A stretch of 32,870 bases of DNA. Source: a virus. Taxonomy: Duplodnaviria > Heunggongvirae > Uroviricota > Caudoviricetes. This document shows, one piece after another, positions 1 through 32,870 of this stretch. The notes below the pieces were generated by a model, which was not told where the DNA came from, ran no database searches, and worked only from the letters and a program-made list of their open reading frames with translations. Location of the stretch: the IMG/VR virus record IMGVR_UViG_2737471818_000001; one strand, given 5' to 3'. A program made the translations under genes and the position numbers. Numbering within the stretch: position 1 is the stretch's first letter; each line of letters opens with the position of its first letter.

Positions 1-261
1 ATGTCTATCAGTGAAAATGATATTGCTGTTGGTGGAGTATACAAAACCCCTGGAAACCAAGAGCGCGTGGTTCTAGCAATGGAGGATGGAAAAGTTAAAT
101 ACGCTTCTCGTGGAGGAAACGTTCAGAATCAATTCGATCGCATGGATAAATGCGAACCGGCTAGATTTGCGAATGCTTGTTCTTCAAGGATTGCTGATTT
201 GCCTAAAGAAAAATTTGAAGAAATCCAAACTCTTTTTAAAAGTAGAGGATTAATTAGTTAG
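1..261 (+). CDS. hypothetical protein, 86 aa, low GC; lies outside the prophage on the ogr side
   Basis: Complete ORF in the track beginning at base 1; AT-rich codon usage unlike the phage backbone; no recognisable motif. Confidence 0.35.
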   Translation: MSISENDIAVGGVYKTPGNQERVVLAMEDGKVKYASRGGNVQNQFDRMDKCEPARFANACSSRIADLPKEKFEEIQTLFKSRGLIS

Positions 262-458
262 TTTTCTATGTATCCAACTTGACGGATATCAGGGTTTTAT
301 ACCTGTAATCTAATAAGTTAAAATTAATGATGAACAATTCAGTTTTTTTTAGTTCTGCTCTCCAAGCATTAAGACTCCGTGAATGATTGTGATGCTTGCC
401 TTGAATGCTTCAATGAAGTAAAAGCGCGAAGCTCAGCACCACAGTTAGAAATACGAAA

Positions 459-485
459 GCCTCGCAATTGCGGGGCTTTTCTTTT
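459..485. terminator. Hairpin (GCCTCGC AATT GCGGGGC) followed by a T-run, immediately downstream of ogr; also the candidate attL core
   Basis: Inverted repeat 459-476 then TTTTCTTTT at 477-485; the ogr stop codon is at 489-491 on the minus strand. Confidence 0.5.
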
Positions 486-488
486 GAC

Positions 489-710
489 TCACAGCCAGGG
501 CATTTGATGCTGACCGGACACTGTCGGGTGTGGTGGAGCCGGTACGACTTCCCCCGGCGAAACGATGAAACGCTCAACGGTTTCTGTCGTGACAAAAGTA
601 CAACTGCAGTTGATGTTTGTGCACTGATGATACCGCTCTTTTGTGGTATCAGAAAAATAGCGACTCGTGCGGGCATGGGCGGCGTAATGGCATTTCGGGC
701 AGTGAAACAT
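489..710 (-). CDS. ogr: Ogr late-gene activator, zinc-finger protein, 73 aa from the ATG at 708-710
   Basis: Translation MFHCPKCHYAAHARTSRYFSDTTKERYHQCTNINCSCTF has the Cys4 pattern and close similarity to P2 Ogr as recalled; located downstream of D as in P2. Confidence 0.85.
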   Translation of the reverse strand: MFHCPKCHYAAHARTSRYFSDTTKERYHQCTNINCSCTFVTTETVERFIVSPGEVVPAPPHPTVSGQHQMPWL

Positions 711-785
711 GATGAGCACCTCTGAGCGTTTTCAATACAGTAATATTAATCATTTTAACCTTATAAAACAAACACATATAGTAAA

Positions 786-1955
786 TTACTGCGCTATTTC
801 CTCGCTCTCATACTCCACATCAGAAACCTTAACCTCAAGCTCTAAGCCCGTCGTGAAGCCGCTCCCGTTAAGGCTGTGCACCACACGGCTGATTATCCAT
901 GCCTGCTCGTCTATCACGCGCTTAAAGCCTTTCACGGCCACCGGCGTTTCAGGAAATAAATCAGCCCGGCCAGTGGCAAGCGTAATGGAAAATTCCGCCA
1001 CGCCCCGCTGTATCTTGTCCCACTTTGCCTGAGCCGCACGCATGGCCTGCGCCTTTGTGGCATAGATGGTCGTGAGTTCAAGAACGTTGTCAGACTCTCC
1101 GGCCATGTACTCACCTTCCCGCGCTTCCTGCTCTTTTTTCTTCTTGGCCTTTACTGATGTTTTGGTGGCTTTCGGGTGCTGCAGCGCGCGCAGGTGCTGC
1201 TCTTTGGGTTTACGTTTGAGCTTCACCTTCTGCTTTTGTGGTTTCGGGTCTCTGGTATGCAACCATTTCGCCGTCACGCCGGTGTACGCCTCCCGGTCTG
1301 CAATGGCGAACTGATGGCGGTCGCCGTCCCCACGCTCGACGGTCATTTGGGGGATCGGCTTACCACTGGCCGTCATCGCACTACCGGCTTTCAGGAATAA
1401 TAACTTCCCGGCTTTCACCGACACGGATGCACCATTACGCTCAGCAAGTCGGGACAAAAACGCCGCGTCGGATTCCTGCGTCTGGTCGATATGGGGAATG
1501 GCGATAGCTTTCAGGGAGTCAGCAACACTGGCCGTCAGCTTATTACGCTGCGCGATGGTCTCCACAATCACCCCGAGCGTGGTGTCGTGCCATGACTGCT
1601 CGCGCCGCGAGTTTAGCGAGCCGCGAAAATCTGCACTACGTCCCCGGATGGTCAGCGTATCAGGCGCGCCCCGGTGCTCGATTTCATCAACCGTGAAACT
1701 CCCCTTGTTGACCAGTGCGGATCCCTGCCAGCCCAGCCACAGCGTCAGCGATGCCCCGCGCGGCGGCAACTCGACCAGCCCGTCGGTATCATCGAGCGCA
1801 ATATCGAGCTGGTCAGCCTCAAATCCGCGATTGTCGGTCATGGTCAGGCCGATGAGCCGGTCGCTGAAATTCTGCGTGATATCCGCCCCGTCCAGCGTGA
1901 GCATATACGCAGGAGCAACACGCGCCCCGGCCTGAATATTCATTCCCGTTATCAT
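786..1955 (-). CDS. D: Tail protein D (late control gene D), about 389 aa
   Basis: Similarity to P2 gpD as recalled; start taken at MITGMNIQAG (ATG 1953-1955), overlapping the U stop in an ATGA arrangement. Confidence 0.85.
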   Translation of the reverse strand: MITGMNIQAGARVAPAYMLTLDGADITQNFSDRLIGLTMTDNRGFEADQLDIALDDTDGLVELPPRGASLTLWLGWQGSALVNKGSFTVDEIEHRGAPDTLTIRGRSADFRGSLNSRREQSWHDTTLGVIVETIAQRNKLTASVADSLKAIAIPHIDQTQESDAAFLSRLAERNGASVSVKAGKLLFLKAGSAMTASGKPIPQMTVERGDGDRHQFAIADREAYTGVTAKWLHTRDPKPQKQKVKLKRKPKEQHLRALQHPKATKTSVKAKKKKEQEAREGEYMAGESDNVLELTTIYATKAQAMRAAQAKWDKIQRGVAEFSITLATGRADLFPETPVAVKGFKRVIDEQAWIISRVVHSLNGSGFTTGLELEVKVSDVEYESEEIAQ

Positions 1956-2416
1956 CCTGCCAGCCCTCCCGCCCATTCACCGGCAGACGTGACCAGATTA
2001 TCCGCCTGCGTTTTCAGGTCGCCATACATGGCCGCGAGCGACTCGTCGACGCGTTTCAGGGACAAAGTGAACTCGATTTTTCTCGCTGCGCCATCGCTGA
2101 AAAGCTCGGTGTGGTTATGAGTCACTTTATCGATAACGTACATCCCGTGGATCATGCCGGTTCCGTCAATCAGCGGCCACGCACGCCCCTCGTCGGCCAT
2201 CAGTTCGATGGCCTGCAACGACAGACGGCCGCCGGTGATTTCAGGGTAAAGCGTCCCCGACAGGGTGCGCGAGGTCTCCCCCTCCCCGAGAAACTGATAA
2301 GCCGGTCGTTTGCCGATACGGTCATTGGACACCCACCGGTAGTCCTTCGAATACTGCATTGACTGATGCGGCAGGGTGCGCCGTTCAAACACAAAAAATC
2401 CCAGCACCATTAACAT
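1952..2416 (-). CDS. U: Tail protein U, 154 aa
   Basis: N-terminus MLMVLGFFVF resembles P2 gpU as recalled; lies between T and D as in P2. Confidence 0.85.
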   Translation of the reverse strand: MLMVLGFFVFERRTLPHQSMQYSKDYRWVSNDRIGKRPAYQFLGEGETSRTLSGTLYPEITGGRLSLQAIELMADEGRAWPLIDGTGMIHGMYVIDKVTHNHTELFSDGAARKIEFTLSLKRVDESLAAMYGDLKTQADNLVTSAGEWAGGLAG

Positions 2417-2429
2417 TTTGCCCCCTCTC

Positions 2430-4871
2430 TCAGTCGAGTCTCATGTTGGATCGCTGACGCGCGCGCTTTTCACGGTCAAGTTTGTCAACGGCGTCGCGGA
2501 GCTGACGGTCAAGGTCGCCACCCGGCGCAACGCCACCCTGCAGAGTGATGTTGTATTCGCTTTTGCTCTGGTCGATATAAGAGCGACCTGCAGGCGCAGT
2601 GACCGGCTGATACGCCTGATACCCGCCATAACTCGCTGTCGCGGGGATATACCCGCCACCCGATGAAACCTTATCCGCTTTGGCTGCAGTCTGGTCGAGG
2701 TCGGTCGATTCTTTTTTGATAACGCCGAGTTTCTCCAGCAGCCAGTCAACCTTGCCGCTCAGGCTGTTAAACAGGTTGAGCGGCGTCAACAGCGCATCAG
2801 CCAGCGCCTGACCAAACGCCACGCCGACATTTTTGCAACTGTCGAGCGTGTCCTGCGTGGCTTTCACCGGTGCAAGCAGGTCTTTAAACCACTGGCAGAC
2901 AACGCCCAGCTTTTCCGCAATGGCATCAAACACCGGTGCAAGCGGGGAAAACATCGCCCCCACCGGGGCAAAGGCGGCTTTCAGTCCCTCCACCACACCC
3001 GAGAAAAATGCGCCAATCGGCTCCCAGTATTTACGGATAAGCAGCGCCCCGGCCACCACCGCCCCGGCAACCGCCAGCACCGGCAGGCTGATTGCACCAA
3101 TGGCCGTGACAATCGCGCCGCCGACCGTACTGAAAACCACCCCGAGCACGCCAGCCGCCGCAATGATGGCATTAATCCCCATCACCACCGGCCATGCGAT
3201 AAGGCCAATCCCGCCCATCACACCAATAAGCGCCAGCGCACCCCCGACCACCACGCCGAGGGTGGTCGCCAGCCCCTTATTTTTCTGGATCCAGCCGTCG
3301 AGTCTGAGCACATACTGCGTGGCCGTCTGCGTCAGCTTACGCAGTGAGCCCTCCTGCTGGTCAAACAGGTCAGTCCCGACCGCCTCATAGGCTGACTGAA
3401 ATTCTTTGAAGTCGCCGCCGAGGTTATCCTGCATAACCTTAACCAGTTCCTCAGTCTTGCCGTCCGAGGCTTTAAACGCGGCGGTGAGCTTATCGAGCTT
3501 GCCGGTTGAGGCCGCCGTCATCAGCACAGCGGCCGCCGAGCTGGCTTCCTCCCCGAAAATGGTTTTCATGTATTCCGCGCGCTGACCCGTCCCGAGATTA
3601 TTTTTCTCAAAACTGCGCTGCATTTCTTTCAGGATGGAAAATATCGGGCGCGTGTTACCTTTGCTGTCGGAGGTTTTCACCCCGAGCTCTTTGATGGCGT
3701 CATAGGCTTTGCCGGTCGGTGCCTGCAGGCGACTCATGACAGCACGGCTTCCCGTTCCCGCCATCGAGCCGGTGATTTTGGAGTCATGCAGCGCCCCCAC
3801 CATCGCGGCGGTTTCCTCGATACTTACCCCGGCATTTTTCGCCACCGGCGCGGCATAGGTCAGCGCATCGCTCATCCCGTCAAAATCGGCGGCGGTTTTG
3901 TTCATCGTCATCGAGAGAACATCACCAATATGCGCGACCTTGTCGTTTGAAAGCTGAAACGCTGATTTCATCCCGGTCAGCAGCGCGGCGTTCTCTTCCA
4001 TCGTGCGCCTGTTGGACAGCGCCATATTCAGCGTCACCGGCGTCGCCGCCTGAATGGCCGCCGCATCCCCGCCGCTTTTGGCGATAATAATCTGCGCCCC
4101 CGCCGCATCATCGGCAGAGGCCGCCGTATTGTCCCCGAGCTGGCGCGCCTGTTTGCGCAGCGCCTGCATTTCAGGTGACTGTTTGTCGACACCGAGTACC
4201 GCCTGCAGCTCTGAGTTCTTCTGCGCAAACGCATAGCCCGGCGTCAGCAGCTTAACCCCGGCCATCGTTCCCGCCGTCGCAATACCGACACCGGCAGCGC
4301 CCGCCGCCGCCGCGTTACCGGCCAGTGATTTACCGGCCTGATACCGTTCTTTCACCCGGCTTAACTTCGCCTGCTGTGCGCTGACTTTCGCCAGTGCCTC
4401 GCGCTGACAGTTAAGCTGCGCGGTGGTTTCAGCGATGCGGGATTTAAGCCCCCGCTCATCATTTGCCAGATTACGGGTATTAATTCCCACCGCACCGAGC
4501 TCGCGCTGCTGGCGCTTTATGGACTCCGTGAGGCTGTTGTATTTCGTCTGCAGCCCTTCGGCGGCACGCTTCGCGGATTCAAGCACCTGCGCCTGCGCAC
4601 GCGTCGGGCGCTCCGTATTTTTAAACTGCGTGGCGAGTGCTTCGGCTTCCTGTTTCGCTTTATCAAGTGCGTGGCCGGTCACGGCAAGCTGTGCGCTGGC
4701 TATTCGGAATCCGTCGATACGGGAAGCCTGCGCATTCAGCTCGCGGAGGCTTTTCTGCGAGGTGCGGATATCACCGGACAGGGATTTGCTGGCGTTCTGA
4801 ATGGCTTTGAGCGGTCGGCTTGCCCGGTCGACGGCATTCAGCAGCACCTCGATTCTGACGTTATTGCTCAT
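2430..4871 (-). CDS. T: Tail tape measure protein T, 813 aa
   Basis: Long protein with a coiled-coil N-terminal half, Gly/Ala-rich hydrophobic core segments and P2 gpT-like length and position. Confidence 0.9.
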   Translation of the reverse strand: MSNNVRIEVLLNAVDRASRPLKAIQNASKSLSGDIRTSQKSLRELNAQASRIDGFRIASAQLAVTGHALDKAKQEAEALATQFKNTERPTRAQAQVLESAKRAAEGLQTKYNSLTESIKRQQRELGAVGINTRNLANDERGLKSRIAETTAQLNCQREALAKVSAQQAKLSRVKERYQAGKSLAGNAAAAGAAGVGIATAGTMAGVKLLTPGYAFAQKNSELQAVLGVDKQSPEMQALRKQARQLGDNTAASADDAAGAQIIIAKSGGDAAAIQAATPVTLNMALSNRRTMEENAALLTGMKSAFQLSNDKVAHIGDVLSMTMNKTAADFDGMSDALTYAAPVAKNAGVSIEETAAMVGALHDSKITGSMAGTGSRAVMSRLQAPTGKAYDAIKELGVKTSDSKGNTRPIFSILKEMQRSFEKNNLGTGQRAEYMKTIFGEEASSAAAVLMTAASTGKLDKLTAAFKASDGKTEELVKVMQDNLGGDFKEFQSAYEAVGTDLFDQQEGSLRKLTQTATQYVLRLDGWIQKNKGLATTLGVVVGGALALIGVMGGIGLIAWPVVMGINAIIAAAGVLGVVFSTVGGAIVTAIGAISLPVLAVAGAVVAGALLIRKYWEPIGAFFSGVVEGLKAAFAPVGAMFSPLAPVFDAIAEKLGVVCQWFKDLLAPVKATQDTLDSCKNVGVAFGQALADALLTPLNLFNSLSGKVDWLLEKLGVIKKESTDLDQTAAKADKVSSGGGYIPATASYGGYQAYQPVTAPAGRSYIDQSKSEYNITLQGGVAPGGDLDRQLRDAVDKLDREKRARQRSNMRLD

Positions 4872-5342
4872 GATGGTTTCCGCTTCGTTGCAGCGCCTTG
4901 TCGCGCCATGTCAGGAGCTCGGTCACACTCAGGGAATGTAACTCTGATGGCGGCCAGTGGAAAATCACCGCGATATCCGCCATCAGGTCATCGACCGACA
5001 GGTTTTTCGGAAAGGTCAGCGACCCGAAGCAGGCGACAAAAAACCGACCACCTTCCCGGCCAGCGAAATCAGATCAGACGCATCGAGACGCGTGACCTCG
5101 TGCTCAGTCAGGGCGGGATACGTCATGCGCGGCAGCACTTTAATCAGCGCATCAACGTCAGAATTCGCCAGCGAGGCCAGCGACACCCCGCGCAGGGTTC
5201 CGGCATTCGGTTTGGTCAGCGTGACCTGTTCAATTTTCTGCTCACCGCGCATCAGTGGGGTGTCAAAAATCACCACATTCGGATTGACGGTTTCAGTGTC
5301 AGTAACGGCAGTTTCATTGATATTTTTCATGGGTATTCTCAT
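4861..5342 (-). CDS. E': E+E' fusion product made by a programmed -1 frameshift at TTTTTTG (5037-5043)
   Basis: Slippery heptamer lies in the E frame (GGT TTT TTG); the -1 frame continues ...FHWPPSELHSLSVTELLTWRDKALQRSGNHHEQ to a TAA at 4861-4863 overlapping the T start, the P2 E/E' arrangement. Confidence 0.65.
5016..5342 (-). CDS. E: Tail assembly chaperone E (zero-frame product); start at 5342 or the internal ATG at 5330
   Basis: MKNINETAVTDTETVNPNVVIFDTPLMRGEQKIEQVTL resembles P2 gpE as recalled; sits directly upstream of T. Confidence 0.8.
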   Translation of the reverse strand: MRIPMKNINETAVTDTETVNPNVVIFDTPLMRGEQKIEQVTLTKPNAGTLRGVSLASLANSDVDALIKVLPRMTYPALTEHEVTRLDASDLISLAGKVVGFLSPASGR

Positions 5343-5383
5343 CAGGAAAAGTGACCGGCCAGCCTCACTGACCGGGTAAGGGA

Positions 5384-5902
5384 TTACAGGCCAATCGCCC
5401 GGCGGTGCTCCGCCAGACGGTCGACGCCGTCGACTTTCAGCACCATGTTAACGACGTCAATCTCGATGACTTCGCGGCCATCAATCGTGAGCTGGTAATA
5501 GGCACACTCAGTCGACATTTTGGTCGTGCCGCTTTCGCCCTGCTTGTTCTCACCGCCGTCATACTCTTTGTGACGGCCACGCATCACCACCTCGACGGCA
5601 GAAATCGCGCCGGTGTCATCACGCTGGAAAGAGCCGGTAAAGCGCAGCGGCACGCTGTCAGCCCCCGGCGAGGCATACTGCGCCCACAGCTCAACGTCGG
5701 GCAGACCGCCGAGCGTCCACTCCAGCGACAGCGCATCGTCATCGAGGCCGAGGTCAATCGACACCGCGCCCGGCATTCCACCGCCGCGATATTTCTCCAG
5801 CTTGCGGGTCAGCTTTGGCAGGGTGACGGACTCAACGACGCCCATGTAGCTGAGGCCATCGTTGAACATATTCAGATATTTAAGTTTGCGGGGTAACGCC
5901 AT
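5384..5902 (-). CDS. FII: Tail tube protein FII, 172 aa
   Basis: Similarity to P2 gpFII as recalled; position between FI and E. Confidence 0.9.
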   Translation of the reverse strand: MALPRKLKYLNMFNDGLSYMGVVESVTLPKLTRKLEKYRGGGMPGAVSIDLGLDDDALSLEWTLGGLPDVELWAQYASPGADSVPLRFTGSFQRDDTGAISAVEVVMRGRHKEYDGGENKQGESGTTKMSTECAYYQLTIDGREVIEIDVVNMVLKVDGVDRLAEHRRAIGL

Positions 5903-5914
5903 GCTCTGAGCTCC

Positions 5915-7108
5915 TTAGCTGTTGACCGAGTCCGACAGGTTCGCCAGATAGGTGTCGGTGATGCGCTGGCGCAGGGTCAGGTTTTCCAGCGGCGGGACGG
6001 GGGTGTAGTCATAATCGATATACAGCTTCCCGACTTTCAGGGTCGCTGTCTCGTTTGACTCCGGGTCATACCAGCAGGAGCCGTCAACGATATACCCGTT
6101 ATTTTTCAGCTCGCGGAATTTGGCATTGATGCCCGATACAATGTCGCGAATCAGGGTCGGGGTGATGGGCTTATCCATCGCCCACGCATGCGCATCCGCC
6201 ATCGTGTCGGCCAGCACCTGCGCGGTGCGGGTGTAGTTCTCATACAGGAAAAGCGGGTCATCTGAGCAGGTGCGGTTTCCCCAAAACTTGAAACCGTCAT
6301 TGCGGATAAGCGTGGTAACACCGGCTTTGTTAAGCAGGTTGGCGTCGGTCGCGGGTTCCTGCAAATCCCACGACACCGAGGCACTGACGCCGGTGACGCC
6401 ATTCACGCCGACGTTTGACAGGGTTTTATGCCAGCCGACGGTCTGGTCAATTTTGGCACGCAGGCCGAGCGCGCGCGCCGTTGCCCAGGCTGTCGCAGTC
6501 TCATTCGCCGTGGTGTCCCATGCCAGAAAATCAGGGAAGATAACCATCAGCTCACGCTGGCTGAAATTCTCGCGGTAGTTGATGGCATCAGAAATGGTTT
6601 TACAGCCCCACGCACTGACATAGCCAAAGGCGCGCAGGCTCTGGCAGGTGGACGCGAGCGCCGTTGCCACTTCCTGCGGATCAAGACCCGGCACGCCGAG
6701 AATGCGCGGCTTCACGCCGGTGACGGTCTGCGCCGTCAGCAGCGCTTTCAGGCCGGTGTATTTGCCGTTTTCATCGGTCGTGCCGATGATGTTGGAAATA
6801 GTTTGTTTCTTCCCGGCCTCCGGGTCGTCCGGGTCTTCTGCGCCTTCGGCCACGCGCACGGCCACAATGACCGGTTTGCACTGGTCAGCGATGGCCTGCA
6901 GGGATATCGACAACGACCCCTTTTTGCCCGCCTTACCGATAGCACTTTGTACGTTAGTGATGAGCACTGGCTCATTGAGGGGAAATGTCTTTTCGTCAGC
7001 ATCGCTGGCCGTGCAGACCATGCCGATGATGGCCGTTGAGACGGTGGAAATGGTGCGCACGCCATCGTCAATTTCGATGACCTCTACGCCATGATGAAAA
7101 TCACTCAT
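5915..7108 (-). CDS. FI: Contractile tail sheath protein FI, 397 aa
   Basis: N-terminus MSDFHHGVEVIEIDDGVRTISTVSTAIIGMV and length match P2 gpFI as recalled. Confidence 0.9.
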   Translation of the reverse strand: MSDFHHGVEVIEIDDGVRTISTVSTAIIGMVCTASDADEKTFPLNEPVLITNVQSAIGKAGKKGSLSISLQAIADQCKPVIVAVRVAEGAEDPDDPEAGKKQTISNIIGTTDENGKYTGLKALLTAQTVTGVKPRILGVPGLDPQEVATALASTCQSLRAFGYVSAWGCKTISDAINYRENFSQRELMVIFPDFLAWDTTANETATAWATARALGLRAKIDQTVGWHKTLSNVGVNGVTGVSASVSWDLQEPATDANLLNKAGVTTLIRNDGFKFWGNRTCSDDPLFLYENYTRTAQVLADTMADAHAWAMDKPITPTLIRDIVSGINAKFRELKNNGYIVDGSCWYDPESNETATLKVGKLYIDYDYTPVPPLENLTLRQRITDTYLANLSDSVNS

Positions 7109-7169
7109 CCGTTTAACTCCGTGGTTAAGGGTGAGTGTATTTTCTGTTGTGTGGTGATGGCGGGCTATT

Positions 7170-7194
7170 TGTCAGGGTTGGATAAGGTCTGACA
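7170..7194 (-). promoter_or_regulatory. Candidate Ogr-dependent late promoter element (PF), dyad TGTCAG-N13-CTGACA
   Basis: Perfect 6-bp inverted repeat about 60-85 bp upstream of the FI start codon; P2 late promoters carry a TGT...ACA dyad near -55. Confidence 0.4.
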
Positions 7195-7244
7195 CAACCG
7201 GGGAGCAGGAAAGCGCGGGCAACCGCCCGCCTGAATTACACTGG

Positions 7245-7823
7245 TTATGCGGGCAGTTCCGGCCATGTGATATCGGGGGCATCTTCGGGTTTGACTCTGT
7301 TGAGCATGACCCGATATTTTTTCCATTCATTAAGCGCGGTCGCTTCGTCTTCCGTTGCCATATCCAGATCAACGGCATCCTGCAGGGGGGCAATAGCCGA
7401 TGTTGCAATCATCAGCAGGTTTGATTTTTCCTGCGCCGCCTGCCCCTGACGAAATGTTTTTTCCGCTTCGGCATCGTGGATCCACTTAGCGCCATCCCAT
7501 TTTACATACTCCCCGTCAGGAGCAACCGACACAACGTTATCAGGCAGAGCGCCAAGTTTTTCAATAACAGCGGGCTTACCGGTGCTGATGTCATAGACGG
7601 TTGTCCCGCGGTAGTCCTCCACCCGCGACCATTTATTAGCCTGAGCATCGAAAACAGCCACAAAACCTGCCGTCACTTTTGGGGGCGCGATATCGGTACT
7701 GTAAGCAGGCAAGCCCGTATTAGCAGGGATAAACCCATCAGATTTCCCAATAAATTCATTTGTATCTGAACGAAGGTTATAAAGAATAATTGTCCGGTTT
7801 TCTCCGGTCATTTCAAAAGCCAT
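7245..7823 (-). CDS. G: Tail fiber assembly protein (Tfa), 192 aa
   Basis: Immediately downstream of tail fiber H with a 1-nt start/stop overlap; size and position of P2 gpG. Confidence 0.8.
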   Translation of the reverse strand: MAFEMTGENRTIILYNLRSDTNEFIGKSDGFIPANTGLPAYSTDIAPPKVTAGFVAVFDAQANKWSRVEDYRGTTVYDISTGKPAVIEKLGALPDNVVSVAPDGEYVKWDGAKWIHDAEAEKTFRQGQAAQEKSNLLMIATSAIAPLQDAVDLDMATEDEATALNEWKKYRVMLNRVKPEDAPDITWPELPA

Positions 7824-9658
7824 TATGCAAGCCTCACAATGTAGTTAAACGCAATATTTTTAACGGTGTTTTCTGTATTCCCGGTTGCATGAACGGTCGC
7901 TGTATGTCCGTGATACCCCATAACCACATAATGGTTATGCTCACCGATACCAACCCAGTGATCATGGGGACCAATCCACGTAACATGTGCATGATTACCA
8001 CTCCCCTCAATGCGATCCCCGGCTGACCACGAAATATTCGACGAGTGCATCCCCAGCCCTGAGCCAGGAGTATCCCGGTATGCAGACGTAGCACAATAAC
8101 GAAAGTTATGTACGTGCCATCCCCCCTCAGTGGAGGACTTATTGCCGTAGTCAAAACTGGTTGTTGGTTTTGAACCATAATCAAAAGAGTTGGTATATTT
8201 CGTTCCCAAATCGGTATCGGAAATACTGGCTGTGTGAGCGTGCGATTTAATACCGTCCTGTTCATACGAGAGTACCGCTCGTCCGTCCGGCTTGCCCTTT
8301 ATCGTCTGACCACGCATATCCGGGATAACACCAGAGGGATACGCTACAGCAAGCAATGGATATGCAGATTTATCAAATGACTGCCCCTGCATTAAGGCGT
8401 GAGCGGGTGGAACGGTATCGGATGGCCACGGAATCGGCGCACCGACAGGAAAAGCATCATCGGGTGTCCACGTCGTCCACGGCTGCGTGGAATATTTGCT
8501 CCGCGAATAGCTTCGGGAACTGCTGTACACGCGATAAACCTGCGTTATCCCTGCGCCCTTTAACACCATCAGCGAACCGGCATTATTTTCCGGGTAATGC
8601 AGCGCAGCACTGGTATTGGCATTTGCAGGCTGAAAATACAGACCCGGCGTCTGGTAATTATCCAGATTCTGGTCAGCACCAAGCTCGATGCACTGACCGT
8701 CAAAAATATCCTGTGACGTGACGCTGATATCACCGGCCAGCGAATGTCCGTTAACTTTTCGCTCAGACGGGACGCGACCATTCGCATTATCATTCACCGC
8801 CTTAACCGCTTTCGGTGTCGCGGCGAGGGTCTCAGATGTGCTGTCGGTGGCGCTGCTCAGTTTCACCAGACCTTTCTGCGCCGTGCTCGCGTCCTGAGCC
8901 GTATATTTACCATTAGCAAGGTCATACGCCGTCTTAACCGCTTTCGGCGTCGCGGCGAGCGCCTCAGACGTGCTGTCGGTGGCGCTGCTGAGCTGCACCA
9001 GACCTTTCTGCGCCGTGCTCGCGTCCTGAGCCGTATATTTACCACTGGCAAGGTCATAGGCCGCCTTAACTGCCTTTGGCGTCGCTGCGAGGCTCTCAGA
9101 CGTGCTGTCGGTTGCGCTACTGAGTTGCACAAAGCCTTTTTCTTTCAGCGTGGCGTCAGGATGATTGCGGGACCGCTCATGCTCAGCCAGTTTATCGTCG
9201 ACATAATCCTGCGTGGCCATCACCGTTGTCGCATCAATGGACAGCTCCACCGAGGCGATACTGCTGACAATAATCACCATGCGACAGGTCTGCGCACGCC
9301 CCGAGCCCTCCGCCAGCTCCGGCTTGTAGCTCTCCGCCATATTGGCAACGGCAATCAGCGTGCCTGCGTCATCATACAGACCCAGCTCACGCATCCAGAA
9401 GCCGCCCACCTCAGGAGGAATGACCAGCTCTGCCACGATATAATTTTTATTTTTGTTATCCTGGCTGATTTTATTCAGCGCATGACGCCAGACTTCATTG
9501 ATGAGCTTTACCTGCCCGACGTTCGGCTCCGGCAGTGCGCCGCCGCCATCACCGACGGCCATCGCGGTAAGGTTCACTTTTTTACCACCCGGCACCGTCG
9601 CCGCCGCCAGTTTTGCAGCTCCGGCGGTGGTAATAATTGTTTTAAATTTCGTGCTCAT
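7823..9658 (-). CDS. H: Tail fiber protein H, 611 aa, with internal tandem repeats and a His-rich C-terminal tip
   Basis: N-terminus resembles the P2 gpH baseplate-attachment region; central [19 protein letters not shown] repeats; C-terminal HxH motifs. Confidence 0.85.
8795..9139. repeat. About 2.6 tandem copies of a 132-bp (44-aa) unit inside H
   Basis: Protein repeats [44 protein letters not shown] at residues 174-217, 218-261 and a partial third copy; the DNA repeat also generates the spurious plus-strand ORF 8744-9688. Confidence 0.8.
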
Positions 9659-9668
9659 TATTCCTCAC

Positions 9669-10199
9669 TCATCCGGGATAAACCGTAATAATGTCGCCGT
9701 CATACACCACACCACCGACATACATATGACCGGGAATGTCCTGGATAATATTCAGGCCAATCAGGTGACGGCTGGCAGGTTTCGCATCCGCAATCAGGCG
9801 CTCCATTTCAAAATACATTTCCTCAGAAATGCCGCTTTCCAGCACACCAATATCAAGCCGGAATGTGCCGGGCGGGTCGCTGGTCTCCCACCACTCCGTG
9901 ACGTTGATGACATAGCCGAGTGGCTCCACCACCCGACGAACAGCACCGATAGTGCCTTTGTGGCAGTGAATGAAGTACGCATCACGGATGACCGCGCGCT
10001 TCGTTTCTTCCGGCCAGTTCTCATCCCAGCGGTCGACAGAAAACGCCCACGCCAGCCACGGCAGCAAACTTGCCGGGCAGGTGTCAGGACTCCACAGACG
10101 ACGCAGCGGGACGGGGGTGTTTTCGATATCCGCGCAGGCACGCGCCGCCGCCACCTCAAGCGGTGACGAGCCCACCGGCAACAGACGGGTATCACTCAT
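9669..10199 (-). CDS. I: Baseplate assembly protein I, 176 aa
   Basis: Synteny between J and H; similarity to P2 gpI as recalled. Confidence 0.85.
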   Translation of the reverse strand: MSDTRLLPVGSSPLEVAAARACADIENTPVPLRRLWSPDTCPASLLPWLAWAFSVDRWDENWPEETKRAVIRDAYFIHCHKGTIGAVRRVVEPLGYVINVTEWWETSDPPGTFRLDIGVLESGISEEMYFEMERLIADAKPASRHLIGLNIIQDIPGHMYVGGVVYDGDIITVYPG

Positions 10200-11100
10200 C
10201 CGAGCCCCCGATCACAATGCTGTAATCAGTGCAAAATGACGCCTGCGCACTGCTGAGCACGAGGTCAGCCACCGGCGCGGCCAGCTCCACACGCTGGACA
10301 CCCTCGACATGCAGCGCGGCATAAATGGCAGACAGGCGAATGTCACGCCCGAGGCGGTGCTGTGCACTGATATAGCCCTCCAGCTTTTTCACGGCAGCGG
10401 CGCGAATGGGTTCACTCTCGGGACCGGGATAGAGATAAAGCGAGGCGGTTATCTGGTAGTTAACAATGTCGGCTGACTGCACCGTCACACGGTCTGCGAC
10501 CGGCCTGACATCTTCGGCGTTAAGTGCGTTACGTACCACGGCGAGCAGCTCATCAGAGGCGACGCCGTTGTTTTCACGCGACAGCACAGAAATCGTCACA
10601 CAGGCGGGGGACGGACTGGTTACTGAGATATCTGCGACCCGCCCGTCAGCGCTGCGGCCATGAAACTGATAAGCGCCGACAGACCCGGCCACGCTCATTC
10701 CTTCAAACGCCTGCTGAATGCGCAGACGGTAATCGGTGTCCGACTCCATAACGGCAGGTGTGGGCGGCAGTGTGGTCTCATCGGCAGGCGTGATAACAAG
10801 ACGCCCGACGCTGAAATTTGCACCGATATTATCGAGGTCATTACCGGCGGCATACGCCAGCATGACCGCGCGCGCCGATTCATTCACGCGCTGACGCCAG
10901 ATAACCTCCCGGTAAGCGTTCTCCTGCAGCAGCTTAACAACCGGCTCAGATTCAAGTGTCAGCGTGCGCGCGACCGCCTCCTGCTGTTCCTCGGGATACA
11001 GTGAGACAAGCGTCGCCTTTCGCTCTGCCAGAATGGTTTCATAATCCAGCTCATCCACCACATCAGGCGCAGCGAGCAGGCTCAGGTCAACAATAGCCAT
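10192..11100 (-). CDS. J: Baseplate protein J, 302 aa
   Basis: Similarity to P2 gpJ as recalled; overlaps the I start. Confidence 0.85.
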   Translation of the reverse strand: MAIVDLSLLAAPDVVDELDYETILAERKATLVSLYPEEQQEAVARTLTLESEPVVKLLQENAYREVIWRQRVNESARAVMLAYAAGNDLDNIGANFSVGRLVITPADETTLPPTPAVMESDTDYRLRIQQAFEGMSVAGSVGAYQFHGRSADGRVADISVTSPSPACVTISVLSRENNGVASDELLAVVRNALNAEDVRPVADRVTVQSADIVNYQITASLYLYPGPESEPIRAAAVKKLEGYISAQHRLGRDIRLSAIYAALHVEGVQRVELAAPVADLVLSSAQASFCTDYSIVIGGSDE

Positions 11101-11105
11101 AGTGT

Positions 11106-11456
11106 TTAACTCAGTGGAATGGTGATAGAAAAGGGCTGGCCTGACGTCGACCGCGTGCCGGTGATATCGACATACATCGCGCCGTCATTCTCCCCGCGTT
11201 CAAAGGTGATGGTCGTCAGGCTGACGCGTGGCTCCCACTTCTGGATCGCGGAATAGCACGCGGCCATAATCTGCAGGCGTAGCGCCGGGGTCTGCGGCTG
11301 ATCAATAAGCGCCGACAGCAGCGAGCCGTATTCACGACGCATCACACGCGAGCCAACCGGCGTGACCAGAATGTCGCGCACGCTCTGCCTGATATGCTCA
11401 ACCTCAGAAATACTGAGCCCGGTATGACTGTTCATGCCCAGATAGCTCGTTGTCAT
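11106..11456 (-). CDS. W: Baseplate wedge protein W, 116 aa
   Basis: gpW/gp25-like small baseplate protein; synteny V-W-J. Confidence 0.85.
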   Translation of the reverse strand: MTTSYLGMNSHTGLSISEVEHIRQSVRDILVTPVGSRVMRREYGSLLSALIDQPQTPALRLQIMAACYSAIQKWEPRVSLTTITFERGENDGAMYVDITGTRSTSGQPFSITIPLS

Positions 11457-12094
11457 TTTGTCCCCTGCGTCCAGCTATCCCCGCCTTTAACACCGCCGTG
11501 GCCGTGGTCATCCACCTGCACACCGTTTGATTTAAACGTGCCGCCGCCGTGCTCGATGTTGCCGCTCATCTTCCCGCCCTTTTGCACCTCAAGCGTGGCC
11601 GTGGTCAGTTTGTTGGTGCAGACCACCTCGGGGGTATCGAGTGTGATACGGGTGGACGCCTTGACCAGTACCAGCGGCACAGTTGCGGTAATGGCGTCTG
11701 ACGCGGTGACGTCAGCGGTTTTAATACCACTCACCGTGAGTGACCCGCTTTCAGGCTCATACTCGATAACCGCCCCGTCAGGAAAGGAAATGTGAAGGGC
11801 ATCAGGCGAGGCCGACGGCGCGGGATGGTCATCAGAGAAAATGCCGGGCAGCACAAAAGCGGTGTCGAGCTCGCCGCCAATGGCAAGAATCAGCACCTGC
11901 TCGCCAACCGAAGGAGCCCACCAGGCACGCGAGCGACCGGCGCGGCAGGTCAGCCAGTTTAGCCAGGTGGTTTGCATCCCGCCGGTCTGGACACGGCAGA
12001 GCCCCTCATCGGGATTGACTGCAGTCACAATGCCGGTGCGGATAAGATTACGGATAGCGCGGGCGATATCCTGAATGGAATTTAAAGTATTCAT
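11453..12094 (-). CDS. V: Baseplate spike protein V, about 213 aa from MNTLNSIQDIARAIRNLIR
   Basis: Similarity to P2 gpV as recalled; ATG at 12092-12094. The track ORF extends upstream only through a non-ATG start. Confidence 0.85.
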   Translation of the reverse strand: MNTLNSIQDIARAIRNLIRTGIVTAVNPDEGLCRVQTGGMQTTWLNWLTCRAGRSRAWWAPSVGEQVLILAIGGELDTAFVLPGIFSDDHPAPSASPDALHISFPDGAVIEYEPESGSLTVSGIKTADVTASDAITATVPLVLVKASTRITLDTPEVVCTNKLTTATLEVQKGGKMSGNIEHGGGTFKSNGVQVDDHGHGGVKGGDSWTQGTK

Positions 12095-12429
12095 GGGGAA
12101 AGGATGCCGCCGGGGAAGGCCAGCGGCAATCGGGCGGGGTTTTGTGGGGGTTGAAACAACAACCAACAACCCAGAAAAACTATTTCCTAATTGCTCAATG
12201 CTTATAAGTAATTATCCAAATCCTTCCATAAGCCCCACTTACAAGCCAACAATGAACATCGTTACCACAAGTAACTTTTTGTGACCCCCTATCCAGTTAA
12301 AATAGCGCAGAATAAAGCATAAAAATTGAAACTATGGATAACCACATTGGAAAGATTTATACTTGTTAATATGTTAACCATTTGAAACCACTGCAGTTCA
12401 AACTTCTGAAAAGGAGCAATTTTCAACCT

Positions 12430-13359
12430 ATGGAAGTAACATTAAGCTTGAAAGATATTACGTCAATTATTGCAATAATCATCTCTCTTATTGCATTATA
12501 TTTTGCCGTAAGTAATTATAGGCGAAAATCCGGCACTCATATAAGAGGTCAATTTTGTATAAGTGAAAGTATAAACGCTGAAGACAAATACATCAGCAGT
12601 ATTACTTTGGAAAATTTCAAAGACAAATCCGTTATAATTTTCAAGATCTTCCTAAGAGTTGGAAGTAACTATTACATAGAGATTGATGACTTCGAGCGAG
12701 CCCCAAAAATACTAAAACCGTATGAATCCTATACTAATAACTACGACCCCGTGGATTTTTACTGTTTAAACATGAATCGTATTAATCTTAACAAACTTTT
12801 GAATTCAAAAAAAACAAAGATTAATATTGTGCTATCCACCTCTCATGGTAAGTATGTGGTAAAAGAATGGATAAATCTGTGGGATCCCATATATGATTTT
12901 TTCAAAAACCATATGACAGCTTATATCATCCCAATGACACCCATTGAAAAGGTGGGGTATTTTGGCTATAATTTCAAATACTTAGTCAAATTAAAAACTG
13001 AGGATGGATATAAAGAAACCATTCCAATTTATTCTAGTGACATTAATTACCCCAGGTTTAATAAATTTAGACTAACAGTGGAGTCACTTTCATCACGTGA
13101 AAAACTTGAAGACTTCCTAATAAATCAGATGATAATCGGAAATCTTAAATGTACTGATATTGAAGTTATCGACGCTGAACAACTAAGAAAAAGAAGTTAT
13201 CACCACGAATTTAAAGAAGAATATGAAGCAAAGCACTATAGTCTATTTTTCTATTTAGTTATTGGGAGACTATTAACCGTCTTTAGCAACATCAGGCTTC
13301 ACTTCATCAACCTCAAAAACAAAAAAAAGAGAAAACAATCCAACAATACAGACAGATAA
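12430..13359 (+). CDS. Low-GC cargo protein, 309 aa, with an N-terminal transmembrane anchor; function unknown
   Basis: ATG at 12430 preceded by AAGGAG (12411-12416); hydrophobic helix ITSIIAIIISLIALYFAV; Lys/Asn-rich; strongly AT-rich relative to flanking V and S; opposite strand to the late operons. Confidence 0.7.
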   Translation: MEVTLSLKDITSIIAIIISLIALYFAVSNYRRKSGTHIRGQFCISESINAEDKYISSITLENFKDKSVIIFKIFLRVGSNYYIEIDDFERAPKILKPYESYTNNYDPVDFYCLNMNRINLNKLLNSKKTKINIVLSTSHGKYVVKEWINLWDPIYDFFKNHMTAYIIPMTPIEKVGYFGYNFKYLVKLKTEDGYKETIPIYSSDINYPRFNKFRLTVESLSSREKLEDFLINQMIIGNLKCTDIEVIDAEQLRKRSYHHEFKEEYEAKHYSLFFYLVIGRLLTVFSNIRLHFINLKNKKKRKQSNNTDR

Positions 13360-13378
13360 TTAATTTTTATAAATAGTA

Positions 13379-13425
13379 GTAAGATGTGAACAACCATTAA
13401 ATCGTATGAATTGCTCACATCTTAC
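13379..13425. terminator. Hairpin between the cargo gene and S, possible bidirectional terminator
   Basis: Inverted repeat GTAAGATGTGA(ACAA) ... (TTGC)TCACATCTTAC with a loop of about 17 nt, placed between two convergent genes. Confidence 0.4.
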
Positions 13426-13430
13426 CCTAA

Positions 13431-13877
13431 TCACCCCAAATGCTTTACAATCAACATATCTATGAGCTGTTTATCGTCTTGGTTAAATCCGAGTAACTGG
13501 CGTTCCGGGTATTGCACGTCCTGAGCGTGAGGGTTAGGCCTGTCTTTGAGTCCGAGCTGATGAATCTGTGCAATACGTTGCACTTTGCCGGTAAACTCCA
13601 CCACAGCAGCATCATTGCGGCCACTGGCTTTCATGTAGCGACTCGTTCGCAGCTTCTGAAACATCGCCCGTTTAATTCGCCCTTTTTTTGCCCTGAGCGG
13701 CTGACGCTTTCTCTCCTGATATGGTGTGCCGTCAGGCGCTTTTTGCTGTTTGATACGTTGCTGTTGCGATTTGCGCAGTTCCTTAGCTATTTCTGCAGCC
13801 AGCTTACGCCGCGACTCTGGTGACAATGCCCCGATAAGCCCCGCAAGTTTGTCGTCAAAAGGCTTTAATTCATTCAT
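13431..13877 (-). CDS. S: Tail completion protein S, 148 aa
   Basis: Similarity to P2 gpS as recalled; synteny R-S. Confidence 0.85.
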   Translation of the reverse strand: MNELKPFDDKLAGLIGALSPESRRKLAAEIAKELRKSQQQRIKQQKAPDGTPYQERKRQPLRAKKGRIKRAMFQKLRTSRYMKASGRNDAAVVEFTGKVQRIAQIHQLGLKDRPNPHAQDVQYPERQLLGFNQDDKQLIDMLIVKHLG

Positions 13878-14337
13878 CCCATTTACTCACCAGCTCACCA
13901 TTGATATAGAGTTCGGTCGGACGGGTGACAGGCTCCGGCAGGGGTGGCTCCGGGACATAGCTAACATGTAACGCGCCGTTTTCTTCCCGGACAAGGGTGC
14001 GCTCAGTCAGTTGCAGGCTGATACTGATATCAACATTATCCCCGTCATTTAAATCCATCTGGAATCGATAGCCCTTTTTGCGCCCCTCATCAAGCGTGCA
14101 GATATCCGGCTGGTTTTCTCGCAGCCACGCCGCCACCGGCACAAAAATCAGGTCGGGATCGCCAACAAAGTCACACACAATCACATTCAGCGTGTATTTC
14201 TTTTCATGGGACAACGAGGCCGCGAGACGCGCATCGATATTCCCCTCATCGGCAAAGATGCGCATCATCTCGGGGTTATTCAGGAGCTGCGGGACGGCGT
14301 CATTCAGCGCTTTGCGCAGGCTTTTCATTTTCTGCAT
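13870..14337 (-). CDS. R: Tail completion protein R, about 155 aa from the ATG at 14337 (or 14328)
   Basis: ...LNVIVCDFVGDPDLIFVPVAAWLRENQPDI...ELYINGELVSKWDE resembles P2 gpR as recalled; the longer track ORF begins at a non-ATG start. Confidence 0.8.
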   Translation of the reverse strand: MQKMKSLRKALNDAVPQLLNNPEMMRIFADEGNIDARLAASLSHEKKYTLNVIVCDFVGDPDLIFVPVAAWLRENQPDICTLDEGRKKGYRFQMDLNDGDNVDISISLQLTERTLVREENGALHVSYVPEPPLPEPVTRPTELYINGELVSKWDE

Positions 14338-14590
14338 CGATTCTATCCTGACAGTCTTTGATGGTTTCGACCTTAATCGCACAGGCGGTGAGCGCATGCT
14401 CAAGCCTGCGAATATCGACACTCAGATCACCGTTAGTGACGGGCTCGCTTCCCGGCATCGGGCAGAGGCTCACCTTCGGACAGGCGTTGTATACAACGGG
14501 CGGCGGAGGCGCAGCCTGTTCGGATGTGCAACCGGCGCACAGCATCAGGCAGCTTATCGCTGTACCAGCGGCGTAACGTCTCGTTTTCAT
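14300..14590 (-). CDS. lysC: LysC, Rz1-like outer-membrane spanin, 96 aa
   Basis: Cys-containing hydrophobic N-terminus followed by a proline-rich stretch (AAPPPPVVY); lies in the +1 frame overlapping lysB as in P2. Confidence 0.7.
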   Translation of the reverse strand: MKTRRYAAGTAISCLMLCAGCTSEQAAPPPPVVYNACPKVSLCPMPGSEPVTNGDLSVDIRRLEHALTACAIKVETIKDCQDRIDAENEKPAQSAE

Positions 14591-14858
14591 TCATCAGCCT
14601 CGTTATAGTTTCTTCCCGTCTTGCCGCCTGCTCACCGGCAACGGCCAGCTCATCTCCGAGTCTGACTTGCGCATCCTCATTCGCCCTGGCGATTCGCTGC
14701 GATACGGCAAGTTGATTTTTCAGCATGCCAATCGTTGTCTTTTGCGCACTGGCAACACGGTTCGCTTTCTCAAAGGAACGGGATAAACTCGCGTTATCGT
14801 GCCGTAGCCACAGCACCACGGCGAGCAACCCGGCCAGCAGAATCATCAGCACTTTCAT
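14433..14858 (-). CDS. lysB: LysB, Rz-like inner-membrane spanin, about 141 aa from MKVLMILLAGLLAVVLW
   Basis: N-terminal transmembrane helix then a coiled-coil-like region; ATG at 14856-14858 overlaps the K stop. Confidence 0.75.
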   Translation of the reverse strand: MKVLMILLAGLLAVVLWLRHDNASLSRSFEKANRVASAQKTTIGMLKNQLAVSQRIARANEDAQVRLGDELAVAGEQAARREETITRLMNENETLRRWYSDKLPDAVRRLHIRTGCASAARCIQRLSEGEPLPDAGKRARH

Positions 14859-15364
14859 GGCATCCCCTTTACGCAGTAAGCCCGTTCCCGCGCGCGGCGG
14901 TTCTCCAGCCCTTTGTTTTTTGTGCCGTTGACATACACCCAGCGGGTGAGCTGGTCGCACGCCTGCCACCACTGATGACGTTTGATATACGAGACCAGCG
15001 TCGACCTGCAGGCCGCACCGGTTCCGACGTTAAACGCAAAACTGACCAGCGAGTCATAGACGCGCGGTGGCATATCCACCGGCACACAGACCGCGAGCCG
15101 TTGCTCGACGTTGAGCACATCGGAAACGAGATTCTCCGCCGCCTGTTGCTCGGTGATATCCCCTTTCGGGACCACCCCGGCAGTGTGCCCGATGCCCGAC
15201 GTCCACACTCCCGCGCTGCACTGGTAAGGTGTCAGGCGACATCCTTCGAGGTCGGCAATCAGTGCCAGCCCCTCGGGCGAGGTGTTCAGCAGACGAAAGT
15301 CAGGCATCAGCGCGGCCAGCACCAGCACGGCGGCCACACTGCAGCGTTTAATGATTGAGCTCAC
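14855..15364 (-). CDS. K: Endolysin K, T4-lysozyme-like with a signal-anchor (SAR-type) N-terminus, 169 aa
   Basis: E...C...T catalytic-triad-like motif in LIADLEGCRLTPYQCSAGVWTSGIGHT; hydrophobic N-terminus SVAAVLVLAAL. The start at 15364 is GTG; an alternative ATG is at 15307. Confidence 0.75.
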   Translation of the reverse strand: MSSIIKRCSVAAVLVLAALMPDFRLLNTSPEGLALIADLEGCRLTPYQCSAGVWTSGIGHTAGVVPKGDITEQQAAENLVSDVLNVEQRLAVCVPVDMPPRVYDSLVSFAFNVGTGAACRSTLVSYIKRHQWWQACDQLTRWVYVNGTKNKGLENRRARERAYCVKGMP

Positions 15365-15569
15365 GGGCAGCCTCCTTATCGAGTCCGAGTGAGGTCAGGT
15401 AGCGGTAGGTTTTGCGCTTAAACCAGTAATTCGTCAGCGCGGTAAAAATGGCGCAGGCACTCCCCACATAGAGCGCCAGCTTTTCGGGGGACATCGCCCC
15501 GAAATACGCCAGCCCCACGGCCAGCCAGTAAGCGATAAACGTCGTGATTTTTTCCACACTCAGTCCCAT
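15348..15569 (-). CDS. Y: Holin, 73 aa, two predicted transmembrane helices
   Basis: Small membrane protein located between X and the endolysin, the holin position in P2. Confidence 0.7.
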   Translation of the reverse strand: MGLSVEKITTFIAYWLAVGLAYFGAMSPEKLALYVGSACAIFTALTNYWFKRKTYRYLTSLGLDKEAARELNH

Positions 15570-15763
15570 AAATTCACCGTCTCGGTTTTCGGGGCGCTGT
15601 CGGTTTCGGGCAGTTCGATTGCAGTGCCTTGCGGCAGAATAACGCCCAGCTCCGACAGCCCCGGATTTGCCTGCAGCACCGCTTCAACGACGCCCTCAGT
15701 GCGCCCGTAATACCTGGCGCAAATCGCATCGAGGGTGTCACCCTGCATCGCCCTGACCTTCAT
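15560..15763 (-). CDS. X: Tail protein X, about 67 aa from MKVRAMQGDTLDAICARYYGRTEG
   Basis: Similarity to P2 gpX as recalled; ATG at 15761-15763 forms an ATGA overlap with the L stop. Confidence 0.8.
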   Translation of the reverse strand: MKVRAMQGDTLDAICARYYGRTEGVVEAVLQANPGLSELGVILPQGTAIELPETDSAPKTETVNLWD

Positions 15764-16269
15764 CAGATTTGACCGACAATACAGCGCGGCTTGTCCTGAA
15801 TACGCGCCACAGACCAGCGCATATCCCGCCACAGCTCATCGATAACCGCCTCGGTGCTTTCCGCCTTGCGGTCGCCTCTTGCCGTCGCATCGATGCCGCG
15901 ATAGCGCTCAAACAGCGTGGCACTGGTCATGGCGCAGACAGCGCGGAAATAGTGGAAACAGCGCACGCTTTCGCCATCGATATTATCGGCAGGCACATCG
16001 GCCAGCGTGTCATGCCCTGCGACCATCTGCTCAACCCGCCACAGGGCAAGCTCCGCATTGGTTTCAGCCATACCGGCTTTAATCGCATCATTCAGGCGCA
16101 GCGCGGAAACGGTCTGCTCCAGACGCATCAGCTCGCGCACACGCTTCGGATCCACATCAGGGAAAAAGAAGGTATTTTTTATTACCGGCTCGCTCACGCC
16201 CGGTGGTGGTATCACCACGCCCGGCACATCCTGCGACTCTTTTTTTGGCTCAATAATCACTGTCGTCAT
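15763..16269 (-). CDS. L: Head completion protein L, 168 aa
   Basis: Similarity to P2 gpL as recalled; synteny M-L-X. Confidence 0.85.
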   Translation of the reverse strand: MTTVIIEPKKESQDVPGVVIPPPGVSEPVIKNTFFFPDVDPKRVRELMRLEQTVSALRLNDAIKAGMAETNAELALWRVEQMVAGHDTLADVPADNIDGESVRCFHYFRAVCAMTSATLFERYRGIDATARGDRKAESTEAVIDELWRDMRWSVARIQDKPRCIVGQI

Positions 16270-16368
16270 GACAACCTCGGGTAATGGGTGGGCGGTGGAC
16301 GCCGGTCGCAGTCATGGCAATCAATACCCGCATTGACCGGCGTGCCGCCCGGCTCGGGGAGCGCTCTG

Positions 16369-17124
16369 TTAACCTGCGGCTTTTGCCGCTTTCGGGGGAC
16401 GCCCGCGCCGTGCCGCCGGTTTAGCGGCAGGTTTGCGCGTGCGCGGTTTATTCTGTTTTGGTGCAGGTTCTGCTTTTGGTTTCAGCGCACGCTCGAGCTG
16501 TTCAATATCCTTTTTCACACCGACAGTTCGCTCTAACTGGATCGCCCGCTGCAGGTGCGTCAGCGCGTCAGTCAGGCGGACATCCTCACGCAGCACGTAG
16601 CCGGTAATTTTGTGCAGCTTCGCGCGCACGATATCCGGCATGTCTGCCCGTTCGGTCAGTGCAATGGTGTCGAGCAGGAGCTGCAGCCCGACAGGCTGTT
16701 TCGCATCGAGCAGGCGCTGCGCTGACAGGGCGACCTCTTCGGCCAGCAGATACGGCGTGGTGCGCCGGTGGCCGCCGGTCGGCATGGTCAGGCCATAGGT
16801 CATCGCATAGCGGGCAATCTCCAGCGCACCGGCGATATCATCCGCATCGAGACGCCACAGCATGACGGTCATCACAATGTCATCCTGCGCCCCTTTTCCG
16901 GCGCTGAGGACACCCGACACCCACGGCAGATAGAACGGCAGCAGCTCACGCTTTTTGTCTGCCTTGCGTTCATTGGAGCGGATTTGTTTTAACGTGCGAC
17001 AGTCTGCGGCCAGCTTGACGAGCATCTGCTCATAGGCAGTTGCATTGCGCAGCGGAGCAGCAGCCCGCCGCGCAGTTTCAGAGGCCGAGACCCGCATCAT
17101 GTGACGCGCTGCGGGACTCGTCAT
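16369..17124 (-). CDS. M: Terminase small (endonuclease) subunit M, 251 aa
   Basis: Similarity to P2 gpM as recalled; synteny N-M-L. Confidence 0.85.
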   Translation of the reverse strand: MTSPAARHMMRVSASETARRAAAPLRNATAYEQMLVKLAADCRTLKQIRSNERKADKKRELLPFYLPWVSGVLSAGKGAQDDIVMTVMLWRLDADDIAGALEIARYAMTYGLTMPTGGHRRTTPYLLAEEVALSAQRLLDAKQPVGLQLLLDTIALTERADMPDIVRAKLHKITGYVLREDVRLTDALTHLQRAIQLERTVGVKKDIEQLERALKPKAEPAPKQNKPRTRKPAAKPAARRGRPPKAAKAAG

Positions 17125-17127
17125 GGC

Positions 17128-18195
17128 TTATTCCCCGCTTTCCGGTGCGGCAGGTGCAGTGAAGTCACCGAGGTTGATGTTTTCAATCAGGCAACCGGCG
17201 GCGTAAGCCTCGACCACATAGTCAATACTCATCGACTCGTAGTTTTCGACGCGGTCTTTCTTCGGCTCCTCAATGATGGCGCGGCGGTGCGCATCATCCA
17301 TGAAGTAAATCGACAGGTTATCGAGGCGCGTCACCATCAGGGCATTCGCCGGGAAGTACGGCACGCGCACAGCAGGCAGGTTGCCGATACGCTTCTGGCT
17401 GATGATGATGTCAGCAGCCAGCGTTTCGCTGTTTTCCTGCGCCTTGTTGACCAGCGGGAAATACTTATCCGCCATCAGCTTACGCCCAGTGATAACGACG
17501 AGCTCCGGGTCATCCTGATAAATCTCATCAATCAGGTTGGTGGTCGCATCCATCACCAGCGCATCGAGGTTTTCATAGTCGCCGTTTTTACCCACGCGGA
17601 TCACATCGGAAATGACCTTGCCGTCATCATCGGTGACGTTGGACATCACGCGCGCGGCAGCTTCATTGCGGTACTTCTGCAGCCAGCCCACCGCGACATC
17701 CTGCAGCATCGGGTTCGTTTTGCGGTTGGAAGTCTCCGCGCGGGTGATACCGTTGAAACCAGCCATGATGAAATCGAGCGACTGACGCTTGATAATCGCG
17801 TCGCGGATACGGGTCTGAAAGTCCTGAAAACGCGCCCACAGGTCGAGCTGTTTGTAACGGATATGGAAATCAAAGTTGATTTGCGCGCACTCGTATTTGT
17901 TGGATTCGAGCGCAGTGAAATCAGCGGTCTTACGCTCGTCATCGGCGGCGGTGTCCGTGGTGCTCGCAATCGTACCGTTGACGCCGACCCCGACTTTTTC
18001 GCCTTTCAGCTCGTCGACCGGCACGATATTGATTTTGGTCAGAAACGCGGATGACGCCTGCAGGGTGGTCATCAAGGTCTGCGTCACGGACGGCTCAACG
18101 GTGAATTTTTTCGCCACGTCATCGGTGTCGACGCCGTTCAGCTCCGCCACGCGGGACAGGTAAGCATTGAATTTAAAGCGGGTATCTTTACGCAT
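17128..18195 (-). CDS. N: Major capsid protein N, about 355 aa from MRKDTRFKFNAYLSRVAELNG
   Basis: Strong similarity to P2 gpN as recalled; ATG at 18193-18195 is preceded by AGGA. Confidence 0.9.
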   Translation of the reverse strand: MRKDTRFKFNAYLSRVAELNGVDTDDVAKKFTVEPSVTQTLMTTLQASSAFLTKINIVPVDELKGEKVGVGVNGTIASTTDTAADDERKTADFTALESNKYECAQINFDFHIRYKQLDLWARFQDFQTRIRDAIIKRQSLDFIMAGFNGITRAETSNRKTNPMLQDVAVGWLQKYRNEAAARVMSNVTDDDGKVISDVIRVGKNGDYENLDALVMDATTNLIDEIYQDDPELVVITGRKLMADKYFPLVNKAQENSETLAADIIISQKRIGNLPAVRVPYFPANALMVTRLDNLSIYFMDDAHRRAIIEEPKKDRVENYESMSIDYVVEAYAAGCLIENINLGDFTAPAAPESGE

Positions 18196-18256
18196 TGTTA
18201 TTCCTGTTTTTCTACAAAGGGGCATCAGGCCGGGTGACGCGCACCCGGCAGGTCTG

Positions 18257-19111
18257 TCAGCAGTTGGTCAGCAGCTCGTCGCCCGTTCCGCCTTTCGACT
18301 TCTCGCGGCGCGGCTGGCGATAGCTTTCGGTGTTATCGAGGGAGCTTTTCAGGGCGTTAAGCGCCTGCGCGCTCTGCGTGGTCTGGCTGGTCACGTCCTG
18401 CTTTAGCTGTGCAAAGGCGGTTTCCAGCTCAGTGACGCGCGTTTCGGTGGCGGTCAGGTTGGTCTGTACCTGCTCAGAGACGGCGGTCACCGCCTCATGC
18501 ACATCAGCAAGACGGGCGTCATCGCTGACCTGTTTGCGGCTGAAAATCGATTTGACCTTGTCGGTCAGGCTGTTGAGCATGGTCTCGGGAACATCCTCGA
18601 ATTCCAGCTCAGCAAGGGAGGCCACAGAGAAGAGGTCGCCCGGCTGGTCTTTTTTACCGGCGAGCGGGTTCTGCACCGCACGGCTGCAGAATTCGAGGTA
18701 TTCCGTGCCGAGGCTTGCCGGGTCATCGGTCACGGCGAGACCAATCAGATAGCATTTACCGGTATTTGAGAAATTCGGGCGAATTTCCATGGAGGTGTAA
18801 ACCTTCTGACCGGCACGCACCATGCTCACCAGTTCATCGAGCGGTGCAATCTTGCCGAACAGCGCTTTTTTGCCGTTCAGCGCAGAGTCATCACTGATGA
18901 TTTCCGCTTTCACTTCGGTCACGTCGCCATAGCGTTTAAACGGACTGTCAGGCCAGAGGCTTTTGATGTGTTCGAGGTTAATGCGGCAACCGTAGACGCG
19001 CGGGTCAAAGGTATCCGCCATGTCCTGAATGTCATCCCCGTTGATGACACGGCCATCGCAGGTGTCACCCTCGACGCCGATGCGAAACCATTTAGAAACT
19101 TTCTTTGCCAT
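18257..19111 (-). CDS. O: Capsid scaffolding protein O, 284 aa
   Basis: Similarity to P2 gpO as recalled; first gene of the O-N-M-L operon, divergent from P. Confidence 0.9.
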   Translation of the reverse strand: MAKKVSKWFRIGVEGDTCDGRVINGDDIQDMADTFDPRVYGCRINLEHIKSLWPDSPFKRYGDVTEVKAEIISDDSALNGKKALFGKIAPLDELVSMVRAGQKVYTSMEIRPNFSNTGKCYLIGLAVTDDPASLGTEYLEFCSRAVQNPLAGKKDQPGDLFSVASLAELEFEDVPETMLNSLTDKVKSIFSRKQVSDDARLADVHEAVTAVSEQVQTNLTATETRVTELETAFAQLKQDVTSQTTQSAQALNALKSSLDNTESYRQPRREKSKGGTGDELLTNC

Positions 19112-19277
19112 TGTTCAGGTGTCCTGATGTTGGGTTTTAGGTTCGGGTGTAGTTTCCCGACTCCGCCCCGCATCAGCCACCGCTTGCAGACGTGTCCCCC
19201 CTGACACAACAGGGGGTTAGCGATAATGCCCCGCTATTTCCTTAGCCTTGCCCCGTATTCACTGACACGAGGCAACC
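19112..19277. promoter_or_regulatory. Divergent late promoter region between O and P, with a GC-rich dyad CCCCCTG-N6-CAGGGGG at ~19197-19216
   Basis: 166-bp gap between divergently transcribed late operons; the dyad begins with TGT and spans an ACA; P2 has Ogr-dependent promoters here. Confidence 0.4.
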
Positions 19278-21047
19278 ATGACCATTTCAACTGACCTCTC
19301 CCTTTTGCACGACCCGCGACGACAGGCGCGCCTGCTGTTCTGGCAGGGGTTTTCCGTGCCACAAATCGCCGACACGCTGCAGGTCAAGCGCCCGACCGTG
19401 CAGAGCTGGAAACAACGTGACGGCTGGGAGGAAACCGCCCCGCTTAACCGCGTGGAATCCACGCTCGAGGCGCGCCTGATTCAGCTTTATGCAAAGCCTG
19501 ACCTGACGCCGCATGATTTCAAGGTCGCTGATTTTCTGTCACGCCAGATGGAACGGCTCGCGCGTGTCAGCCGCTACGGCCAGACCGGAAACGAGGCAGA
19601 TTTAAATCCCAACATTGCCAGCCGCAACAAAGGCGACCGCCGCAAGCCAAAACGTAATTTTTTCAGCGATGAGGCTATCGAAAAGCTCGAAGAGATTTTC
19701 TTCGATCAGTCCTTTGAGTATCAGCTCAACTGGCACAAGGCCGGTATCGCGCACCGTATTCGCCACATCCTCAAATCGCGCCAGATTGGCGCAACATTCT
19801 ACTTTGCCCGCGAGTCACTGCTGCGCGCCCTGAAAACCGGGCAAAACCAGATATTTTTGTCGGCCAGTAAGACGCAGGCTTACGTGTTCCGAAAGTACAT
19901 CATCGCCTTTGCGCGCATGGTCGAGGTTGACCTGTCAGGCGACCCGATTGTCATCGGCAACAACGGCGCAGAGCTGATTTTTCTCGGGACAAATTCCAAC
20001 ACAGCGCAGAGTCATAACGGCGACCTGTATGTCGATGAAATCTTCTGGATCCCTAACTTTCAGAAACTGCGCAAAGTCGCCTCGGGGATGGCGTCACAGT
20101 CGCACCTGCGCACCACCTACTTTTCAACCCCCTCGACGCTGGCACATGGCGCCTATCCGTTCTGGTCAGGCGAGCTGTTTAACCGGGGACGCAGCAGCGC
20201 CGCCGAGCGTGTCGACATCGATATCAGTCATAAGGCGCTGGCCGGGGGCGTGCTGTGCTCGGACGGACAGTGGCGGCAGATTGTCACCATCGAGGATGCG
20301 CTCGCCGGGGGATGCACGCTGTTTAATCTGGATCAACTGAAACAGGAAAACAGCGCCGATGATTTCCGCAACCTCTTCATGTGCGAGTTTGTCGACGACA
20401 AGGCGTCGGTATTCCCGTTCGAGGAGCTGCAGCGCTGCATGGTCGATGCGATGGAAGAATGGGAGGACTTCGAGCCGTTTTCTGACCGTCCGTTTAACTG
20501 GCGTCCGGTCTGGATTGGCTATGACCCGTCACATACCGGCGACAGCGCAGGCTGCGCGGTACTGGCTCCGCCACTGGTTGCCGGTGGCAAGTTCCGCATC
20601 CTTGAGCGTCACCAGTGGAAAGGCATGGATTTTGCGACGCAGGCCGAGGCCATCCGCGAGCTGACCGAAAAATACTGCGTCGAGTATATCGGCATCGATG
20701 CGACCGGCATAGGCCAGGGTGTTTACCAGCTCGTGCGCTCGTTCTTCCCGGCGGCGCGCGCCATTCGCTACACGCCGGAAATGAAAACCGCGATGGTGCT
20801 GAAAGCGAAAGACACCATCCGACGCGGGTGTCTGGAATACGACACCGGTGCAACCGACATCACACAGTCATTTATGGCTATCCGTAAAACCATGACCAGC
20901 AGCGGGCGAAGCTCCACCTATGAGGCCAGCCGCAGTGAAGAGGCCAGCCACGCGGATATTGCATGGGCAACCATGCACGCCCTGTTAAACGAGCCGCTTT
21001 CCGCCGGTAGCGGTATGCATTCAACGTCAATTCTGGATATTAACTGA
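19278..21047 (+). CDS. P: Terminase large (ATPase) subunit P, 589 aa
   Basis: Similarity to P2 gpP as recalled; GAGG ribosome-binding site upstream of the ATG. Confidence 0.9.
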   Translation: MTISTDLSLLHDPRRQARLLFWQGFSVPQIADTLQVKRPTVQSWKQRDGWEETAPLNRVESTLEARLIQLYAKPDLTPHDFKVADFLSRQMERLARVSRYGQTGNEADLNPNIASRNKGDRRKPKRNFFSDEAIEKLEEIFFDQSFEYQLNWHKAGIAHRIRHILKSRQIGATFYFARESLLRALKTGQNQIFLSASKTQAYVFRKYIIAFARMVEVDLSGDPIVIGNNGAELIFLGTNSNTAQSHNGDLYVDEIFWIPNFQKLRKVASGMASQSHLRTTYFSTPSTLAHGAYPFWSGELFNRGRSSAAERVDIDISHKALAGGVLCSDGQWRQIVTIEDALAGGCTLFNLDQLKQENSADDFRNLFMCEFVDDKASVFPFEELQRCMVDAMEEWEDFEPFSDRPFNWRPVWIGYDPSHTGDSAGCAVLAPPLVAGGKFRILERHQWKGMDFATQAEAIRELTEKYCVEYIGIDATGIGQGVYQLVRSFFPAARAIRYTPEMKTAMVLKAKDTIRRGCLEYDTGATDITQSFMAIRKTMTSSGRSSTYEASRSEEASHADIAWATMHALLNEPLSAGSGMHSTSILDIN

Positions 21048-21048
21048 C

Positions 21049-22056
21049 ATGAAAAAACAACAGAATAAACCCGCCACAACGACCGCCAGCGCGCCGCAAA
21101 AAATGGAGGCGTTCACCTTTGGCGAGCCCTCCGCCGTTCTGGATCGCCGCGATATCCTCGATTATGTCGAGTGCATCAATAACGGGAAGTGGTACGAGCC
21201 GCCGGTCAACTTCTCTGGTCTAGCAAAAAGCCTGCGAGCCGCCGTGCATCACAGCTCGCCGATTTACGTAAAACGAAATATTCTGACGAGCACCTACATC
21301 CCGCACCCGCTCCTATCGCGTCAGGATTTCAGCCGCCTCGTGCTGGATTATCTGGTCTTTGCCAACGGCTATCTTGAGAAACGCATGAGCGTTACCGGCC
21401 AGCTTTTAAAACTGGAAACATCACCGGCTAAATATACCCGTCGTGGCGTCGAGGATGGCGTTTACTGGTACATATCGAGCTTTAACAACCCCCACCAGTT
21501 CGCACCCGGCTCGGTGTTTCACCTGCTGGAGCCTGACATCAATCAGGAGCTGTACGGCATGCCGGAATATCTGAGCGCACTGAATTCGGCATGGCTAAAT
21601 GAATCCGCCACCCTGTTTCGTCGCAAGTATTACCAGAATGGCGCGCACGCGGGTTACATCTTGTACGTCACCGACGCTGCACAAAGCAGCACTGATGTTG
21701 AAGCACTACGCAAGGCAATGCGTGACTCAAAAGGACTCGGCAATTTCAAGAACCTATTTTTTTATGCACCGAATGGAAAAGCTGATGGGATCAAAATTGT
21801 GCCACTCAGCGAAGTAGCAACGAAAGATGATTTCTTTAACATCAAAAAGGTTAGTGCAGAAGATTTGTTGAGTGCTCATAGGGTACCTCCACAAATGATG
21901 GGAATTATGCCTAACAATGTTGGCGGTTTTGGTGATGTTGTAAAAGCTGCACAAGTTTTTGTCCGAAATGAGTTAACTCCTTTACAGGAACGGTTCAAAG
22001 AACTAAACAACTGGTTAGAAATGGACGTTATAAGATTTAAAAAATATTCACTTTGA
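21049..22056 (+). CDS. Q: Portal protein Q, 335 aa; the 3' ~350 bp has markedly lower GC than the rest
   Basis: Similarity to P2 gpQ along the whole protein; ATG 1 nt after the P stop; composition changes near ~21680. Confidence 0.9.
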   Translation: MKKQQNKPATTTASAPQKMEAFTFGEPSAVLDRRDILDYVECINNGKWYEPPVNFSGLAKSLRAAVHHSSPIYVKRNILTSTYIPHPLLSRQDFSRLVLDYLVFANGYLEKRMSVTGQLLKLETSPAKYTRRGVEDGVYWYISSFNNPHQFAPGSVFHLLEPDINQELYGMPEYLSALNSAWLNESATLFRRKYYQNGAHAGYILYVTDAAQSSTDVEALRKAMRDSKGLGNFKNLFFYAPNGKADGIKIVPLSEVATKDDFFNIKKVSAEDLLSAHRVPPQMMGIMPNNVGGFGDVVKAAQVFVRNELTPLQERFKELNNWLEMDVIRFKKYSL

Positions 22057-22120
22057 TTTTCGAAATAAACATCTCAACATTATATTCAGCCCTGTAACTC
22101 AAGAACCACATATAATAACG

Positions 22121-22147
22121 TCACAGCCCACTTTATCGGGGCTGTGA
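22121..22147. terminator. Hairpin TCACAGCCC-loop-GGGCTGTGA between the convergent Q and cargo operon
   Basis: 9-bp inverted repeat 5 nt downstream of the cargo partner stop, followed on the minus strand by a U-rich tract. Confidence 0.55.
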
Positions 22148-22151
22148 TAAT

Positions 22152-23264
22152 TTAACCAACCCTTGCTTTTTTATATGGACCACAACTCCAACTAAAGAAA
22201 TTCTTACCTAACTTATACCATTTATCAGAAAGCACTGGTGTTAGGTGAGGATTATATTTTTTTAAACTTCCCTTTTGTATATATTTCAATGTATTACTGA
22301 GCAAATTCTCTCCAAAACCATCATAACTTACACAAGCAGTGTTGCAGCTACAGCGTTTTGATTCGATATACTCACAATCATATTTTATATCAAGCTTCTT
22401 TAATATCGGACGCCAATATGCACCATGTTTTCGATCGAGTTCAAGGGCTGTTTTAAAATCAAAACCTTTTTTATGGTCAATGTAAAATTTTACTGATTCA
22501 TCTACGGAGCAAAGATGCTTAAAGAAAATGAGAGATTTTTCTTTTTGTTGAAATTGACTTTGACTTCTTAATACATCTTCAATTGTCGATAAAGGAACTA
22601 GAGATTCTATTTCATGTACATCTAAAATCTCAACGAAACCTGAGCGAGTGATTTGTGAGCCCAAAAAATGTGAGCAAGTACCCCCGAATGGGGCTCTAGG
22701 ATGTTTTTTGTCATTATCCACAATACAAAAAACTATCTCATTATTTTGAATTGCACGCTCGAATACATCCTTAGTACTGCCCCCACCGCCATTTAGAGCG
22801 ATAAAACCCATTTCGCAGCGAGATAAGTTAATACCTTCGGCATAATGAGCCGCTATAACTCTAAAAAAATCAGAATCCAAAGGATTTTCACATACTATTT
22901 TCGTTTTTTGCAATTGTGCCGAGTCATTAAAATACAATGGACCACAAACAAATTTAAAAGATTCACCGTTCTGAACCCATCTAAATGATTTATCACTAAT
23001 ATTAAAGTCGACAGATACATAAAATGAGACCTGGTTCAAGATAGCATAGTACTCTGTTAGACCCGACAAAGCCTCTTGCGCGTAACTTTTTGATGAAAGG
23101 CTATAAAGCCCGCTTTGATCATTGATAATAGTTTTAAAAAAAACCCTTGCCCCTATAACCAAGTGTTTTTGTTCAGCAAATGCCCGAAGTATATTCTCAA
23201 CCGCTATGGCAAATGAATTATTTAGCACCTTCTCAGGTGTCGCATTTTCGATATGAATCAACAT
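22152..23264 (-). CDS. Cargo protein, 370 aa, uncharacterized partner of the upstream ATPase; possible nuclease-like effector
   Basis: ATG 2 nt after the ATPase stop; low GC; hydrophobic strand followed by acidic motif IVFCIVDNDKK; glycine-rich LNGGGGST; C-terminal Cys cluster CSCNTAC...WSCGP. Confidence 0.75.
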   Translation of the reverse strand: MLIHIENATPEKVLNNSFAIAVENILRAFAEQKHLVIGARVFFKTIINDQSGLYSLSSKSYAQEALSGLTEYYAILNQVSFYVSVDFNISDKSFRWVQNGESFKFVCGPLYFNDSAQLQKTKIVCENPLDSDFFRVIAAHYAEGINLSRCEMGFIALNGGGGSTKDVFERAIQNNEIVFCIVDNDKKHPRAPFGGTCSHFLGSQITRSGFVEILDVHEIESLVPLSTIEDVLRSQSQFQQKEKSLIFFKHLCSVDESVKFYIDHKKGFDFKTALELDRKHGAYWRPILKKLDIKYDCEYIESKRCSCNTACVSYDGFGENLLSNTLKYIQKGSLKKYNPHLTPVLSDKWYKLGKNFFSWSCGPYKKARVG

Positions 23265-23266
23265 AA

Positions 23267-24823
23267 CTACTTACCAGAGAAAAAGCCAACCGGCCAATTT
23301 TGTAGGAAACCATTCTCGTCAAAATAAGATTTCTTAACTATGGTCTGCTGCTTTTCATCTTTTTCAAATACCAGTATTGAAATATCATCCTGTGAAAGAT
23401 TTTCATTTTCCTCAATATATTCACCAAGTGCTTCAATCATGGTCTGGCTATGTGTCTCAAAAATTATCTTCAAATCCACATTGTTTTCTTTTGCTTTAGT
23501 TACTACTTTTGCAAAAATACTTGCTAAATTATGTTGATATGACGGATGTAAATGCAATTCTGGCTGCTCAATGATAAATGTTATAGGTTTTCTAACCGTG
23601 GTAGCACGACGTTCTGTCTCAAGCCAAATGGCTGTAACTATCGGCAAAACCTGAGAGTAACCAAACCCCATATCACTAACATTATAGTTCTCACTATTTT
23701 CACCGGTATTTATTAAAATTGCAAAGTGAGAGCCACTTTGTTCAACCTTAATAATGAAATCAAAATTTAACTTTGTCCAATCTTCAAATTTTGATTTATC
23801 AGCCGGCCTTAATGAATTCAAAAGCATTGCAAGATTGGAACCAGTATGATCTATCTCATTAACCTGTAAATCTTGAAAGCGATAAAATCTTTCTGATGTA
23901 GCACGCAGTGGAGCTATGTACTTTACATTTCTGAATGAATCTGACAAGGATGTATTTATTATATCTATAAGATTATTAATATTCCATCCAATTATAAATG
24001 GATATAACTCATTCATTATTTCATCATGTTGAAGTTCAAAGTTTCTACTAAAAACTTTTTGTTCCTTGAATAGAAAAGCAACTAATTTACTAGCGTACGC
24101 TTTGGGTATAAAGCCAATTCTTTTGAATGCCTCTGTCACTTGATTTATATCAGATTTAGTATGGAAATATTTCTTTATATATTTCGCTGCTGAATCAATA
24201 AATGACAATTCTAATGCCCTGTCATGCCTAGAATGTCTCAAATAGAATGATGTGCTTGGAGGAGGACTATCTTCCTTACCCTTCAAAATTAGATTGGGTA
24301 TGAACTGCCCAAGATTTTTAGCTATTATCCCATCACGCTCTATTGTTTTATCATCTGATTCAATGAGTAACTTAACATTACTGTTCTCATCCATTGAAAT
24401 AAATATTGTTAAATCAGCCAATATAAGCTTAATCGTTTTTGTTTTTGTTTTTTTATCTTTAGAGTAAACAGTCAACTCTGCTTCAACATCTGTTGGTTGC
24501 TTTGCTAAATCAGTAAAACGATAATATGTATATCTTTGTGAAACCTCTGGCGGAATTGAGAGTGAAAAACTGAACGTAATTTCTTTTTTTTCAGAGTTTC
24601 GGGAAAGTACATCTGTAAAATCGCCAAAATCCACATATCGCCCATACCATAGTATTGGACCAGTAGTATTTTCTTCTACAGATTGACGAAGTAAAGGAAA
24701 TGTACGCAATAGGGAACTTTTACCACTGCTGTTCTTACCAACAAATACTGTAATTGGTTTTAAATCAATAAAAGTTTTGTTGACAAAGCTCCTGAAGTTT
24801 TGAAGACCTATACCCTTAATCAT
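23267..24823 (-). CDS. Cargo OLD/ABC-type ATPase (AAA_15/AAA_21-like), about 518 aa from the ATG at 24823
   Basis: Walker A VFVGKNSSGKSSLL; Walker B/D-loop FIIEQPELHLHPSYQ; H-loop ETHSQ; long insert between them. The track ORF extends to a TTG at 24895 that overlaps the cos-like site; the GGAG-preceded ATG at 24821-24823 is the likelier start. Confidence 0.8.
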   Translation of the reverse strand: MIKGIGLQNFRSFVNKTFIDLKPITVFVGKNSSGKSSLLRTFPLLRQSVEENTTGPILWYGRYVDFGDFTDVLSRNSEKKEITFSFSLSIPPEVSQRYTYYRFTDLAKQPTDVEAELTVYSKDKKTKTKTIKLILADLTIFISMDENSNVKLLIESDDKTIERDGIIAKNLGQFIPNLILKGKEDSPPPSTSFYLRHSRHDRALELSFIDSAAKYIKKYFHTKSDINQVTEAFKRIGFIPKAYASKLVAFLFKEQKVFSRNFELQHDEIMNELYPFIIGWNINNLIDIINTSLSDSFRNVKYIAPLRATSERFYRFQDLQVNEIDHTGSNLAMLLNSLRPADKSKFEDWTKLNFDFIIKVEQSGSHFAILINTGENSENYNVSDMGFGYSQVLPIVTAIWLETERRATTVRKPITFIIEQPELHLHPSYQHNLASIFAKVVTKAKENNVDLKIIFETHSQTMIEALGEYIEENENLSQDDISILVFEKDEKQQTIVKKSYFDENGFLQNWPVGFFSGK

Positions 24824-24894
24824 TCCTAGCTCCATTAGTTCAATAAAATCAATCGATTTTGAGACAATCTTAATATCTTTGACAGGCGCGCGCA

Positions 24895-24913
24895 ATGCTA
24901 TCCCCGCCTCGCC
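24895..24913. other. Candidate cos site (cohesive-end sequence)
   Basis: Minus-strand read GGCGAGGCGGGGATAGCAT matches the P2/186 19-nt cohesive end as recalled at about 17 of 19 positions and in the expected orientation between the A side and the Q side. Confidence 0.55.
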
Positions 24914-25195
24914 TGCACGCTTAACGGGTCGCTTTTAATGCAGTTGCATGACCACATAGGATCCGCGTCAGCTCTGGCGGCGCACGAACAGAACGGGCAT
25001 CCCCGACGCATGCAAAGCAATGCACCTGTTGCATGCACGGCTAAAAAACGGGAAATTCGCGGAAAAATGGCATAATAAAACCGGCTTTAATCGTGCCGGT
25101 TGGGGGCGGTCTCTACGGGACAGGCTAACGCCTCGCGGGGCTCGTTGTTCAACCCCGCTGGCACTGAAAACAAGTTTCAGCACCGGCTGCGTTTG

Positions 25196-25435
25196 CTAAG
25201 GTCGACGCGGTGGTGGCTTCGCCATATTTGGTCGCCGAAACGCCTCAATTTTCGGATTGCTGATATCGCTGTATTTGCGGTGATTATCCCGGACGACACC
25301 GGCACACCCGACCAGTTCGTCAGGTGTCAGATTCTCGTTAATCATAATTTGTTGCAGGCGATGCACGACGGCCATCAGCTTAATGTTTTGCGTTGAATGT
25401 ACCGGCGGCACTGGCATCATTCGCATATGACTCAT
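25196..25435 (-). CDS. Hypothetical small protein, about 79 aa from MSHMRMMPVPP
   Basis: ATG at 25433-25435 forms an ATGA overlap with the upstream gene; no recognisable motif. Confidence 0.5.
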   Translation of the reverse strand: MSHMRMMPVPPVHSTQNIKLMAVVHRLQQIMINENLTPDELVGCAGVVRDNHRKYSDISNPKIEAFRRPNMAKPPPRRP

Positions 25436-25896
25436 TTTAACCACCCATTTTTTTTAGCATATGCGACCATCTTATCGGAATATTGCCAGACACCATCATC
25501 AGCGACGTAAGCCCCACCCGAAACGCCGTTAAGCGTTTCATATCCAATAGCCAGCCCTAACGGGTGTAGAATTTCGTGATTAATTCTGAAAACAAGCCCT
25601 TTCTCGCTTAACTCTTTCCAGTTCATTAGGAACATACCGCACTGGACATCTGACATCATTAACTGAAAACTCAGCATCACATAATTTTCCACCCATTCAG
25701 CTAAATCAGTAACGTTTGTCACCCTCACTGATACACGTTTCCCGGTATATCCGTTTACCGGTTCCCATTCATGCAACCCGAGAATATCACCGCTAGAATA
25801 ATCGCGGTCATTGAGACGAAATTCAGCACGTTTTTCCCGAGATATCACCGCGTTAAAATGCTCAGGTGCAATTTTTAACTGATGGATTTTGCTCAT
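25432..25896 (-). CDS. ASCH/DUF3850-like domain protein, about 154 aa from MSKIHQLKIAPEHF, with an unassigned C-terminal extension
   Basis: N-terminal pattern H.LKI.PEHF.AV.S.EKR.EFRLNDRDY..GD recalled as typical of DUF3850; ATG at 25894-25896 overlaps the A stop by 1 nt; lower GC than A. Confidence 0.6.
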   Translation of the reverse strand: MSKIHQLKIAPEHFNAVISREKRAEFRLNDRDYSSGDILGLHEWEPVNGYTGKRVSVRVTNVTDLAEWVENYVMLSFQLMMSDVQCGMFLMNWKELSEKGLVFRINHEILHPLGLAIGYETLNGVSGGAYVADDGVWQYSDKMVAYAKKNGWLK

Positions 25897-28187
25897 TAAC
25901 TCCACTCCTTTTGCATTGAGAATCCCGGCCACTCATCAGCAGCCGCGTATTTGAATTTTTTATCGCCATAAATCACCGTTGCCCCACGCGCCAGCGCTTC
26001 AAGCTCCCACCGTTCCGGGGTAATGCCCTCCTGAGCCAAATCGAAACGAATTTTCGCTATGCGATCCCTTTCAGGTTTTGTCATCCTGGCTGATGGCGCT
26101 TGCTCGCCCGTTTTGAGTGGCTCATTGCTTCTTTGCTGGCGATTTTTGCGAGGGATGCCAGCTTTTAACGCGCCATTAAGCACCTTCATGACGTCTGGCT
26201 CATTCCAGCCGATAACCCCGCGCTCAATCAGATTTAACACCGCTGCGGCTTGCTCAGACGGTGTAGGTGTCATAACTGGAGTATCACCGCCGGTGAGCTT
26301 TCCACAGTTATTGACAGGACTCCGAGGCGCGGCAGAGCCGCTTTTTAAGGTCAAAGGCTCAACGGCCAAAATCTTTGGAACAATGCGCCATTCGGCTGTA
26401 CGGGTTACATGTATGCGGCTCGCCCCGAGGTGAGGGGCATAAATGCCGACCACTCTCTCAATATCTTCCTCATATTCGTTGACCTCATCCGTCACCTTAC
26501 GGGCGACCCTGACGGCCTGCGCATCACGCGGCATGTTTGCCCCACCCTGCGCGATGATATACAGGTCAAATTCACCTTCATCAGCAGCAGCCCGGACAGC
26601 CTCGACCCGGTCGTCAAACTCACTGGCGATACTCACGCCGCGCGGCAGCTTGCGCAGTTCGCGGTAAGCGCCCATTGTCGGCAGACCAATAGGTTTAAAC
26701 TGCGGGATGCGCCATGTAGACGCCCATGCGGTTACGGCTGCGGCGGTATCTTTCAGAGGCTTGCCGGTGTCGTGGTCGAGCTGGCCGTCGAGTGCGTAGC
26801 CGTCGATATTTTTGGCAATGTATTTAGCGATATAACCCGCCGCACCGCCCTGATTAAGATGACGTGACTCAAAGCGCTGTTTTGCCGCTCCCTTTTCGTG
26901 CCCGTCCTCTTTGAGAGCATAACGACGCATAATTTCGTTAATAGCTTTACGCTGACCGGGTTTGCAAAACATCATCATGTGCCAGTGTGGCGTCCCGTCG
27001 TGGTGCGGTTCGACAACACGCATCCCATAAACCTCTAAATCGTTATCTTTGAAAGCGGTGCGTATCAGGCTCCAGATTCGGCACAGATAGCGCTGGCCGT
27101 CTTTTGGGGTAAATGCGGTTTCATTCCAGCCATGATTGAGCTGCACAGTTTTGTTTTCACCTTTGCCGACCTGTCGGGTCGGGTGATACTTCGATGGCGT
27201 GGTCAGCGTGATAAACATCCCCACATCACCAACGCTGGCCGCGTAGCGTTCAATCCCGGCGATAGTGTTCATCAGTTCCATACGACGTATTTCAGGGTTA
27301 GAAATACTCCCCATTACCTTACTGATGAGGTCAATACGTTCACCGGTGACTTTGTTTTCCAGCTCGCAGGATTTCAGGTATTCGAGATTAGCCAAGCGGC
27401 GCGCGTGCACATCGCGGATCGCCATTTTGCTTGCGTAAGGTGAGCGGTCTTTGTTGACCTCACCAGCCGCAATAAGCAGCGCCTCGCGCCAGCGCATCCG
27501 CTGCGCCTTGAGCTGGCTGACCCACCACTCATCTTTTATCAGACGGGAAATAGCAGAAAATGCCATGCGGATCGTCATCTGACCCTTACGGTATTTTTTC
27601 CAGTACATCGGGGTGAAGTTAAAAGCGCGAGCAATACCTGCCACCTGACCGTATAAATGCGCCTGCGCCTCATCGGTGAATAAAGTTTCTTTCCCGCCGT
27701 GCGCCTCCTCCCATGCGTCGCTTAACTCCTCGTATTTGCTCCAGAGTTGTGACGCTATTCTGGCCGCAAATTTCTTAAGCTCTTTGTCATTCATATCAGG
27801 CAGGCGCGTATATTCATCACGCTCAGACAGAAAGCCGCGCGAGACAGAATCATTCATCCCGCACAGCTCGTTAACACGTTCAAGTCGGGGTAACAGTTTC
27901 CGCTCAAAAGTGTTTCTTAGGAAATACAGCCCATCGAGAGGGCTTTTGCTTCGTCTAATGAAGTTATAACGAGAGTTAAACAGTGTTTTCAGGAAAAAAG
28001 GGAGGCGGTCGATTCGATATAAAACACCTTGCACCTGACGGAATTCGGCACGTGTAAGGGGTCTGTCACGACCGATGGCCGCTTGAGGGGCATTCCATGA
28101 GTAAGCGCCGACGAACGTGTCGCCGGTGCGCTTAGATATTTTTGGCAGTAACGAAGAGGCAACTTGCCCCCGAGATTCAACGGCCAT
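25896..28187 (-). CDS. A: Replication initiation protein A (rolling-circle nickase), about 763 aa from MAVESRGQVA
   Basis: Strong similarity to P2 gpA as recalled, including ...VVEPHHDGTPHWHMMMFC... and ...LNQGGAAGYIAKYIAKNIDGY...; ATG at 28185-28187. Confidence 0.9.
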   Translation of the reverse strand: MAVESRGQVASSLLPKISKRTGDTFVGAYSWNAPQAAIGRDRPLTRAEFRQVQGVLYRIDRLPFFLKTLFNSRYNFIRRSKSPLDGLYFLRNTFERKLLPRLERVNELCGMNDSVSRGFLSERDEYTRLPDMNDKELKKFAARIASQLWSKYEELSDAWEEAHGGKETLFTDEAQAHLYGQVAGIARAFNFTPMYWKKYRKGQMTIRMAFSAISRLIKDEWWVSQLKAQRMRWREALLIAAGEVNKDRSPYASKMAIRDVHARRLANLEYLKSCELENKVTGERIDLISKVMGSISNPEIRRMELMNTIAGIERYAASVGDVGMFITLTTPSKYHPTRQVGKGENKTVQLNHGWNETAFTPKDGQRYLCRIWSLIRTAFKDNDLEVYGMRVVEPHHDGTPHWHMMMFCKPGQRKAINEIMRRYALKEDGHEKGAAKQRFESRHLNQGGAAGYIAKYIAKNIDGYALDGQLDHDTGKPLKDTAAAVTAWASTWRIPQFKPIGLPTMGAYRELRKLPRGVSIASEFDDRVEAVRAAADEGEFDLYIIAQGGANMPRDAQAVRVARKVTDEVNEYEEDIERVVGIYAPHLGASRIHVTRTAEWRIVPKILAVEPLTLKSGSAAPRSPVNNCGKLTGGDTPVMTPTPSEQAAAVLNLIERGVIGWNEPDVMKVLNGALKAGIPRKNRQQRSNEPLKTGEQAPSARMTKPERDRIAKIRFDLAQEGITPERWELEALARGATVIYGDKKFKYAAADEWPGFSMQKEWS

Positions 28188-28452
28188 TAGCAGAAAACGC
28201 GGTCTGACACTGCTGACCAATATGCTCGACCTGCTCGCCAATTTCCTCAAAACTGGCCGCCTCACCGGTCAGGATGCCGTGTAATATCAGACCAGATACG
28301 AGCCTGGAAATTGTTGGATAATAACCAACAACACCGAGCCACTCTTTACCGGCGTTCTTTCCTGATTTTGCGGTTTTCTTTTCCTTCAAAATAAATTGAA
28401 ACTGGTCACTAATGACGACGAAACGGTCGCCCACCTCAATATAAATTGACAT
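28177..28452 (-). CDS. Hypothetical protein, 91 aa, in the P2 orf80-83 position between B and A
   Basis: ATG-started ORF overlapping the A start by 11 nt; position only. Confidence 0.55.
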   Translation of the reverse strand: MSIYIEVGDRFVVISDQFQFILKEKKTAKSGKNAGKEWLGVVGYYPTISRLVSGLILHGILTGEAASFEEIGEQVEHIGQQCQTAFSANGR

Positions 28453-28751
28453 TATTCATCACCTTTACGATTTAATTTTTTCAGTTCACAGGCGCAACAT
28501 GTAGATTGTTCAGCCATGAATTTTATTAATTCATCCGCAGTGGTTATTTTTTTGAGATAAATAGCACGATTGACGAGCAAGCCGACAACATCAGAACAGA
28601 GATTTAATTCATTCGAATAAATGGCAATAACAGACTCAACCATAGCGCCGGTGTCTTTATCATGTTTAAGGTCAGACAGAGATAAATCACCATTTTTGAG
28701 AACTGCAACTTTTAACCAGCTATTAAGAATCACAGATTTCAGCACAGACAT
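28452..28751 (-). CDS. Hypothetical protein, 99 aa, low GC
   Basis: ATG-started ORF tightly coupled to its neighbours. Confidence 0.55.
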   Translation of the reverse strand: MSVLKSVILNSWLKVAVLKNGDLSLSDLKHDKDTGAMVESVIAIYSNELNLCSDVVGLLVNRAIYLKKITTADELIKFMAEQSTCCACELKKLNRKGDE

Positions 28752-28975
28752 TAAACAGTCTCCCTACGGACGAGACCTGCGTTATGAAGTACCGTTGATT
28801 CCTGACTGAGTAACTCGACAATCTCAACACGCCCCAACTCCTGCGTAACGATATGTTGAATCAGTTTATCTAGATGAGATGAGAATGTAGTCGCCGCATC
28901 GGCCTGCGCTTCTGCTCTGGCTTGTTGAAGCAATAAAGAAAAGTTGCTGCTTTGCTTTTCCATTCCTGTAAGCAT
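28751..28975 (-). CDS. Hypothetical protein, about 74 aa from MLTGMEKQ
   Basis: ATG at 28973-28975 preceded by GGAG; the longer track ORF starts at TTG. Confidence 0.5.
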
Positions 28976-29038
28976 GACTTTCTCCAGACAAAGAGAAGTC
29001 CCGCACAATCAAGTGCGTTTAAAATTTAGATTATTTAA

Positions 29039-29539
29039 TTAATGCAAATATTGCTCAGGCTTGACCGATGTTAATATCGTCGGCGCATACTCAAACAGGC
29101 TAAACAACTCACGTAAAGCACGAAATAAATTTTCACGCCAATAACATAATTCTTCATTAATACGCCAGTAAGGCTGATTAAATTCAACCTCACTTAACCC
29201 TGCATGTAAAAACAAAGACCGCCGTTGGCTAACCGTTAGAAAACTAATATATGCAGACTCACTTGAGCCAACCTGACGACGTTTAGAAAATGCAGCACGC
29301 AATTCATCGATAGCGCACACCAGACGCTCCCGGTCTACATCATTCATTTCTTCGAGACGCATCGTTGCGTGGCGCTGTTTTAACTGTGCGTGGAAGCAAA
29401 CAGTCAGCCGATCACGCTCCATCATTTGATTGTAAAAATCACAGCTATCCTGCCAGCGGGGCGCTGCAAGATATTTACCAATCAGGCTACGCAATCCTTC
29501 TGGCTGTTTGTCCACAATGGCAAGGGTCATAACCGTCAT
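29039..29539 (-). CDS. B: Replication protein B, 166 aa
   Basis: Similarity to P2 gpB as recalled (MTV.TLAIVDK.PEGLR.LIGKYLAAP); position between cox and A. Confidence 0.85.
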   Translation of the reverse strand: MTVMTLAIVDKQPEGLRSLIGKYLAAPRWQDSCDFYNQMMERDRLTVCFHAQLKQRHATMRLEEMNDVDRERLVCAIDELRAAFSKRRQVGSSESAYISFLTVSQRRSLFLHAGLSEVEFNQPYWRINEELCYWRENLFRALRELFSLFEYAPTILTSVKPEQYLH

Positions 29540-29706
29540 AACGATAGCCCTCTGGATTTTATGAAGCGTTTAGCCATGGCAAAAAATCCCGGCTTACGGG
29601 TGCGGATGATGATGCCTTTACGTCCCTTACCATGAGTAATATTGAACGCCATAGGCTGGGGACTTTCCTTACGAAGTAGCTGAGCAATACAACGTGGTTC
29701 TTGCAT
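29536..29706 (-). CDS. Small early protein, about 56 aa from MQEPRCIAQ
   Basis: ATG at 29704-29706 preceded by a strong GGAGG site; ATGA overlap with the B start. The longer track ORF begins at TTG. Confidence 0.55.
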   Translation of the reverse strand: MQEPRCIAQLLRKESPQPMAFNITHGKGRKGIIIRTRKPGFFAMAKRFIKSRGLSL

Positions 29707-29805
29707 AAATCCTCCATTAAGTAGCCGGGTTTTGTCCATGCCCGGCACATGGTCTTGTGGTAGGATTGAATCGCCAAAAACAACTCCACCACTAAGAGGT
29801 AAAAA

Positions 29806-29997
29806 GTGAACAATCAAAAACTTAATGAATTAATTACCACTCTTGAACAAGCCGTAGCATTAATTGAGTCTCTACCAACCCCAATGGGTGACGTGGAAAA
29901 ATCGAATCAAGTCGATGTATTGACAATTAAGTTAAGAGAATTAGCTCACTCAAAAAAACCAAATCATCTTCAAGGGTTTATTGATATAAACCACTAA
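29806..29997 (+). CDS. Small counter-oriented protein, 63 aa, GTG start, low GC
   Basis: AGAGG ribosome-binding site 7 nt upstream of the GTG; fits the gap between two minus-strand genes; predicted helical (NELITTLEQAVALIESL). Confidence 0.45.
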   Translation: MNNQKLNELITTLEQAVALIESLPTPMGDVEKSNQVDVLTIKLRELAHSKKPNHLQGFIDINH

Positions 29998-30413
29998 GCG
30001 TCTAATTCATGTGGTACGGCTTTTTGGGAACGATGCGGCCGTACCATCACATTAAAAATGTCATCCCAATCGTCCTTGCTCATTAGCGTAATTCCTAGCT
30101 CTCGCGCCTTTTCTCTCACACAGCGCGCCAGATATAAACGATTATCAATACTTATCCCTATAGCCCTTTCTTTCATGCGGCCGTAGTTATCAGAAAGAAG
30201 CTGTATCAAGTCAAGGCGTAGTATTTCCACTGAGCCATCAGTGCTGCGAAAAACTAAATCATCGCCATCAATAAACACTGGTTCACTTTTGATCTCTTCG
30301 CTATTCACCCACTTACGCAGACTTCGTGGAATAACAAGACTATTAGAAAGTGTCATTTCGTCTAATTCACCACGGAATAAAGCTACTTTTATGGTTTTCG
30401 ACTGATGTTCCAT
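29994..30413 (-). CDS. Early-operon accessory protein, 139 aa, downstream of cox; function unknown
   Basis: ATG preceded by a strong G-rich ribosome-binding site (AAGGGGGGGAG); GC lower than the backbone. Confidence 0.7.
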   Translation of the reverse strand: MEHQSKTIKVALFRGELDEMTLSNSLVIPRSLRKWVNSEEIKSEPVFIDGDDLVFRSTDGSVEILRLDLIQLLSDNYGRMKERAIGISIDNRLYLARCVREKARELGITLMSKDDWDDIFNVMVRPHRSQKAVPHELDA

Positions 30414-30477
30414 TTCTCCCCCCTTATGCCGACTGGTCAGCTAGCCATTCACCAACTGAGCGATGTATTTCAACCGG

Positions 30478-30747
30478 TTAAGACCCTAAGCCCAACCACA
30501 TTAGCCACCCTTCCCTAATCGCTTTCGGACGGCTTTCATATGCAAGTTTCATTCCGTTGTTCCAGGCAGGGAGATAGACCCAATACTCTCCAGCACGGCC
30601 AGACGCTGACTGAGGATCTGTCATTTCAATTACTGGCAATTTTCCCTTATCAATCATTCCCTTTACGGCACGCTCCGATTTGCCAATCAGTCTTGCAAAC
30701 TCCTGATATGGCACTGCCTCTGTTTGTAACGCGATTTGCTTCGCCAT
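30478..30747 (-). CDS. cox: Cox (excisionase and repressor of the lysogenic promoter), 89 aa
   Basis: Close similarity to P2 Cox as recalled (...PYQEFARLIGKSERAVKGMIDKGKLPVIEMTDPQSASGRAGEYWVYLPAWNNG...). Confidence 0.9.
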   Translation of the reverse strand: MAKQIALQTEAVPYQEFARLIGKSERAVKGMIDKGKLPVIEMTDPQSASGRAGEYWVYLPAWNNGMKLAYESRPKAIREGWLMWLGLGS

Positions 30748-30812
30748 GATAAAGACCCCTCAAACATTTAAGAATCGCTTCTAATGTCTTATAGTGACTA
30801 ATTGTGTGCATT

Positions 30813-30863
30813 TCTAAACACAAAACTATCTACATCTAAACTGAATGGTATTGAGATCTAAAC
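30813..30863. promoter_or_regulatory. Immunity switch: three direct repeats of TCTAAAC at 22-bp spacing between cox and C; candidate C-repressor operators
   Basis: TCTAAAC at 30813-30819, 30835-30841 and 30857-30863, inside the 119-bp divergent cox-C intergenic region. Confidence 0.55.
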
Positions 30864-30866
30864 ACT

Positions 30867-31166
30867 ATGTCAAACGCGTTAAATGAAAAACTTGTACTCA
30901 TACGCAAGTCTGAATATCTAAGCAGGCAGCAACTTGCTGATTTAACAGGAATTCCTTACGGAACCTTAAGCTATTACGAAAGTGGGCGTTCGACCCCCCC
31001 CACAGATGTGATGATGAAAATTTTGAAGATGCCTCAGTTCATGAAATACACACTTTGGTTCATGACTGACCAAATTTCTCCTGAATCCGGGCAGATTGCA
31101 CCGGCACTCGCACACTTTGGGCAAGAAACAACAAACTCGCAGCACTCAGACCAAAAGACTGGTTAA
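30867..31166 (+). CDS. C: Immunity repressor C, 99 aa
   Basis: Close similarity to P2 C as recalled (MSN...EK.VLMRKSEYLSRQQLADLTG.PYGTLSYYESGRSTPPTDVMM...). Confidence 0.9.
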   Translation: MSNALNEKLVLIRKSEYLSRQQLADLTGIPYGTLSYYESGRSTPPTDVMMKILKMPQFMKYTLWFMTDQISPESGQIAPALAHFGQETTNSQHSDQKTG

Positions 31167-31280
31167 CGCTTTACCGCAGATACATTTTTGAAAAGTGTTT
31201 ATTACTGGCTGAAAAATACTCATCTTGTAAAAACAAGCAGTTAACAACAAAAAGTAAACGCACCCTCGGAGGGTTTTCTT

Positions 31281-32288
31281 ATGACAATTAAGAAGCTCGA
31301 TGATGGTCGATACGAAGTGGACGTTAGACCTGCAGGGCGCAACGGAAAGCGCATCCGCAGGAAATTTGACAAGAAAAGTGAGGCTGTAGCTTTTGAGAAA
31401 CACACTCAATACAACCATCACGATAAAGAATGGCTGGCTAAACCGACAGATAAGCGGCATCTGTCTGAGTTAACAAAAGTCTGGTGGGATCTGAAAGGTA
31501 AGCATGAAGAACACGGAAAATCCAATTTGGGTAAGATTGAAATATTTACTCGGATCACTGATGACCCTTGCGCATTCCAGATAACCAAAGCGCTTATTAG
31601 CCAGTACAGCATGACTCGCAGAGGGCAAGGCATAAAACCGGCCAGTATAAACCGCGACCTTACCTGCCTGAGTGGCATGTTTACTGCACTAATTGATGCG
31701 GAGTTGTTTTTTGGTGAACATCCTTTCAGAGGTATGAAAAAGCTCAAGGAGCAGAAACCAGAAACCGGATATCTGACGCAGGAAGAAATAACATTGTTGC
31801 TTGCCAATCTTGACGGGGACAACAAGAAAATCGCGATTCTCTGTCTAAGTACCGGCGCTCGATGGGGTGAAGCTGCGAAACTGAAAGCTGAGAACGTAAT
31901 ACAGAATCGGGTGACGTTCGTTAAAACAAAGACAAACAAACCGCGCACTGTCCCTATCTCTGAGGAAGTAGCTGTAATGATTGCGGGTAAGGGTTATCTG
32001 TTCCCTGATGCCTCATACCCGAAGTTCAGGCGAACAATGAAAGATGTAAAACCGGATCTACCGGACGGGCAAGCAACTCACGCATTGCGTCACAGTTTTG
32101 CTACCCACTTTATGATTAACGGCGGGAGTATCATCACCTTGCAGAGAATACTGGGACATTCACGAATAGAGCAGACAATGGTCTATGCGCACTTTGCCCC
32201 GGAGTATCTTCAAGATGCTGTTTCCCTCAATCCGCTACGTGGTGGTGTTGACTCCCAGAGTGTCCACATAATGTCCACGCTGGAGTGA
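31281..32288 (+). CDS. int: Tyrosine integrase, 335 aa
   Basis: Close similarity to P2 Int as recalled, including C-terminal HALRHSFATHFM...LGHSRIEQTMVYAHF; GGAGG ribosome-binding site. Confidence 0.9.
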   Translation: MTIKKLDDGRYEVDVRPAGRNGKRIRRKFDKKSEAVAFEKHTQYNHHDKEWLAKPTDKRHLSELTKVWWDLKGKHEEHGKSNLGKIEIFTRITDDPCAFQITKALISQYSMTRRGQGIKPASINRDLTCLSGMFTALIDAELFFGEHPFRGMKKLKEQKPETGYLTQEEITLLLANLDGDNKKIAILCLSTGARWGEAAKLKAENVIQNRVTFVKTKTNKPRTVPISEEVAVMIAGKGYLFPDASYPKFRRTMKDVKPDLPDGQATHALRHSFATHFMINGGSIITLQRILGHSRIEQTMVYAHFAPEYLQDAVSLNPLRGGVDSQSVHIMSTLE

Positions 32289-32370
32289 TTTGTAGTGGCT
32301 TTCAGTGGTCTTGCGTGCCGCGCAAACCCGCATTGCACCGCTGAAAGCCCCTGTTGTAGGGGTATAAAAA

Positions 32371-32394
32371 CGCCCTTACACGGGCTTATTTTTT
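32371..32394. other. Candidate attR core, P2-type
   Basis: CGCCCTTACACGGGCTTATTTTTT is the reverse complement of AAAAAATAAGCCCGTGTAAGGGCG, matching the P2 attP core as recalled over about 22 nt; lies ~85 bp downstream of int. Confidence 0.55.
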
Positions 32395-32552
32395 ATGCAT
32401 AAGCCCTATCCCTGGTCACCGTCTTCCATTGACCACATCGATAGAATCTCCCTTCATAGCACGATGCCTTTCACGTAACGGCATCGTGCTCGCACAGGTT
32501 CCGGCTAAGCACAACCAGAACGCGCATGTTTGACGCTTACCAAAAAATATTC

Positions 32553-32870
32553 TCACTCTCCACATTTGAATGTCAGACGAGCGACGCCATGTAATCCTGC
32601 ACCTTCTGTCTTCAGGTCAACTATCTGCATTTTTTTGCCCTGAGTAACACAGAAATGGGCTGCATCATTTTTTACTATATTTTCTGCACCAGATATTCTG
32701 CCCCTGGCTAAAGAAGCTTCGGCTTCGGTGTAGTATTGGTTATCGAGTTTACGCTGAATATTACTTTTATATGCAAGACCAAATTTACCGATACTTGTCT
32801 CATCATTATGCACAGCACAACCAGACATAATAAAAATACTAATTAATGATATAGCAGCTATCTTTTTCAT
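32553..32870 (-). CDS. Putative lipoprotein, 105 aa, outside the prophage on the int side
   Basis: Signal peptide with a lipobox-like ...FIMSGC; low GC; start codon at the last three bases of the window. Confidence 0.5.
   Translation of the reverse strand: MKKIAAISLISIFIMSGCAVHNDETSIGKFGLAYKSNIQRKLDNQYYTEAEASLARGRISGAENIVKNDAAHFCVTQGKKMQIVDLKTEGAGLHGVARLTFKCGE

Follow-up and report, generated by a model that had tools for sequence, protein, structure and literature searches.

What is a lone, AT-rich, plus-strand gene doing among the late genes of a P2-like prophage, and could it protect the lysogen against other phages? The window analysed here is the whole 32,870-nucleotide stretch of an IMG/VR virus record (IMGVR_UViG_2737471818_000001), and it matches part of the E. 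coli EC11 chromosome (NZ_CP027255.1) at 100% identity. An entire P2-like prophage lies within it, and in EC11 the insertion site is between yegR and yegQ.

A stand-alone gene between V and S

A first reading of the letters had placed a 309-aa ORF at 12430-13359 on the plus strand. This ORF was found there with an ATG start and RefSeq agrees, annotating the product as a 'hypothetical protein' (WP_041327787.1). We rejected an upstream in-frame TTG start at 12382, which would add 16 residues, as the N-termini of homologs line up with the ATG instead. The locus is laid out as follows:

11453-12094, minus strand: baseplate assembly gene V, which borders the hotspot on the left (as annotated by RefSeq in the identical EC11 record)
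12095-12170, minus strand: backbone segment upstream of V, the presumed late-promoter region, conserved across five P2-like prophages
12171-12429, plus strand: AT-rich leader of the cargo gene
12430-13359, plus strand: cargo gene (ORF) for a 309-aa protein, predicted to be membrane-tethered, of an unclassified family
13379-13425: hairpin specific to the cargo; the stop codons of the cargo gene and of S, which converge here, lie to either side
13431-13877, minus strand: tail completion/virion morphogenesis gene S, the right border of the hotspot (annotation)

The late-promoter role of 12095-12170 is taken from P2 biology; a TGT-N12-ACA late-promoter dyad sought by eye upstream of V had unsuitable spacing. 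From ogr/D to gpO (~18 kb) all other annotated EC11 genes lie on the late-gene strand, so that the cargo is indeed the sole plus-strand gene of this region. The AT-richness ascribed to it is equally clear, with a GC content of 0.31-0.33 over ~12200-13400 against 0.57-0.63 on either side. The ORF itself has 31% GC compared with 58% for the backbone, a base composition foreign to the phage. The cargo is a real, stand-alone AT-rich gene at the V-S junction of a complete P2-like prophage.

The S|V junction is a variable slot

The original prediction stated that P2 carries orf30 at the junction of S and V, and the literature bears this out (PMC3091744, PMC6823313). P2-like phages have three classical variable regions, of which the orf30 region is one (PMC3091744); orf30 of P2 is only 261 bp long (PMC6823313). 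Alignment of five P2-like prophages with differing cargo showed that backbone conservation extends from V to ~75 bp upstream of it, at ~12170, and then ends. Between the stop codon of the cargo and that of S, nothing is common to sister prophages with other cargo. Moreover, at least six different cargos were seen in this slot among syntenic relatives. One sister prophage with the same backbone carries Tin in the S|V slot, in the same orientation (PADLOC, E=2e-88), and another carries a DUF262 protein with a HEPN partner, matching NsnA (7e-80) and PD-T4-2_A (1e-42; both PADLOC). Known defence genes, namely Tin and the PD-T4-2/NsnA-like protein with its HEPN partner, thus occur at the S|V junction of sister prophages. 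Further cargos in sister prophages are hypothetical proteins of 398, 328 and 543 aa, all unrelated to the cargo family by hhalign. The cargo is rare in E. coli, being present in 3 of 5426 complete genomes.

Comparison of EC11 with the T-HYM1 prophage gave an indication of how the cargo travels. V is 6.4% divergent between the two and the cargo gene 0.43% (4 nt); the leader (100% the same), hairpin, S and R are without any difference. The step in divergence from V to the cargo places a recombination breakpoint near the 5′ end of V, and homologous recombination within the adjoining genes is therefore how the cargo moves. Taken together, the position, the variable slot content and the foreign composition assign the locus to the class of P2 orf30-region cargo. 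The reading of the cargo as a single-gene moron, gained by horizontal transfer and lodged in the orf30 slot, stands.

The leader and the hairpin

The near-palindrome noted in the leader, GTTAATATGTTAAC, lies at 12365-12378 and consists of 5-bp arms around a 4-bp spacer; its pattern, GTTAANNNNTTAAC, is expected 0.03 times in the window and is found once. The leader also holds a promoter-like site, TGGATA-17-TATACT, at 12335-12363 and an AAGGAG at 12411-12416. Read as a promoter or operator, the leader does not stand out, since its 6 sigma-70-like sites compare with 6.1 expected from shuffles, that is, chance level. The prophage alignment shows it to be unlike the leader of other cargos. It is absent from the cassette-borne homologs described below, in which the ATG sits 5-30 nt past the attC core. 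H-NS may silence so AT-rich a locus.

The predicted hairpin is present, with arms at 13379-13393 and 13411-13425 (15 nt each, 93% complementary). Compared with shuffles, folding is strong on the plus strand (-17.4 kcal/mol, z -5.8) and on the minus strand (-28.5 kcal/mol, z -7.3). On the plus strand no U-run follows the hairpin on its 3′ side, and the U-rich tract, UAUUUAUAAAAAUU, lies on the minus-strand side only. Termination of the cargo transcript is thus not confirmed, and the hairpin resembles a convergent or antisense terminator more closely than one of the classical kind belonging to the cargo gene. A backbone terminator was ruled out, as prophages with different cargo do not share the hairpin; for the same reason we conclude that it arrived with the cargo gene. 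It probably separates two convergent transcription units.

A predicted membrane protein outside known families

Profile searches with the cargo protein gave zero matches in Pfam and NCBIfam, and Pfam was also blank for all 38 family members. PADLOC-DB v2.0.0, which includes Tin, Old, the Cap15/2TM effectors and the PD-T4/T7/lambda systems, returned zero families at E<=1. The same library detects Tin and NsnA/PD-T4-2_A in the sister cargos. Membership of a known defence family therefore fails, no PADLOC-DB v2 model matching. In PHROGs there was a weak partial match only, to a family of unknown function, and a PDB profile search found nothing. The top match in the BFVD viral structure library is an uncharacterised protein (E=5.8e-4). 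A search for an enzyme fold gave none, and a literature search by protein accessions found no mention. Thus neither a curated family (Pfam, NCBIfam, PHROGs) nor a solved fold matches above threshold. The remote-homology and structure searches called for at the outset gave no confident match to a structural or characterized protein, and the statement that the product has no recognisable catalytic motif holds: profile and fold searches found none, nor any known domain. The protein nevertheless has a large family of its own, whose members form 95 clusters at 90% identity and 354 at 50%, nearly all of ~300 aa.

A confident AlphaFold model built from a 38-sequence alignment (pLDDT 85.8, pTM 0.75) shows four parts:

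12457-12519, plus strand: transmembrane anchor, residues 10-30 (Kyte-Doolittle; AlphaFold helix 7-33)
12541-12864, plus strand: beta-sandwich, residues 38-145, the most conserved part
12880-13239, plus strand: small alpha/beta domain, residues 151-270, less conserved
13243-13350, plus strand: long C-terminal helix, residues 272-307, with a polybasic tail (AlphaFold)

The beta-sandwich carries the motifs LENxKD[RK] and LSTSxGKY, followed by WDP. By the AlphaFold model alone, the sandwich spans residues 38-143 and the alpha/beta domain ~151-266. Conservation peaks at 0.69-0.72 in the juxtamembrane stretch, in the sandwich and in the WDP linker, and falls to 0.54-0.57 in the second domain and the C-terminal helix; family-wide, 38 positions are at least 90% conserved. 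Distant or truncated relatives align with the N-terminal module only, and one relative is fused at its C-terminus to a multi-pass membrane domain.

An N-terminal transmembrane helix had been proposed from the letters, and both methods recover it: the Kyte-Doolittle score over a 19-residue window reaches 2.48 (family mean for the first helix, 2.3) and AlphaFold builds a helix over residues 7-33. Among the 38 members the charges flanking the anchor are +1.45/-0.8 on the N side and +4.1/-0.1 on the C side. By the positive-inside rule these charges predict an N-out/C-in topology with ~9 residues outside and the globular part inside. The soluble part would thus lie in the cytoplasm and not be exposed outside the cell. 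A cleavable signal peptide was considered and rejected: the N-region is neutral to acidic, the hydrophobic core spans ~19 residues and RRK follows directly. The C-terminal helix scores 1.53 over the same window length, with a family mean of 0.79 that is below the transmembrane range. It contains a moderately hydrophobic stretch, a conserved G-[RK] in mid-helix and then ~5 Lys/Arg, and in the model we read it as a peripheral amphipathic helix that would bind the membrane. To judge from its sequence, the protein is a membrane-tethered member of a large unclassified family, with no known family or fold.

Homologs on mobile elements across phyla

Our survey of homologs took in 41 genome loci, drawn from many phyla. 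Other bacterial classes hold copies with 69-70% identity to the E. coli protein. Relatives occur in many phyla, including Proteobacteria, Chloroflexi, Cyanobacteria and one Bacillota genome, an assignment in which the taxonomy of metagenome-assembled genomes may include binning errors. E. hormaechei (24 contigs) has homologs in the S|V slot, as do two P2-like contigs of IMG/VR, and tblastn places V and S on the flanks of the homologs at loci L061 and L062. The other P2 hotspot, gpA-Q (tin/old, TO), holds homologs in Serratia, in Pseudomonas (two prophages of one genome) and in one IMG/VR contig; gpA-Q is a validated defence hotspot (PMC9122126). The Providencia homolog adjoins ogr/D, the Citrobacter homolog lies in a P2 remnant, and in a 186-like Vibrio phage the homolog adjoins the integrase at the genome end. 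On a Raoultella plasmid it sits beside umuDC and hicAB, and in an Aeromonas filamentous prophage directly 3′ of zot. The position downstream of zot is the one that toxin genes occupy in CTX phage.

All-against-all BLAST of the neighbours found no family common to more than 3 of 42 loci. A two-gene system was therefore rejected, there being no conserved partner; the downstream genes in Stutzerimonas and Undibacterium, for instance, are mutually unrelated. At 44 of 45 loci the homolog has a lower GC content than its flanks, the mean difference being 14 GC points. Among the 134 nearest-neighbour ORFs, about a dozen matched defence models (E<=1e-8), a count that comes from a crude ORF caller and has no matched control. 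These neighbours include DRT reverse transcriptases, CBASS E1-E2 with a 2TM effector, a type IIG restriction-modification enzyme and PDC candidates. Overall, the data show a family that moves alone between mobile elements: integron arrays, the two P2 hotspots, a filamentous prophage, a plasmid and islands rich in defence genes.

Integron cassettes elsewhere

At many loci the start codon lies 5-30 nt past a GTTAGCC-type core, and the flanking genes are small, on the same strand and densely packed. We aligned 17 textbook attC sites (R'' TAACAA, L'' GCGCTxAAG, L' CTTAGC, R' GCGTTAGCC). Because RNAalifold gave no consensus pairs on the MAFFT alignment, the covariance model made from them is sequence-only, and it gave 24 matches in 589 kb that included some of the loci on which it was trained. 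All 24 are on the gene strand. An attC directly flanks the homolog in at least 10 of the 41 genomes. Two ad hoc detectors that combined an attC pattern with folding were discarded, one being non-specific and the other too strict. C-terminal tails such as ANKALQRTSR arise where an ORF runs on into its own attC, as several do. In Stutzerimonas (L006) a split integrase gene abuts the array; its Phage_int_SAM_4 and Phage_integrase domains are consistent with an integron integrase, intI. The neighbours of homologs in cassette arrays are functionally miscellaneous. In the window itself there was no attC-model match at E<=1 and no attC remnant was found, and the region upstream of the cargo has no GTTAGCC core. 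As judged from these sites, the family includes integron cassettes elsewhere and the E. coli copy in the window is not one.

In a neighbour-joining tree the phage-borne and cassette-borne copies are interleaved. The E. coli S|V copy is nearest to the Serratia gpA-Q copy (71%) and to cassettes (69-70%), with other S|V copies at 63-66%, and the inovirus copy is nearest to a cassette copy (72%). The interleaving therefore suggests repeated exchange between integrons and phage hotspots. At least one third of the unknown cassettes of mobile integrons gave phage resistance in a recent study, and about one third of the phage-resistance cassettes had transmembrane helices (bioRxiv 10.1101/2024.07.02.601719).

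What the gene may do

The original prediction pointed to abortive infection or superinfection exclusion. We infer such a role from the context of the gene, since no defence HMM or fold matches; the defence might be aimed at phages or at mobile elements. The slots and vehicles used by the family have been shown to be rich in anti-phage genes (PMC9122126; PMC13586616; bioRxiv 10.1101/2024.07.02.601719). The large, phylum-crossing family, the recurrent integron cassette and the presence in both P2 hotspots form the strongest evidence from context. Integron cassettes and phage hotspots hold non-defence genes too, a caveat to any reading as defence.

Our tentative reading is that the cargo is quite possibly a single-gene anti-phage system at the inner membrane, expressed from the prophage. 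More doubtfully, it could be a new one-protein system, in which the anchor and beta-sandwich would form an undescribed membrane effector and the alpha/beta domain the sensor; the gene would then also document direct traffic in defence genes between integron arrays and the hotspots of temperate phages, both P2-like myoviruses and filamentous phages. In the main reading, an infection cue would be sensed by the cytoplasmic domains, with the less conserved alpha/beta domain as the candidate sensor. The anchor and beta-sandwich, together with the C-terminal amphipathic helix, might then oligomerise at the inner membrane. The membrane would thereby be compromised, leading to abortive infection or growth arrest. 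Cytoplasmic sensing coupled to membrane action seems the most likely arrangement because almost nothing of the protein is predicted to be exposed and the envelopes across the family are varied. The membrane-inserting segment expected of an abortive effector is present, as one strong transmembrane helix plus the amphipathic polybasic C-terminal helix, and neither the extracytoplasmic domain nor the multi-pass topology expected of an exclusion protein is predicted among the 38 members.

The same features bear on superinfection exclusion, in which an inner-membrane protein would stop genome entry or an early membrane step and the cell would survive, as with T4 Imm, HK97 gp15 or 'Deva'. The predicted location at the inner membrane would suit it, as would the failure to find an enzymatic domain and the orientation opposite to the late genes, from which expression in the lysogen is probable; in addition, a transmembrane integron cassette is said to interfere with genome injection by T7 (bioRxiv 10.1101/2024.07.02.601719). 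However, the classical proteins of this kind have a periplasmic domain or are multi-pass, whereas the cargo is predicted to place ~9 residues outside and its globular part in the cytoplasm. A block to the entry of a single phage also fits poorly with the very different envelopes across the family, and we consider exclusion improbable. An accessory membrane protein of another kind deserves more weight, though we still think it somewhat unlikely. Such a gene might serve lysogenic conversion, stress or envelope functions, anti-defence or competition between elements, or be an orphan toxin-like gene, and it would hitch-hike in the same hotspots and cassettes. No role is known for most cassettes or for many of the genes in hotspots, many being non-defence genes, and the miscellaneous functions of the array neighbours agree with this, as do the missing defence HMM or fold matches and the position downstream of zot in the filamentous prophage, where CTX phage has its toxin genes. 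Against this, the family turns up repeatedly in two P2 hotspots where validated defence genes reside (PMC9122126). Conversion of the cell surface would need a signal peptide or an exposed domain, neither of which is present, and the upkeep of an autonomous one-gene unit across phyla argues for an activity independent of the host.

The least probable explanation is that the gene belongs to the life cycle of the P2 lineage, in lysis timing or as a helper of tail or baseplate assembly, or that it is a decaying or spurious ORF. It does sit among lysis and tail genes, and some phage lysis regulators are single-pass membrane proteins. Yet the gene is missing from nearly all related P2-like prophages, which have unrelated genes instead, and its homologs reside in integrons, on plasmids and in an inovirus. 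Moreover, the 38 positions conserved throughout the family and the mere 4 nt between the two E. coli alleles also count against this explanation. Overall, we regard the cargo as a well-supported one-gene defence candidate rather than a surprise.

Significance

If the gene does protect against phages, it would be a compact 930-bp single-gene system with a new combination of folds, and would join the known defence repertoire. Defence activity would also make the S|V junction a defence hotspot worth screening. The screen of P2 hotspots by Rousset et al. mined gpA-Q and not the orf30 (S|V) junction (PMC9122126), and a later survey merely puts some P2 defence systems within tail genes (PMC13586616). 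It would furthermore provide a concrete case in which one gene passes between integrons, P2 hotspots, an inovirus and plasmids in different phyla, and would bear on how defence genes arise as cassettes and are then redistributed. Should the function not be defence, there would still be an abundant, conserved and unclassified membrane family (354 clusters) with a strong mobile-element signature, which merits definition as a family.

Comparison with known systems

The closest parallel in position is with the morons of P2 (tin/old in TO, Z/fun and orf30). The cargo is likewise a single AT-rich foreign gene, in the orf30 slot, the cargo varies between otherwise syntenic phages, and elsewhere the family also occupies the TO slot; the cargo protein has no sequence relation to Tin or Old (PADLOC). 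By description, the phage-resistance integron cassettes (BRiCs, for example Deva/brcWGS21; Kieffer et al.) are similar as well, being compact single ORFs, often with transmembrane helices and with no known domain. They are found in integrons with close homologs outside them, and the cargo family likewise has attC-flanked cassettes. The E. coli copy differs in that it has no attC and has gained an AT-rich leader of ~255 bp.

T4 Imm, HK97 gp15 and P22 SieA are small inner-membrane proteins encoded by phages or prophages that protect the lysogen. In contrast to these, the cargo is predicted to leave almost nothing outside the membrane, shows no homology to them and is spread over a very broad range of phyla. 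The CBASS Cap15/2TM effectors share with the cargo protein an N-terminal anchor and a compact all-beta cytoplasmic domain (predicted for the cargo), and the proposed action by oligomerisation and membrane damage would be the same. However, there is no HMM or fold match between them, and the cargo has one helix rather than two, an extra alpha/beta domain and the C-terminal amphipathic helix. Since it has no partner cyclase, the cargo would itself have to sense infection. Although all homology tests for abortive-infection membrane effectors fail, our best guess is that the cargo would act like one of them.

The orf30 junction and its cargo

Comparison of P2-like prophages shows that the slot between tail-completion gene S and baseplate gene V, which here holds the gene for the 309-aa membrane-anchored protein, is occupied by different cargo elsewhere. 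The relevant features are:

E. coli GPT24-02 (L004), 2552-3265: Tin, in the S-V slot
E. coli 005008 (L052), 5193-6807: DUF262 (NsnA/PD-T4-2_A-like) protein with a HEPN partner, in the S-V slot
Window 12095-12170: conserved segment of about 75 bp, 5′ of V

The presence of both Tin and the DUF262/HEPN pair at this position indicates that, in this P2 lineage, the orf30 junction behaves as a defence hotspot. The ~75 bp upstream of V are kept in all P2-like prophages compared, irrespective of the cargo, and presumably represent the V-operon late promoter. Within 12095-12170 there is a TGT...ACA dyad; such dyads follow an N12 spacing rule, with which the spacing found here is at odds.

Alignment of window 11400-12094 with the prophage of E. 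coli T-HYM1 (L060) revealed a sharp mosaic boundary. V differs by 6.4% between the EC11 and T-HYM1 prophages, whereas the cargo ORF shows 4 nt changes and the cargo leader, the hairpin, S and R show none. This implies that the cargo block was swapped recently by homologous recombination in its flanks.

Two further regions of the prophage are of note:

Window 22152-24823, minus strand: second AT-rich island, within gpA-Q (tin/old), a classical hotspot
Window about 8161-8455 and 8825-9658, minus strand: two incomplete pseudogene fragments of the tail-fibre gene (P2 H position), as annotated in RefSeq

The gpA-Q island encodes a 518-aa ABC-type ATPase with DUF3696, matched in PADLOC by NsnB (6e-55), PDC-M55A and AriA (3e-31), and a 370-aa partner that gave no match. 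A pair of equal size (518 + 370 aa; AAA_15/AAA_21/DUF3696) adjoins the Citrobacter homolog of the cargo gene (L053, L055). In the tail-fibre region GC drops at window 7800-8400; the prophage may be incapable of producing functional tail fibres, or this region may have been rearranged.

Homologs in other genetic contexts

Homologs of the cargo protein are housed in arrays of integron cassettes, with attC sites of textbook form, in Paraperlucidibaca (L022, 6083-8955) and Stutzerimonas (L006, 6462-10543), and likewise in L010 (Thalassolituus), L016, L017, L021, L023, L033, L038 and L050. Several cassette-borne ORFs extend into their own attC, so that the tails at their C-terminus, ANKALQRTSR for example, arise by translation of the recombination site. 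The Thalassolituus homolog shares 94% amino-acid identity with that of L014, a metagenome-assembled genome labelled Ca. Sericytochromatia and assigned to a different phylum, reflecting either a transfer in the very recent past or faulty binning. One family member, P0106 (534 aa), carries a C-terminal fusion of ~230 residues whose several hydrophobic helices make up a multi-pass membrane domain, hinting that the family functions in the membrane.

A further homolog lies in a filamentous prophage carrying Rep_trans, RstB and Zot genes:

Aeromonas veronii (L058), 6001-6921: homolog directly downstream of zot

Within the compared set its nearest relative is an integron cassette copy (72%). In CTX phage, this cargo position downstream of zot is taken by ctxAB.

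Follow-up and report, generated by a model that had tools for sequence, protein, structure and literature searches.

Two stretches of symmetric DNA, one between the divergent genes O and P and one upstream of FI, raise the question of whether the symmetry itself marks the sites at which the late-gene activator of a P2-like prophage would bind. The window (the whole stretch of DNA analyzed here, 32,870 nucleotides) had previously been interpreted from its letters alone, and in that sequence-only reading the TGT...ACA dyads in these two strings (19193–19216, TGTCCCCCCTGACACAACAGGGGG; 7170–7194, TGTCAGGGTTGGATAAGGTCTGACA) were taken to stand where P2 late promoters carry the Ogr-responsive element. 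The strings do occur at these positions, and they overlap P2-homologous activator sites over 22 of 24 and 21 of 25 nucleotides, respectively. We put the probability that these bases are part of predicted Ogr-responsive late promoters of a P2-like prophage, orthologous to those of P2, at roughly 90%. Homology to the P2 late promoter sites thus supports the proposed place and function, whereas the dyad registers are not the conserved ones.

Prophage map and activator gene

The window contains a complete P2-like prophage situated between E. coli yegQ and yegR (window 1–261 and 32553–32870; L180), its far end falling within yegR. Gene order and Pfam matches identify the prophage as P2-type, and it is a P2-like member of the Peduoviridae. 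According to the ORF map and Pfam, its map runs in reverse with respect to the standard P2 map:

489–710, minus strand: ogr homologue (PF04606 Ogr_Delta, E = 6e-20; 67% identity to P2 Ogr), followed with rising coordinate on the same strand by D, U, T, E and FII
5915–7108, minus strand: FI, followed by a tail-fiber assembly gene, H, I, J and W
11453–12094, minus strand: V, followed by S through L, M and N
18257–19111, minus strand: O
19278–21047, plus strand: P, followed by Q, also on the plus strand
Past Q: a cargo pair, then replication gene A, cox, the C-type repressor and the integrase

Over the O/P intergenic region, the window shows 100% identity with the yegQ/yegR prophage of E. coli EC11 and UTAK-6, a locus that matches the window at an offset of 901, and the closest deposited phages are 73–86% identical over the O/P region. 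The tail-fiber gene is annotated as pseudogene fragments in EC11, as against an intact 611-aa ORF in the window (7823–9658).

The ogr homologue lies at 489–710; an ORF at 410–676 that was also considered is in the wrong frame. A CX2C-X22-CX4C zinc-finger motif is visible in the encoded protein, the same motif that has been described, together with the consensus TGT-N12-ACA at the four late promoters, for P2 (PMC3931495). Ogr binds at inverted repeats centered near −55 and requires contact with RNA polymerase's alpha subunit (PMC3152322), and suppressors of rpoA109 are located in ogr (PMC11434276).

Predicted late promoters, activator sites and neighboring cargo

The P2 late promoters PP/PO, PV and PF and their Ogr sites are known (Christie & Calendar 1985, cited via PMC3931495 and PMC3152322). 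RefSeq record NC_001895 served as the P2 reference for annotated activator sites and mapped start sites; it lists a single activator site for pO and pP (3057–3087; starts at 3016 and 3127), a pV site (10239–10266; start at 10308, on the A of the V ATG) and a pF site (17555–17583; start at 17626–17628). With the J protein as query, 53 related prophage loci were gathered from bacterial genomes, and their O/P, FI and V upstream regions were aligned with those of P2 and the window (33 loci containing the region for O/P, and 50 loci each for FI and V). Alignment with the P2 late promoters, which had been suggested along with the dyads, returns homologous sites at O/P, V and FI, in a conserved register that differs from that of the dyads. 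The conserved element is GTTGT-N12-(A/C)(C/A)AAC, three copies of which are present in the window (alignment of P2 and ~50 related prophages), and the inner six bases of this GTTGT-N12-ACAAC-like element are the published TGT-N12-ACA (PMC3931495). Sites lie upstream of all four late operons, P–Q, O–S, V–G and FI–D, as defined by the ORF map, Pfam and the way RefSeq annotates the identical prophage in E. coli. The sites and the associated promoter elements are as follows:

19189–19210, minus strand: predicted Ogr-type PO/PP activator site, GTTGT-GTCAGGGGGGAC-ACGTC, center 19199.5, ungapped alignment to P2 3057–3087
19243–19248, plus strand: PP −10 hexamer TAGCCT, inside the invariant block GGCAAGGCTA (33 loci), placed as in P2 relative to start 3016
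19151–19156, minus strand: PO −10 hexamer GAAACT, inside the invariant block GGGAAACT, homologous to the region upstream of P2 start 3127
12139–12160, minus strand: predicted PV activator site, GTTGT-TTCAACCCCCAC-AAAAC, center 12149.5, homologous to P2 10239–10266
12101–12129, minus strand: PV core, with −35-like TTGCCG (12124–12129), a 17-bp spacer and −10-like CATCCT (12101–12106)
7177–7198, minus strand: predicted PF activator site, GTTGT-GTCAGACCTTAT-CCAAC, center 7187.5, with the half-sites of P2 PF
7138–7143, minus strand: PF −10 hexamer AAAATA, conserved as GAAAATA or GACAATA (50 loci), homologous to the region upstream of P2 start 17626–17628

At O/P, the single site lies midway between the divergent PO and PP and is common to both. 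The P2 pO/pP site maps by ungapped homology to window 19184–19214, no gap interrupts the alignment between the −10 blocks of PP and PO in 33 of 33 loci, and CTGTTGTGTCAG within the site is nearly invariant (33 loci; 41 unique variants). Transfer from P2 predicts that transcription from PP starts at G19255 (plus strand) and that from PO at G19144 (minus strand), with the same separation of 111 bp as in P2. On the plus strand, the P2-homologous register reads CGT-N12-ACA (19191–19208). The promoter-proximal half-site ACGTC is a poor match and varies among relatives, which carry CCATC, ACTTC and ATCAG types, and its contribution is therefore uncertain. Comparison of relatives revealed no link between Ogr sequence and the type of this variable half-site: Ogr proteins that are 71–94% identical share one type, and near-identical Ogr proteins occur with different types.

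Adjoining the O/P site, the hexamer TTAGCG (19217–19222; CGCTAA on the minus strand) is invariant in 33 of 33 genome loci; the viral-contig set is not informative on this point, the hexamer being part of the search pattern. It lies at about −38 to −33 of PP and 19–20 bp from the −10 hexamer, too far for a normal −35, and has no symmetric counterpart on the PO side.

Upstream of FI, the P2 pF site maps by ungapped homology to window 7174–7202. Across 50 loci, TGT is invariant, CCAAC is 80–90% conserved and the spacer is variable. The PF start, again transferred from P2, is predicted at ~7131–7133 (minus strand), and the distance from site to −10 is 1 bp shorter than in P2. Between the PF site and its −10 hexamer, at roughly −44 to −31, lies a GACAAATAGCC box (7153–7166, minus strand) that is conserved in many but not all relatives, a second group having a different sequence there; this box contributes one arm of the FI dyad discussed below.

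At PV, GTTGT shows little or no variation and AAAC is conserved (alignments of 50 and 41 loci), and the −35-like TTGCCG matches at three of six positions only. The V start codon (12092–12094) is not preceded by a Shine–Dalgarno sequence (CATCCTTTCCCC-ATG), and relatives share this lack. Because P2 transcription starts on the A of this ATG, V looks leaderless throughout the group. About 75 bp of backbone-like sequence had been expected upstream of V, and this holds: similarity extends from the ATG (12094) to the GTTGT at 12156–12160, ~67–71 bp, and then ends.

Sequence homology, strict spacing, conservation across relatives and the presence of an activator gene are established here. From the center of the site to the inferred start, the distance is 55.5 bp for PP, PO and V (measured to the A of its start codon) and ~55 bp for PF, and the spacing between site and −10 is ungapped relative to P2 at O/P and within 1 bp of that in P2 at PV and at PF. 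All three window sites match TGT-N12-ACA at five of six positions in the P2-homologous register, exact matches being absent; the P2 sites themselves match at 5/6, 4/6 and 5/6 (in the order O/P, V, F), none at 6/6. Against the extended GTTGT..ACAAC, PO/PP, PV and PF score 8/10, 9/10 and 9/10 in the window and 8/10, 7/10 and 9/10 in P2. Across the 50 loci aligned for each of FI and V, only GTTGT, a weaker (C/A)(C/A)AAC 12 bp further on, and the −10 hexamers are conserved, and the 12 bp between the half-sites vary freely. As read from these alignments, the conserved unit is asymmetric, pairing a strong half-site, GTTGTnTCA, with a weak one, nnAAC, at a distance of 12 bp.

An exact search of the window for TGT-N12-ACA gave nine matches, compared with 6.3 expected, and none at a late promoter, so the literal consensus is useless as a pattern here. 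When GTTGT-N12 had to be followed by at least three of the five bases of ACAAC, the whole window yielded 10 matches (6.1 expected), by itself no significant excess; only the PF and PV sites reach four of five matches. One loose GTTGT-N12 match (13373–13394) falls inside the S/cargo hairpin region and was judged to be due to chance. A scan of 7000–19400 for consensus sigma-70 promoters returned 12 promoter-like matches, none of them at PP, PO, PV or PF. What exceeds chance is the phylogenetic footprint of the conserved register, not the dyad registers.

Two cargo modules lie beside the late operons:

12382–13359 (RefSeq start equivalent 12430), plus strand: S–V cargo ORF, 309–325 aa, opposite to the late genes
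22152–24895, minus strand: cargo pair by Q, in the P2 old/tin position

The gap between S and V measures 71–79 nt in 14 enterobacterial cargo-less relatives versus 1336 nt in the window, where it holds a single opposite-strand ORF at the position of P2 orf30 (insertion ~12163–13430); Pfam, PADLOC, PHROGs and NCBIfam gave no credible match for this ORF. PV is intact beside the insertion, with backbone kept for ~70 bp upstream of V. The interval from the S stop codon to the end of the cargo ORF contains an inverted repeat that is perfect over 11 bp, GTAAGATGTGA...TCACATCTTAC, and has a loop of 25 nt (13378–13424, minus strand); with the A/T-rich run behind it, this repeat may be a bidirectional terminator. 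The pair by Q is likely to be an anti-phage defense pair of uncertain type: it comprises a 542-aa AAA_15/AAA_21/DUF3696 ATPase with PADLOC matches to NsnB (7e-55), PDC-M55A (3e-46), HEC-03B and AriA (3e-31), all of its NCBIfam matches being far below cut-off, and a 370-aa partner (22152–23264) with no match in Pfam, PADLOC, PHROGs or NCBIfam. The cargo modules inserted just outside the late-promoter elements, with late regulation left intact.

Inverted repeats at the predicted late promoters

The late promoters of this sublineage contain GC-rich inverted repeats, and it is possible, if doubtful, that these repeats are not passengers but form functional structures. The repeat at PV (12105–12128), TGCCGCTGG/CCGGCGGCA, whose GC-rich arms (12105–12113 and 12120–12128) fill the 17-bp spacer, is the better candidate. 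These arms covary, with changes on both sides in six of nine pairs and 74% of cells paired among 41 relatives; pairing amounts to 72.8% in register versus at most 53% when the arms are slid against each other, and the DNA fold has a z of −2.6. Within the 48 nt upstream of V, 13 of 14 cargo-less relatives, in which S abuts V, have a hairpin of at least −12 kcal/mol in strength, compared with 12 of 25 cargo-bearing ones, a comparison uncorrected for relatedness. P2 lacks the hairpin in its PV spacer and has a separate annotated terminator after S, and the U-tract of the hairpin in the window is weak. If functional, the PV-spacer repeat may act as a 3′ terminator, attenuator or stabilizer of the upstream O operon, placed between the −35 and −10 of the next promoter, and the repeat at O/P (19197–19216) may be a weaker analogue acting at the DNA level.

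The symmetric elements contained in the two strings are:

19193–19216, plus strand: O/P string, with a 7-bp inverted repeat CCCCCTG-N6-CAGGGGG inside it (19197–19203 and 19210–19216)
7170–7194, plus strand: FI dyad TGTCAG-N13-CTGACA, a perfect 6-bp repeat (7170–7175 and 7189–7194), center 7182

The O/P repeat overlaps the activator site, and its center coincides with the conserved half-site rather than with the activator dyad. As a cruciform or as the target of a second regulator, it could be a separate functional element that adjusts the bidirectional promoter in one sublineage, although we consider this very unlikely. The repeat is perfect over 7 bp, its fold as single-stranded DNA is marginal (z = −2.0), and its pairing distribution is bimodal, with at least six of seven pairs formed by 12 of 33 loci from genomes and by 19 of 41 unique variants (136 sites from genomes and viral contigs, collapsed to 41 unique sequences). 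The outermost pair varies, being C–G in some loci and A–T in others. However, the CCCC/GGGG core shows no compensatory changes among the 41 unique variants, only single-sided ones, and disruptions on one side persist (CAGGGAT, CAGGCGT and CAGGAGT). Because each half also occurs alone, CCCC without GGGG in L014 and GGGG without CCCC in L007 and L108, the pattern looks like the outcome of lineage history and recombination and not of a constraint on pairing. Lying upstream of both inferred start sites, the repeat would be transcribed from neither late promoter; nor does it resemble a terminator, its stem running into TTAGCG without a T-run and the terminator scan making no call. P2, moreover, functions without it.

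It is also highly improbable that the activator recognizes the dyads as originally parsed (TGT...ACA from 19193, and TGTCAG-N13-CTGACA at 7170–7194). They are perfect or near-perfect inverted repeats that overlap the P2-homologous sites, and TGTCAG is common to the O/P and FI elements; CTGACA recurs at O/P because the half-site extension GTTG[TGTCAG] is conserved. Their spacing, however, is not N12. At O/P, the TGT at 19193–19195 pairs with ACA at N8, N10 or N13 only, and the N13 arrangement has all three pairs complementary in 3 of 33 loci. This TGT is limited to the clade of the window (the window, four viral contigs and some E. coli genomes), the nearest other relatives having TGC at this position (TGCACTTC versus GACACGTC in the window, minus strand). 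At FI, the distance from TGT to ACA is N19, and the center of the dyad is displaced by 5.5 bp towards the promoter with respect to the conserved element (7182 versus 7187.5), that is, ~50 bp rather than ~55 bp from the predicted start. Just 4 of 50 relatives keep every pair of the FI dyad (mode, two to three of six pairs), and it is missing from P2; the conserved register retains four of five pairs in 36 of 50 relatives. Folded as single-stranded DNA, the FI dyad does no better than shuffled sequence (z = −0.9).

Repeats of this size are, furthermore, frequent: the window holds 259 perfect inverted repeats whose arms measure 6 bp or more and whose spacer does not exceed 20 bp (0.79 per 100 bp), and such a repeat covers half or more of ~13% of random 31-bp intervals. 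Judged as dyads, the two strings are not beyond chance. The alignments present them as apparent by-products, the FI dyad joining two motifs that are each conserved on their own (the left half-site in its extended form, GTTGTGTCAG, and the GACAAATAGCC box) and the O/P repeat being a lineage-specific, G/C-rich flank of the half-site. That the symmetry is mere coincidence in intergenic DNA devoid of any regulatory element can be given next to no credence: inverted repeats and loose consensus matches are indeed common in the window, but the half-sites and the −10 spacing are strictly conserved in ~50 otherwise divergent loci and coincide with experimentally annotated activator sites and start sites of P2.

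Comparison with P2 and other activator systems

Late-promoter function at the flagged sites, the reading we favor, is already known biology. By analogy with P2, which is ~73% identical across the region, Ogr binding, the start sites and a dependence on Ogr and the alpha subunit would be expected here as well. In such a scheme, the three copies of the GTTGT-N12-ACAAC-like element would serve four promoters (PO and PP together, PV, and PF). After the onset of replication, the prophage's own Ogr would bind each element ~55 bp upstream of the start, and its contact with the C-terminal domain of RNA polymerase's alpha subunit would recruit the sigma-70 holoenzyme to promoters that have a −10 hexamer and, presumably, no usable −35. 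By itself, the late-promoter finding neither settles nor opens a question and is mainly useful for annotation, in that it fixes the coordinates and register of three activator sites and four late promoters. As a search pattern, GTTGTnTCA with nnAAC 12 bp away is better than TGT-N12-ACA (~50 loci).

The closest known system is that of the P2 late promoters. P2 and the window have the same context (P–Q, O...S, V...G and FI...D) with one site for the divergent O and P, and they share the GTTGT left half-site, the N12 spacing and the −10 hexamers TAGCCT, GAAACT and AAAATA. In both, the sites are centered ~55 bp from the starts, and the cognate activator is a zinc-finger protein of 72–73 aa (67% identical). 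They differ in the central 12 bp and in the weaker half-site, which is ACGTC in the window and CCATC in P2 at O/P, and AAAAC and CAAAT, respectively, at PV. In the window, the site-to-−10 distance at PF is reduced by 1 bp and the 5′ leader of O by 7 bp. Its PV spacer is GC-rich and contains an inverted repeat, whereas that of P2 is AT-rich, and P2 has no counterpart of the G/C inverted repeat that surrounds the O/P half-site.

Phage 186 B, PSP3 Pag and the Delta proteins of satellite P4 and phiR73 are likewise PF04606 activators with TGT-N12-ACA-type sites near −55, and PSP3 is among the BLAST matches. The Ogr, B, Delta and Pag activators reportedly substitute for one another among these elements, so this prophage could probably be exploited by a satellite of the P4 type; promoters of P4 have an additional site in a promoter-proximal position. 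A broader parallel is offered by class I activator-dependent sigma-70 promoters, such as lac with CRP at −61.5. Here, too, a dimer-type site lies upstream on one face of the helix and the activator contacts the alpha C-terminal domain, a likeness of mechanism and not of family membership: CRP combines cNMP binding with a helix-turn-helix fold, in contrast to the zinc finger of Ogr, and recognizes a different site, whereas the position in this prophage is −55.

Follow-up and report, generated by a model that had tools for sequence, protein, structure and literature searches.

The question that this locus raises is why the DNA of the portal gene Q changes its composition part of the way along the gene, and keeps the new composition into the cargo genes downstream, while the protein that it encodes remains P2-like to its end. 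The window, by which we mean the whole stretch of 32,870 nucleotides that was analysed (IMG/VR record IMGVR_UViG_2737471818_000001), is a P2-like prophage of E. coli. Its sequence is at least 99.5% identical in 4 complete E. coli genomes, one IMG/VR contig and one metagenome contig, and positions 21400-25000 are 100% identical to a prophage of E. coli strain EC11. An assembly artefact is ruled out because the sequence occurs in several independent complete genomes. An initial annotation had read the change as a homologous recombination junction inside Q, at which the 3' end of the gene was imported together with the cargo from a P2-like donor of lower GC content.

Composition of gene Q and layout of the locus

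The genes are in the order P, Q, cargo, cos, two small ORFs, DUF3850 and gpA (25896-28265), and the features on which the argument depends are as follows.

19278-21047, plus strand: gene P, terminase ATPase subunit, a 589-aa ORF of the GC-rich backbone with a GC content at third codon positions (GC3) of 0.70
21049-22056, plus strand: gene Q, portal protein, a 335-aa ORF (Pfam Phage_portal, E 8e-17)
21612-21677, plus strand: conserved block in which the crossover of the window is placed, the last stretch that is near-identical across all relatives
21676-21840, plus strand: AT-rich Q segment A, codons 210-264, apparently imported and specific to the window-type junction
21841-22056, plus strand: AT-rich Q segment B, codons 265-335 and the stop, common to every carrier of the cassette
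22120-22148, no strand assigned: hairpin between the convergent Q and cargo genes, -18.1 kcal/mol, z-score -5.65, within the apparently imported block
22152-23264, minus strand: cargo gene 2, putative nuclease effector, a 370-aa protein with an OLD-type (OLD/AriB-like) Toprim fold
23267-24823, minus strand: cargo gene 1, ABC-type ATPase (AAA_15 / AAA_21 / DUF3696) by profile matches, GC3 0.26
24824-24888, minus strand: AT-rich cassette leader, 65 bases, GC 0.34, the right end of the apparently imported block
24889-24913, minus strand: cos site, the 19-base cohesive-end sequence at 24895-24913 plus a conserved GCGCGCA, the fixed right boundary
24914-25195, minus strand: conserved cos-flanking region in which the backbone resumes, equivalent to the right end of the packaged genome

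Gene P is annotated as the terminase ATPase subunit at the identical E. coli loci, and it is 87.7% identical to that of phage ENT4 and 80.6% identical to that of phage 186. Q could be aligned over its full length with Q/W of P2, 186 and PSP3. When GC content was followed in 200-base intervals, it was 0.52-0.55 up to 21699, 0.41 at 21700-21899 and 0.34 at 21900-22099; low values of 0.29-0.41 persisted to about 24890 and a GC content of 0.545 was regained at 24900-25099. Within Q, GC3 was 0.665 for codons 1-209 and just 0.317 for codons 210-335, whereas GC at first and second codon positions barely shifted across codon 210 (from 0.555 to 0.524 and from 0.397 to 0.333, respectively). The maximum-likelihood change point was at 21676, which is codon 210, with a log-likelihood ratio of 19.4 and a 2-unit support interval of 21670-21754, and not one of 2000 permutations of the third positions gave a step as strong as that in Q. 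The compositional step is sharp and it is confined to the synonymous sites of Q. The GC3 of the Q tail, 0.32, is near that of the downstream cargo genes (0.27 and 0.26) and distant from that of P. The AT-rich tract consists of the Q tail and the two-gene cassette, and it ends at 24888, six bases before the 19-base cos site. The switch to AT-rich DNA inside Q that runs on into the cargo, as it was described in the initial annotation, is thus borne out, since both the sliding GC profile and the codon usage show a clear step within the gene; the position and the description of the tail were right, but its length is 126 codons and not 110-120.

Junctions within Q and the edge at cos

The first comparison is with phages that share the backbone of the window and carry another cassette. 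In E. coli S42 (locus L180) and in an IMG/VR locus (L021), gene P and codons 1-209 of Q are 94-97% identical to the window, and on the other side of the block the identity is 97% again from 24889. Between these matching flanks the two relatives carry a cassette of a DUF262 protein and a hypothetical protein, together with a different Q tail, and so the tail and the cassette of the window are absent together in relatives that share its backbone. The collapse of identity was located at 21662-21678, with mismatches per 60 bases rising from 1-6 to 9-24 after about 21649-21678. Almost all of the differences in the tail are at third positions, with A/T in the window and G/C in the relatives. Compared to L180, dS was 0.215 in codons 1-209 and saturated in codons 210-264, and dN in the latter was only 0.032. 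The first run of window-specific differences begins at 21678, directly after the conserved block 21612-21677. In a codon alignment of 170 P2-like Q genes, codons 191-205 (21619-21663) are the most conserved nucleotide block of Q, with column identities of 0.94 and 0.92. Alignment of Q with its relatives, which had been proposed as a way of mapping the breakpoint, therefore places the junction of the window at 21662-21678.

The second comparison is with phages that carry the same cassette on other backbones. The cassette is present in 39 of 5426 complete E. coli genomes, 4 with the window-type junction and 35 with a second type. In L001 and L179, which represent a second and a third backbone, the 5' part of Q is just 87% identical to that of the window (dS of 0.59 for L001), and over 21841-24800 the identity is 98-99%, with a dS of 0.047 in Q codons 265-335. 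Thus, along Q, the dS between the window and L001 is 0.59, then saturated, and then 0.047. The Q genes of L001 and L179 stay GC-rich to about 21840 and have their own GC3 step at about codons 259-264; their breakpoint is at 21841-21887, and the two differ from each other up to 21777. Segment A differs at 32-38 of its 165 bases from L001, L179, L180 and L005, nearly always at third positions, which are A/T in the window and G/C in these four loci, with dS saturated and a dN of 0.03; the amino-acid changes specific to the window in this segment are L for M, A for S and A for P. Segment B, on the other hand, is 98-99% identical in L001, L010, L011 and L179 despite the 87% identity in the 5' part of Q. 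The number of donor codons kept is 126 in the window and about 72 in the other E. coli backbones that have the same cassette. That one cassette has two left junctions, at 21662-21678 and at 21841-21887, means that there were at least two separate crossovers in Q. Judged from the sequence, neither the window-type nor the L001-type crossover ranks first in order or in direction.

In both comparisons, that with L180 and that with L001, divergence changes abruptly at synonymous sites within a collinear Q for one and the same pair of genomes. By these alignments, from which the two junction positions can be read directly, gene Q is a mosaic of a 5' part that belongs to the backbone and a 3' part that was imported. 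The comparisons with L180 and L021 and with L001 and L179 support the initial annotation in its claim that there is a homologous recombination junction inside Q and that the 3' end of the gene travelled with the cassette.

The initial annotation did not notice that on its far side the imported block is bounded by cos itself. As its reverse complement, 24895-24913 reads GGCGAGGCGGGGATAGCAT, which differs at 2 positions from the cos annotated in phage 186. Homology was seen to be regained at 24889 (L180 and L021) or at 24888 (L005, L008 and phage 186) in every comparison, and 24888-25195 is homologous to the cos region of 186, at the right end of that genome, with 87% identity, and 24914-25195 is 97% identical to L180 and L021. 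The leader, 24824-24888, is identical in L001, L002 and L179 and cannot be aligned in relatives that have other cargo. Throughout the cassette the window is identical to L002, and it is inside the 19-base cos sequence that the two first differ. The cargo of the window sits between Q and cos, which is the extreme left end of the packaged genome, whereas in P2 and 186 cos is 167-176 bases past Q and the accessory genes lie across cos (old and tin in P2; tum and orf97 in 186).

Q tails at other loci, the cargo and the search for a donor

The wider sample drew on IMG/VR, GTDB-representative genomes and E. coli for P2-like loci and comprised 153 non-redundant Q genes; the quantity compared was the difference in GC3 between the last 60 codons and the 5' part of Q, negative where the end of the gene is poorer in GC. 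In the 56 non-redundant Q genes that have cos within 250 bases of the stop, this difference was 0.00 +/- 0.05 and in none of them was it -0.15 or lower. In the 61 Q genes that have at least 800 bases of AT-rich cargo before cos, it was -0.16 +/- 0.12 and in 43% of them it was -0.15 or lower. The Mann-Whitney p for the two groups is 4e-15, a value that is descriptive only and overstates independence, as the loci were picked by their similarity to the Q tail of the window and are phylogenetically related. AT-shifted tails are seen only where AT-rich cargo separates Q and cos, and this is a general pattern that was observed directly. The last 60 codons of Q in P2, 186, ENT4 and the 56 non-redundant cos-adjacent genes have a GC3 of 0.57-0.82, so that the AT-rich tail is not common to all P2-like Q genes, and an AT-rich tail as a general property of Q is excluded. 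In P2, where the AT-rich old and tin are beyond cos, the Q tail is GC-rich with a GC3 of 0.72. The corresponding GC3 in the window, 0.27, is the lowest of the 153 non-redundant Q genes.

Downward GC3 steps were found in 37 of 170 loci, roughly 29 of them distinct, and they are scattered over codons 210-321, the window having the longest AT-rich tail among the loci with such steps. Other pairs of phages with at least 96% identity in the 5' part of Q and different cargo have tails that are just 76-86% identical. The same Q-to-cos position differs in gene content between closely related phages, as in the window compared to L180 and L021. In E. coli S42 (L180, 5091-6839) the slot holds the DUF262 pair, in E. 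coli A38 (L005, 6732-8311), whose Q 5' segments are 93% identical to those of the window, it holds two hypothetical genes, and in E. coli 755 (L008, 6713-8601), which has a more distant P2-like backbone (80-83%), it holds retron Ec48. L008 and L180 have shorter AT-rich Q tails of their own with GC3 steps at codons 293-296, and L005 has none. One locus of the sample, L097, is from a record titled Chryseobacterium sp. 18061; it has an enterobacterial-type P2-like Q with statistics matching those of the IMG/VR locus L013, and it is probably a contamination or a mislabelled assembly rather than a prophage of Bacteroidota.

The cargo gene next to cos encodes an ATPase with Pfam matches to AAA_15 (1.5e-26), AAA_21 (6e-19) and DUF3696 (6e-7), and with PADLOC matches to NsnB (7e-55, partial) and to AriA (3e-31 over the whole profile, 1-373 of 373). 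Its start is placed at the ATG at 24823, as in RefSeq and in keeping with profile matches that begin at residue 25. The mechanically called ORF, of 542 aa, extends to a TTG at 24895 inside the 19-base cos sequence; with the ATG at 24823 there are just 65 AT-rich bases between the ATPase gene and cos. A consensus promoter scan for the cassette was no richer than shuffled sequence, and the cassette may be transcribed by readthrough from the A operon across cos. The 370-aa partner has no DUF4435 or PADLOC AriB match, and because it fails this sequence criterion for AriB the cassette was not filed as PARIS. On the evidence of domains and fold the cassette is a putative split ATPase-nuclease pair of the OLD or PARIS type and it is probably anti-phage; as an uncharacterised pair of an ATPase and a Toprim-fold protein it is a reasonable candidate for a defence system. 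In E. coli UTAK-6 (L002, 6842-7864) the Toprim-fold partner is annotated 90 bases shorter than that of the window and the alignment of the two has a 1-base gap within window positions 22200-22399, so that the cassette of L002 is probably frameshifted. The hairpin at 22120-22148, which none of 200 shuffled sequences matched in folding, is at a position that corresponds to tQ of P2 and tW of 186 and is probably a bidirectional terminator; it was missed by a consensus terminator scan because it lacks a T-run.

A search of the GTDB representatives with the 370-aa protein gave no match. A homologous two-gene cassette, with a partner 71% identical, is found in Pectobacterium (L094-L096, 4442-7113), where it is located in P4-like satellites, in the integrase-proximal hotspot between the Ogr/Delta gene and the integrase, and a homologous pair with a partner 61% identical is found at a chromosomal locus in Providencia (L091-L093, 4434-7107). 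These homologues are not adjacent to a Q gene, which shows that the cassette did not always travel with a Q tail.

The donor of the tail was looked for in several ways. No donor was found by blastn (distant and near) with the tail and with the tail plus cassette against 50,697 phage records, where the best match to the tail was 73%, nor by tblastn of the tail against the same 50,697 records, where the best match was ENT4 with 81% amino-acid identity. Among 80 IMG/VR and 80 GTDB-representative loci chosen by similarity to the tail, none had a Q that is AT-rich throughout. A protein search with the 132-aa tail returned mostly fragments. In IMG/VR and the JGI metagenomes, the exact 32-base stretch unique to segment A was found only in copies of the same prophage. 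Outside the carriers of the cassette, the best identity in the phage, IMG/VR, GTDB-representative and metagenome collections was 85% for segment A and 79% for segment B. A tail that is homologous to Q and has a GC3 of 0.32, matching the 0.26-0.27 of the cargo, has a lower-GC P2-like source as its simplest explanation, and we infer that the tail originated in a P2-like phage whose own codon usage was AT-rich. The lower-GC P2-like donor of the initial annotation is in this sense reasonable, but it did not turn up in any of the four collections searched. Since transfers can only keep or shorten the donor tract and the tract of the window is the longest, the window is probably the closest to the source among the sampled phages.

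Routes of exchange and relation to known systems

The best-supported explanation of the locus, and a very likely one, is that a 3.2-kb block, 21676-24888, was swapped into a GC-rich P2-like backbone, the exchange taking place through a homologous crossover within Q on one side and ending at cos on the other. The block would be made up of the last 126 codons of Q, the terminator hairpin, the ATPase/Toprim-fold cassette and the leader. At the left junction two diverged Q genes would have undergone a homologous crossover that was resolved at the 3' edge of the conserved block, codons 191-205 being the last long run of identity that such genes would offer to a recombinase, and the breakpoint does adjoin this high-identity stretch, which is able to support strand exchange. 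The right junction would be the cos site itself, and the recombination enzymes are presumably those of the host, with RecA as the candidate that we infer. Any point in the 3' third of Q can be the site of the crossover, so that the donor Q tail carried along would differ in length from one transfer to the next.

An alternative is that nothing was imported and the AT-rich tail evolved in place, by a mutation bias or by selection tied to the adjoining AT-rich DNA, for example through the spread of H-NS silencing or through regulatory signals. Such a local effect could in principle give the pattern that AT-shifted tails are seen only beside AT-rich cargo, but the step is not graded and takes place within about 15 bases, dS is saturated between phages whose flanks have a dS of 0.2, three backbones with upstream differences of 6-13% share segment B at 98-99% identity, and segment A has its window-specific amino-acid changes. 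The abrupt step, the saturated dS and the sharing of segment B by different backbones contradict compositional drift in place, which we consider extremely improbable. It is also improbable, though less so, that the cassette was inserted between Q and cos by an illegitimate or site-specific event and that the Q tail is an unrelated older polymorphism. The homologues without Q in the P4-like satellites of Pectobacterium and in Providencia do imply a non-homologous entry at some point, and the Q protein varies more towards its C-terminus. Against this, the tail and the cassette are alike in composition, they were inherited together at 98-99% identity across backbones and lost jointly on the same backbone, and no repeats, transposase or integrase flank the block.

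A variant of the crossover explanation is that the exchange started at the cos end, where linear genomes cut by terminase or freshly injected would join or invade by means of their near-identical cohesive ends, and that a single crossover in Q would then complete the swap because the cassette is at the extreme left end of the packaged DNA. We regard this as possible but somewhat short of probable. It fits with the right edge of the block being at the same base (24888 or 24889) in every comparison, with the window and L002 being the same through the cassette and diverging first inside the cos sequence, and with the position of the cassette between cos and Q at the left terminus of the virion DNA, and it is a route on which Rousset et al. 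2022 speculated (PMC9122126). A sharp edge is equally expected, however, if conserved essential sequence simply starts at cos, and an ordinary second crossover in the 300-base cos-flanking region, which is 86-97% identical, would look alike. A more general reading, which we put forward tentatively and think rather unlikely, is that the 3' third of Q is a regular landing zone for cassette exchange started at the cos end in P2-like phages and that AT-rich end modules of a Q tail plus a cassette circulate in Enterobacterales largely independent of the backbones. If true, it would explain the extreme turnover of the hotspot and its position beside cos.

For the swap of the block by a crossover in Q there are several known systems that are alike in part. 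The old and tin genes of P2 (NC_001895) are also AT-rich lysogenic-conversion genes by cos, with a GC content of 0.33-0.35, and old encodes an ATPase-Toprim nuclease of the same fold family as the cargo of the window. The two differ in that P2 has its cargo at the right genome end, on the A side of cos, together with a GC-rich Q tail, whereas the window has its cargo at the left end, on the Q side, together with an AT-rich Q tail; the window also has separate genes for the ATPase and the Toprim protein. PARIS, which is made up of the AriA ATPase and the AriB Toprim/DUF4435 protein, is found in the P4 satellite hotspot and is characterised by activation through the phage anti-restriction protein Ocr and by tRNA cleavage, is similar in that the ATPase of the window is of the AriA type (AAA_15/AAA_21). 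It is dissimilar in that the 370-aa partner of the window has an extra cysteine-rich C-terminal region and no DUF4435/AriB match, and in that the ATPase of the window has DUF3696 and its best PADLOC score is to NsnB. In lambdoid phages modules are shuffled by mosaic exchange at conserved gene boundaries, as is familiar in temperate phages, and homologous recombination among P2 relatives has reportedly been described by Nilsson and Haggard-Ljungquist. The window is like these cases in having abrupt changes of divergence at short conserved stretches through homologous recombination, but its junction is inside an essential structural gene, where it sets the length of the gene that is carried along with a defence cassette.

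Few known sources of anti-phage systems are as rich as the cos-proximal hotspots of P2 and P4, and the genes in them are replaced more quickly than the core genes diverge. The gpA-gpQ hotspot beside cos, its AT-rich defence cargo and its very fast turnover have already been published (PMC9122126; PMC13586616). The locus studied here is alike in having variable AT-rich accessory or defence genes by cos that are swapped between very similar phages, and the cargo of the window lies between gpA and Q, with its leader ending at 24888 next to cos at 24895-24913, as in that hotspot. Rousset et al. 2022 speculated that the cohesive ends and a second homologous event exchange the locus, and called for validation (PMC9122126), and Moura de Sousa et al. 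2026 found almost no linkage of defence genes to core genes when whole proteins were considered (PMC13586616). These papers treat the interval between core genes, whereas here the mapped junctions are one that is variable inside Q, so that the cargo is linked to 20-126 codons at the 3' end of Q, and one that is fixed at cos. In our literature search no report was found of mapped junctions inside Q, of 20-126 Q codons hitchhiking with cargo, or of a distinction between Q-side and A-side cargo at cos. The locus is a clear and well-supported instance, and a modest refinement, of a process that was already suspected and it is not a new kind of element. At the sequence level the mapped junctions support one specific route, in which a homologous crossover within gpQ forms one edge and cos the other, and they show that a portion of a core gene, the terminal 20-126 codons of Q, is linked to the cargo. 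The sequence type of the Q tail and the GC3 steps could be used for tracing the movement of cassettes between phage lineages, and phylogenies of P2-like phages need the 3' third of Q to be masked, since the use of full-length Q will distort them.

Some further features were seen elsewhere in the window. On the A side of cos there is a second and milder GC dip (0.43-0.46) at 25300-25900, which spans the DUF3850 gene (GC3 0.43) and the adjacent small ORFs and is the sub-locus of tin/old in P2. Identity to L002, otherwise 96-100%, falls to 76-79% at 27800-28199 and identity to L001 falls to 79-83% at 27600-28199; the patch, 27600-28400, is within the 5' part of the replication gene A (25896-28265, minus strand) and looks like another mosaic junction. 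At 18400-18999, inside the capsid scaffold gene (18257-19111, minus strand), identity to L001 drops from about 92-94% to 80-85% and that to L002 is 100%, which looks like a further recombination patch in the late genes.

Follow-up and report, generated by a model that had tools for sequence, protein, structure and literature searches.

Whether the low-GC pair of genes found between the cohesive-end site (cos) and the portal gene Q of a P2-like prophage of Escherichia coli encodes an anti-phage defence system, and whether such a system is already known, is the question raised by the cassette at positions 22152-24823 of the window, i.e., the whole stretch of 32,870 nucleotides that was analysed. 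The reading preferred here, with a probability of roughly two in three, is that the cassette is a two-gene anti-phage module of a 'split OLD' kind, which the prophage bears as a moron at its cos-proximal hotspot. The original prediction had proposed a defence role from the letters and open reading frames alone, and it was followed up here by profile searches, structural modelling, comparison of homologous loci and a search of the literature.

The arrangement of two tightly coupled minus-strand genes was found as stated in the original prediction. The first, coding for the ATPase (23267-24823; 518 aa), corresponds to the RefSeq CDS WP_041327814 and starts at an ATG with GGAG ahead of it; the program-made open reading frame extends to a TTG at 24895. 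The second (22152-23264; 370 aa) corresponds to WP_041327812, annotated as 'hypothetical protein', and its ATG is separated from the ATPase stop codon by 2 nt. Both CDSs were annotated alike by RefSeq in E. coli EC11, with 100% identity. The GC content was also lower than that of the phage backbone, as had been claimed, being 0.32-0.36 over 22001-24500 versus 0.53-0.61 (~0.57) in the flanking structural genes, and this strongly deviant composition marks the gene pair, a low-GC island between the P2-type cos site and Q, as a moron. Placed beside the DNA-packaging site, the cassette has only Q, cos and DUF3850 as neighbours in the window.

The cos-like site proposed at 24895-24913 proved to be well founded, since this cos-type cohesive-end sequence (GGCGAGGCGGGGATAGCAT in the minus-strand reading) was identical to the annotated P2 cosL/cosR at 17 of 19 positions and also had the TGCGCGC flank in common with P2. 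It is found 72 nt upstream of the ATPase start codon, and the leader in between (24824-24894, minus strand), where GGAG serves as ribosome-binding site, is the presumed promoter region; a scan of the 72-nt leader revealed no consensus sigma-70 site, and a promoter upstream of the ATPase would probably be located there. At the opposite end, where Q (plus strand) and the partner gene (minus strand) converge, a hairpin terminator had been proposed at 22121-22147. The hairpin was recovered as a G+C-rich structure with an MFE of -17.6 kcal/mol and a z of -2.3, but it did not pass the terminator scan, as the stem lacks a trailing T-run. Given its position at this convergence, the hairpin could act for one gene or both, and a bidirectional terminator is possible; its sequence is unrelated to that of P2 tQ.

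Judging by its sequence, the protein encoded by gene 1 belongs to the OLD-type ABC ATPases (AAA_15/AAA_21) and ends in a DUF3696 tail, and the Pfam and PADLOC matches agree on the family to which it had been assigned. The Pfam matches comprised AAA_15 (1.3e-26; 94.6 bits, cut-off 32.1), AAA_21 (8.4e-19; 69.2 bits, cut-off 27) and DUF3696 (5.6e-7; 30.1 bits, cut-off 22; aa 477-515). In the PADLOC defence library, the best matches were all ATPases of defence systems: Menshen NsnB ranked first, with a partial match (5.8e-55) whose best stretch covered aa 277-515, other partial matches corresponded to HEC-03B (8.1e-37), HEC-01A (3.2e-17), PDC-M55A and AriA, and GajA was also among the best. The N-terminus, to which RecF/SMC/Rad50 heads bear a resemblance, had its best NCBIfam match in MAD3 (NF047739), with 49.6 bits versus a cut-off of 420.

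Moreover, the three ATPase motifs singled out beforehand were all found on the minus strand and were conserved in 119 homologues. The Walker A/P-loop GKNSSGKSS (24713-24739; aa 29-37), with the catalytic Lys K35, was kept as GkNSsGKS; the Walker B-like strand and D-loop FIIEQPELHLHP (23543-23578; aa 416-427) was kept as F.IEQPELHLHP; and ETHS of the H-loop ETHSQ (23444-23458; aa 456-460) was conserved in at least 95%. In the Walker B-like strand, E419-Q420 replaces the usual D-E, and NsnB likewise presents an atypical Walker B (EN) (PMC12065111). The DUF3696 C-terminal tail (23279-23395, minus strand; aa 477-515) is defined by the Pfam match together with a conserved NWPxGFF motif and is a putative docking site for the partner, because the DUF3696 tails of NsnB were predicted to clamp NsnC in an AlphaFold3 model of the two proteins (PMC12065111). 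The region of aa ~84-300 was highly variable among the 119 homologues, with the conserved catalytic core on either side of it, and the ATPase is predicted to be the candidate sensor/regulator of the pair.

The partner had been described as unplaceable in a named family from its sequence, and the searches led to the same outcome: no family match was obtained in Pfam, PADLOC, NCBIfam or PHROGs, and a Pfam scan of 124 diverse members revealed no family common to them. Matches to GajA (E 0.027) and PurQ (E 0.02) were dismissed as noise, and the partner-family profiles gave only chance-level matches against PDB sequences (TMH4C4; NDUFA10, E 0.045). The AF2 model of the partner (pLDDT 89.8, pTM 0.88) presents an N-terminal alpha/beta domain of generic fold (22929-23264, minus strand; aa 1-112) followed by a Toprim-like core (22560-22922, minus strand; aa ~115-235), in which E126-x3-D130 comes after strand 1, C180 and then D183-x-D185 after strand 3, and H217-E218-x-E220 after strand 4. 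The features by which the Toprim superfamily is recognised, namely the three-layer alpha/beta fold, a conserved Glu after strand 1 and the DxD after strand 3, are present, and the closer structural matches were the OLD class 1 and class 2 nucleases, ahead of AriB. The acidic DND of the motif IVFCIVDNDKK, to which importance had been attributed from the start, is the DxD of the Toprim fold, and its Asp pair, D183 and D185, was 99-100% conserved in 139 diverse homologues. With its catalytic residues intact (E126/D130, D183/D185, E220), the partner is predicted to be the candidate effector nuclease.

The Cys residues noticed at the C-terminus of the partner belong to a Cys/Trp-rich region (22182-22376, minus strand; aa 297-361) with a conservation of 83-96% in the 139 homologues. 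The window protein carries C297, C305, C307, C311 and C361, and the family-conserved set is composed of C299, C305, C311, C361, W349 and W359, with a Tyr in the window protein at the position of Cys299. This region may constitute a putative metal (Zn) site; the pLDDT of the AF2 model falls to 56-63 at aa 291-310.

The two genes are strictly coupled. The partner was placed directly 3' of the ATPase in all 27 loci examined, the intergenic gap was 1-4 nt in 20 of the 21 distinct loci, and ATPase and partner co-diverged with r = 0.99. The partner family comprises at least ~1,400-1,900 clusters at 50% identity (1,864 representatives) and ranges over Gammaproteobacteria, Campylobacterota and Cyanobacteria. 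The cassette is also mobile. In addition to the window, it was found in the A-to-Q interval of P2-like prophages in 40 of 5,426 complete E. coli genomes. Of 14 IMG/VR contigs, 9 had it between gpA and the portal gene, even at 30-38% partner identity. The Rahnella copy fills the P2 hotspot, the Pectobacterium copy is flanked by Ogr/Delta and the integrase of a P4-like satellite, and at other loci the cassette adjoins BrnTA, BrxL, HNH and integrase genes, some copies being distant from recognisable phage genes. The phage collection searched by megablast gave no match, the cassette being known from prophages and IMG/VR contigs only. Two altered copies were also observed: in Thiothrix, the ATPase gene is split by an IS with the nuclease gene intact beside it, and in E. 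coli UTAK-6 the partner is truncated.

The attribution of this locus to a reported A-to-Q defence hotspot of P2-like phages is documented by Rousset et al. 2022, who described the cos-proximal loci of P2 and P4 as hotspots of antiviral systems. The parallel that had been drawn with old and tin of P2 holds for the hotspot but not for the flank, since those genes are found between cos and gpA, and the cassette on the Q side of cos; in P2 itself, the cassette is absent and the cos-to-Q interval has only about 170 bp. As to whether the pairing had already been described, it was catalogued but not characterised: it corresponds to the P2-hotspot system #36 in Table S5B of Rousset et al. [quoted passage not shown] No naming or testing of the gene pair was found in the searchable literature, and the four WP accessions looked for appeared in no paper. 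The main text of the DefensePredictor paper makes no mention of Toprim, OLD or PARIS, the systems described in the domain-centric E. coli screen and in the Nuclease-NTPase preprint are others, and nothing relevant on PARIS-like systems or PDC-M55 emerged from the literature searched. Full-length, confident matches of both proteins to one characterised system, which would have made it a known one, were not obtained, the partner having no PADLOC model and the ATPase matching only partially.

By analogy with better known systems, the gene pair is most likely a split-OLD/PARIS-like abortive-infection system, and a defence role would be exerted as follows. In the uninfected lysogen, an ATPase oligomer would bind the nuclease and keep it inactive. 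The variable part of the ATPase might then sense a product or a DNA/RNA structure of a competing phage, and ATP binding or hydrolysis would release or remodel the nuclease. Once freed, the nuclease would cut a nucleic acid that the cell cannot do without; the examples of AriB and P2 Old would make tRNA the most likely target, with DNA as the other candidate, and this cleavage would arrest the infected cell and abort the infection. The precedents are PARIS, in which AriB is held by AriA and cleaves tRNA, P2 Old, which is a tRNase, the predicted clamping of NsnC by the NsnB tails, and HEC-03, in which both genes are needed. Several points count against this explanation: the lack of protection by the comparable pair HEC-01 against the phages tried, the inactivity of about two thirds of the cloned hotspot cassettes on the panel, the weak alignment of the partner family with the AriB profile, and the Tyr that the window protein has in place of Cys299.

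That P2-like phages carry the pair, as do a P4-like satellite and further integrative elements, could also be expected of an addiction or competition module of the mobile element itself, with the nuclease as toxin and the ATPase as antitoxin in a pair stabilising the prophage or satellite, or of a helper-satellite weapon. A nuclease with an intact predicted active site, tightly coupled to a putative regulator, would fit such a module, as would the decayed copies in Thiothrix and UTAK-6. This explanation, which overlaps the split-OLD defence explanation without excluding it, is nevertheless distinctly unlikely: the loss of either PARIS gene was non-toxic (Rousset et al. 2022), which argued against a simple toxin-antitoxin pair in that system, the intact nuclease beside the disrupted ATPase in Thiothrix is hard to square with the ATPase as an essential antitoxin, and some copies of the cassette have no recognisable phage genes near them. 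The RecF/SMC/Rad50-like N-terminus of the ATPase and the proximity of the cassette to cos and the replication gene A would in turn suit a phage housekeeping accessory, i.e., a repair, recombination or replication helper like the RecF/SbcCD ATPase-nuclease pairs, without immune role. This is highly improbable considering the rarity of the cassette among complete E. coli genomes and P2 hotspot loci, which places it outside the conserved P2 gene set, its moron-like GC content, its absence from P2 itself, and its presence in satellites without need of such a function and in non-phage islands.

Two other explanations would reduce the cassette to a variant of a known defence system. Menshen is composed of NsnA (DUF262), NsnB (AAA_15/DUF3696) and NsnC (inPIN-effector), and the cassette could represent a reduced form in which NsnB and an NsnC-like effector persist and the DUF262 sensor NsnA was lost or never present, the DUF3696 tails of the NsnB tetramer clamping the N-terminal 'inactive PIN' domain of the effector. 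The ATPase comes closest to NsnB in the domains that compose it and in its unusual motifs (non-canonical Walker B, GxG-type signature motif), the gene order from ATPase to effector is identical, and the partner, with an alpha/beta domain followed by a Toprim nuclease, has the layout of NsnC, some of whose nucleases are Toprim-fold. A reduced Menshen is, even so, unlikely: no NsnA/DUF262 gene was found in the window or among the Pfam-annotated neighbours at 9 further loci, and no NsnC model in PADLOC is matched by the partner. The N-domain of the partner is not demonstrably PIN-like. A divergent PARIS missed by the profiles, with Ocr-type anti-restriction triggers and cleavage of tRNA-Lys, is very unlikely. 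PARIS consists of the ABC ATPase AriA and the DUF4435 Toprim nuclease AriB ('class 4 OLD'), and DUF4435 (PF14491) was detected neither in the window partner (E <= 1) nor in 124 family members (E <= 0.1); hhalign showed no relation of the partner to the validated AriB of B185 and of O42, and only a weak one between the partner family and the AriB family profile (E 0.036, probability 1.4%). The partner is also ~60 aa longer than AriB, to which it adds 110 aa of N-terminal domain and a C-terminal region rich in Cys and Trp, it is structurally nearer to OLD class 1 and class 2, and the ATPase, of the DUF3696-tailed (NsnB-like) lineage, has a far better score with NsnB than with AriA.

Returning to the split-OLD explanation, there is about an even chance that the pair represents an unnamed and widespread lineage of immunity, distinct from PARIS, Menshen, Gabija and Old, and that it is the founding example of this lineage. 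An ABC ATPase with a DUF3696 tail would here control a Toprim nuclease belonging to a new family, which would have an N-terminal docking domain of its own and a metal site of the Cys4 type; this lineage may have its own trigger and nucleic-acid target. If active, the pair would extend the ABC-ATPase/Toprim branch of bacterial immunity by a large family that has so far escaped notice, since none of the libraries Pfam, NCBIfam, PADLOC and PHROGs has a model for the effector, and model-based surveys would miss the pair or report an orphan 'AAA family ATPase'. The cassette comes from E. coli, has 2.7 kb and carries its own cos-proximal leader, and the P2/P4 hotspot cloning strategy is directly applicable to it.

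In relation to the other known systems, the OLD classes 1 to 3 (P2 Old, Gabija GajA and the retron Eco8 effector, respectively) have the ABC ATPase and the Toprim fused, whereas here they are separate ORFs, alike in the 21 distinct loci, and no class-specific neighbour (UvrD-like GajB; reverse transcriptase and ncRNA) adjoined the cassette in the loci examined. The Hma-embedded candidates HEC-01 (ABC ATPase and TOPRIM protein) and HEC-03 (ABC ATPase and PIN protein) have in common with the cassette the two-gene logic of an ABC ATPase and a small nuclease, besides the partial ATPase matches, but the partner matches none of the HEC models in PADLOC, and those systems are found within Hma rather than in P2/P4 hotspots. 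HEC-03 is a validated defence in which both genes are needed, and HEC-01, conceptually the closest tested pair, gave no protection against the phages tried. An OLD-ABC-like ATPase gene adjoining the gene of a separate Toprim-fold protein is likewise found in MADS (Mad3/Mad4) and RloA/RloB, where the partners are DUF4276 or RloB Toprim proteins; in contrast, neither was matched by any of the 124 partner-family members, the ATPase scores far under the MAD3 cut-off, and the cassette has no methyltransferase or type I R-M context. With PARIS, the cassette shares the gene order from ATPase to nuclease, an ATPase of the AAA_15/AAA_21 OLD-ABC type (as in the rule of Rousset et al. 2022), carriage by P4 and P2 elements at their cos-proximal hotspots, and an OLD-type Toprim effector in which the catalytic Glu (E26 in AriB) and the acidic metal ligands are present as E-x3-D, D-x-[DE] and H-x2-E, in the same order and with similar spacing. 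The pair unites two systems that have been studied apart so far, taking its NsnB-type ATPase from the Menshen side and its two-gene logic with a Toprim effector from the PARIS side. This combination lends itself to testing whether DUF3696 tails serve generally for effector docking, and whether tRNA cleavage is the common output of OLD-type Toprim nucleases.

The 370-aa partner encoded by the second gene of the cassette (22152-23264, minus strand) matched no model in Pfam, PADLOC, NCBIfam or PHROGs and no PDB entry by sequence. A word-based search recovered only 31 relatives of this protein, and an exhaustive profile search revealed a large family: clustering at 50% identity left 1,864 representatives, of which 1,420 scored E ≤ 1e-10, and almost every one was a full-length protein of about 370 aa; when 124 diverse members were scanned against Pfam, none hit any family. 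The order of its secondary-structure elements fitted a Toprim core, beginning with a strand that ends in E126 (IVCENPLD), followed by a helix, a strand and a helix, and continuing with a strand ending in D183-N-D185, a further strand and then H217-E218-I-E220. Across 139 homologues, whose identity to the window protein had a median of 25%, no variation was seen at E126, G161, D185 and E220, and D183, D130 and K265 were conserved in 99%, 97% and 96%, respectively. The corresponding motifs of the family of AriB, the Toprim nuclease of PARIS, are E26-x3-D30, C87-D88-x-E90 and H119-x2-E122, and the E26A substitution abolished tRNA cleavage by AriB. The single hhalign alignment between the partner and AriB family profiles paired exactly these Toprim motifs, albeit at a statistically weak level (E 0.036, probability 1.4%). 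From fold and motifs, and without significant sequence homology, it is concluded that the partner is probably a highly diverged OLD-type Toprim nuclease with an intact catalytic site. Moreover, four cysteines (family positions 299, 305, 311 and 361) and W284, W349 and W359 were 83-96% conserved in the same set. Cys299, found in 128 of the 139 homologues, gives way to Tyr in the E. coli clade that includes the window protein; there, cysteines occupy 297 and 307 instead (aa 297-299 correspond to 22368-22376), and these may represent a shifted ligand of a putative metal site.

The first gene (23267-24823, minus strand) encodes a 518-aa ATPase from an ATG preceded by GGAG. Pfam assigned it to AAA_15 over its full length (1.3e-26) and to AAA_21, and found DUF3696 at its C-terminus (30.1 bits, the cut-off being 22), a domain named in only four papers of the searchable literature. 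In PADLOC, the top matches were the Menshen ATPase NsnB (5.8e-55, mainly aa 277-515), PDC-M55A, HEC-03B and generic models of the PARIS ATPase AriA, with GajA, AbiLi and Old ranking below them, and NCBIfam returned sub-threshold matches only (MAD3, 49.6 bits versus 420). The three ATPase motifs quoted in the original prediction proved correct and conserved. In fact, 119 homologues sharing 40-98% identity kept the Walker A as GkNSsGKS (K35), an RQS motif, a degenerate signature (DMGfG.SQ), F.IEQPELHLHP, ETHS and a C-terminal NWP.GFF, while residues ~84-300 were almost devoid of conservation. The annotated start codon of this gene differs between genomes: upstream of the ATG the frame continues without a stop (24824-24895) and reaches, at 24895, a TTG that abuts cos, and the RefSeq product has 547 aa in E. 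coli UTAK-6 (locus L009, 2667-4310) versus 518 aa in EC11.

The window represents a P2-like prophage whose cassette was 100% identical to the chromosome of E. coli EC11. The pair was recovered as predicted, tightly coupled and AT-rich, with 2 bases between the ATPase stop codon and the partner start codon and a GC content of 0.32-0.36 versus 0.53-0.61 in the structural genes. It is bounded on one side by the plus-strand terminase and portal genes P and Q, ending at 22056, and on the other by GGCGAGGCGGGGATAGCAT, located 72 bases upstream of the ATPase start. This cos-like site was borne out by the annotated P2 cohesive end, with 17 of 19 identical bases and TGCGCGC following in both. The hairpin at 22121-22147, between the converging genes for Q and the partner, was real (-17.6 kcal/mol, z -2.3), but the call of it as a terminator had to be corrected to a possible one, as it lacks a T-tract and failed the terminator scan. 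Beyond cos lie a minus-strand 76-aa ORF without family (25196-25426), a minus-strand gene for a 154-aa DUF3850/ASCH and DUF7415 protein (25432-25896) and replication gene A. The DUF3850 gene, counted within the same hotspot arrangement by Rousset et al., is frameshifted in E. coli WCHEC005784 (locus L008), where the cassette is intact. A second low-GC island (12001-13500, GC 0.32) holds one ORF of 325 aa with an N-terminal hydrophobic helix (12382-13359, plus strand), wedged between tail/baseplate genes of the opposite strand and matching nothing in Pfam or PADLOC; it is possibly a second moron or accessory locus.

The comparison of 22057-24913 with P2 (AF063097, 1-186 and 30684-33593) placed the cassette in the same A-to-Q hotspot as old and tin, as had been proposed, but on its other flank: in P2 both genes are found on the gpA side of cos, and only ~170 bp separate cos from Q. 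Cargo is transcribed outward from cos in both, toward gpA in P2 and toward Q in the window; therefore, both cos flanks can take cargo.

The cassette behaved as a single inherited and mobile unit. The partner lay directly downstream of the ATPase on the same strand in 27/27 loci examined and was separated from it by 1-4 nt at 20 of the 21 distinct ones, and pairwise identities of the two proteins were correlated (r = 0.99), the partner being always the more diverged. The A-to-Q position in P2-like prophages was occupied in 40 of 5,426 complete E. coli genomes, in Rahnella and in 9/14 IMG/VR contigs, even with partner identities of 30-38%. In Pectobacterium (loci L005-L007, 6442-9113; ATPase 81% and partner 71% identical), it was flanked by the Ogr/Delta gene and the integrase in a P4-like satellite that also encodes AlpA and a primase/D5-type replication gene, and it therefore moves between helper-phage and satellite hotspots. 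Other copies were carried by an integrase-flanked element adjoining smpB in Vibrio and, in Thiothrix, Erwinia and a cyanobacterium, by islands that include BrnTA, HNH, BrxL or methylase genes. Decayed copies also occur: the partner is truncated in UTAK-6 (L009, 1642-2664; profile positions 1-338 only), and in Thiothrix unzii (L002, 5338-8001) an IS with HTH and DDE_3 transposase splits the ATPase, leaving the nuclease gene intact.

The predicted defence function is supported as a candidate one. The analysis shows directly the domain identities, the conserved active site, the strict coupling and the hotspot location, and the complex, its trigger and substrate and the phenotype are proposed on the grounds of anatomy and analogy. 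On the model of PARIS, P2 Old and the complex predicted for NsnB and the Menshen effector NsnC, and from the anatomy of the pair, it is proposed that an ATPase oligomer would bind the nuclease and keep it inactive, that the variable middle of the ATPase would sense a phage product or nucleic-acid structure, and that ATP binding or hydrolysis would release or remodel the nuclease. The latter would then cleave tRNA or DNA, leading to abortive infection; tRNA is favoured because AriB and P2 Old are both tRNases.

Rousset et al. (2022) showed that, in P4 satellites and P2 phages, the cos-proximal regions are antiviral-system hotspots, and they listed both proteins as system #36 in Table S5B (105 occurrences in 18,150 loci). 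Neither their tables of validated systems nor those of systems tested in addition include the pair, the recent discovery papers checked do not cover it, and its accessions were found in no paper of the searchable literature. For a specialist, one further ABC-ATPase/Toprim pair in this hotspot, at an already catalogued locus, would be no surprise.

A reduced Menshen, an unrecognised PARIS, an addiction module and a housekeeping accessory were weighed as other readings. The ATPase echoes the non-canonical Walker B and GxG-type signature of NsnB (Li et al.), but the DUF262 gene that defines Menshen is missing; similarly, the DUF4435 domain that defines PARIS was not detected. By the membership tests run, the pair belongs to no named system. 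Closest to it among the concepts described so far are PARIS together with the split 'class 4 OLD' idea, Menshen, Mad3/Mad4, RloA/RloB, HEC-01 (ABC ATPase and TOPRIM), for which no defence was detected, and HEC-03 (ABC ATPase and PIN), which was validated and required both genes. The logic of the pair is of the well-known ABC ATPase/Toprim kind, and its Menshen/PARIS hybrid architecture, together with a large effector family lacking a model in the four libraries searched, makes it a good experimental lead.

Follow-up and report, generated by a model that had tools for sequence, protein, structure and literature searches.

A predicted OLD-type Toprim nuclease and its NsnB-like ATPase neighbour at the tin/old site of a P2-like prophage

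The 370-aa protein encoded by the second gene of a two-gene, low-GC block in a P2-like prophage (the partner) is likely to act as the nuclease effector of an anti-phage cassette that is made up of two genes, is self-contained and is carried as cargo in the P2 tin/old hotspot. The structure model of the partner has a Toprim fold of the kind seen in OLD nucleases, and the proposed OLD-type catalytic set is intact and conserved as motifs across its family. The gene is strictly paired with a gene for an NsnB-type ATPase, and the pair lies in the hotspot. The analysis covered the whole 32,870-nucleotide stretch of IMG/VR record IMGVR_UViG_2737471818_000001, referred to as the window.

Results

Genomic context

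The window is essentially an entire P2-like prophage and was 100% identical to Escherichia coli strain EC11 (NZ_CP027255.1) over the stretch tested. The ATPase gene comes first in the block and the partner gene second (Table 1). The initial annotation had described the 370-aa ORF as low in GC, and this was borne out by a GC content of 0.35 for the partner gene, relative to 0.51 for the whole window. The upstream ATPase gene had a GC content of 0.33, and the flanking portal and gpA genes 0.48–0.53. In the GC profile the low-GC block spans from about 22,000 to 24,900. On the gene A side of the island, a DUF3850 gene and a small ORF come after gene A. In the map of phage P2, the lysogenic-conversion genes tin and old are located between gene A/orf91 and cos, and this slot was reported as a hotspot for anti-phage systems (Rousset et al., 2022). 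In the window, this slot is taken up by the ATPase and partner genes.

The MIKG start of the ATPase is preceded by GGAG. A promoter scan upstream of the ATPase gene gave nothing convincing. The terminator-like hairpin that follows the partner gene was identified by RNA folding and was not called by a consensus terminator scan.

Table 1. Positions of the pair, its proposed functional residues and its flanks in the window
Feature	Position	Strand	Basis or remark
Portal gene Q, one flank of the island	21049-22056	+	
Low-GC cargo island, tin/old slot of the P2-like prophage	22060..24900	.	GC profile, RefSeq annotation of EC11, P2 map
Terminator-like hairpin, then U-rich stretch, 4 nt past the partner stop	22121..22147	-	RNA fold -17.6 kcal/mol, z -3.4
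Partner gene, encoding the predicted Toprim nuclease of OLD type, 370 aa (putative effector)	22152..23264	-	ATG ORF; stop codon 22152-22154
C-terminal helical region with Cys cluster, aa 236-370	22155..22559	-	Secondary structure
C361 (WSCGP), fourth cluster Cys	22182..22184	-	84% conserved
Cys-rich loop, aa 297-311 (C297, Y299, C305, C307, C311)	22332..22376	-	pLDDT 56-62, model minimum
K265 in DHKKG motif, helical region	22470..22472	-	97% conserved; proposed catalytic Lys by analogy with BpOLD K562
Toprim core, aa 119-235	22560..22910	-	Strands 122-125, 155-158, 178-183, 209-214
E218-I-E220	22605..22613	-	E218 89%, E220 100%; proposed metal B ligands; BpOLD T506-x-E508-like
D183-N-D185, DxD at end of strand 178-183	22710..22718	-	99%, 100% conserved; proposed equivalents of BpOLD D455/D457
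G159-G160-G161, Toprim glycine motif	22782..22790	-	99%, 91%, 100% conserved; after strand 155-158
D130	22875..22877	-	97% conserved; proposed metal B; +4 spacing as in BpOLD E400/E404
E126, Toprim Glu after strand 122-125	22887..22889	-	100% of 143; proposed metal A; proposed BpOLD E400 equivalent
N-terminal alpha/beta domain, aa 1-118	22911..23264	-	Proposed ATPase-tail docking/adaptor domain
Inter-gene gap, 2 nt, ATPase stop TAG to partner ATG	23265..23266	-	Tight operon coupling
ATPase gene, 518-aa OLD-ABC type (AAA_15 + DUF3696 tail)	23267..24823	-	RefSeq start; longest ORF to 24895
DUF3696 C-terminal tail, closing with invariant NWPxGF	23279..23395	-	Pfam and alignment
Walker B / D-loop, EQPELHLHP, EQ replacing the DE dyad	23543..23569	-	Invariant in 8 homologues of different phyla
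Walker A, GKNSSGKS	24716..24739	-	Sequence
gpA side, other flank of the island	25896-28187	-	

Sequence and family searches

The initial annotation had found no obvious family for the partner, and the searches agreed, with no match in Pfam, PHROG or PDB sequences. The only NCBIfam match was insignificant. At E ≤ 1, neither the partner nor any of 120 relatives matched a Pfam family, including OLD-like_TOPRIM (PF20469) and the Toprim families. Two profile-versus-PDB searches and a PDB phmmer search with the partner were empty or returned noise (TGF-beta receptor, NDUFA10, PurQ), and an hhalign comparison of the family profile with the C-terminal region of P2 Old, entered as a single sequence, was not significant. 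The single PADLOC match was weak (GajA, E of 0.027). It aligns aa 115–190 of the partner with positions 360–436 of the GajA profile, where the GajA Toprim begins.

A word-indexed search identified 31 partner clusters, mostly from Enterobacterales. With clustering at 50% identity, an exhaustive profile search identified 1872 clusters at E ≤ 1e-3 and 1427 at E ≤ 1e-10, nearly all of about 370 aa and matched over their full length. With these cluster numbers, the partner is a real conserved gene and not a chance ORF. All 134 named members of its 90% cluster carry the name 'hypothetical protein'. The annotators of phage 62-2 are alone in labelling a family member 'putative OLD family nuclease'. 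The partner family is uncatalogued, although ATPase and Toprim systems of this kind are known.

Predicted fold and active site

The structure comparison suggested as a check in the initial annotation showed a nuclease-like fold for the partner model, with OLD proteins as the top matches. The best match was the C-terminal region of the class 2 OLD of Burkholderia pseudomallei (BpOLD; 6nk8_B, score of 9.4, 158 residues aligned), followed by the class 1 OLD of Thermus scotoductus (6p74, 7.7), the RT-Toprim of retron Ec67 (7.1), PARIS AriB (8v46_D, 7.0) and Gabija GajA (6.8). The partner has a Toprim alpha/beta fold resembling that of the OLD nucleases. Fold comparison of the N-terminal domain (aa 1–118) gave no specific match and did not confirm a PIN-like adaptor.

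Conservation was counted in 143 sequences, in an alignment of 142 distant representatives with a median identity of 24% to the query. The Toprim core was the best conserved region (mean pairwise identity of 31%). The hallmarks of Toprim domains are a glutamate after the first beta strand, an invariant glycine after the second and a DxD motif after the third, and the partner has this canonical layout, with the conserved Glu, Gly and DxD after strands 1, 2 and 3. A beta strand followed by DND had been pointed out previously, together with a glycine-rich segment. The first is present in IVFCIVDNDKKHP (aa 177–189), where the DND closes strand 178–183 in the structure model; the second, ALNGGGGSTKD (aa 156–166), corresponds to the G159–G161 Toprim glycine motif after strand 155–158. 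The earlier suggestion that the acidic motif could form a TOPRIM-like metal site is supported by the conservation of D183 and D185 (99% and 100%) at the end of this strand.

BpOLD has further active-site residues, namely E404 at +4 from the Toprim glutamate, T506-x-E508 in helix alphaH1 of the helical domain, and K562. The proposed counterparts of these OLD-type additions in the partner (D130, E218, E220 and K265) are conserved in the expected order along the protein. E218 and E220 open the first helix (219–222) after strand 209–214 in the structure model, and K265 is accompanied by D263 and G267, which are conserved in 94% and 99% of the 143 sequences, respectively. The seven-residue pattern E-D-D-D-E-E-K was intact in 117 of the 143, and the remainder showed mostly conservative changes. 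From the Toprim and OLD-specific layout, E126, D183 and D185 are therefore proposed as ligands of metal A, D130, E218 and E220 as ligands of metal B, and K265 as the catalytic lysine, the residues being mapped onto BpOLD by motif order and secondary-structure position. These features very probably identify the partner as an OLD/Toprim-type, metal-dependent nuclease. The fold match, the conserved catalytic set and the pairing with a separate ATPase also favour the split OLD-like arrangement that had been raised as a possibility in the initial annotation.

C-terminal region

A helical domain likewise follows the Toprim domain in class 2 OLD proteins. The C-terminal region of the partner contains the cysteine cluster noted previously, comprising CSCNTACVSYDG (aa 305–316) and WSCGPYK (aa 359–365), for which a zinc ribbon had been raised as a possibility. 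The cluster itself was confirmed as four conserved columns, 299, 305, 311 and 361, occupied by cysteine in 90%, 92%, 88% and 84% of the 143 sequences, respectively, with all four present in 105. The ribbon fold was not confirmed: the loop at residues 290–312 of the model had a pLDDT of 56–62 and showed no zinc-ribbon hairpins. In the window protein, column 299 is a tyrosine, and two further cysteines, C297 and C307, lie in its vicinity. Approximately 10 representatives lack the entire Cys-rich loop, and in most of them the fourth cysteine is gone too. Such joint loss of the loop and the fourth cysteine would be expected if the four cysteines formed one metal-binding unit. Judged from the sequences, they probably represent a separate metal-binding module, likely for zinc and with a structural role.

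The upstream ATPase

The ATPase matched Pfam AAA_15 (1.3e-26), AAA_21 (8.4e-19) and DUF3696 (5.6e-07). Its best PADLOC matches were NsnB (6.9e-55), PDC-M55A (3.4e-46) and HEC-03B (1e-36). In eight ATPase homologues from different phyla, the Walker A motif (GxNSxGKS), the Q-loop arginine (PLRA), the GFG signature, the Walker B motif (IEQPE), the ETHS H-loop and the C-terminal NWPxGF were invariant. The deviations reported for NsnB of the Menshen system are DE to EN, the Q-motif to arginine, and SGG to GxG. As a glutamine stands at the position of the catalytic glutamate of ABC ATPases, slow or absent ATP turnover is possible, and we speculate that nucleotide binding, and not fast hydrolysis, is what matters for this ATPase with its Walker B glutamine.

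Pairing and distribution

An ATPase of the same type, of ~520 aa, was present directly upstream of the partner in every inspected locus for which the upstream region was available. The pairing spans Proteobacteria, Cyanobacteria, Firmicutes, P2-like phages and one filamentous Pseudomonas phage. The two genes abut or overlap in most loci, with a 48-nt gap in Geitlerinema. In two Oscillatoriales genomes the pair lies between dnaB and rplI, and in Lachnoanaerobaculum between the chorismate synthase and amylase genes. It was also identified in a Desulfuromonadales MAG, in Vibrio sinensis, where it adjoins relaxase/NikA genes, in nine IMG/VR viral contigs and in the filamentous Pseudomonas phage 62-2. 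Six P2-like viral contigs all had the pair between gpA and the portal gene, including those whose gpA shared only 34–36% identity with that of the window.

Decayed copies with a fragmented ATPase were found in Thiothrix, where an IS element splits the ATPase gene, and in Pectobacterium and Morganella, where both genes are frameshifted. In one Planktothrix locus the ATPase gene is cut by the contig end. In every case the partner had diverged more rapidly than the ATPase, with identities of, for example, 38% against 51% and 26% against 47%. Across the inspected loci there was no recurrent third gene, and a DUF262/ParB (NsnA) gene was absent from the window and from all related loci inspected. 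Among the best 150 family representatives (189–396 aa), there was no fusion of the ATPase and Toprim proteins. Of 5426 complete E. coli genomes, 39 carried the full locus, in each case as part of the chromosome.

Comparison with catalogued systems

In the OLD proteins (BpOLD, 6NK8; TsOLD, 6P74; P2 Old) the ATPase and Toprim domains are fused, whereas the window pair consists of two ORFs, and hence two polypeptides, separated by a stop codon and a 2-nt gap, which places it outside the fused OLD definition. Unlike OLD, the partner has no Pfam OLD-like_TOPRIM match and no detectable sequence homology; it adds an N-terminal alpha/beta domain and the four-Cys module, and the ATPase adds the DUF3696 tail.

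The nearest catalogued relative is PDC-M55, an 'embedded' candidate in PADLOC released by Payne et al., which has the same two-gene logic but is only distantly related. The PDC-M55A model matched the ATPase over profile positions 161–400 of 421. The PDC-M55B model weakly matched 89 of the 120 relatives (best 6.4e-13), in the Toprim core and over profile positions of approximately 78–248 of 315. It gave no match for the E. coli partner of the window, so that only one of the two PDC-M55 models matched the window pair. No mention of PDC-M55 was found in the literature search.

HEC-01, a system of an ATPase and a Toprim protein that gave no defence in a published assay, was rejected, as HEC-01B did not match the window partner and was absent from the families listed for the 120 relatives. 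WonAB, which causes abortive infection via translation shut-off, resembles the pair, as do PD-T4-4 and Septu: these systems are prophage-borne, and dimerised C-terminal extensions of an OLD-ABC ATPase bind a separate nuclease. Their nucleases are of the PD-(D/E)xK type (WonB, PD-T4-4_B) or the HNH type (PtuB), and not Toprim proteins; identity with WonAB was rejected because WonB is a PD-(D/E)xK nuclease.

Discussion

The partner belongs to none of PARIS, Menshen and fused OLD as these are defined, but it works most like them. We infer complex formation, a trigger, a substrate and a defence phenotype for the pair in the following form. The partner would carry a central Toprim domain with a full two-metal site, in which K265 could serve as a general acid or as a transition-state stabiliser, and translation of its gene would be coupled to that of the ATPase gene. 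Dimers or tetramers of the ATPase may hold the nuclease inactive through their DUF3696 tails. These tails would most likely dock on the variable N-terminal domain of the nuclease, a role assigned by analogy only, as the domain gave no specific fold match. A phage-derived cue would be sensed by the ATPase and would alter its nucleotide or oligomeric state. The nuclease may then be released or allosterically switched on in a nucleotide-dependent manner, and the active enzyme would cut nucleic acid, aborting the infection and sacrificing the cell. We favour tRNA as the substrate, because tRNA cleavage has been shown for AriB and, in a 2026 preprint, was also reported for P2 OLD. DNA is the alternative, because class 2 OLD degrades DNA in vitro.

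A possible, though doubtful, reading is that the pair is a reduced Menshen system, composed of NsnB and an NsnC-like effector (an inactive-PIN adaptor joined to a Toprim domain), in which NsnA was lost or never present. Menshen (NsnA-NsnB-NsnC) has much in common with the pair: NsnB is the best PADLOC match of the ATPase, the DUF3696 tail is present, and the NsnB-specific deviations (DE to EQ or EN, the Q-loop arginine and the GxG signature) are shared. The effector gene also lies directly downstream of the ATPase gene in both, and some NsnC effectors have a Toprim fold. In Menshen, the two DUF3696 tails of an NsnB dimer are predicted to clamp the N-terminal domain of NsnC. As the Menshen survey was seeded on NsnA, pairs that lack NsnA would have been beyond its reach. 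The differences from Menshen are the lack of the NsnA (DUF262/ParB) sensor, an N-terminal domain that is not demonstrably PIN-like, and a Toprim domain that is OLD-like and not of the DUF4276 or RloB type. The closest system in logic is PARIS, likewise a hotspot-borne two-gene system with an AAA_15/AAA_21 ATPase gene adjacent to the effector gene, in which the ATPase (AriA) controls a trans-acting Toprim tRNase (AriB). In a divergent PARIS, the ATPase would sequester the nuclease until a phage anti-restriction protein frees it to cleave tRNA. This reading is unlikely. The PARIS rule of Rousset et al. (2022) requires that the partner match DUF4435 (PF14491) with at least 27 bits, and at E ≤ 1 there was no DUF4435 match in the partner or in any of 120 relatives; nor was there an AriB model match in PADLOC. 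The AriA model (373 positions) does match the ATPase, but its match coincides with that of Pfam AAA_15 (374 positions) and hence looks like a generic AAA_15 match. The pair differs from PARIS in its NsnB-like ATPase, which carries DUF3696 and an EQ Walker B motif, in the greater length of its proteins (518 and 370 aa) and in its probable docking surface, the C-terminal tail of the ATPase and not its head. Descriptions of AriA and AriB were not found to include DUF3696 or the additional domains at the N and C termini.

Two further readings were weighed. The pair could be a toxin-antitoxin module, in which the nuclease activity of the partner would be constitutively toxic and the ATPase would be a plain antitoxin that senses nothing. 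The tightly coupled translation of the two genes, the downstream position of the presumed toxin gene, the faster divergence of the partner, and the description of AAA_21 as 'putative AbiEii toxin, Type IV TA system' would fit such a module. We nevertheless regard it as very unlikely, since an ATPase of 518 aa that has large insertions and conserves its nucleotide-binding motifs far exceeds the needs of a simple antitoxin, and simple toxin-antitoxin behaviour was experimentally excluded for the analogous PARIS and WonAB systems. Least probable of all is a phage DNA-metabolism module, with a Rad50/RecF-like ATPase and a Toprim nicking enzyme acting in replication, recombination or repair. Toprim domains do occur in primases, topoisomerases and RecR, and the homologues in phage 62-2 are annotated as 'DNA double-strand break repair rad50 ATPase' and 'putative OLD family nuclease'. 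However, the cargo slot in which the pair sits is variable and dispensable and has a foreign GC content, the distribution of the pair is sporadic (39 of the 5426 E. coli genomes), frameshifted or IS-disrupted copies exist, and in some genomes the pair is an isolated cassette between housekeeping genes. The fold matches were also to OLD nucleases, and not to DnaG or topoisomerases.

An anti-phage cassette with the partner as its nuclease effector is thus the reading that we prefer. The wider proposition is more evenly balanced, namely that the partner represents a large (~1,900 clusters at 50% identity), uncatalogued 'split OLD' defence family, in which an NsnB-type ATPase senses infection without NsnA and a zinc-Cys4, OLD-type Toprim nuclease, possibly a tRNase, has its own targets and trigger.

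The conceptual advance is modest, as pairs of an ATPase and a Toprim protein are already established (PARIS, OLD, Gabija, HEC-01). The analysis provides a proposed fold, active site and testable mechanism for a family of ~1,900 clusters that has so far been named 'hypothetical', and whose E. coli member is overlooked by the present defence-finding HMMs. The occurrence of the NsnB/DUF3696 ATPase chassis in loci that lack NsnA, next to a predicted OLD-like Toprim effector, broadens the view of ABC-ATPase defence as a set of interchangeable sensor and effector modules. The pair is a further candidate for the anti-phage cassettes of the P2 tin/old hotspot, and it bears on the prediction of phage host range in E. 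coli, in related Enterobacterales and in Pseudomonas with filamentous prophages. If the NsnA-less split OLD family is real, Menshen, PARIS and OLD would be joined in one modular lineage, and the repertoire of the P2 hotspot would gain a new, validated system.

Divergence and motif conservation of the two cassette proteins

The sequences of the ATPase and its 370-aa partner (window 22152-24823) were compared with those of nine IMG/VR viral contigs (L016-L024) and the related loci L007-L015. The partner was found to diverge consistently faster than its ATPase, with identities to the window of, for example, 67% against 80%, 38% against 51%, and 26% against 47%. The most variable region of the partner was the N-terminal domain. 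This pattern would fit an arms race or coevolution of an interface.

The ATPase departs from the canonical motifs at three places. The Walker B dyad is EQ rather than DE, which puts glutamine at the position of the catalytic glutamate, an arginine is present in the Q-loop, and GFG replaces SGG in the signature. All three features are shared without exception by eight homologues from different phyla, and they mirror the deviations reported for NsnB, the ABC ATPase of the Menshen defence system. Such motifs suggest that ATP hydrolysis may be slow or absent.

Position 299 of the partner holds the first cysteine of a Cys4 cluster in 90% of the family, but the E. coli partner and closely similar variants have tyrosine there. 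C297 and C307 lie near Tyr299 in the E. coli partner, and might stand in for the missing cysteine. The entire Cys loop is deleted in ~10 family representatives, most of which have also lost the fourth cysteine.

Features of the cassette, its relatives and neighbouring genes
Feature	Sequence	Coordinates	Strand	Remarks
ATPase Walker B region with EQ	Window	23543-23569	-	ATPase aa 419-427
Further deviant ATPase motif sites	Window			aa 305-308 and aa 384-391
Partner aa 299 (Tyr)	Window	22368-22370	-	Cys4-cluster column
Second low-GC cargo gene	Window	12382-13359	+	GC ~0.32-0.36; 325-aa product
DUF3850/DUF7415 (ASCH-like) gene and 76-aa ORF	Window	25196-25896	-	Between gene A and cassette
ATPase and partner pair	Pseudomonas phage 62-2 (L015; OR621022.1)	3399-6035
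Cassette	Oscillatoriales MAGs (L010, L011)	4306-7131		Between dnaB and rplI

Other genes of the prophage

The DUF3850 gene accompanies gpA in the closest viral contigs and not in more distant ones; it is therefore probably phage backbone rather than a component of the system. The adjacent 76-aa ORF was assigned to no family. The second low-GC gene is flanked by tail/baseplate genes, presumably at roughly the position of P2 orf30. Its product has a hydrophobic N-terminal helix and no match in Pfam, and is possibly a further lysogenic-conversion or defence protein.

The cassette in other settings

In phage 62-2, a filamentous phage (Tubulavirales) of Pseudomonas aeruginosa, the pair adjoins the repressor/excisionase region. 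In the public record the first gene of the pair is labelled 'rad50 ATPase' and the second 'putative OLD family nuclease', the sole informative public annotation found for the family. The copies in the two cyanobacterial genomes stand alone, each a pair of genes inserted amid housekeeping genes. The neighbouring dnaB encodes a very long product of 1373 aa in one copy, which may contain an intein, against 590 aa in the other.

Decayed copies were also identified. Frameshifts break both genes in Pectobacterium sp. PL152 (L005) and in Morganella psychrotolerans (L006), and an insertion sequence with a DDE_3 transposase splits the ATPase gene of Thiothrix unzii (L002). These copies are consistent with the cassette being dispensable, and possibly costly, cargo.

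What the first reader, a model, noticed from the sequence alone, without database searches (positions are those of the whole stretch)
24895..24913. Candidate cos site places the ATPase cassette at the extreme left end of the packaged genome
The minus strand reads GGCGAGGCGGGGATAGCAT, within about two mismatches of the P2/186 19-nt cohesive end as recalled, oriented correctly between A and Q. In P2 the accessory genes old and tin sit on the A side of cos, whereas here the two-gene cassette sits on the Q side, only ~70 bp from the cos core. Its promoter must therefore lie within or next to terminase recognition sequences, and the cassette would be the first DNA to enter a cell on injection if the left end leads.
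Basis: partly seen in the sequence, partly recalled or inferred. Interest (0 to 1): 0.4.

Follow-up and report, generated by a model that had tools for sequence, protein, structure and literature searches.

The report
P2-type cos site beside defence cargo
The motif is the DNA-packaging cut site (cos) of a complete P2/186-like prophage of E. coli, and the two-gene ATPase cassette next to it sits in a cargo slot between cos and the portal gene that has been described since 1996, so the layout is ordinary.

Summary
Observation confirmed. The minus strand at 24913..24895 reads GGCGAGGCGGGGATAGCAT. It is the only match in the window, with none in 100 shuffles. It lies inside a complete 55-bp P2/P4-type cos core (24942..24888). 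The published right ends of phages 186, PSP3, SEN1 and EtG align exactly to base 24914. The mismatches fall at positions that vary naturally (5, 13-14, 19).

The cassette lies on the Q side, 71 nt from the cohesive end. This is not unusual:
- 16 of 80 loci (79 related viral loci plus the window) carry at least 1 kb of low-GC cargo there.
- In those loci homology breaks right after TGCGCGC (cos+7) and in the last codons of Q.
- Retrons Ec67 and Ec86, phiCTX ctx and the P4 hotspot occupy the same position.

P4 diverges from P2 at cos+7 and is still packaged by P2 terminase. The replaced ~175 bp is therefore dispensable.

The cassette is an AAA_15/DUF3696 ATPase plus a partner with an OLD-type Toprim fold. 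I read it as a split OLD/PARIS-like candidate defence pair. It also occurs next to cos in P4-like satellites.

The best promoter candidate takes its -35 (TTGCGC) from the cos core. This is a prediction only. Which DNA end enters the cell first could not be tested.

The parts
24895..24913 (-). 19-nt cohesive-end sequence GGCGAGGCGGGGATAGCAT. Predicted staggered cuts: top strand 5' of G at 24913, bottom strand after T at 24895.
   Evidence: The right ends of 186, PSP3, SEN1 and EtG align to 24914. The cut positions are taken from the 186 record annotation.
24888..24942 (-). 55-bp cos core: 29 nt of right-end flank (TGCATTAAAAGCGACCCGTTAAGCGTGCA), the 19-mer, and TGCGCGC.
   Evidence: This equals the block of P2/P4 identity. 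The 55-bp core of Ziermann & Calendar 1990 is cited in PMC5694545 and PMC9594776.
24914..25195 (-). Right-end flank, 87% identical to 186 bases 30342-30624. It includes a hairpin plus T-run at about 25070-25101 that corresponds to the 186 t95b terminator.
24867..24895 (-). Predicted sigma-70 promoter of the cassette: -35 TTGCGC (24895..24890, the last T of the cohesive end plus TGCGC of the core), 17-nt spacer, -10 TAAGAT (24872..24867). Prediction only.
   Evidence: top PWM score in the window and in homologous loci L104, L098, L101, L102 and L105. The stricter consensus scan did not report it.
23267..24823 (-). Cassette gene 1: AAA_15/AAA_21/DUF3696 ATPase, 518 aa.
   Evidence: Pfam; PADLOC: NsnB 7e-55, PDC-M55A, AriA 3e-31; PGAP start codon.
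22152..23264 (-). Cassette gene 2: 370-aa partner with a predicted OLD-type Toprim fold.
22119..22143 (.). Hairpin CACAGCCC...GGGCTGTG between the convergent cassette and Q. It probably acts as a terminator in both directions, replacing tQ/tW.
   Evidence: z-scores -3.6 and -4.0.
21049..22056 (+). Portal gene (P2 Q / 186 W homologue). Its last ~50 nt belong to the swapped low-GC module.
19278..21047 (+). Terminase large subunit (P2 P homologue).
16369..17124 (-). Terminase small subunit (P2 M homologue).
25432..25932 (-). DUF3850 protein (P2 orf91 homologue). Apart from one 82-aa ORF (25196-25444) this is the only content on the A side of cos.
25896..28265 (-). Replication endonuclease gpA.

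Best explanation
Window 24942..24888 (minus strand) is the cos site of a complete P2/186-like (Peduoviridae) prophage of E. coli. By homology, the phage terminase (M and P genes) recognises the 55-bp core and makes staggered nicks that leave the 19-nt 5' overhang GGCGAGGCGGGGATAGCAT. Directly after the core (cos+7, base 24888), the ~175 bp that normally separates cos from the portal-gene terminator, together with the last codons of Q, has been replaced by a 2.9-kb module of 32-36% GC. The module carries an AAA_15/DUF3696 ATPase, a Toprim-fold partner and its own terminator hairpin, and it is read from cos towards Q. This is the known cos-to-Q cargo slot of P2-like phages, and it corresponds to the P4 satellite hotspot. 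The replaced DNA is dispensable for packaging, because P4 shares only the 55-bp core with P2 and is still packaged by P2 terminase. Shown here: the identity and position of cos, the junctions, how often the slot is used, and the fold class of the partner protein. Inferred: that this cos is cleaved; that the cassette is an OLD/PARIS-like anti-phage pair expressed from the prophage; and that its promoter is TTGCGC-N17-TAAGAT with the -35 supplied by the cos core. On that last reading the promoter is intact only on circular or integrated DNA. I give that sub-claim about 0.4.
For: Cos identity: searches show a unique match that chance does not produce. One search shows the mature right ends of 186, PSP3, SEN1 and EtG aligning to 24914. 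One search shows that P2/P4 identity is 29+19+7 nt and is conserved in the window; 79 of the 80 Q-homologue loci from IMG/VR have exactly one such 19-mer, always between Q and A in the same orientation; the exception (L005) ends 174 nt after Q. The window's exact 19-mer recurs in L066, L077 and L081; the isolated phage ENT4 has the ...GATAGCAC variant; terminase, portal, capsid, tail and integrase genes are all present and each is a single full-length ORF. Slot: searches give 16 of 80 loci (79 IMG/VR loci plus the window) with at least 1 kb between Q and cos, with homology breaking right after TGCGCGC and in the last Q codons; that cargo is 33-43% GC, its main ORFs read from cos towards Q, and it includes a retron RT-Toprim, DUF262 proteins (NsnA / PD-T4-2-like hits), a type II methyltransferase, Avs5 and a helicase; phiCTX has cosL, then its own promoter, ctx and terminators, then convergent Q. 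P4 gop and beta start after cos+7. Literature: PMC6868368 and PMC5694545 on Dodd & Egan 1996. Mobility of the module: one search finds the same layout in 39 of 5,426 complete E. coli genomes; in one diverged backbone the cassette is about 99% identical while Q is about 12% diverged, and the block of identity starts inside the 19-mer and ends near 22000. Cassette. Promoter.
Confidence: 0.85

Rival explanations
1. The motif is an inherited but no longer functional cos. Loss of the ~175 bp on the left-end side would have crippled packaging, leaving the prophage cryptic and the cassette a domesticated host gene pair.
For: There are no end-mapping data. Phages without cargo share semi-conserved sequence in the replaced interval (AT tract followed by GCGTCTGAGCGCGTCGTGACGG-like sequence), which hints at some function. 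Chromosomal copies of the cassette with a decayed cos do exist (L092, L105, L102).
Against: P4 lacks that interval and is packaged by P2 terminase (for the sequence; the packaging is established knowledge, also stated in PMC9122126). phiCTX is a viable phage with cargo in this slot. One fifth of related viral loci carry cargo here. The 55-bp core is intact, with changes only at naturally variable positions. All morphogenesis genes checked are single full-length ORFs. A nearly identical cassette sits in diverged backbones, which implies continuing exchange among phages.
Confidence: 0.1
2. The cassette promoter does not overlap cos. It either lies wholly inside the 64-nt spacer (for example CTGTCA-N18-CAAAAT, -35 at 24885..24880) or transcription reads through from the A-side operon.
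For: One search lists CTGTCA-N18-CAAAAT as a lower-scoring candidate (5.0 against 7.8). P4-like copies of the cassette have 190-270-nt spacers and better candidates close to the ATG, so the cassette can work without a cos-derived -35. The cassette is co-directional with A and DUF3850.
Against: A hairpin with a T-run homologous to the 186 t95b terminator lies between the A-side genes and cos. The TTGCGC-N17/18-TAnnnT arrangement is the top candidate in six loci with short spacers, three of them P2-like prophages.
Confidence: 0.45
3. The 19-mer is a chance resemblance and not a cos site.
For: None beyond the two mismatches to P2.
Against: Zero matches in 100 shuffles. The whole 55-bp core and a further ~250 nt of flank are homologous to 186. 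The position and orientation are the same in 79 related loci.
Confidence: 0.01

Closest known systems
cos sites of coliphages P2, 186 and satellite P4 (55-bp core; Ziermann & Calendar 1990)
   Same: A 19-nt 5' cohesive-end sequence with 2 differences from either P2 or 186, a conserved 29-nt right-end flank, TGCGCGC on the left-end side, location between A and Q, and cognate M and P terminase genes.
   Different: Position 14 is T and position 19 is T. Both are natural variants seen in other loci. The flank beyond cos+7 is unrelated to that of P2 or 186.
Retron Ec67 / Ec86 insertion site in 186-related prophages (Dodd & Egan 1996, as cited in PMC6868368 and PMC5694545)
   Same: Foreign low-GC DNA replaces the ~180 bp between cos and the terminator of the packaging or portal gene. 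A retron RT-Toprim occupies the same slot in L069.
   Different: The cargo here is an ATPase plus a Toprim partner, not a retron. Here the replacement also takes in the Q terminator and the last Q codons and supplies its own hairpin.
phiCTX ctx locus and the P4 gop-beta-cII hotspot
   Same: Cargo lies directly after the left cohesive end, is read away from cos, and (in phiCTX) is followed by terminators and convergent Q. The same cassette family sits in the P4-like hotspot in Pectobacterium and Pantoea, and in a decayed P4-like element from an unidentified host (L096).
   Different: phiCTX has about 280 nt and an annotated promoter of its own between cos and ctx. Here only 71 nt separate the cohesive end from the ATG.
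P2 gpA-gpQ defence hotspot (Rousset et al. 2022, PMC9122126; Moura de Sousa et al. 2026, PMC13586616)
   Same: The locus falls inside the hotspot as those papers define it (between gpA and gpQ, next to cos).
   Different: In the passages I read, those papers do not say on which side of cos the cargo lies. This cassette's accessions were not found in the part of the Rousset tables that is held.
OLD-family nucleases (P2 Old, GajA) and PARIS (AriA/AriB)
   Same: An ABC/AAA_15 ATPase with a Toprim-fold nuclease module.
   Different: The ATPase and Toprim parts are separate polypeptides, unlike Old and GajA. The partner lacks a detectable DUF4435 (AriB) signature and has a Cys-rich C-terminal part. 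The ATPase carries DUF3696.

Membership tests
P2/186/P4-type cos site | 19-nt cohesive-end sequence of the GGCGWGGCGGGGAWAGCAY type | tested here: met
   2 mismatches to P2 (positions 14, 19) and 2 to 186 (positions 5, 14), all at naturally variable positions.
P2/186/P4-type cos site | Conserved 55-bp core (29-nt right-end flank + 19-mer + 7 nt) | tested here: met
   (P2/P4/186/window junction alignment). One search shows a single match, but to a consensus that the window helped define.
P2/186/P4-type cos site | Located between replication gene A and portal gene Q, with the 19-mer reading towards Q | tested here: met
   the same arrangement in 79 related loci.
P2/186/P4-type cos site | Cognate P2-type terminase (small M, large P) encoded by the element | tested here: met
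   PF05944, and PF03237 / PF17289 / PF06056.
P2/186/P4-type cos site | Terminase cleavage giving 19-nt 5' overhangs in virion DNA | not testable with these tools
   Needs virion DNA end mapping.
cos-to-Q cargo slot (Dodd-Egan site) | Foreign DNA replaces the ~175-180 bp between cos+7 and the end of the portal gene | tested here: met
   homology to relatives stops at 24888 and resumes inside the last Q codons. The gap is 2,838 nt, against 174-189 nt in loci without cargo.
cos-to-Q cargo slot (Dodd-Egan site) | Low-GC cargo read from cos towards Q, with its own terminator | tested here: met
   32-36% GC against 52-60% in the flanks; same orientation in the other 15 cargo loci; hairpin.
PARIS (AriA/AriB) | AAA_15/AAA_21 ATPase (AriA) | tested here: met
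   AAA_15 1.5e-26, AAA_21 6e-19; AriA 3e-31.
PARIS (AriA/AriB) | DUF4435 (PF14491) partner (AriB) | tested here: not met
   no DUF4435 or AriB hit for any of the 28 family members, even at E <= 1.
PARIS (AriA/AriB) | Toprim-fold effector | tested here: inconclusive
   [not shown]
Menshen (NsnABC) | Three genes: NsnA (DUF262-type), NsnB ATPase and NsnC | tested here: not met
   gene 1 hits NsnB (7e-55), but gene 2 has no PADLOC hit and there is no third gene.
OLD-family nuclease (P2 Old, GajA) | ATPase and Toprim domains in a single polypeptide | tested here: not met
   two separate ORFs (518 aa and 370 aa).

The most novel reading that the evidence does not exclude
The 55-bp cos core may do two further jobs besides packaging. 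(a) Its TTGCGC (the last base of the cohesive end plus TGCGC) may be the -35 of the cargo promoter. Cargo would then be transcribed only from circular or integrated DNA and never from the cleaved linear genome. (b) As the only sequence shared by P2-like helpers and P4-like satellites, the core may be the fixed recombination junction through which cargo modules move between diverged P2-like backbones and, over longer times, between helper and satellite. A 2026 survey (PMC13586616) found almost no recent exchange between P2 and P4.
Probability: 0.3. Interest if true: 0.5.

Novelty: new member of a known kind. Interest (0 to 1): 0.22.

Why it matters
This locus gives a clean worked example of how small the essential P2-type cos is. 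Everything beyond 7 nt on the portal side can be swapped. It also shows that the gpA-gpQ defence hotspot is really two slots, one on each side of cos. That is useful when annotating P2-like prophages, when designing P2/P4 cosmids, and when mining defence genes.

Three points may merit a small experiment:
- The cassette is an uncharacterised split ATPase/Toprim pair with OLD/PARIS-like features.
- Its predicted promoter overlaps the cos core.
- The same cassette family sits next to cos in both helper phages and satellites.

None of these changes current understanding.

Tried and rejected
- **Cassette in the phage collection.** A DNA search of the cassette against the phage collection found no match to the cassette itself, only hits to the end of the portal gene.
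- **Partner protein by sequence.** Pfam, PADLOC and NCBIfam gave nothing for the 370-aa partner. Pfam also gave nothing when all 28 family members were scanned at E <= 1. A PDB sequence-profile search gave nothing.
- **Rousset 2022 supplements.** No hit for the cassette's WP accessions or for CP027255. DUF3696 appears only in the P4 table, in a different system; the tables are truncated as stored.
- **Which DNA end enters first.** Four literature attempts found nothing usable. Ziermann & Calendar 1990 and Christie & Calendar 2016 are not held.
- **Consensus promoter scan.** No site at 9 of 12 or better between cos and the ATG.
- **A second cos remnant.** I considered that CCCGATAAAGTGGGC at about 22125 (similar to the 186 right-end flank) might mark one. 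I rejected this because no 19-mer is adjacent and the sequence forms the terminator hairpin.
- **Disrupted Q.** I considered that the low GC of the Q 3' end meant a disrupted Q. I rejected this because Q aligns full-length (335 aa) with 80 relatives.

Full report
**Setting.** The window is a complete P2/186-like prophage, inverted relative to the P2 map. It is 100% identical over the 5-kb stretch I queried (21000-26000) to E. coli EC11, NZ_CP027255.
- Tail and baseplate genes (D, T, FI, H) lie at 786-9658.
- Small terminase M is at 16369-17124, capsid N at 17128-18225, large terminase P at 19278-21047 and portal Q at 21049-22056.
- Two minus-strand ORFs follow at 22152-23264 and 23267-24823.
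- Next come the motif, a DUF3850 gene (the P2 orf91 homologue), replication gene A at 25896-28265, and the integrase at 31281-32288.

- The minus strand from 24913 to 24895 reads GGCGAGGCGGGGATAGCAT.
- It is the only match to the P2 19-mer with up to 3 mismatches in the window, and no match appeared in 100 shuffles.
- It differs from P2 at positions 14 and 19 and from 186 at positions 5 and 14.
- The GenBank records of 186, PSP3, SEN1 and EtG stop at the mature right end. All of them stop aligning at window base 24914, the base next to the motif. About 280 nt of right-end flank is 87-89% identical to 186 and EtG.
- Joining the right and left ends of P2, 186 and P4 shows that P2 and P4 are identical, apart from three bases, over 29 nt of right-end flank, the 19-mer and 7 nt (yGCGCGC). 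That is the 55-bp core attributed to Ziermann & Calendar 1990 in PMC5694545 and PMC9594776.
- The window keeps this core at 24942..24888.

**Variation in the 19-mer is natural.**
- Of 80 IMG/VR loci that encode a close Q homologue, 79 have exactly one such 19-mer, always between Q and A and always in the same orientation. The one exception, L005, ends 174 nt after Q.
- The commonest variant is GGCGAGGCGGGGATAGCAC.
- The window's exact sequence recurs in L066, L077 and L081.
- The isolated phage ENT4 carries the ATAGCAC form, and 186 ends in T.
- An E. coli ST167-type relative has ...GGGGTAAGCAT.
- Positions 5, 13-14 and 19 are therefore tolerant, and the mismatches do not argue against function.

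**The cassette is on the Q side, but that is a standard slot.**
- Across the 79 loci plus the window, the distance from the Q stop codon to cos is below 250 nt in 56 (174-189 nt in the typical no-cargo loci examined), 250-999 nt in 8, and at least 1 kb in 16.
- In the cargo-bearing loci, homology to cargo-free relatives breaks immediately, or within a few bases, after TGCGCGC. It resumes only inside the last codons of Q, and each module brings its own AT-rich Q tail and hairpin.
- The cargo is 33-43% GC and its main ORFs read from cos towards Q.
- It includes a retron RT-Toprim, DUF262 proteins (NsnA / PD-T4-2-like hits), a type II methyltransferase, Avs5 and a helicase.
- The window fits this pattern exactly. 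The break is at 24888, GC is 32-36% against 52-60% in the flanks, and a strong hairpin at 22119-22143 separates the cassette from convergent Q.

**Published precedents.**
- Retrons Ec86 and Ec67 replace the same ~180 bp between cos and the terminator of a packaging gene. This is Dodd & Egan 1996, as described in PMC6868368 and PMC7826664.
- PMC5694545 calls the cosL-to-Q interval a hotspot, citing that paper and the phiCTX paper.
- The phiCTX record shows cosL, then a promoter, ctx and terminators, then convergent Q.
- P4 diverges from P2 right after cos+7, and its gop-beta-cII genes begin there.
- Recent hotspot papers define the P2 hotspot as gpA to gpQ, next to cos, without saying which side.

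**Consequence for packaging.** P4 shares only the 55-bp core with P2 and is packaged by P2 terminase. That is established knowledge and is restated in PMC9122126. DNA beyond cos+7 on the left-end side is therefore not needed for recognition. Putting cargo 7 nt from the cohesive end does not intrude on the conserved recognition sequence.

**The cassette.**
- Gene 1 (518 aa from ATG 24823) is an AAA_15/AAA_21/DUF3696 ATPase. Its best PADLOC hits are NsnB, PDC-M55A, HEC-03B and AriA.
- Gene 2 (370 aa) matches no sequence model.
- Gene 2 belongs to a small family, mainly enterobacterial, of 31 clusters. In all 13 contexts examined it follows the ATPase.
- Its AlphaFold model is confident (pLDDT 89.8).
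- The alignment has invariant E126, D183-x-D185 and H217/E218/E220.
- I read the pair as a split OLD/PARIS-like ATPase plus Toprim nuclease and a candidate anti-phage system. It fails the formal definitions of PARIS (no DUF4435), Menshen (no NsnA or NsnC) and OLD (not fused).

**Where else the cassette occurs.**
- Two other P2-like prophages carry it in the same slot. In L098 cos is at 4389-4407 and the ATG near 4500. In L104 (Cronobacter) cos is at 4354-4372 and the ATG at 4445, a 72-nt gap.
- P4-like satellites carry it between psu/delta and int, after cos (L089-L091, L096, L097).
- One lambdoid prophage carries it between the antiterminator gene and the lysis genes (L103).
- Chromosomal copies exist with a decayed or IS-truncated cos (L092, L105, L101) and, in L102, only a possible TTGCGC remnant.
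- In an ST167-type E. coli prophage the cassette is about 99% identical to the window, while Q is about 12% and the A side about 5-8% diverged. The block of identity begins inside the 19-mer (no differences from 24899 to 24800) and ends near 22000.
- The module therefore moves between diverged backbones, with junctions in the cos core and the Q 3' end.
- PMC13586616 reports almost no recent P2-P4 exchange of defences. This family occurs in both at 58-72% protein identity, so the sharing is old.

**Promoter.**
- Only 71 nt separate the 19-mer from the ATG.
- A hairpin with a T-run homologous to the 186 t95b terminator lies upstream of cos.
- The consensus scan found nothing in this interval.
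- A simple PWM scan ranks TTGCGC-N17-TAAGAT first (-35 at 24895..24890, -10 at 24872..24867).
- The same arrangement, TTGCGC or TTGCGT with N17 or N18 and then TAnnnT, ranks first in L104, L098, L101, L102 and L105 and second in L092.
- P4-like copies with long spacers have other candidates.
- The -35 would consist of the last base of the cohesive end plus TGCGC. The bottom-strand nick would split it, so the promoter would exist only on circular or integrated DNA.
- This is a prediction, which I put at about 0.4. P2 and 186 also have an AT-rich tract at that distance, so conservation there could serve packaging instead.

**Order of entry.** I could not test whether the left end enters first. 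The relevant papers are not held. My recollection that the right end of P2/186 DNA is attached to the tail is unverified. For a prophage-expressed defence cassette the order of entry matters little.

**Verdict.** The cos site is real and correctly read. The cassette is correctly placed at the left end. The arrangement is a well-populated and long-described cargo slot.

Noticed in passing
window 12200-13400: A second low-GC island (30-33% GC against about 55% in the flanks). It holds a 325-aa plus-strand ORF (12382-13359) with no Pfam or PADLOC hit, lying between the V-like and S-like tail genes. This is the position of P2 orf30, another known cargo site.
   Followed up: partly
[not shown]
   Followed up: partly
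L092 about 4290-4449 and L105 about 4300-4446 (Klebsiella aerogenes-type chromosomal context); L101 about 4370-4443 (Brenneria): Chromosomal copies of the cassette still carry a decayed cos (for example GATGTGATGGGGAAAACATTGCACAC) or a cos cut by an IS element (GGGATAGCATTGCGCGC directly after the IS). They look like relics of P2- or P4-like elements.
   Followed up: partly
L103 4445-7113: The same two-gene cassette sits in a lambdoid prophage between the antiterminator gene (Phage_antitermQ) and the lysis genes, which is the classical lambdoid moron site.
   Followed up: no
L089, L090, L091, L096, L097: P4-like satellites of Pectobacterium and Pantoea, plus a decayed P4-like element from an unidentified host (L096, L097), carry the cassette in the psu/delta-to-int hotspot after cos. 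PMC13586616 reports almost no recent sharing of defences between P2 and P4. The sharing seen here is at 65-71% protein identity.
   Followed up: partly
window 21700-22056 compared with L109: GC falls to 34-41% across the last ~350 nt of Q. The cassette module's high-identity block extends about 50 nt into the Q 3' end. Different cargo modules supply different C-terminal Q codons (for example ...KYSL*, ...KYDLN*, ...DYSLE...).
   Followed up: partly
L006, L008, L012, L019, L014, L075 and L077 (about 175 nt between cos+7 and Q); P2 bases 27-160; 186 bases 27-163: Phages without cargo share a semi-conserved element after cos: an AT tract followed by GCGTCTGAGCGCGTCGTGACGGCGCT-like sequence. It has no annotated function and is lost in every cargo-bearing locus.
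   Followed up: no
L038 12500-12560 compared with window 24860-24890: An unrelated cargo gene (465 aa, no hits) in L038 shares the junction sequence AAAGATATTAA after TGCGCGC with the window's cassette. It has TTGCGC-N18-TAAAAT. This suggests the promoter-like junction can travel separately from the cargo.
   Followed up: no

What the first reader, a model, noticed from the sequence alone, without database searches (positions are those of the whole stretch)
25196..25896. ASCH/DUF3850-like protein plus a translationally coupled small ORF occupy the A-to-cos interval where P2 carries tin and old
Immediately after replication gene A (1-nt stop/start overlap) comes a 154-aa protein whose N-terminus fits the DUF3850/ASCH pattern (HQLKIAPEHFNAVISREKRAEFRLNDRDY...GD) with an unassigned C-terminal half, followed by a 79-aa ORF in an ATGA overlap. 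The first gene has lower GC than A. ASCH-like domains are PUA-like nucleic-acid-binding folds. The slot is a known accessory position in P2-like phages, so this pair could be a second defence or anti-defence module in the same hotspot.
Basis: partly seen in the sequence, partly recalled or inferred. Interest (0 to 1): 0.5.

Follow-up and report, generated by a model that had tools for sequence, protein, structure and literature searches.

The report
P2 orf91 homolog plus small partner
The two small genes after replication gene A are the full-length form of phage P2's long-annotated but uncharacterised orf91 and a conserved little neighbour, so they are optional tail-end genes of the phage's early replication operon and not a new defence cassette.

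Summary

The gene is the ortholog of P2 orf91, which sits in the same place in P2, Wphi and L-413C. Reference P2 keeps only the N-domain, because the tin/old insertion replaced the rest and removed the small gene.

Neither gene matches any PADLOC defence model. No promoter-like site separates them from A. A homolog of the phage 186 terminator t95b follows them, then cos (24895-24913). The real AT-rich cargo lies beyond cos, next to the portal gene, and is swapped in relatives that keep A, orf91 and the small gene at 97.5% identity.

The pair is not universal backbone either. At least part of it is found in about a quarter of E. coli genomes carrying this type of gene A.

Function is untested. 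The likeliest role is a dispensable early lytic accessory that binds nucleic acid. One new lead: distant relatives of the small protein carry a ClpX-type zinc finger.

The parts
25896..28187 (-). Replication gene A (rolling-circle nickase, Phage_GPA). Its TAA stop at 25898..25896 overlaps the next gene's ATG by 1 nt.
   Evidence: Pfam Phage_GPA E 1.8e-111. 76% amino-acid identity to P2 gpA. RefSeq annotates it as 'replication endonuclease' with this start.
25432..25896 (-). orf91-like gene, 154 aa: a two-domain DUF3850 (ASCH-like) plus DUF7415 protein, ortholog of P2 Orf91 in its full-length form.
   Evidence: It is 54-56% identical over 99% of its length to the gene directly after A in P2-like phages L-413C, P37, 12474, 9W and a second 'Peduovirus P2' genome record (OU784549/NC_070904, distinct from reference NC_001895). 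AF2 mean pLDDT is 81.
25666..25887 (-). N-terminal domain, residues 4-77: DUF3850, a PUA/ASCH-like beta-barrel.
25435..25632 (-). C-terminal domain, about residues 89-154: DUF7415, a small alpha/beta domain that mostly occurs as a stand-alone 57-110 aa phage or prophage protein.
   Evidence: Pfam E 1.7e-11. pLDDT is 88-95, and a disordered linker (residues 83-88) separates it from the N-domain. 448 homologous clusters, mostly single-domain. No PDB relative by sequence.
25196..25435 (-). Small gene, 79 aa (76 aa in RefSeq). The prediction is a two-helix hairpin (residues 15-33 and 38-58) with disordered ends and a conserved PPRR(P) C-terminus.
   Evidence: phrog_11386 E 7.8e-29. Homologs include PSP3 gp37 and Wphi gp92, plus unannotated ORFs in many P2-like phages. 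116 clusters, all Enterobacterales. Alignment core is KLMAxVHRLQQIMxNENLTPDELVGCA. AF2 model. dN/dS about 0.1.
25124..25197 (-). Conserved 74-nt hairpin element that begins inside the small gene's stop codon. It marks the inner edge of the variable region in many P2- and 186-type phages.
   Evidence: Present at 81-100% identity after different upstream genes in 15 loci. 15-bp consensus stem, with only one compensatory pair. No Rfam match.
25071..25101 (-). Terminator-like hairpin (AACCGGC-9 nt-GCCGGTT followed by TTATTATG), homologous to the annotated phage 186 terminator t95b. It is the probable end of the early transcript.
   Evidence: Alignment with the right end of 186. 186 annotates t95b at 30436-30463. 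Predicted fold of the region has z -2.9. The simple terminator scan missed it because its loop is 9 nt.
24895..24913 (-). cos cohesive-end sequence GGCGAGGCGGGGATAGCAT (P2: GGCGAGGCGGGGAAAGCAC).
   Evidence: Homology with related E. coli prophages breaks at about 24889.
22152..24823 (-). Context, not part of the pair: the real hotspot cargo. It is an AT-rich (33-35% GC) AAA_15/DUF3696 ATPase (23267-24823) plus a 370-aa protein with no family match (22152-23264), lying between cos and the portal gene.
   Evidence: Pfam and PADLOC hits for the ATPase. GC content. Replaced by a GmrSD-domain cassette in E. coli OkiPb01676.

Best explanation
The pair is the full-length P2 orf91 gene (DUF3850/ASCH-like domain fused to DUF7415) and the small conserved gene that normally follows it. 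They are the last two cistrons of the early (Pe) replication operon. Ribosomes finishing gene A reinitiate on them (TAATG, then ATGA), and the transcript ends at the t95b-type terminator just before cos.

They are therefore made during lytic growth together with the rolling-circle nickase gpA, and not from the resting prophage. That the early operon is silent in the lysogen rests on published P2 biology and was not measured here.

Inferred mechanism: the ASCH-like beta-barrel binds a nucleic-acid or nucleotide ligand. DUF7415 is a separable second module. The small helical protein acts on its own and is not an obligate partner. Together they give a dispensable benefit to replication or early gene expression.

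They are optional. Recombination that swaps hotspot cargo often erodes or deletes them, as in reference P2 itself.

Confidence by step: identity and operon membership about 0.9; not defence cargo about 0.85; nucleic-acid binding or replication-linked role about 0.4.
For: - Orthology and position: 54-56% identity over the full length to the gene directly after A in P2-like phages. Wphi has gp91/gp92, and reference P2 Orf91 is the N-domain only.
- Coupling: overlapping stop and start codons, with an AAGGAG Shine-Dalgarno motif 8 nt before the orf91 ATG.
- No promoter-like site in 24700-26100.
- The downstream hairpin is homologous to the 186 terminator t95b.
- Linkage to A rather than to cargo: relatives share A, orf91, the small gene and the cos flank at 97.5% identity but have different cargo beyond cos.
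- In 186-like phage Midge a DUF3850-only gene overlaps the start of A instead. The same upstream position is seen in L069, L070, L075 and L161.
- DUF7415 follows gpA in Vibrio phage yong1 and in L060.
- Purifying selection on both genes.
- Dispensability: reference P2 lacks the C-domain and the small gene.
- No defence-model hits. A survey of 1511 P2-like prophages with anti-defence models found only Anti_RM and Anti_CRISPR, in 28 elements (PMC13586616).
Against: - No experiment addresses the function of DUF3850, DUF7415 or the small protein. There is no literature on DUF7415.
- The pair is missing from most gpA loci sampled, so it cannot be needed for replication as such.
- orf91 changes at amino-acid level about twice as fast as A (dN 0.36 against 0.16 compared with P2-type genes) and has lower GC. 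Both are also typical of host-interaction genes.
- The promoter scan covers only sigma-70-type consensus sites, so a weak or unusual internal promoter is not excluded.
- Transcription and termination were not measured.
Confidence: 0.6

Rival explanations
1. Counter-defence module. The early-expressed ASCH-like protein binds, sequesters or hydrolyses a modified nucleotide or nucleic acid used by a host immune system. The small protein neutralises a second host factor. Both help the phage only on hosts that carry the matching defence.
For: - Early expression coupled to A.
- Patchy presence among close relatives.
- Faster protein evolution and lower GC than A.
- Both domains are shuffled and widespread in unrelated virulent phages: T4-like, T5-like, T1-like and Enterococcus and Listeria phages.
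- ASCH/PUA-fold relatives recognise modified bases or nucleosides, for example YqfB and YTH and BapA (bioRxiv 10.64898/2026.02.25.707755).
- Dispensable in the laboratory, as in reference P2.
Against: - No similarity to any characterised anti-defence protein.
- The 'anti-CBASS Acb1' label on a DUF7415 protein of phage Roth27 has no support: a DUF7415 profile finds no PDB chain at all, so none of any solved Acb1 structure the PDB copy holds.
- DefenseFinder anti-defence models found almost nothing in P2-like prophages.
- The persistent position next to A on either side in two phage genera suggests a replication link.
Confidence: 0.22
2. Second defence or superinfection-exclusion cassette of the hotspot, expressed from the prophage to block other phages.
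For: - The A-to-portal interval is a documented defence hotspot (PMC9122126).
- Phage 186 orf97 in the equivalent interval blocks 186 infection when expressed from a plasmid (record annotation).
- Rousset et al. cloned 'old-tin-orf91' as one construct that protected broadly, but orf91 was not tested on its own.
Against: - No PADLOC hit for either protein.
- No promoter-like site, and translational coupling to the lytic gene A.
- Same orientation and operon as A, unlike old and tin, which have their own promoter on the other strand.
- The pair stays with A when the cargo changes.
- GC is only moderately low (43-51%) against 33-35% for the real cargo.
Confidence: 0.06
3. Toxin-antitoxin-like pair: two small overlapping genes that depend on each other.
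For: Two small genes with a 4-nt overlap.
Against: Each gene occurs without the other.
- The small gene is found alone in L097, L105, L106, L107, L110 and L149, and in about a fifth of the sampled E. coli matches.
- The orf91 N-domain is found alone in reference P2 and L124.
- Distant relatives of the small gene sit after other genes, while DUF3850 lies upstream of A in the same operon.
- Neither protein matches a toxin or antitoxin family.
Confidence: 0.02

Closest known systems
Bacteriophage P2 Orf91 (NP_046796; UniProt YO91_BPP2, 'uncharacterized 12.9 kDa protein in GpA 3' region') and its full-length versions in L-413C, P37, vB_EcoM-12474 and 9W; Wphi gp91
   Same: Same position directly after A with overlapping stop and start codons. 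Same DUF3850 N-domain. The full-length versions have the same DUF7415 C-domain and are followed by the same small gene.
   Different: Only 54-56% identical, while A is 76% identical. Reference P2 and Wphi carry truncated forms. In this phage the interval up to cos holds nothing else, and the cargo lies on the other side of cos.
PDB 3IUW, Enterococcus faecalis 'activating signal cointegrator' (DUF3850, structural-genomics entry), and the wider ASCH/PUA-like fold (PH0355, E. coli YqfB ac4C amidohydrolase, Zymomonas ZmASCH, YTH domains)
   Different: The domain is much smaller (about 80 aa) than the characterised enzymes. By my reading of the sequence against remembered YqfB numbering, a Glu stands where YqfB has its catalytic Thr, so amidohydrolase activity cannot be assumed. 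No activity is known for any DUF3850 protein.
Stand-alone DUF7415 proteins of T4-like, T5-like and other phages and prophages
   Same: Same domain with conserved R-I-N-x-E-x-L-H-P-L-G-L-A. It is also found right after gpA in Vibrio P2-like phage yong1.
   Different: Here it is fused to DUF3850. Elsewhere it is alone or fused to other N-terminal parts. Its function is unknown everywhere.
PSP3 gp37, Wphi gp92 and phrog_11386 small proteins, plus the longer relatives with a ClpX-type zinc finger
   Same: Same helical core. Same place: the last rightward gene between A and cos or portal.
   Different: The window protein ends in a short PPRRP tail. Distant relatives (101-122 aa) end in a PF06689 ClpX C4 zinc finger instead.
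P2 tin/old and other cargo of the gpA-gpQ hotspot (Rousset et al. 2022, PMC9122126)
   Same: Lies in the same gpA-to-gpQ interval, which that study treats as one hotspot. Its supplement lists 'DUF3850/ASCH + hypothetical ...' arrangements.
   Different: The pair has no promoter of its own, is co-oriented and coupled with A, is not swapped along with the cargo, and matches no defence model.

Membership tests
Pfam DUF3850 (PF12961), ASCH/PUA-like superfamily | Profile match above the curated gathering score | tested here: met
   65.6 bits against a cut-off of 22.9, E 4.7e-18, residues 4-77 covering the whole profile. The general ASCH model PF04266 is just below its cut-off (20.3 against 21.2).
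Pfam DUF3850 (PF12961), ASCH/PUA-like superfamily | PUA-like beta-barrel fold | tested here: met
Pfam DUF3850 (PF12961), ASCH/PUA-like superfamily | Binding of RNA, DNA or a nucleoside, or catalysis | not testable with these tools
   No DUF3850 protein has been studied biochemically. The ParB-DUF3850 fusions in PMC12704722 were tested only for NTP binding by the ParB part.
Pfam DUF7415 (PF24187) | Profile match above the gathering score | tested here: met
   44.6 bits against a cut-off of 27, E 1.7e-11, residues 91-132. The conserved core is shared with stand-alone members.
P2 Orf91 orthologs | Gene directly 3' of gene A in the same orientation, with start overlapping or abutting the A stop | tested here: met
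   TAATG overlap here. The same arrangement is seen in P2, 9W, VB-YPM-4 and Wphi.
P2 Orf91 orthologs | Full-length sequence similarity to Orf91 of P2-like phages | tested here: met
   54-56% identity over 99% of the protein, E about 1e-49. Alignment.
Known anti-phage defence systems (PADLOC-DB 2.0) | Match to a model of a known or candidate defence protein | tested here: not met
   No family at E 0.01 or better for either protein, while the neighbouring ATPase matches 98 models.
Swappable cargo of the gpA-gpQ hotspot | Replaced together with the variable cassette between otherwise near-identical phages | tested here: not met
   OkiPb01676 and its relatives, and KV7, keep A, the pair and the cos flank at 94-97.5% identity while the cassette beyond cos differs.
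Swappable cargo of the gpA-gpQ hotspot | Presence or absence varies among related phages | tested here: met
   At least part of the pair is found in 457 E. coli genomes, against 1767 with this type of A. DUF3850 lies directly after A in 3 of about 150 usable gpA loci, and the small gene is in 11.
Universal P2-like backbone | Present in essentially all P2-like phages | tested here: not met
   Same counts as above. In most loci the cargo starts 50-250 bp after the A stop.
Toxin-antitoxin pair | The two genes always co-occur | tested here: not met
   Either gene occurs without the other.
ClpX-type zinc-finger proteins (PF06689) | C4 zinc-finger domain present | tested here: not met
   The window's small protein has a single Cys and no Pfam hit. 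Only distant relatives (P0278, P0280, P0282-P0284, P0287) carry the domain.
Zincin metalloprotease (HExxH) | Invariant HExxH motif | tested here: not met
   H107-E-x-x-H111 is present here, but the first His is Arg or Thr in Roth27, yong1 and L060.

The most novel reading that the evidence does not exclude
The two genes are host-takeover or counter-defence factors of P2-like phages with new mechanisms.

The small helical protein would hook a target to, or block, the host ClpX unfoldase. In distant relatives this would work through a ClpX-like zinc finger, and here through its conserved basic PPRRP tail.

The DUF3850-DUF7415 protein would bind or destroy a modified nucleotide or nucleic acid that a host immune system depends on.
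Probability: 0.15. Interest if true: 0.6.

Novelty: already known. Interest (0 to 1): 0.3.

Why it matters
This matters mainly for interpreting the hotspot.
- Surveys that treat everything between gpA and gpQ as defence cargo include orf91-type and small-gene families. These belong to the early operon and should be set aside.
- In this phage lineage the cargo sits on the portal side of cos, so the hotspot has two insertion sites flanking cos.

Orf91 has been an unexplained open reading frame in a model phage since the P2 genome was annotated. This work shows three things about it.
- Its full-length form has two domains.
- It stays next to gene A on one side or the other in two phage genera.
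- Relatives of its small neighbour carry a ClpX-type zinc finger.

These points give concrete, cheap experiments. None of them is a surprise to a specialist yet.

Tried and rejected
- **HExxH metalloprotease motif in the C-domain.** Rejected, because the first His is not conserved in distant members.
- **Acb1 (anti-CBASS).** One phage record gives a DUF7415 protein this name. Neither the protein nor the DUF7415 profile matches any solved structure by sequence.
- **Small protein related to 186 Tum, Midge's 60-aa protein or yong1's 68-aa protein.** hhalign gives no signal.
- **Rfam families in 24700-26100.** None.
- **MazG-like appearance of the N-terminal part of the L060 DUF7415 protein.** This was only my impression; Pfam finds nothing there.
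- **Iterated HMMs to find more diverged copies in the 160 gpA loci.**
- **Toxin-antitoxin reading.** Rejected on co-occurrence.
- **Literature.** The classical papers on the P2 tin-old region (Odegrip 2006, Nilsson 2004) are not in the searchable library.

Full report
**What is in the sequence.** Everything lies on the minus strand.
- Gene A (Pfam Phage_GPA, E 1.8e-111) ends with TAA at 25898..25896.
- A 154-aa ORF starts with ATG at 25896..25894, so stop and start share one base (TAATG). An AAGGAG motif lies 8 nt upstream.
- That ORF ends with TGA at 25434..25432. The ATG of a 79-aa ORF is at 25435..25433 (ATGA overlap), and this ORF ends with TAG at 25198..25196.
- RefSeq annotates both genes in the identical prophage of E. 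coli EC11. It starts the small one 9 nt later. A 97.5%-identical relative is annotated with the 4-nt overlap.

**Are these real genes?** Yes.
- The 154-aa protein matches phrog_1812 over its full length (E 1e-49). The small one matches phrog_11386 (E 8e-29).
- The small protein has 116 homologous clusters, all in Enterobacterales and all unnamed. The core KLMAxVHRLQQIMxNENLTPDELVGCA is almost invariant.
- dN/dS is 0.17 for the 154-aa gene, 0.08-0.11 for the small gene and 0.09-0.12 for A.

**Domains of the 154-aa protein.**
- Residues 4-77 are Pfam DUF3850 (65.6 bits, cut-off 22.9).
- The AlphaFold2 model (mean pLDDT 81) shows a beta-barrel, a disordered linker at 83-88 and a compact alpha/beta C-domain with pLDDT 88-95.
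- DUF7415 is mostly a stand-alone protein of 57-110 aa in prophages and in T4-like, T5-like and other phages (448 clusters).
- An HExxH motif in the window protein is not conserved in distant members, so it is not a zincin site.
- One phage record labels a DUF7415 protein as anti-CBASS Acb1, but nothing supports this.

**What gene is it?** It is P2 orf91.
- tblastn finds the protein at 54-56% identity over 99% of its length directly after gene A in L-413C (orf91), P37, vB_EcoM-12474, 9W (annotated 'Orf91 protein'), Wphi (gp91/gp92) and a second 'Peduovirus P2' genome record (OU784549/NC_070904, distinct from reference NC_001895).
- The reference P2 genome has Orf91 (109 aa, 'DUF3850 domain-containing protein') in the same place. 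Its sequence departs from the full-length forms after residue ~77, at the domain boundary, and tin follows on the opposite strand.
- So the tin/old insertion replaced the C-domain and the small gene. The same break point, with different cargo behind it, is seen in locus L124.
- The small gene is homologous to PSP3 gp37 and Wphi gp92, and to ORFs (often unannotated) after orf91 in many P2-like phages.
- Rousset et al. already record the DUF3850/ASCH assignment of P2 orf91. Their supplement lists 'DUF3850/ASCH + hypothetical ...' arrangements, and they cloned 'old-tin-orf91' as one construct.

**Where the interval ends.**
- The cos sequence GGCGAGGCGGGGATAGCAT lies at 24895-24913 (P2: GGCGAGGCGGGGAAAGCAC).
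- The roughly 290 bp between the small gene and cos are about 90% identical to the right end of phage 186. This stretch folds into three hairpins (z -2.9).
- The first hairpin is a 74-nt element (25124-25197) that begins in the small gene's stop codon. It recurs after quite different upstream genes in P2- and 186-type phages.
- The third hairpin (25071-25101) is the homolog of the annotated 186 terminator t95b.
- No sigma-70-like promoter is found anywhere in 24700-26100.
- The A-to-cos interval of this phage therefore holds only orf91, the small gene and the terminator/cos flank.

**The real cargo lies beyond cos.**
- The AT-rich genes (33-35% GC, GC3 about 26%) are an AAA_15/DUF3696 ATPase with many PADLOC matches and a 370-aa protein with none. 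They lie between cos and the portal gene.
- Among 98 gpA loci with a recognisable cos, 73 have cos about 185 bp from the portal gene, as in P2. The other 25 have more than 500 bp there, as in this window.

**Cargo or backbone?** Neither, strictly.
- In complete E. coli genomes the core of this type of A is found in 1767 of 5426 genomes (2101 places).
- The pair, or part of it, is found in 457 genomes. In an evenly spaced sample of rows, roughly four fifths of those have both genes and the rest only the small one. This is a lower bound, because blastn misses diverged alleles.
- I also fetched 160 gpA loci from other species and from viral contigs. Iterated HMMs found DUF3850 directly after A in only three (L087, L124, L144), DUF7415 after A in four, and the small gene in eleven. 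In most loci the variable genes begin 50-250 bp after the A stop.
- The pair is therefore clearly not universal.
- It does not move with the cargo either. Homology between this window and E. coli OkiPb01676, its relatives and KV7 runs at 94-97.5% through A, orf91, the small gene and the cos flank. It stops at about 24889, at the edge of the cos sequence, and a GmrSD-domain cassette replaces the ATPase cassette.
- Loci such as L089, L109 and L148 keep the 74-nt element about 200 bp after A with no pair in between. The pair therefore behaves as a discrete optional insert between the A stop and that element.

**Links to gene A elsewhere.**
- In 186-like phage Midge, a DUF3850-only gene sits immediately upstream of A and overlaps its start. 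Its annotators note the similarity to P2 ORF91.
- The same upstream position is found in L069, L070, L075 and L161 and in L172.
- DUF7415, with other partner sequences, directly follows gpA in Vibrio P2-like phage yong1 and in L060.
- Both domains thus recur next to the rolling-circle nickase gene. This is the main reason I lean towards a replication-linked role over a counter-defence role, though only weakly.

**The small protein.**
- AlphaFold2 predicts a two-helix hairpin with disordered ends (pLDDT 72). It has no fold or sequence relative in the PDB.
- A profile search of 1.84 billion representative proteins finds only 30 relatives.
- Six of the more distant ones (101-122 aa) end in a ClpX-type C4 zinc finger (PF06689, E down to 6e-19) where the window protein has its PPRRP tail.
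- Two of these were located. Both lie after gpA and before the portal gene in P2/186-like prophages.
- This is the only functional lead for the small gene. It suggests a connection to ClpX or to partners of its N-terminal domain, and it is untested.
- The small gene and orf91 occur independently of each other, so they are not a toxin-antitoxin pair or an obligate two-part system.

**Mechanism.**
- Shown: gene identity, domain folds, coupling to A, absence of promoter-like sites, the homologous terminator, linkage to A rather than to cargo, purifying selection, and dispensability in reference P2.
- Inferred: expression only in the lytic cycle (from published knowledge that Pe is repressed in lysogens), nucleic-acid or nucleotide binding by the ASCH-like domain (from the fold family), and a supportive role in replication or early expression.
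- The rival counter-defence reading fits the patchiness, the faster evolution (dN 0.36 against 0.16 for A compared with P2-type genes), the lower GC and the spread of both domains in virulent phages. It has no positive evidence. Anti-defence models found almost nothing in 1511 P2-like prophages.
- A defence role for the lysogen is the least likely. There are no PADLOC hits and no separate promoter, and the orientation and coupling are those of a lytic gene.

**Verdict.** The ASCH/DUF3850 call is right, and the C-terminal half is DUF7415. The interpretation as a second defence or anti-defence module occupying the tin/old slot is not supported. This is the long-annotated but uncharacterised P2 orf91 in its full-length form, with its usual small neighbour. 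Both are optional genes at the end of the early operon. It is ordinary as a finding, with modest interest for hotspot bookkeeping and one new lead, the ClpX-type zinc finger in relatives of the small protein.

Noticed in passing
window 24895-24913 (cos) and 22152-24823: The cos site lies between the small gene and the AT-rich cassette, so the cargo sits between cos and the portal gene, at the left end of the packaged DNA. The cargo is an AAA_15/DUF3696 ATPase (with PADLOC NsnB, PDC-M55A and HEC-03B matches) plus a 370-aa protein with no family match. In 98 gpA loci with a recognisable cos, 25 have more than 500 bp on the portal side and 73 have the P2 arrangement. The gpA-gpQ hotspot therefore has two insertion sites flanking cos.
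   Followed up: partly
window 25124-25197, minus strand: A conserved 74-nt hairpin element begins in the small gene's stop codon. It is found at 81-100% identity after different genes (the small gene, DinI-like genes, 186 orf97, or A itself) in P2- and 186-type phages. The consensus stem is 15 bp, only one pair shows compensatory change, and there is no Rfam match. It could be an RNA structure, a protein-binding site or a recombination landmark at the inner edge of the variable region.
   Followed up: partly
P0278, P0280, P0282, P0283, P0284, P0287; L172:6001-6369; L173:6001-6345: Distant relatives of the small protein carry a C-terminal ClpX-type C4 zinc finger (PF06689, E down to 6e-19). They occupy the same place after gpA in other P2/186-like prophages.
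   Followed up: partly
L005:4317-4646 (reference P2) and L124 (about 6823-7060): Reference P2 and an unrelated viral contig share the same break inside orf91, at nt ~222-234 on the boundary between the two domains, with different cargo behind it. This suggests a recurrent recombination point.
   Followed up: partly
L171:3501-3782 (phage Midge); L069, L070, L075, L161; L172:1332-1592: In 186-like phages a DUF3850-only gene lies upstream of gene A. It overlaps the A start in Midge, in the slot where 186 has orf84. In L172 a PAPS-reductase-like gene lies between DUF3850 and A.
   Followed up: partly
L021:8269-8463 and 56 other gpA loci: An unrelated protein family of about 64 aa (for example MHLPAVEDVVILERIELIARLG...) is the commonest first gene after A in the sampled loci, at a median of 115 nt after the A stop. 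It has no Pfam match.
   Followed up: no
L167:2501-2758 (Klebsiella phage Roth27): An 85-aa DUF7415 protein is annotated 'anti-CBASS protein acb1' and sits next to a Nudix hydrolase gene. The name has no support from sequence comparison with solved structures and looks like an annotation error.
   Followed up: partly
window 24824-24895: The mechanical ORF list extends the ATPase to a TTG at 24895, which would run into cos. The RefSeq start (MIKGIGLQNF, 24823) matches the start of the AAA_15 profile and is the likely true start.
   Followed up: yes

What the first reader, a model, noticed from the sequence alone, without database searches (positions are those of the whole stretch)
29994..30413. 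139-aa accessory gene directly downstream of cox in the early operon
P2 has only a small orf78 between cox and B, and 186-type phages carry different regulators there (cII, fil, dhr). Here a 139-aa protein with a very strong ribosome-binding site and lower GC occupies that position. Early-expressed accessory genes at this locus typically act in host takeover, lysogeny regulation or counter-defence; the sequence shows no obvious motif.
Basis: partly seen in the sequence, partly recalled or inferred. Interest (0 to 1): 0.4.

Follow-up and report, generated by a model that had tools for sequence, protein, structure and literature searches.

The report
Convergent two-gene cassette after prophage cox
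The 139-aa gene is real, has no known relatives of known function, and always comes with an overlooked 63-aa gene on the opposite strand; the pair sits in a variable slot of P2/186-like prophages marked by a conserved promoter-like DNA element, and its function is still unknown.

Summary
The ORF at 29994-30413 (minus strand, 139 aa) is a real gene under purifying selection. It is the second gene of the early operon of a P2-like E. coli prophage, directly after cox. It has no match in Pfam, PHROGs, NCBIfam, PADLOC, PDB sequences, 50,697 phage records or two structure libraries. Its family has only about 20 clusters, all in Enterobacterales P2-like prophages.

- The orf78 homologue is still present (29536-29706).
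- The rest of the ~770-bp insertion is a conserved 63-aa gene on the opposite strand (29806-29997), whose end overlaps the 139-aa gene by 4 nt. It accompanies a 139-family gene in every locus examined.
- Upstream of the 63-aa gene lies a ~45-bp element (core 29736-29762) conserved across Enterobacterales. It reads as an extended -10 promoter next to a hairpin.

Seventy-two of the 75 loci carrying the element have a reverse gene next to it, and 67 also have a convergent forward gene. These pairs fall into many unrelated families. The C-terminal modules of the forward proteins track the family of the reverse gene.

My best inference (about 0.35) is a lysogen-expressed small protein paired with an early-lytic cognate partner, possibly exclusion with self-immunity. 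No function has been shown.

The parts
29994..30413 (-). F139: 139-aa early-operon gene, the finding. Soluble, pI 5.6. The model shows an N-terminal beta-rich part (about residues 8-66) and C-terminal helices.
30414..30425 (-). Purine-rich Shine-Dalgarno region AAGGGGGGAGAA directly before the F139 start codon
   Evidence: read from the sequence
29806..29997 (+). R63: 63-aa gene convergent with F139. GTG start; its end overlaps F139 by 4 nt. The protein is conserved across genera (45-52% identity; dN/dS 0.08-0.50 where estimable).
29794..29799 (+). AAGAGG Shine-Dalgarno of R63, 6 nt before the GTG
29758..29766 (+). Putative extended -10 promoter of R63 (TGgTAGGAT). Conserved GCC at 29773-29775 is the putative transcription start.
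   Evidence: the T at hexamer position 6 is kept in 48/48 unique sequences, and GCC 7-9 nt downstream in 43-45/48, both outside the searched pattern. Not detected by the -35/-10 scan because there is no -35.
29736..29762 (-). 27-nt core of the conserved element (TACCACAAGACCATGTGCCGGGCATGG). Single copy in the window.
29721..29748 (+). Hairpin GCCGGG(U)-loop-(G)CCCGGC just upstream of the putative -10. The stem is kept while the loop length varies. There is one compensatory change in Yersinia ruckeri (GCCGA/TCGGC). It pairs better on the strand of R63 because of G-U pairs.
29707..30477 (.). Whole insertion relative to P2, where cox and orf78 are 10 nt apart
30478..30747 (-). cox, first gene of the early operon
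29536..29706 (-). orf78 homologue (56 aa), retained downstream of the cassette
30845..30873 (-). Pe-like early promoter (TTGACA-17-TACCAT)
   Evidence: position as in P2
30768..30795 (+). Pc-like promoter for C and int, face to face with Pe
29039..29539 (-). Replication gene B homologue
   Evidence: PF26815 in homologous loci

Best explanation
F139 and the opposite-strand R63 are one two-gene accessory module. It was inserted, together with a conserved promoter/hairpin element, between cox and orf78 of a P2-like prophage.

Shown:
- F139 is the second gene of the Pe early operon, so it can only be made when the C repressor is off.
- R63 points against that operon and has its own conserved upstream element.
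- The two genes overlap at their ends and always occur together.
- The same element marks a recurrent variable slot in P2/186-like prophages, and 67 of 75 loci carry a forward-plus-reverse gene pair there.

Inferred:
- R63 is transcribed from the extended -10 promoter in the lysogen, when the early operon is silent.
- On derepression, transcription from Pe runs head-on into the R63 promoter, and F139 is made.
- F139 acts on R63 or on R63's target by protein-protein contact. The pair would then behave as a lysogen-state effector (candidate exclusion factor against incoming P2-like or other phages) with an early-lytic cognate neutraliser that lets the resident phage develop, i.e. self-immunity.
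For: - Co-occurrence: every locus examined, starting from either protein, has cox, a 136-154-aa F139-family gene and a convergent 62-64-aa R63-family gene overlapping by 4-23 nt. These loci come from E. coli, Citrobacter, Salmonella, Yersinia and metagenomes.
- Both families are tiny and confined to this slot.
- Both are under purifying selection.
- R63 keeps its partner even when the partner has diverged to 32% identity while R63 stays at 68%.
- Element: it was found in 65 viral contigs and 10 species-representative genomes. It lies a median 68 nt (range 40-192) upstream of a reverse ORF in 72 of 75 loci, 67 of which also have a convergent forward ORF.
- Promoter signature: TGnTAnnnT is kept although the inner hexamer bases vary.
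- Forward proteins are mosaics whose C-terminal modules track the reverse-gene family. Examples are the Kluyvera 216-aa protein (F139-like part plus C4 module, paired with a different reverse family), C2 with Rfam1, and C7 with Rfam6. This argues for coupling at the protein level.
- One reverse family is a two-transmembrane protein with a weak SLATT match (E 2e-3), a domain typical of abortive-infection effectors.
- No terminator-like site separates the two genes, so the transcripts should overlap.
Against: - No expression data. The promoter is inferred from conservation only, and the standard -35/-10 scan does not call it.
- No evidence of physical contact. No complex could be modelled, and there are too few sequences for a co-evolution analysis.
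- R63 itself has no effector-like feature: 63 aa, soluble, helical by eye.
- The F139-like module occurs once without R63 (Kluyvera), so F139 has, or can have, a function independent of R63.
- The link between forward C-terminal modules and reverse genes could simply reflect recombination breakpoints inside the forward gene.
- The direction of antagonism is not determined. Exclusion activity is only an analogy with other prophage hotspots.
Confidence: 0.35

Rival explanations
1. Reverse polarity: F139 is a Fil/Dhr-like early host-takeover or lysis-promoting effector. R63 is its dedicated inhibitor, made in the lysogen to buffer leaky early transcription. This would be a toxin-antitoxin logic split between the lytic and lysogenic programmes.
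For: - F139 sits where 186 has fil and dhr.
- R63 was never found without an F139-family partner, whereas the F139 module occurs once without R63. That fits a dedicated inhibitor that is useless alone.
- In the mosaics, C-terminal modules could be handles through which a reverse protein controls any N-terminal effector.
Against: - F139 has no similarity to Fil, Dhr or any toxin family.
- Some reverse families are 150-160 aa proteins, one of them a SLATT-like two-transmembrane protein. These look like effectors rather than antidotes.
- A cell that has entered the lytic cycle needs no protection.
Confidence: 0.25
2. No functional coupling: F139 is an independent early accessory gene. R63 with its promoter is an inverted moron that landed next to it, and the pairing reflects shared descent and tight packing.
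For: - Morons with their own promoters inserted antisense to lytic operons are common (Owen et al. 2020, PMC7067206).
- The hotspot shows frequent recombination.
- Identities of F and R are discordant between lineages, so they recombine apart.
Against: - Co-occurrence persists across about 32-100% partner identity and several genera despite that recombination.
- Unrelated cassettes repeat the same convergent end-to-end layout.
- In-frame C-terminal modules of forward proteins follow the reverse family.
- There is no terminator of its own, as a classical moron would have.
Confidence: 0.15
3. Mainly regulatory at the RNA level: the conserved leftward promoter fires against Pe. By transcriptional interference or antisense pairing across F139 and cox, and possibly by read-through into C and int, it tunes the lysis-lysogeny switch, as 186 pE or lambda oop do. 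The encoded proteins would be secondary.
For: - The promoter-like element is the best-conserved sequence of the locus.
- No terminator-like site lies between R63 and C.
- 186 has a leftward establishment promoter, pE, just downstream of apl.
- The hairpin shows one compensatory change.
Against: - R63 and the other reverse ORFs are conserved as proteins under purifying selection, which a purely RNA role does not explain.
- P2 and 186 do without the element.
- The cargo is hypervariable, unlike a core regulatory circuit.
Confidence: 0.15
4. F139 is an AbrB/MazE-like DNA-binding regulator or antitoxin.
For: By eye, residues 20-57 (SNSLVIPRSLRKW...FIDGDDLVFRS) align without gaps to the AbrB N-terminal motif as I recall it. 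The predicted beta-beta-(alpha)-beta-beta order fits.
Against: - No SpoVT_AbrB hit, even with fragments at E up to 10.
- The Pro and Arg of the motif are lost in divergent members.
- The protein is acidic.
Confidence: 0.05

Closest known systems
Phage 186 early accessory genes fil and dhr, and P2 orf78
   Same: Same place in the genome: non-essential small genes of the early lytic operon between the excisionase/Cox gene and the replication genes.
   Different: No sequence similarity. fil, dhr and orf78 all run with the operon and have no opposite-strand partner. orf78 is present here as well. Neither 186 nor P2 has the conserved element.
Variable hotspots of P2-like prophages: gpA-gpQ (old/tin) and the tail-gene locus (Rousset et al. 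2022, PMC9122126), and the minor 'integrase-primase' hotspot noted in PMC13586616 (2026)
   Same: A short slot between conserved phage genes with high turnover of unrelated cargo. The window also carries an ATPase-type defence candidate in the gpA-gpQ slot.
   Different: - The slot is inside the early operon.
- It is bounded on one side by a ~45-bp conserved promoter/hairpin element.
- Its cargo is nearly always a convergent forward/reverse pair of small ORFan proteins.
- No known defence system was recognised in it, apart from one weak SLATT match.
- The papers do not resolve or describe this locus.
Prophage defence with cognate self-immunity (BstA/aba; P22 sieB/esc). This comparison is from my own knowledge.
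   Same: Proposed logic only: a factor made in the lysogen that would also hit the resident phage, plus a phage-encoded way to neutralise it during its own lytic cycle.
   Different: No homology. Here the neutraliser would be a separate early protein encoded convergently. Nothing has been tested.
Toxin-antitoxin pairs (type II; type I with convergent antisense)
   Same: Strictly co-occurring adjacent small genes. The gene ends overlap as in some type I systems.
   Different: The genes are not a co-directional autoregulated operon. The opposite-strand partner is a conserved protein, not an RNA. There is no known toxin or antitoxin domain.
Leftward promoters inside early operons: 186 pE, lambda oop/pO, P22 sar
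   Same: A promoter downstream of the first early gene(s) that fires against the lytic promoter (for oop).
   Different: Here it drives diverse protein-coding cargo. It has no known activator site and is absent from the model phages.

Membership tests
P2 Orf78 family (phrog_273) | Sequence match to Orf78 | tested here: not met
   F139 has no PHROG hit and no BLASTP hit to P2 Orf78. The neighbouring ORF at 29536-29706 is the Orf78 homologue (E 6e-23; phrog_273 E 1e-28).
186 CII / Fil / Dhr | Sequence similarity to the 186 proteins | tested here: not met
   BLASTP gave only E>1 noise hits, and there was no Pfam or PHROG match.
186 CII / Fil / Dhr | Position in the early operon after the excisionase gene | tested here: met
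   F139 starts 64 nt after cox, on the same strand, with no terminator between them.
SpoVT/AbrB-MazE domain | Match to the Pfam domain model | tested here: not met
   No hit for 16 full-length members or for 7 N-terminal fragments at E up to 10.
SpoVT/AbrB-MazE domain | Swapped-hairpin beta-barrel fold | tested here: inconclusive
Type II toxin-antitoxin | Two adjacent genes that always occur together | tested here: met
Type II toxin-antitoxin | Co-directional operon under one autoregulated promoter | tested here: not met
   The genes are convergent with a 4-nt overlap at their ends.
Type II toxin-antitoxin | Growth inhibition by one partner, relieved by the other | not testable with these tools
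   Needs expression experiments.
Type I toxin-antitoxin / antisense RNA | The opposite-strand partner is a non-coding RNA | tested here: not met
   R63 is conserved as a protein at 45-52% identity across genera, with dN/dS 0.08-0.50 where estimable.
Known anti-phage defence systems (PADLOC 2.0) | Match of either protein to a defence-system model | tested here: not met
   No hit at E up to 1.
Moron (promoter + gene + terminator inserted in a phage operon) | Own promoter | tested here: inconclusive
   A conserved extended -10 signature is present, but there are no expression data.
Moron (promoter + gene + terminator inserted in a phage operon) | Own terminator | tested here: not met
   No terminator-like site in 29400-31000. 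The R63 stop overlaps the F139 stop.
Prophage variable hotspot | Fixed slot between conserved genes with high turnover of unrelated cargo | tested here: met
   Among 75 loci carrying the element there are at least 17 reverse-gene families and 20 forward N-terminal families.
Prophage variable hotspot | Cargo provides phage defence | not testable with these tools
   The only indication is a weak SLATT match for one reverse family.

The most novel reading that the evidence does not exclude
The 45-bp element defines a previously undescribed hotspot inside the early operon of P2/186-like prophages across the Enterobacterales. It would act as a conserved expression platform (promoter, hairpin and shared Shine-Dalgarno context) into which dozens of unrelated reverse genes are plugged. 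Each reverse gene would be matched by a cognate module in a convergent early-lytic protein. The F139/R63 pair would be one member of a new class of two-protein systems: a lysogen-state effector plus an early-lytic neutraliser, i.e. phage exclusion with built-in self-immunity, made of protein families with no known relatives.
Probability: 0.25. Interest if true: 0.8.

Novelty: new variant of a known kind. Interest (0 to 1): 0.55.

Why it matters
P2-like prophages are a major reservoir of anti-phage systems, but attention has focused on the gpA-gpQ and tail-gene hotspots. If the cox/orf78 slot is a third, differently built hotspot, it offers three things:
- A simple sequence handle (the 27-nt core) for harvesting many uncharacterised gene pairs.
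- A natural example of genes wired to opposite sides of the lysis-lysogeny switch by convergent transcription.
- A set of small ORFan proteins, several families of 60-200 aa, whose partner specificity appears to be encoded in swappable modules.

For this window specifically, the result turns an isolated hypothetical gene into a testable two-gene unit with a predicted promoter.

Tried and rejected
- Profile searches of F139 and R63 against Pfam, PHROGs, NCBIfam and PADLOC: nothing.
- PDB sequence searches, single sequence and profile: only a chance 15-bit hit to Vps25.
- tblastn against 50,697 phage records with F139, the 154-aa variant and R63: no match.
- Exhaustive profile search of 1.8 billion representatives: one more true relative and one spurious ferredoxin-repeat hit.
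- A third homologue search with a divergent profile: still only 20 clusters.
- The AbrB/MazE idea was rejected, as described under rival explanations.
- Rfam: no family at the element or anywhere nearby.
- The element is not related to tR1 of 186 or to the P2 terminator after B. It is absent from P2 and 186.
- hhalign found no link between F139 and the forward proteins of other cassettes. It gave only a weak link (probability 28-38%) between R63 and other ~60-aa reverse families.
- Literature searches for the locus, for the RefSeq protein accessions and for a cox-proximal hotspot found nothing specific.

Full report
**Where we are.** The window is a P2-like prophage of E. coli. It is 100% identical over the tested stretch to strains EC11 and HYM1, and it is integrated next to yegR-yegS. 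On the minus strand the early operon reads:
- Pe-like promoter (30873-30845)
- cox (30478-30747)
- the 139-aa ORF (29994-30413)
- an orf78 homologue (29536-29706)
- B (29039-29539)
- DUF2732 and DUF5405 genes, then A

C (30867-31166) and int (31281-32288) lie on the plus strand, behind a Pc-like promoter that faces Pe as in P2.

- The ORF has an ATG start directly preceded by AAGGGGGGAGAA. It begins 64 nt after cox, with no promoter-like or terminator-like site between them.
- Its GC content is 42.4% against 51.1% for the window, although the whole early region is low in GC.
- Homologues at 32-99% identity occupy the same position in E. coli, Citrobacter, Salmonella, Yersinia ruckeri, Kluyvera and metagenomic contigs.
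- Where synonymous divergence is not saturated, pairwise dN/dS is 0.08-0.48, so it is a real protein-coding gene.
- P2 has only 10 nt between cox and orf78, and 186 has cII, fil and dhr at this place.

- orf78 is not replaced. A 56-aa homologue (67% identical to P2 Orf78) follows the insertion.
- The insertion relative to P2 (about 29707-30477) contains a second gene on the other strand, 29806-29997. It encodes 63 aa, has a GTG start and an AAGAGG ribosome-binding site, and its stop overlaps the stop of the 139-aa gene (4-nt ORF overlap). RefSeq annotates it as well.
- Its product is conserved at 45-52% identity between E. coli, Salmonella and Yersinia, with dN/dS 0.08-0.50 where estimable. 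Because only the stop codons overlap, this conservation is its own.

I call the two genes F139 (forward, with the early operon) and R63 (reverse).

**The two genes always travel together.** Starting from F139 relatives or from R63 relatives, every locus shows cox, a 136-154-aa F139-family gene, and then a convergent 62-64-aa R63-family gene overlapping by 4-23 nt.
- Both families are tiny: 20 and 11 clusters at 90% identity among 5.8 billion. An exhaustive profile search of 1.8 billion representatives added only one true relative.
- The pairing survives strong divergence. The commoner E. coli variant P0033 (154 aa) is 32% identical to F139, while its partner is 68% identical to R63.
- The one exception is in Kluyvera and one metagenomic contig. 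There the F139-like protein carries a 77-aa C-terminal extension, and the reverse gene belongs to a different family.
- The cassette is rare. Four of 5,426 complete E. coli genomes have the F139 form and four the 154-aa form. No isolated phage in 50,697 records has either protein.

**No known relative.**
- F139 and R63 have no match in Pfam, PHROGs, NCBIfam, PADLOC or PDB sequences, as single sequences or as profiles.
- They have no similarity to 186 CII, Fil or Dhr, or to P2 Orf78.
- AlphaFold2 with the widest allowed alignment gave a moderate model (pLDDT 62.6). It shows a beta-rich N-terminal part at about 76-81 and C-terminal helices.
- Both proteins are soluble and mildly acidic.
- An AbrB/MazE-like motif that I noticed by eye found no support in any of these tests. 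It is also not conserved in divergent members.

**A conserved element and a hotspot.** Aligning the cassette between genera showed that the best-conserved stretch is non-coding. It is a block of about 50 nt between the R63 start and orf78.
- Its 27-nt core (29736-29762) is single copy in the window.
- The core occurs in 65 viral contigs and in 10 species-representative genomes: Escherichia albertii, Xenorhabdus, Pectobacterium, Pantoea, Brenneria, Erwinia, Izhakiella and Kosakonia. About 60 complete E. coli genomes match the stretch that spans the element and the start of orf78.
- It is absent from P2 and 186, and among isolated phages it is present in only a few.
- In 72 of 75 loci a reverse ORF starts a median 68 nt (range 40-192) to its left, and 67 of these also have a forward ORF converging on it. 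The two stops lie within a few nucleotides of each other or overlap by up to about 50 nt.
- The cassette plus element sits after cox, before cox (SEN4/5-like phages), after cII (186-like phages) or after other early genes. The element is always on the same side and in the same orientation.

**The element read on the R63 strand.** It is a hairpin followed by TTTTG-TGG-TAnnnT.
- The T at hexamer position 6 is invariant in 48 of 48 unique sequences, and a GCC lies 7-9 nt further on in 43-45 of 48. Both are outside the pattern I searched with. This is the signature of an extended -10 promoter with a fixed start site. The invariance of the TG and TA is by construction of the search.
- The hairpin stem is kept while the loop varies in length. 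It shows one compensatory change (Yersinia ruckeri), and it pairs better on the R63 strand.
- I cannot say what the hairpin does. It lies upstream of the putative start, so it may be a protein-binding site, an insulating terminator, or a structure in the early mRNA that reads through it.
- Many unrelated reverse genes also share the sequence just before their start codon, AACCACAAAGGAG-like. The platform seems conserved up to the start codon.

**Mosaic cargo.** The reverse proteins fall into at least 17 families.
- One group is ~60-aa helical proteins, including R63. hhalign links R63 to two other such families only weakly (probability 28-38%).
- Others include a 67-78-aa family, a 151-155-aa family and a ~160-aa two-transmembrane family. 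The last has a weak SLATT match (PADLOC E 2e-3) and weak similarity to a PHROG holin family (E 7e-4).
- The forward proteins are chimeras. Their N-terminal families recombine freely, but their C-terminal modules follow the reverse-gene family. For example, the C4 module occurs behind either the F139-like part or an unrelated N-terminus, each time with reverse family 4. C2 occurs behind three different N-termini, always with the 151-155-aa reverse family.
- None of these proteins has a known function.

**Interpretation.**
- Shown: gene reality, operon position, obligate convergent pairing, the conserved element, the hotspot and the modular co-variation.
- Inferred: R63 is transcribed from its own promoter while the early operon is repressed. 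F139 appears only on derepression, when transcription from Pe collides with the R63 promoter about 1 kb away. The two proteins act on each other.
- I favour a lysogen-state effector with an early-lytic cognate neutraliser, at about 0.35. The reasons are that the in-frame C-terminal modules track the reverse gene and that some reverse families look like membrane effectors.
- The reverse polarity (F139 as a Fil/Dhr-like effector, R63 as its buffer), mere neighbourhood, and a mainly RNA-level role in the lysis-lysogeny switch all remain open. My data do not fix the direction of antagonism.

**Relation to the literature.**
- Rousset et al. (PMC9122126) describe the gpA-gpQ hotspot.
- I found no description of the cox-proximal slot, of the element or of the convergent pairs.

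The kind of thing (a prophage accessory hotspot) is therefore known. This architecture and these protein families appear to be new.

**Verdict.** The finding is real and more interesting than a lone hypothetical gene, but its function is unknown. Interest is 0.55.

Noticed in passing
29721-29790 (core 29736-29762): Non-coding block conserved better than the flanking genes across the Enterobacterales. It consists of a hairpin plus an extended -10-like TGnTAnnnT and a conserved GCC. The purpose of the hairpin is unexplained.
   Followed up: yes
L013-L077 and window 29780-29805: Unrelated reverse genes share the sequence just upstream of their start codon (AACCACAAAGGAG-like). It is an inverted repeat of the TTTGTGGT in the element, so the early mRNA could fold across the antisense leader.
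   Followed up: partly
L024, L048, L052, L056, L068, L073: In some cassettes the reverse gene encodes a ~160-aa two-transmembrane protein with a weak SLATT match (PADLOC E 2e-3; phrog_6315). Its start lies 155-190 nt from the element, so there may be a second small reverse ORF in between.
   Followed up: partly
L007 (Kluyvera intermedia), 5001-5884: An F139-like protein is fused to a 77-aa C-terminal module. That module is otherwise found on an unrelated forward protein (L041). It is paired with that module's reverse-gene family instead of R63.
   Followed up: partly
L080-L082; P0033: A 154-aa variant, 32% identical to F139, is much more widespread than the form in the window (679 index blocks). 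It overlaps its 64-aa partner by 23 nt.
   Followed up: partly
22152-24895, minus strand: The slot between A and the portal gene (the old/tin position) holds a 542-aa ABC-type ATPase matching PADLOC NsnB, PDC-M55A and AriA models (E 7e-55 to 3e-31). Next to it is a 370-aa protein with no match. This is a candidate two-gene defence system.
   Followed up: no
12382-13359, plus strand: A 325-aa ORF lies on the opposite strand to the surrounding late genes and has no PADLOC match. It is possibly cargo of the tail-region variable locus.
   Followed up: no
32553-32870: The right end of the window is host DNA: yegR, then yegS in the matching genomes. The prophage is therefore integrated next to yegR.
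   Followed up: partly
L020, L026, L028, L038, L044, L053, L068 (SEN4/5-like phages): Here the forward/reverse cassette and the element lie between C and cox. An ORFan, not cox, is therefore the first early gene.
   Followed up: partly

Follow-up and report, generated by a model that had tools for sequence, protein, structure and literature searches.

A conserved inverted repeat in the probable Cox-binding arm of a P2-like prophage attachment site, and a neighboring host palindrome in the cyaR–yegR spacer of Escherichia coli

The window, by which we mean the whole stretch of 32,870 nucleotides analyzed here, corresponds to a P2-like prophage of Escherichia coli and ends at the int-proximal junction with the host chromosome. 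Over the last 671 nt it matches E. coli EC11 at 100% identity, and the same junction was found in 809 complete genomes, with yegR as the flanking gene. From left to right, this end contains cox (30478–30747, minus strand), a C-type repressor gene (30867–31166, plus strand), int (31281–32288, plus strand), the two inverted repeats considered here (IR1 and IR2), and yegR (32553–32870, minus strand). The int gene, taken from the list of open reading frames and ending with its stop codon at 32286–32288, encodes a P2-type tyrosine integrase with Pfam Int_N and Phage_integrase matches that is 85.5% identical to P2 Int, and cox encodes the recombination directionality factor and Pc repressor (Pfam Phage_Cox, E = 1.2e-41). 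yegR is a host gene, annotated in E. coli genomes as encoding protein or lipoprotein YegR, for which no Pfam match was found. In EC11 the other prophage end lies just beyond the window and abuts cyaR/yegQ, and the cyaR copy at that far end scores 100 bits in Rfam. K-12 carries the P2 remnant PR-X (ogrK, yegZ) at the equivalent site between cyaR and yegR, and cyaR is named among P2-type insertion sites in the E. coli W genome paper (PMC3032704). On these sequence comparisons the prophage is inserted at the 3′ end of the host small RNA gene cyaR.

Three further observations concern the genes of the element and its edges. The interval that separates cox from the repressor gene contains TCTAAAC as three direct repeats, at 30813, 30835 and 30857, with an exact spacing of 22 bp; because the two 8-bp operators of the P2 repressor, O1 and O2, are likewise 22 bp apart, the three copies are by analogy probably operators of the C repressor of this phage. 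An 86-residue open reading frame at window positions 1–261, between ogr and the cyaR-side junction, is hypothetical in EC11, gave no PHROG match and is likely to be a cargo gene. Several database records of “phages”, namely ON470606.1, AY639599.1 and many IMG/VR contigs (e.g., L098 and L113), overshoot the att core into the host DNA of IR2 and yegR. The possibility that yegR is itself a phage gene was considered and set aside, its sole matches being phrog_21109 and two records with host flank, which we treated as boundary overshoot; phrog_21109, the PHROG family matched by YegR, probably arose from such overshoot. Homologues of yegR were found in only ten species-representative genomes, and their context differs outside Escherichia and Shigella.

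The attachment sites annotated in the P2 GenBank record map onto this end of the window in gapless alignments, the Int P′ arm onto 32254–32280, the Cox region onto 32278–32351 and the attP core onto 32367–32394, where 26 of 28 positions are identical. The segment 32373–32394 (CCCTTACACGGGCTTATTTTTT) within the core matches the final 22 nt of host cyaR exactly, a stretch made up of the 3′ half of the cyaR terminator and the U-run. Comparison of the two EC11 junctions shows that the cyaR-side copy reads CCCTTACGCAGGCTTATTTTTT and that the int-side copy has the host form ACGGG, while phage contigs with an uninterrupted site have GCAGG. Because the int-side copy carries the host ACGGG and the uninterrupted phage sites carry GCAGG, we infer that strand exchange takes place within CCCTTAC (32373–32379). 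The 3′ end of cyaR in the lysogen (locus L001, 1366–1451, minus strand, outside the window) is phage-supplied; two positions of its terminator are not as in K-12 (ACGGG to GCAGG), with pairing kept and the Rfam score still at 100 bits. The spacer from the end of cyaR to the yegR stop (32395–32552) is found at unoccupied sites (L092 and L093) and in K-12. The crossover position assigns IR1 to the phage and all DNA from 32395 on to the host.

Both palindromes are real, and their positions agree to within 1–2 nt with those in the preliminary description of this DNA. IR1 (32297–32349) is composed of a 5′ arm, GGCTTTCAGTGGT (32297–32309, plus strand), and a 3′ arm, ACCGCTGAAAGCC (32337–32349, plus strand), and lies between the Int arm-type repeats (32261–32279) and the att core (32367–32394), starting 8 nt past the int stop. 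It is, as first described, a 13-bp imperfect inverted repeat just after int, though its loop counts 27 nt and not about 29. The sole position outside Watson-Crick pairing is T32306 opposite G32340, which makes a G·U pair on the plus strand, and flanking pairs extend the repeat to 16-nt arms with 88% complementarity in a repeat search. The RNA fold of 32294–32352 has an energy of −27.9 kcal/mol (z = −4.6), which none of 200 shuffled sequences equaled, and IR1 is conserved in many phages.

IR2 (32458–32490) consists of AGCACGATGCC (32458–32468), the spacer TTTCACGTAAC and GGCATCGTGCT (32480–32490), and is positioned in host DNA 62 nt downstream of the yegR stop. It forms a perfect 11-bp inverted repeat with an 11-nt spacer, which agrees with the preliminary description apart from coordinates that were off by one, and the absence of a following T-run noted there holds on both strands, where the stem is followed by CGCACAGG (plus) and AUGAAGGG (minus). 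Besides IR2, the 32.9-kb window contains no perfect inverted repeat of 11 bp or more whose loop is 15 nt or shorter, and the mean number of such repeats in 100 first-order Markov simulations was 0.1. The RNA folds of IR2 have energies of −20.6 kcal/mol on the plus strand and −24.3 kcal/mol on the minus strand, with z about −5. Neither IR1 nor IR2 is a chance palindrome, a reading excluded by the simulations, the shuffles and the conservation. Elsewhere in the window, further perfect inverted repeats of 10–12 bp with loops of 17–27 nt are found at 13379–13425, 23757–23797, 4944–4986 and 12780–12826, and inverted-repeat seeds of at least 10 bp number 9, against 0.9 expected.

It had been proposed that the palindromes might be an int terminator, arm-type binding structures or a REP-like element of the host. 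Closeness to int and att is the one point in favor of taking either repeat as a terminator of int, as a binding site of the Int arm type or for IHF, as a REP-like repeat or as a product of chance, and we regard this group of readings as very improbable. As to integrase binding, two direct Int arm-type repeats, TGTCCACA at 32261 and TGTCCACG at 32272 (32261–32279, plus strand), make up the int-proximal (P′) arm and overlap the final part of int, and they align to the annotated P2 Int P′ arm site with 22 of 27 positions identical. Matches to the family consensus of Int arm-type sites, tgTGGaCa (PMC3448106), occur at 32261, 32272 and 32430 only, outside both palindromes, so that neither was retained as an Int arm-type site. 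No match to the IHF consensus WATCAANNNNTTR was found on either strand of 32250–32560, and in P2 the IHF site, the P arm and the ogr terminator are positioned on the other side of the core. The comparison with Int and IHF sites of P2 attP that had been suggested as a check thus gave a negative answer, placing the Int arm repeats upstream of IR1 and the P2 IHF site on the ogr-side arm. What survives of the arm-type proposal is that IR1 belongs to a protein-binding arm of the attachment site; the Int or IHF identity does not, and the position coincides instead with the Cox region of P2.

The region that contains IR1 (32278–32351) is the homologue of the annotated Cox-binding region in P2 attP (protein_bind “Cox”, 24399..24472, GenBank AF063097), with 57 of 74 positions identical in a gapless alignment and with the same placement after the Int P′ repeats and before the core. 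A blastn search with 32240–32400 recovers P2 and its relatives (E = 3e-23). Identity to P2 amounts to 45 of 53 positions in the IR1 block, 4 of 15 in the spacer between IR1 and the core, and 46 of 59 in the last 59 nt of int. Each arm of IR1 carries one 9-mer with a single mismatch to the cox-box consensus TTAAA(G/C)NC(A/C), TGAAAGCCA on the minus strand at 32296–32304 and TGAAAGCCC on the plus strand at 32342–32350; the two are in opposite orientations, and P2 has the same inverted pair of TGAAAGCC(C/A) 9-mers. These are the only two cox boxes with at most one mismatch within IR1, and the consensus scan gave a third one-mismatch match and two two-mismatch matches outside it. P2 Cox is reported to give footprints of at least 70 nt, and the cox boxes at attP, six in number, to be “facing two different ways” (PMC3936717); a six-box series at 10–11-bp spacing was not recovered by our consensus scan, either in the window or in P2 itself.

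The protein presumed to bind the IR1 region, the Cox of the window, shares 83% identity with P2 Cox. It differs from P2 in the DNA-binding helix (Cox residues 20–36) by T25E, G26R, R29K and R30G, and the left half of the IR1 loop and its flanks also differ between the two phages. T25 was tied to DNA specificity in the P2 Cox structure paper (PMC3936717), and the window Cox has E25 at this position. These helix changes weigh against the Cox reading, as does the small number of close cox-box matches. The explanation we favor, and consider probable as a whole, is that IR1 belongs to a P2-type attP Cox-binding arm and also forms an RNA stem, while IR2 is host DNA, with binding by the Cox of this phage extrapolated from the P2 annotation. 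On this view, the int-proximal (P′) arm of the attachment site would have IR1 as its conserved core. Because the arm 9-mers point away from each other, Cox filaments could nucleate in both directions, and such filaments on the IR1 region would bend the arm, favor excision and block re-integration.

All IR1 carriers with sufficient flank encode a Cox that is 77–95% identical to that of the window, so the presence of Cox does not discriminate between Cox binding and a role in RNA as the reason for the repeat, and the types of recognition helix are more informative. At least three helix types, KSTGAVRRMID, KSERAVKGMID and KTPxAV(R/K)GMIE, are found among relatives with essentially the same IR1, and an identical P2-type IR1 occurs with two different helix types; therefore, Cox contacts may not be what conserves IR1. 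This constancy favors the possibility that the palindromy is selected mainly at the RNA level, with Cox binding overlapping or secondary, as a block to 3′-exonucleases, an aid to termination or a processing site that limits Int synthesis. Such a reading is compatible with the explanation favored above, and we give it somewhat less than an even chance. The stable fold of IR1 speaks for it, as does the placement of the repeat 8 nt past the stop codon and directly before a terminator-like hairpin.

Variation in the stem was examined in int-downstream regions gathered by two routes, Int homology and a pattern made from the IR1 loop, the second of which makes the conservation of the loop partly circular. 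The alignment holds 38 distinct variants, whose sequences are related and whose independent substitution events are few. On the int-sense strand, pairing is kept in 98.8% of stem cells across these variants, compared with about 90% on the opposite strand (counted from the pair table), and compensatory, G·U-tolerant substitutions confined to the int-sense strand speak for selection on RNA. Two stem pairs have changes on both sides, one as the series G-C (14 variants), G·U (7) and A-U (17), the other as a clean G-C to A-U swap in one lineage. A U·G pair alternates with C-G and U-A. The covariation score was matched by none of 500 column shuffles, though for related sequences with few events, and slid registers of the stem gave 35–52% pairing. 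By the pair-table count, seven of the eight single-step changes are wobble-compatible on the int-sense strand. The compensated pairs fall in the inner stem, outside the cox-box 9-mers, a further point for selection on RNA.

A palindrome of 13–14 bp that is unrelated to IR1 occupies the equivalent place in SEN4 and phiT5282H (loci L249 and L250, 1420–1458 in each), between TGTCTACA arm repeats and the core, in phages whose Int is about 52% identical to that of the window. Its mismatches are U·G pairs on the int-sense strand, and in relatives one of its pairs has changed from U-A to C-G, so that a non-homologous hairpin with an equal strand bias is found at an equal position. Because the IR1 stem is kept by compensatory and G·U changes, and because of this unrelated palindrome at the same place, IR1 probably folds as a stem-loop in the int 3′ UTR besides its presumed role in the Cox region. 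The variant data favor selection for folding of the int-sense transcript, within the limit set by the small number of independent events among related sequences. Against selection mainly at the RNA level stand, besides that small number, the near-invariance of 20 positions in the 27-nt loop, which is more than a hairpin kept for stability alone would require and is partly a sampling artefact, and the weak hairpins, or none, at the equivalent position in WPhi-type and P24A7b-type phages. Rfam likewise gave no family for IR1, with no match in the whole window at gathering thresholds or in 32200–32870 at E values up to 10.

The fold of 32289–32394 contains IR1 followed at once by a 13-bp interrupted hairpin (32350–32384), in which 32350–32354 pair with 32380–32384 and 32356–32363 pair with 32372–32379. 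This second hairpin with its tail, CUUAUUUUUU (32350–32394, plus strand), was located from the RNA folds and, with UUAUUUUUU, has the stem-loop and directly following U-run of an intrinsic terminator. IR1, which had been suggested as a terminator of int, does not fill this role, having no U-run after its stem and being directly abutted by the next hairpin. A U-run directly after the stem is lacking in IR2 as well, and a consensus terminator scan of 32289–32552 found nothing at either palindrome. The 3′ half and U-run at 32373–32394 are identical to those of the CyaR (RyeE) terminator, and the phage 5′ half at 32350–32363 is complementary; the 3′ end of CyaR in K-12 was mapped at the same U-run (Term-seq tables, MG1655: 2167199). 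The copy in the window differs from CyaR in being a hybrid at the int-proximal junction and not an sRNA gene, and it has no Rfam score, the full cyaR being at the other end. A hairpin with a T-run is found at a fixed 35–39 nt after IR1 in most non-P2 subfamilies, with 5′ halves that match the core of each phage; in P2 itself the 5′ half is lost.

The hairpin at 32350–32384 with its U-run is likely the best candidate for the terminator of the int/Pc transcript and a mimic of the CyaR terminator. The phage would supply the 5′ half (32350–32363), complementary to the CyaR-derived core, and so complete a terminator-like hairpin after int. IR1 would be transcribed as the first 3′-UTR element of the C-int mRNA, as a stem-loop just upstream of the true terminator. 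This arrangement resembles lambda sib in that a stable hairpin, placed within the att region and downstream of the integrase gene, could influence int mRNA. However, sib lies beyond the crossover and is parted from int in the prophage, whereas IR1 is on the int side and is linked to it in both states, and the continuous IR1 stem is only 13 bp, compared with the RNase III hairpin of sib. Retroregulation of the sib type was rejected for IR1, the hairpin not being distal to the crossover.

Of 5426 complete E. coli genomes, 5415 contain IR2, with a median of one and a maximum of two places per genome. It is present at the unoccupied sites of L092 and L093, where cyaR is followed directly by ATGCATAAGCCC, IR2 and then yegR, and in K-12 it lies to the right of the P2-remnant junction. 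A search for IR2 in genuine phage DNA gave, in the phage collection, only host-flank records and a weak match to phage 186. The 91 viral contigs with IR2, which were checked in part, include P2-like prophage calls in which IR2 lies about 120 nt from IR1 as host flank. As placed by these genomes, IR2 is a single-copy E. coli chromosomal palindrome in the cyaR–yegR spacer. The suggestion that it is a phage att-arm structure fails on its being host DNA, present at unoccupied sites and in K-12. The alternative suggestion of a host REP-like element is right as to the host; like REP/BIME elements, IR2 is a palindrome in the space between two convergent genes, but it cannot be called REP-like, because it occurs at one place per genome (median 1, maximum 2, in the 5415 genomes).

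IR2 would persist most likely as a relic, as the 3′ stem-loop of the convergent yegR transcript, or as both. Its position 62 nt past the yegR stop on the transcribed side, and the greater stability of its fold on the yegR-sense strand (−24.3 kcal/mol), are what would be expected if it were the functional 3′ end of the yegR mRNA, either as a non-canonical terminator or as a trimming hairpin for Rho-terminated transcripts. The pattern of variation is divided on this point. In about 160 sampled IR2 loci, the two commonest alleles differ in the loop only (CACGTAAC versus CACTTATC), and arms conserved in most E. coli around a variable loop agree with a functional stem; however, roughly one-sixth of the alleles carry an uncompensated arm mismatch, with no change on both sides and no strand bias. 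One Escherichia lineage that retains yegR is missing IR2, the palindrome has no U-run and is blank in the consensus scan, and in the MG1655 Term-seq tables no 3′ end follows that of CyaR before gatD is reached, although yegR may not be expressed in those conditions. We therefore regard a role at the 3′ end of yegR as rather unlikely.

The DNA between the cyaR end and IR2 contains a relic that resembles the ogr-side (P) arm of P2 attP. It spans 32412–32441 on the plus strand (CTGGTCACCGTCTTCCATTGACCACATCGA) and comprises CTGGTCAC...CATTGACCACATCGA, a 15-mer and an 8-mer identical to the P2 “Int P arm”, with side of the core and orientation both as in P2. A hairpin follows the P arm within 5 nt in P2, where it is the ogr/F-operon terminator, and IR2 follows after 16 nt in E. 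coli. In another Escherichia lineage (L087, 2076–2210), a replacement begins at the cyaR T-run and stops within 1 nt of the outer edge of IR2, with the DNA onward to yegR shared, and the replacing sequence resembles the IHF part of a P arm. Because of the P-arm-like relic and this replacement by another P-arm-like block, the block 32395–32490 therefore appears to behave as a cassette left by earlier P2-like elements.

A stronger form of the same idea, which we consider possible though on the unlikely side, takes IR2 as a functionless fossil and the whole of 32395–32490 as the leftover ogr-side arm and hairpin of an ancient P2-like prophage. The exact 15-nt and 8-nt matches on the correct side and in the correct orientation, the hairpin close behind the P arm of P2 itself, the swap of exactly this block for another P-arm-like block, and the polymorphic, uncompensated mismatches in IR2 are all consistent with it. 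Against it, sequenced phages have an IR2-like hairpin only as host flank, IR2 is without the T-run of the P2 terminator, and its near-universal retention in E. coli could reflect function. The preferred P2 site at cyaR thus seems, as the relic and the L087 block suggest, to have been shaped by earlier P2-like insertions and to be flanked by what they left behind.

With the att core (32373–32394) as the boundary of the prophage, IR1 is assigned to the excision-control arm of the phage and IR2 to the host. Going by sequence, both are largely ordinary: IR1 would be of a known kind, a P2-type att Cox arm, with added, unproven evidence for an RNA stem-loop, a hairpin and covariation aspect that is absent from the P2 annotation and from the Cox structure paper (PMC3936717), and IR2 an ordinary host palindrome. 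The part with some reach, if real, is a Cox-binding arm that is also kept as an RNA hairpin beside a terminator borrowed from CyaR. A bolder proposal, which we hold to be distinctly unlikely, is that in P2-like phages the C-int mRNA ends in a conserved, structured RNA, made of a stem-loop (IR1 or the non-homologous one of SEN4-type phages) and, directly downstream, a copy of a host sRNA terminator, which would control Int output or yield a stable 3′-UTR-derived Hfq-type sRNA with the near-invariant 27-nt loop as its seed, the same DNA being the Cox-binding arm. If this were true, recombination directionality and the fate of the int mRNA would be encoded in one 53-nt module, and a post-transcriptional layer would be added to a classical recombination module.
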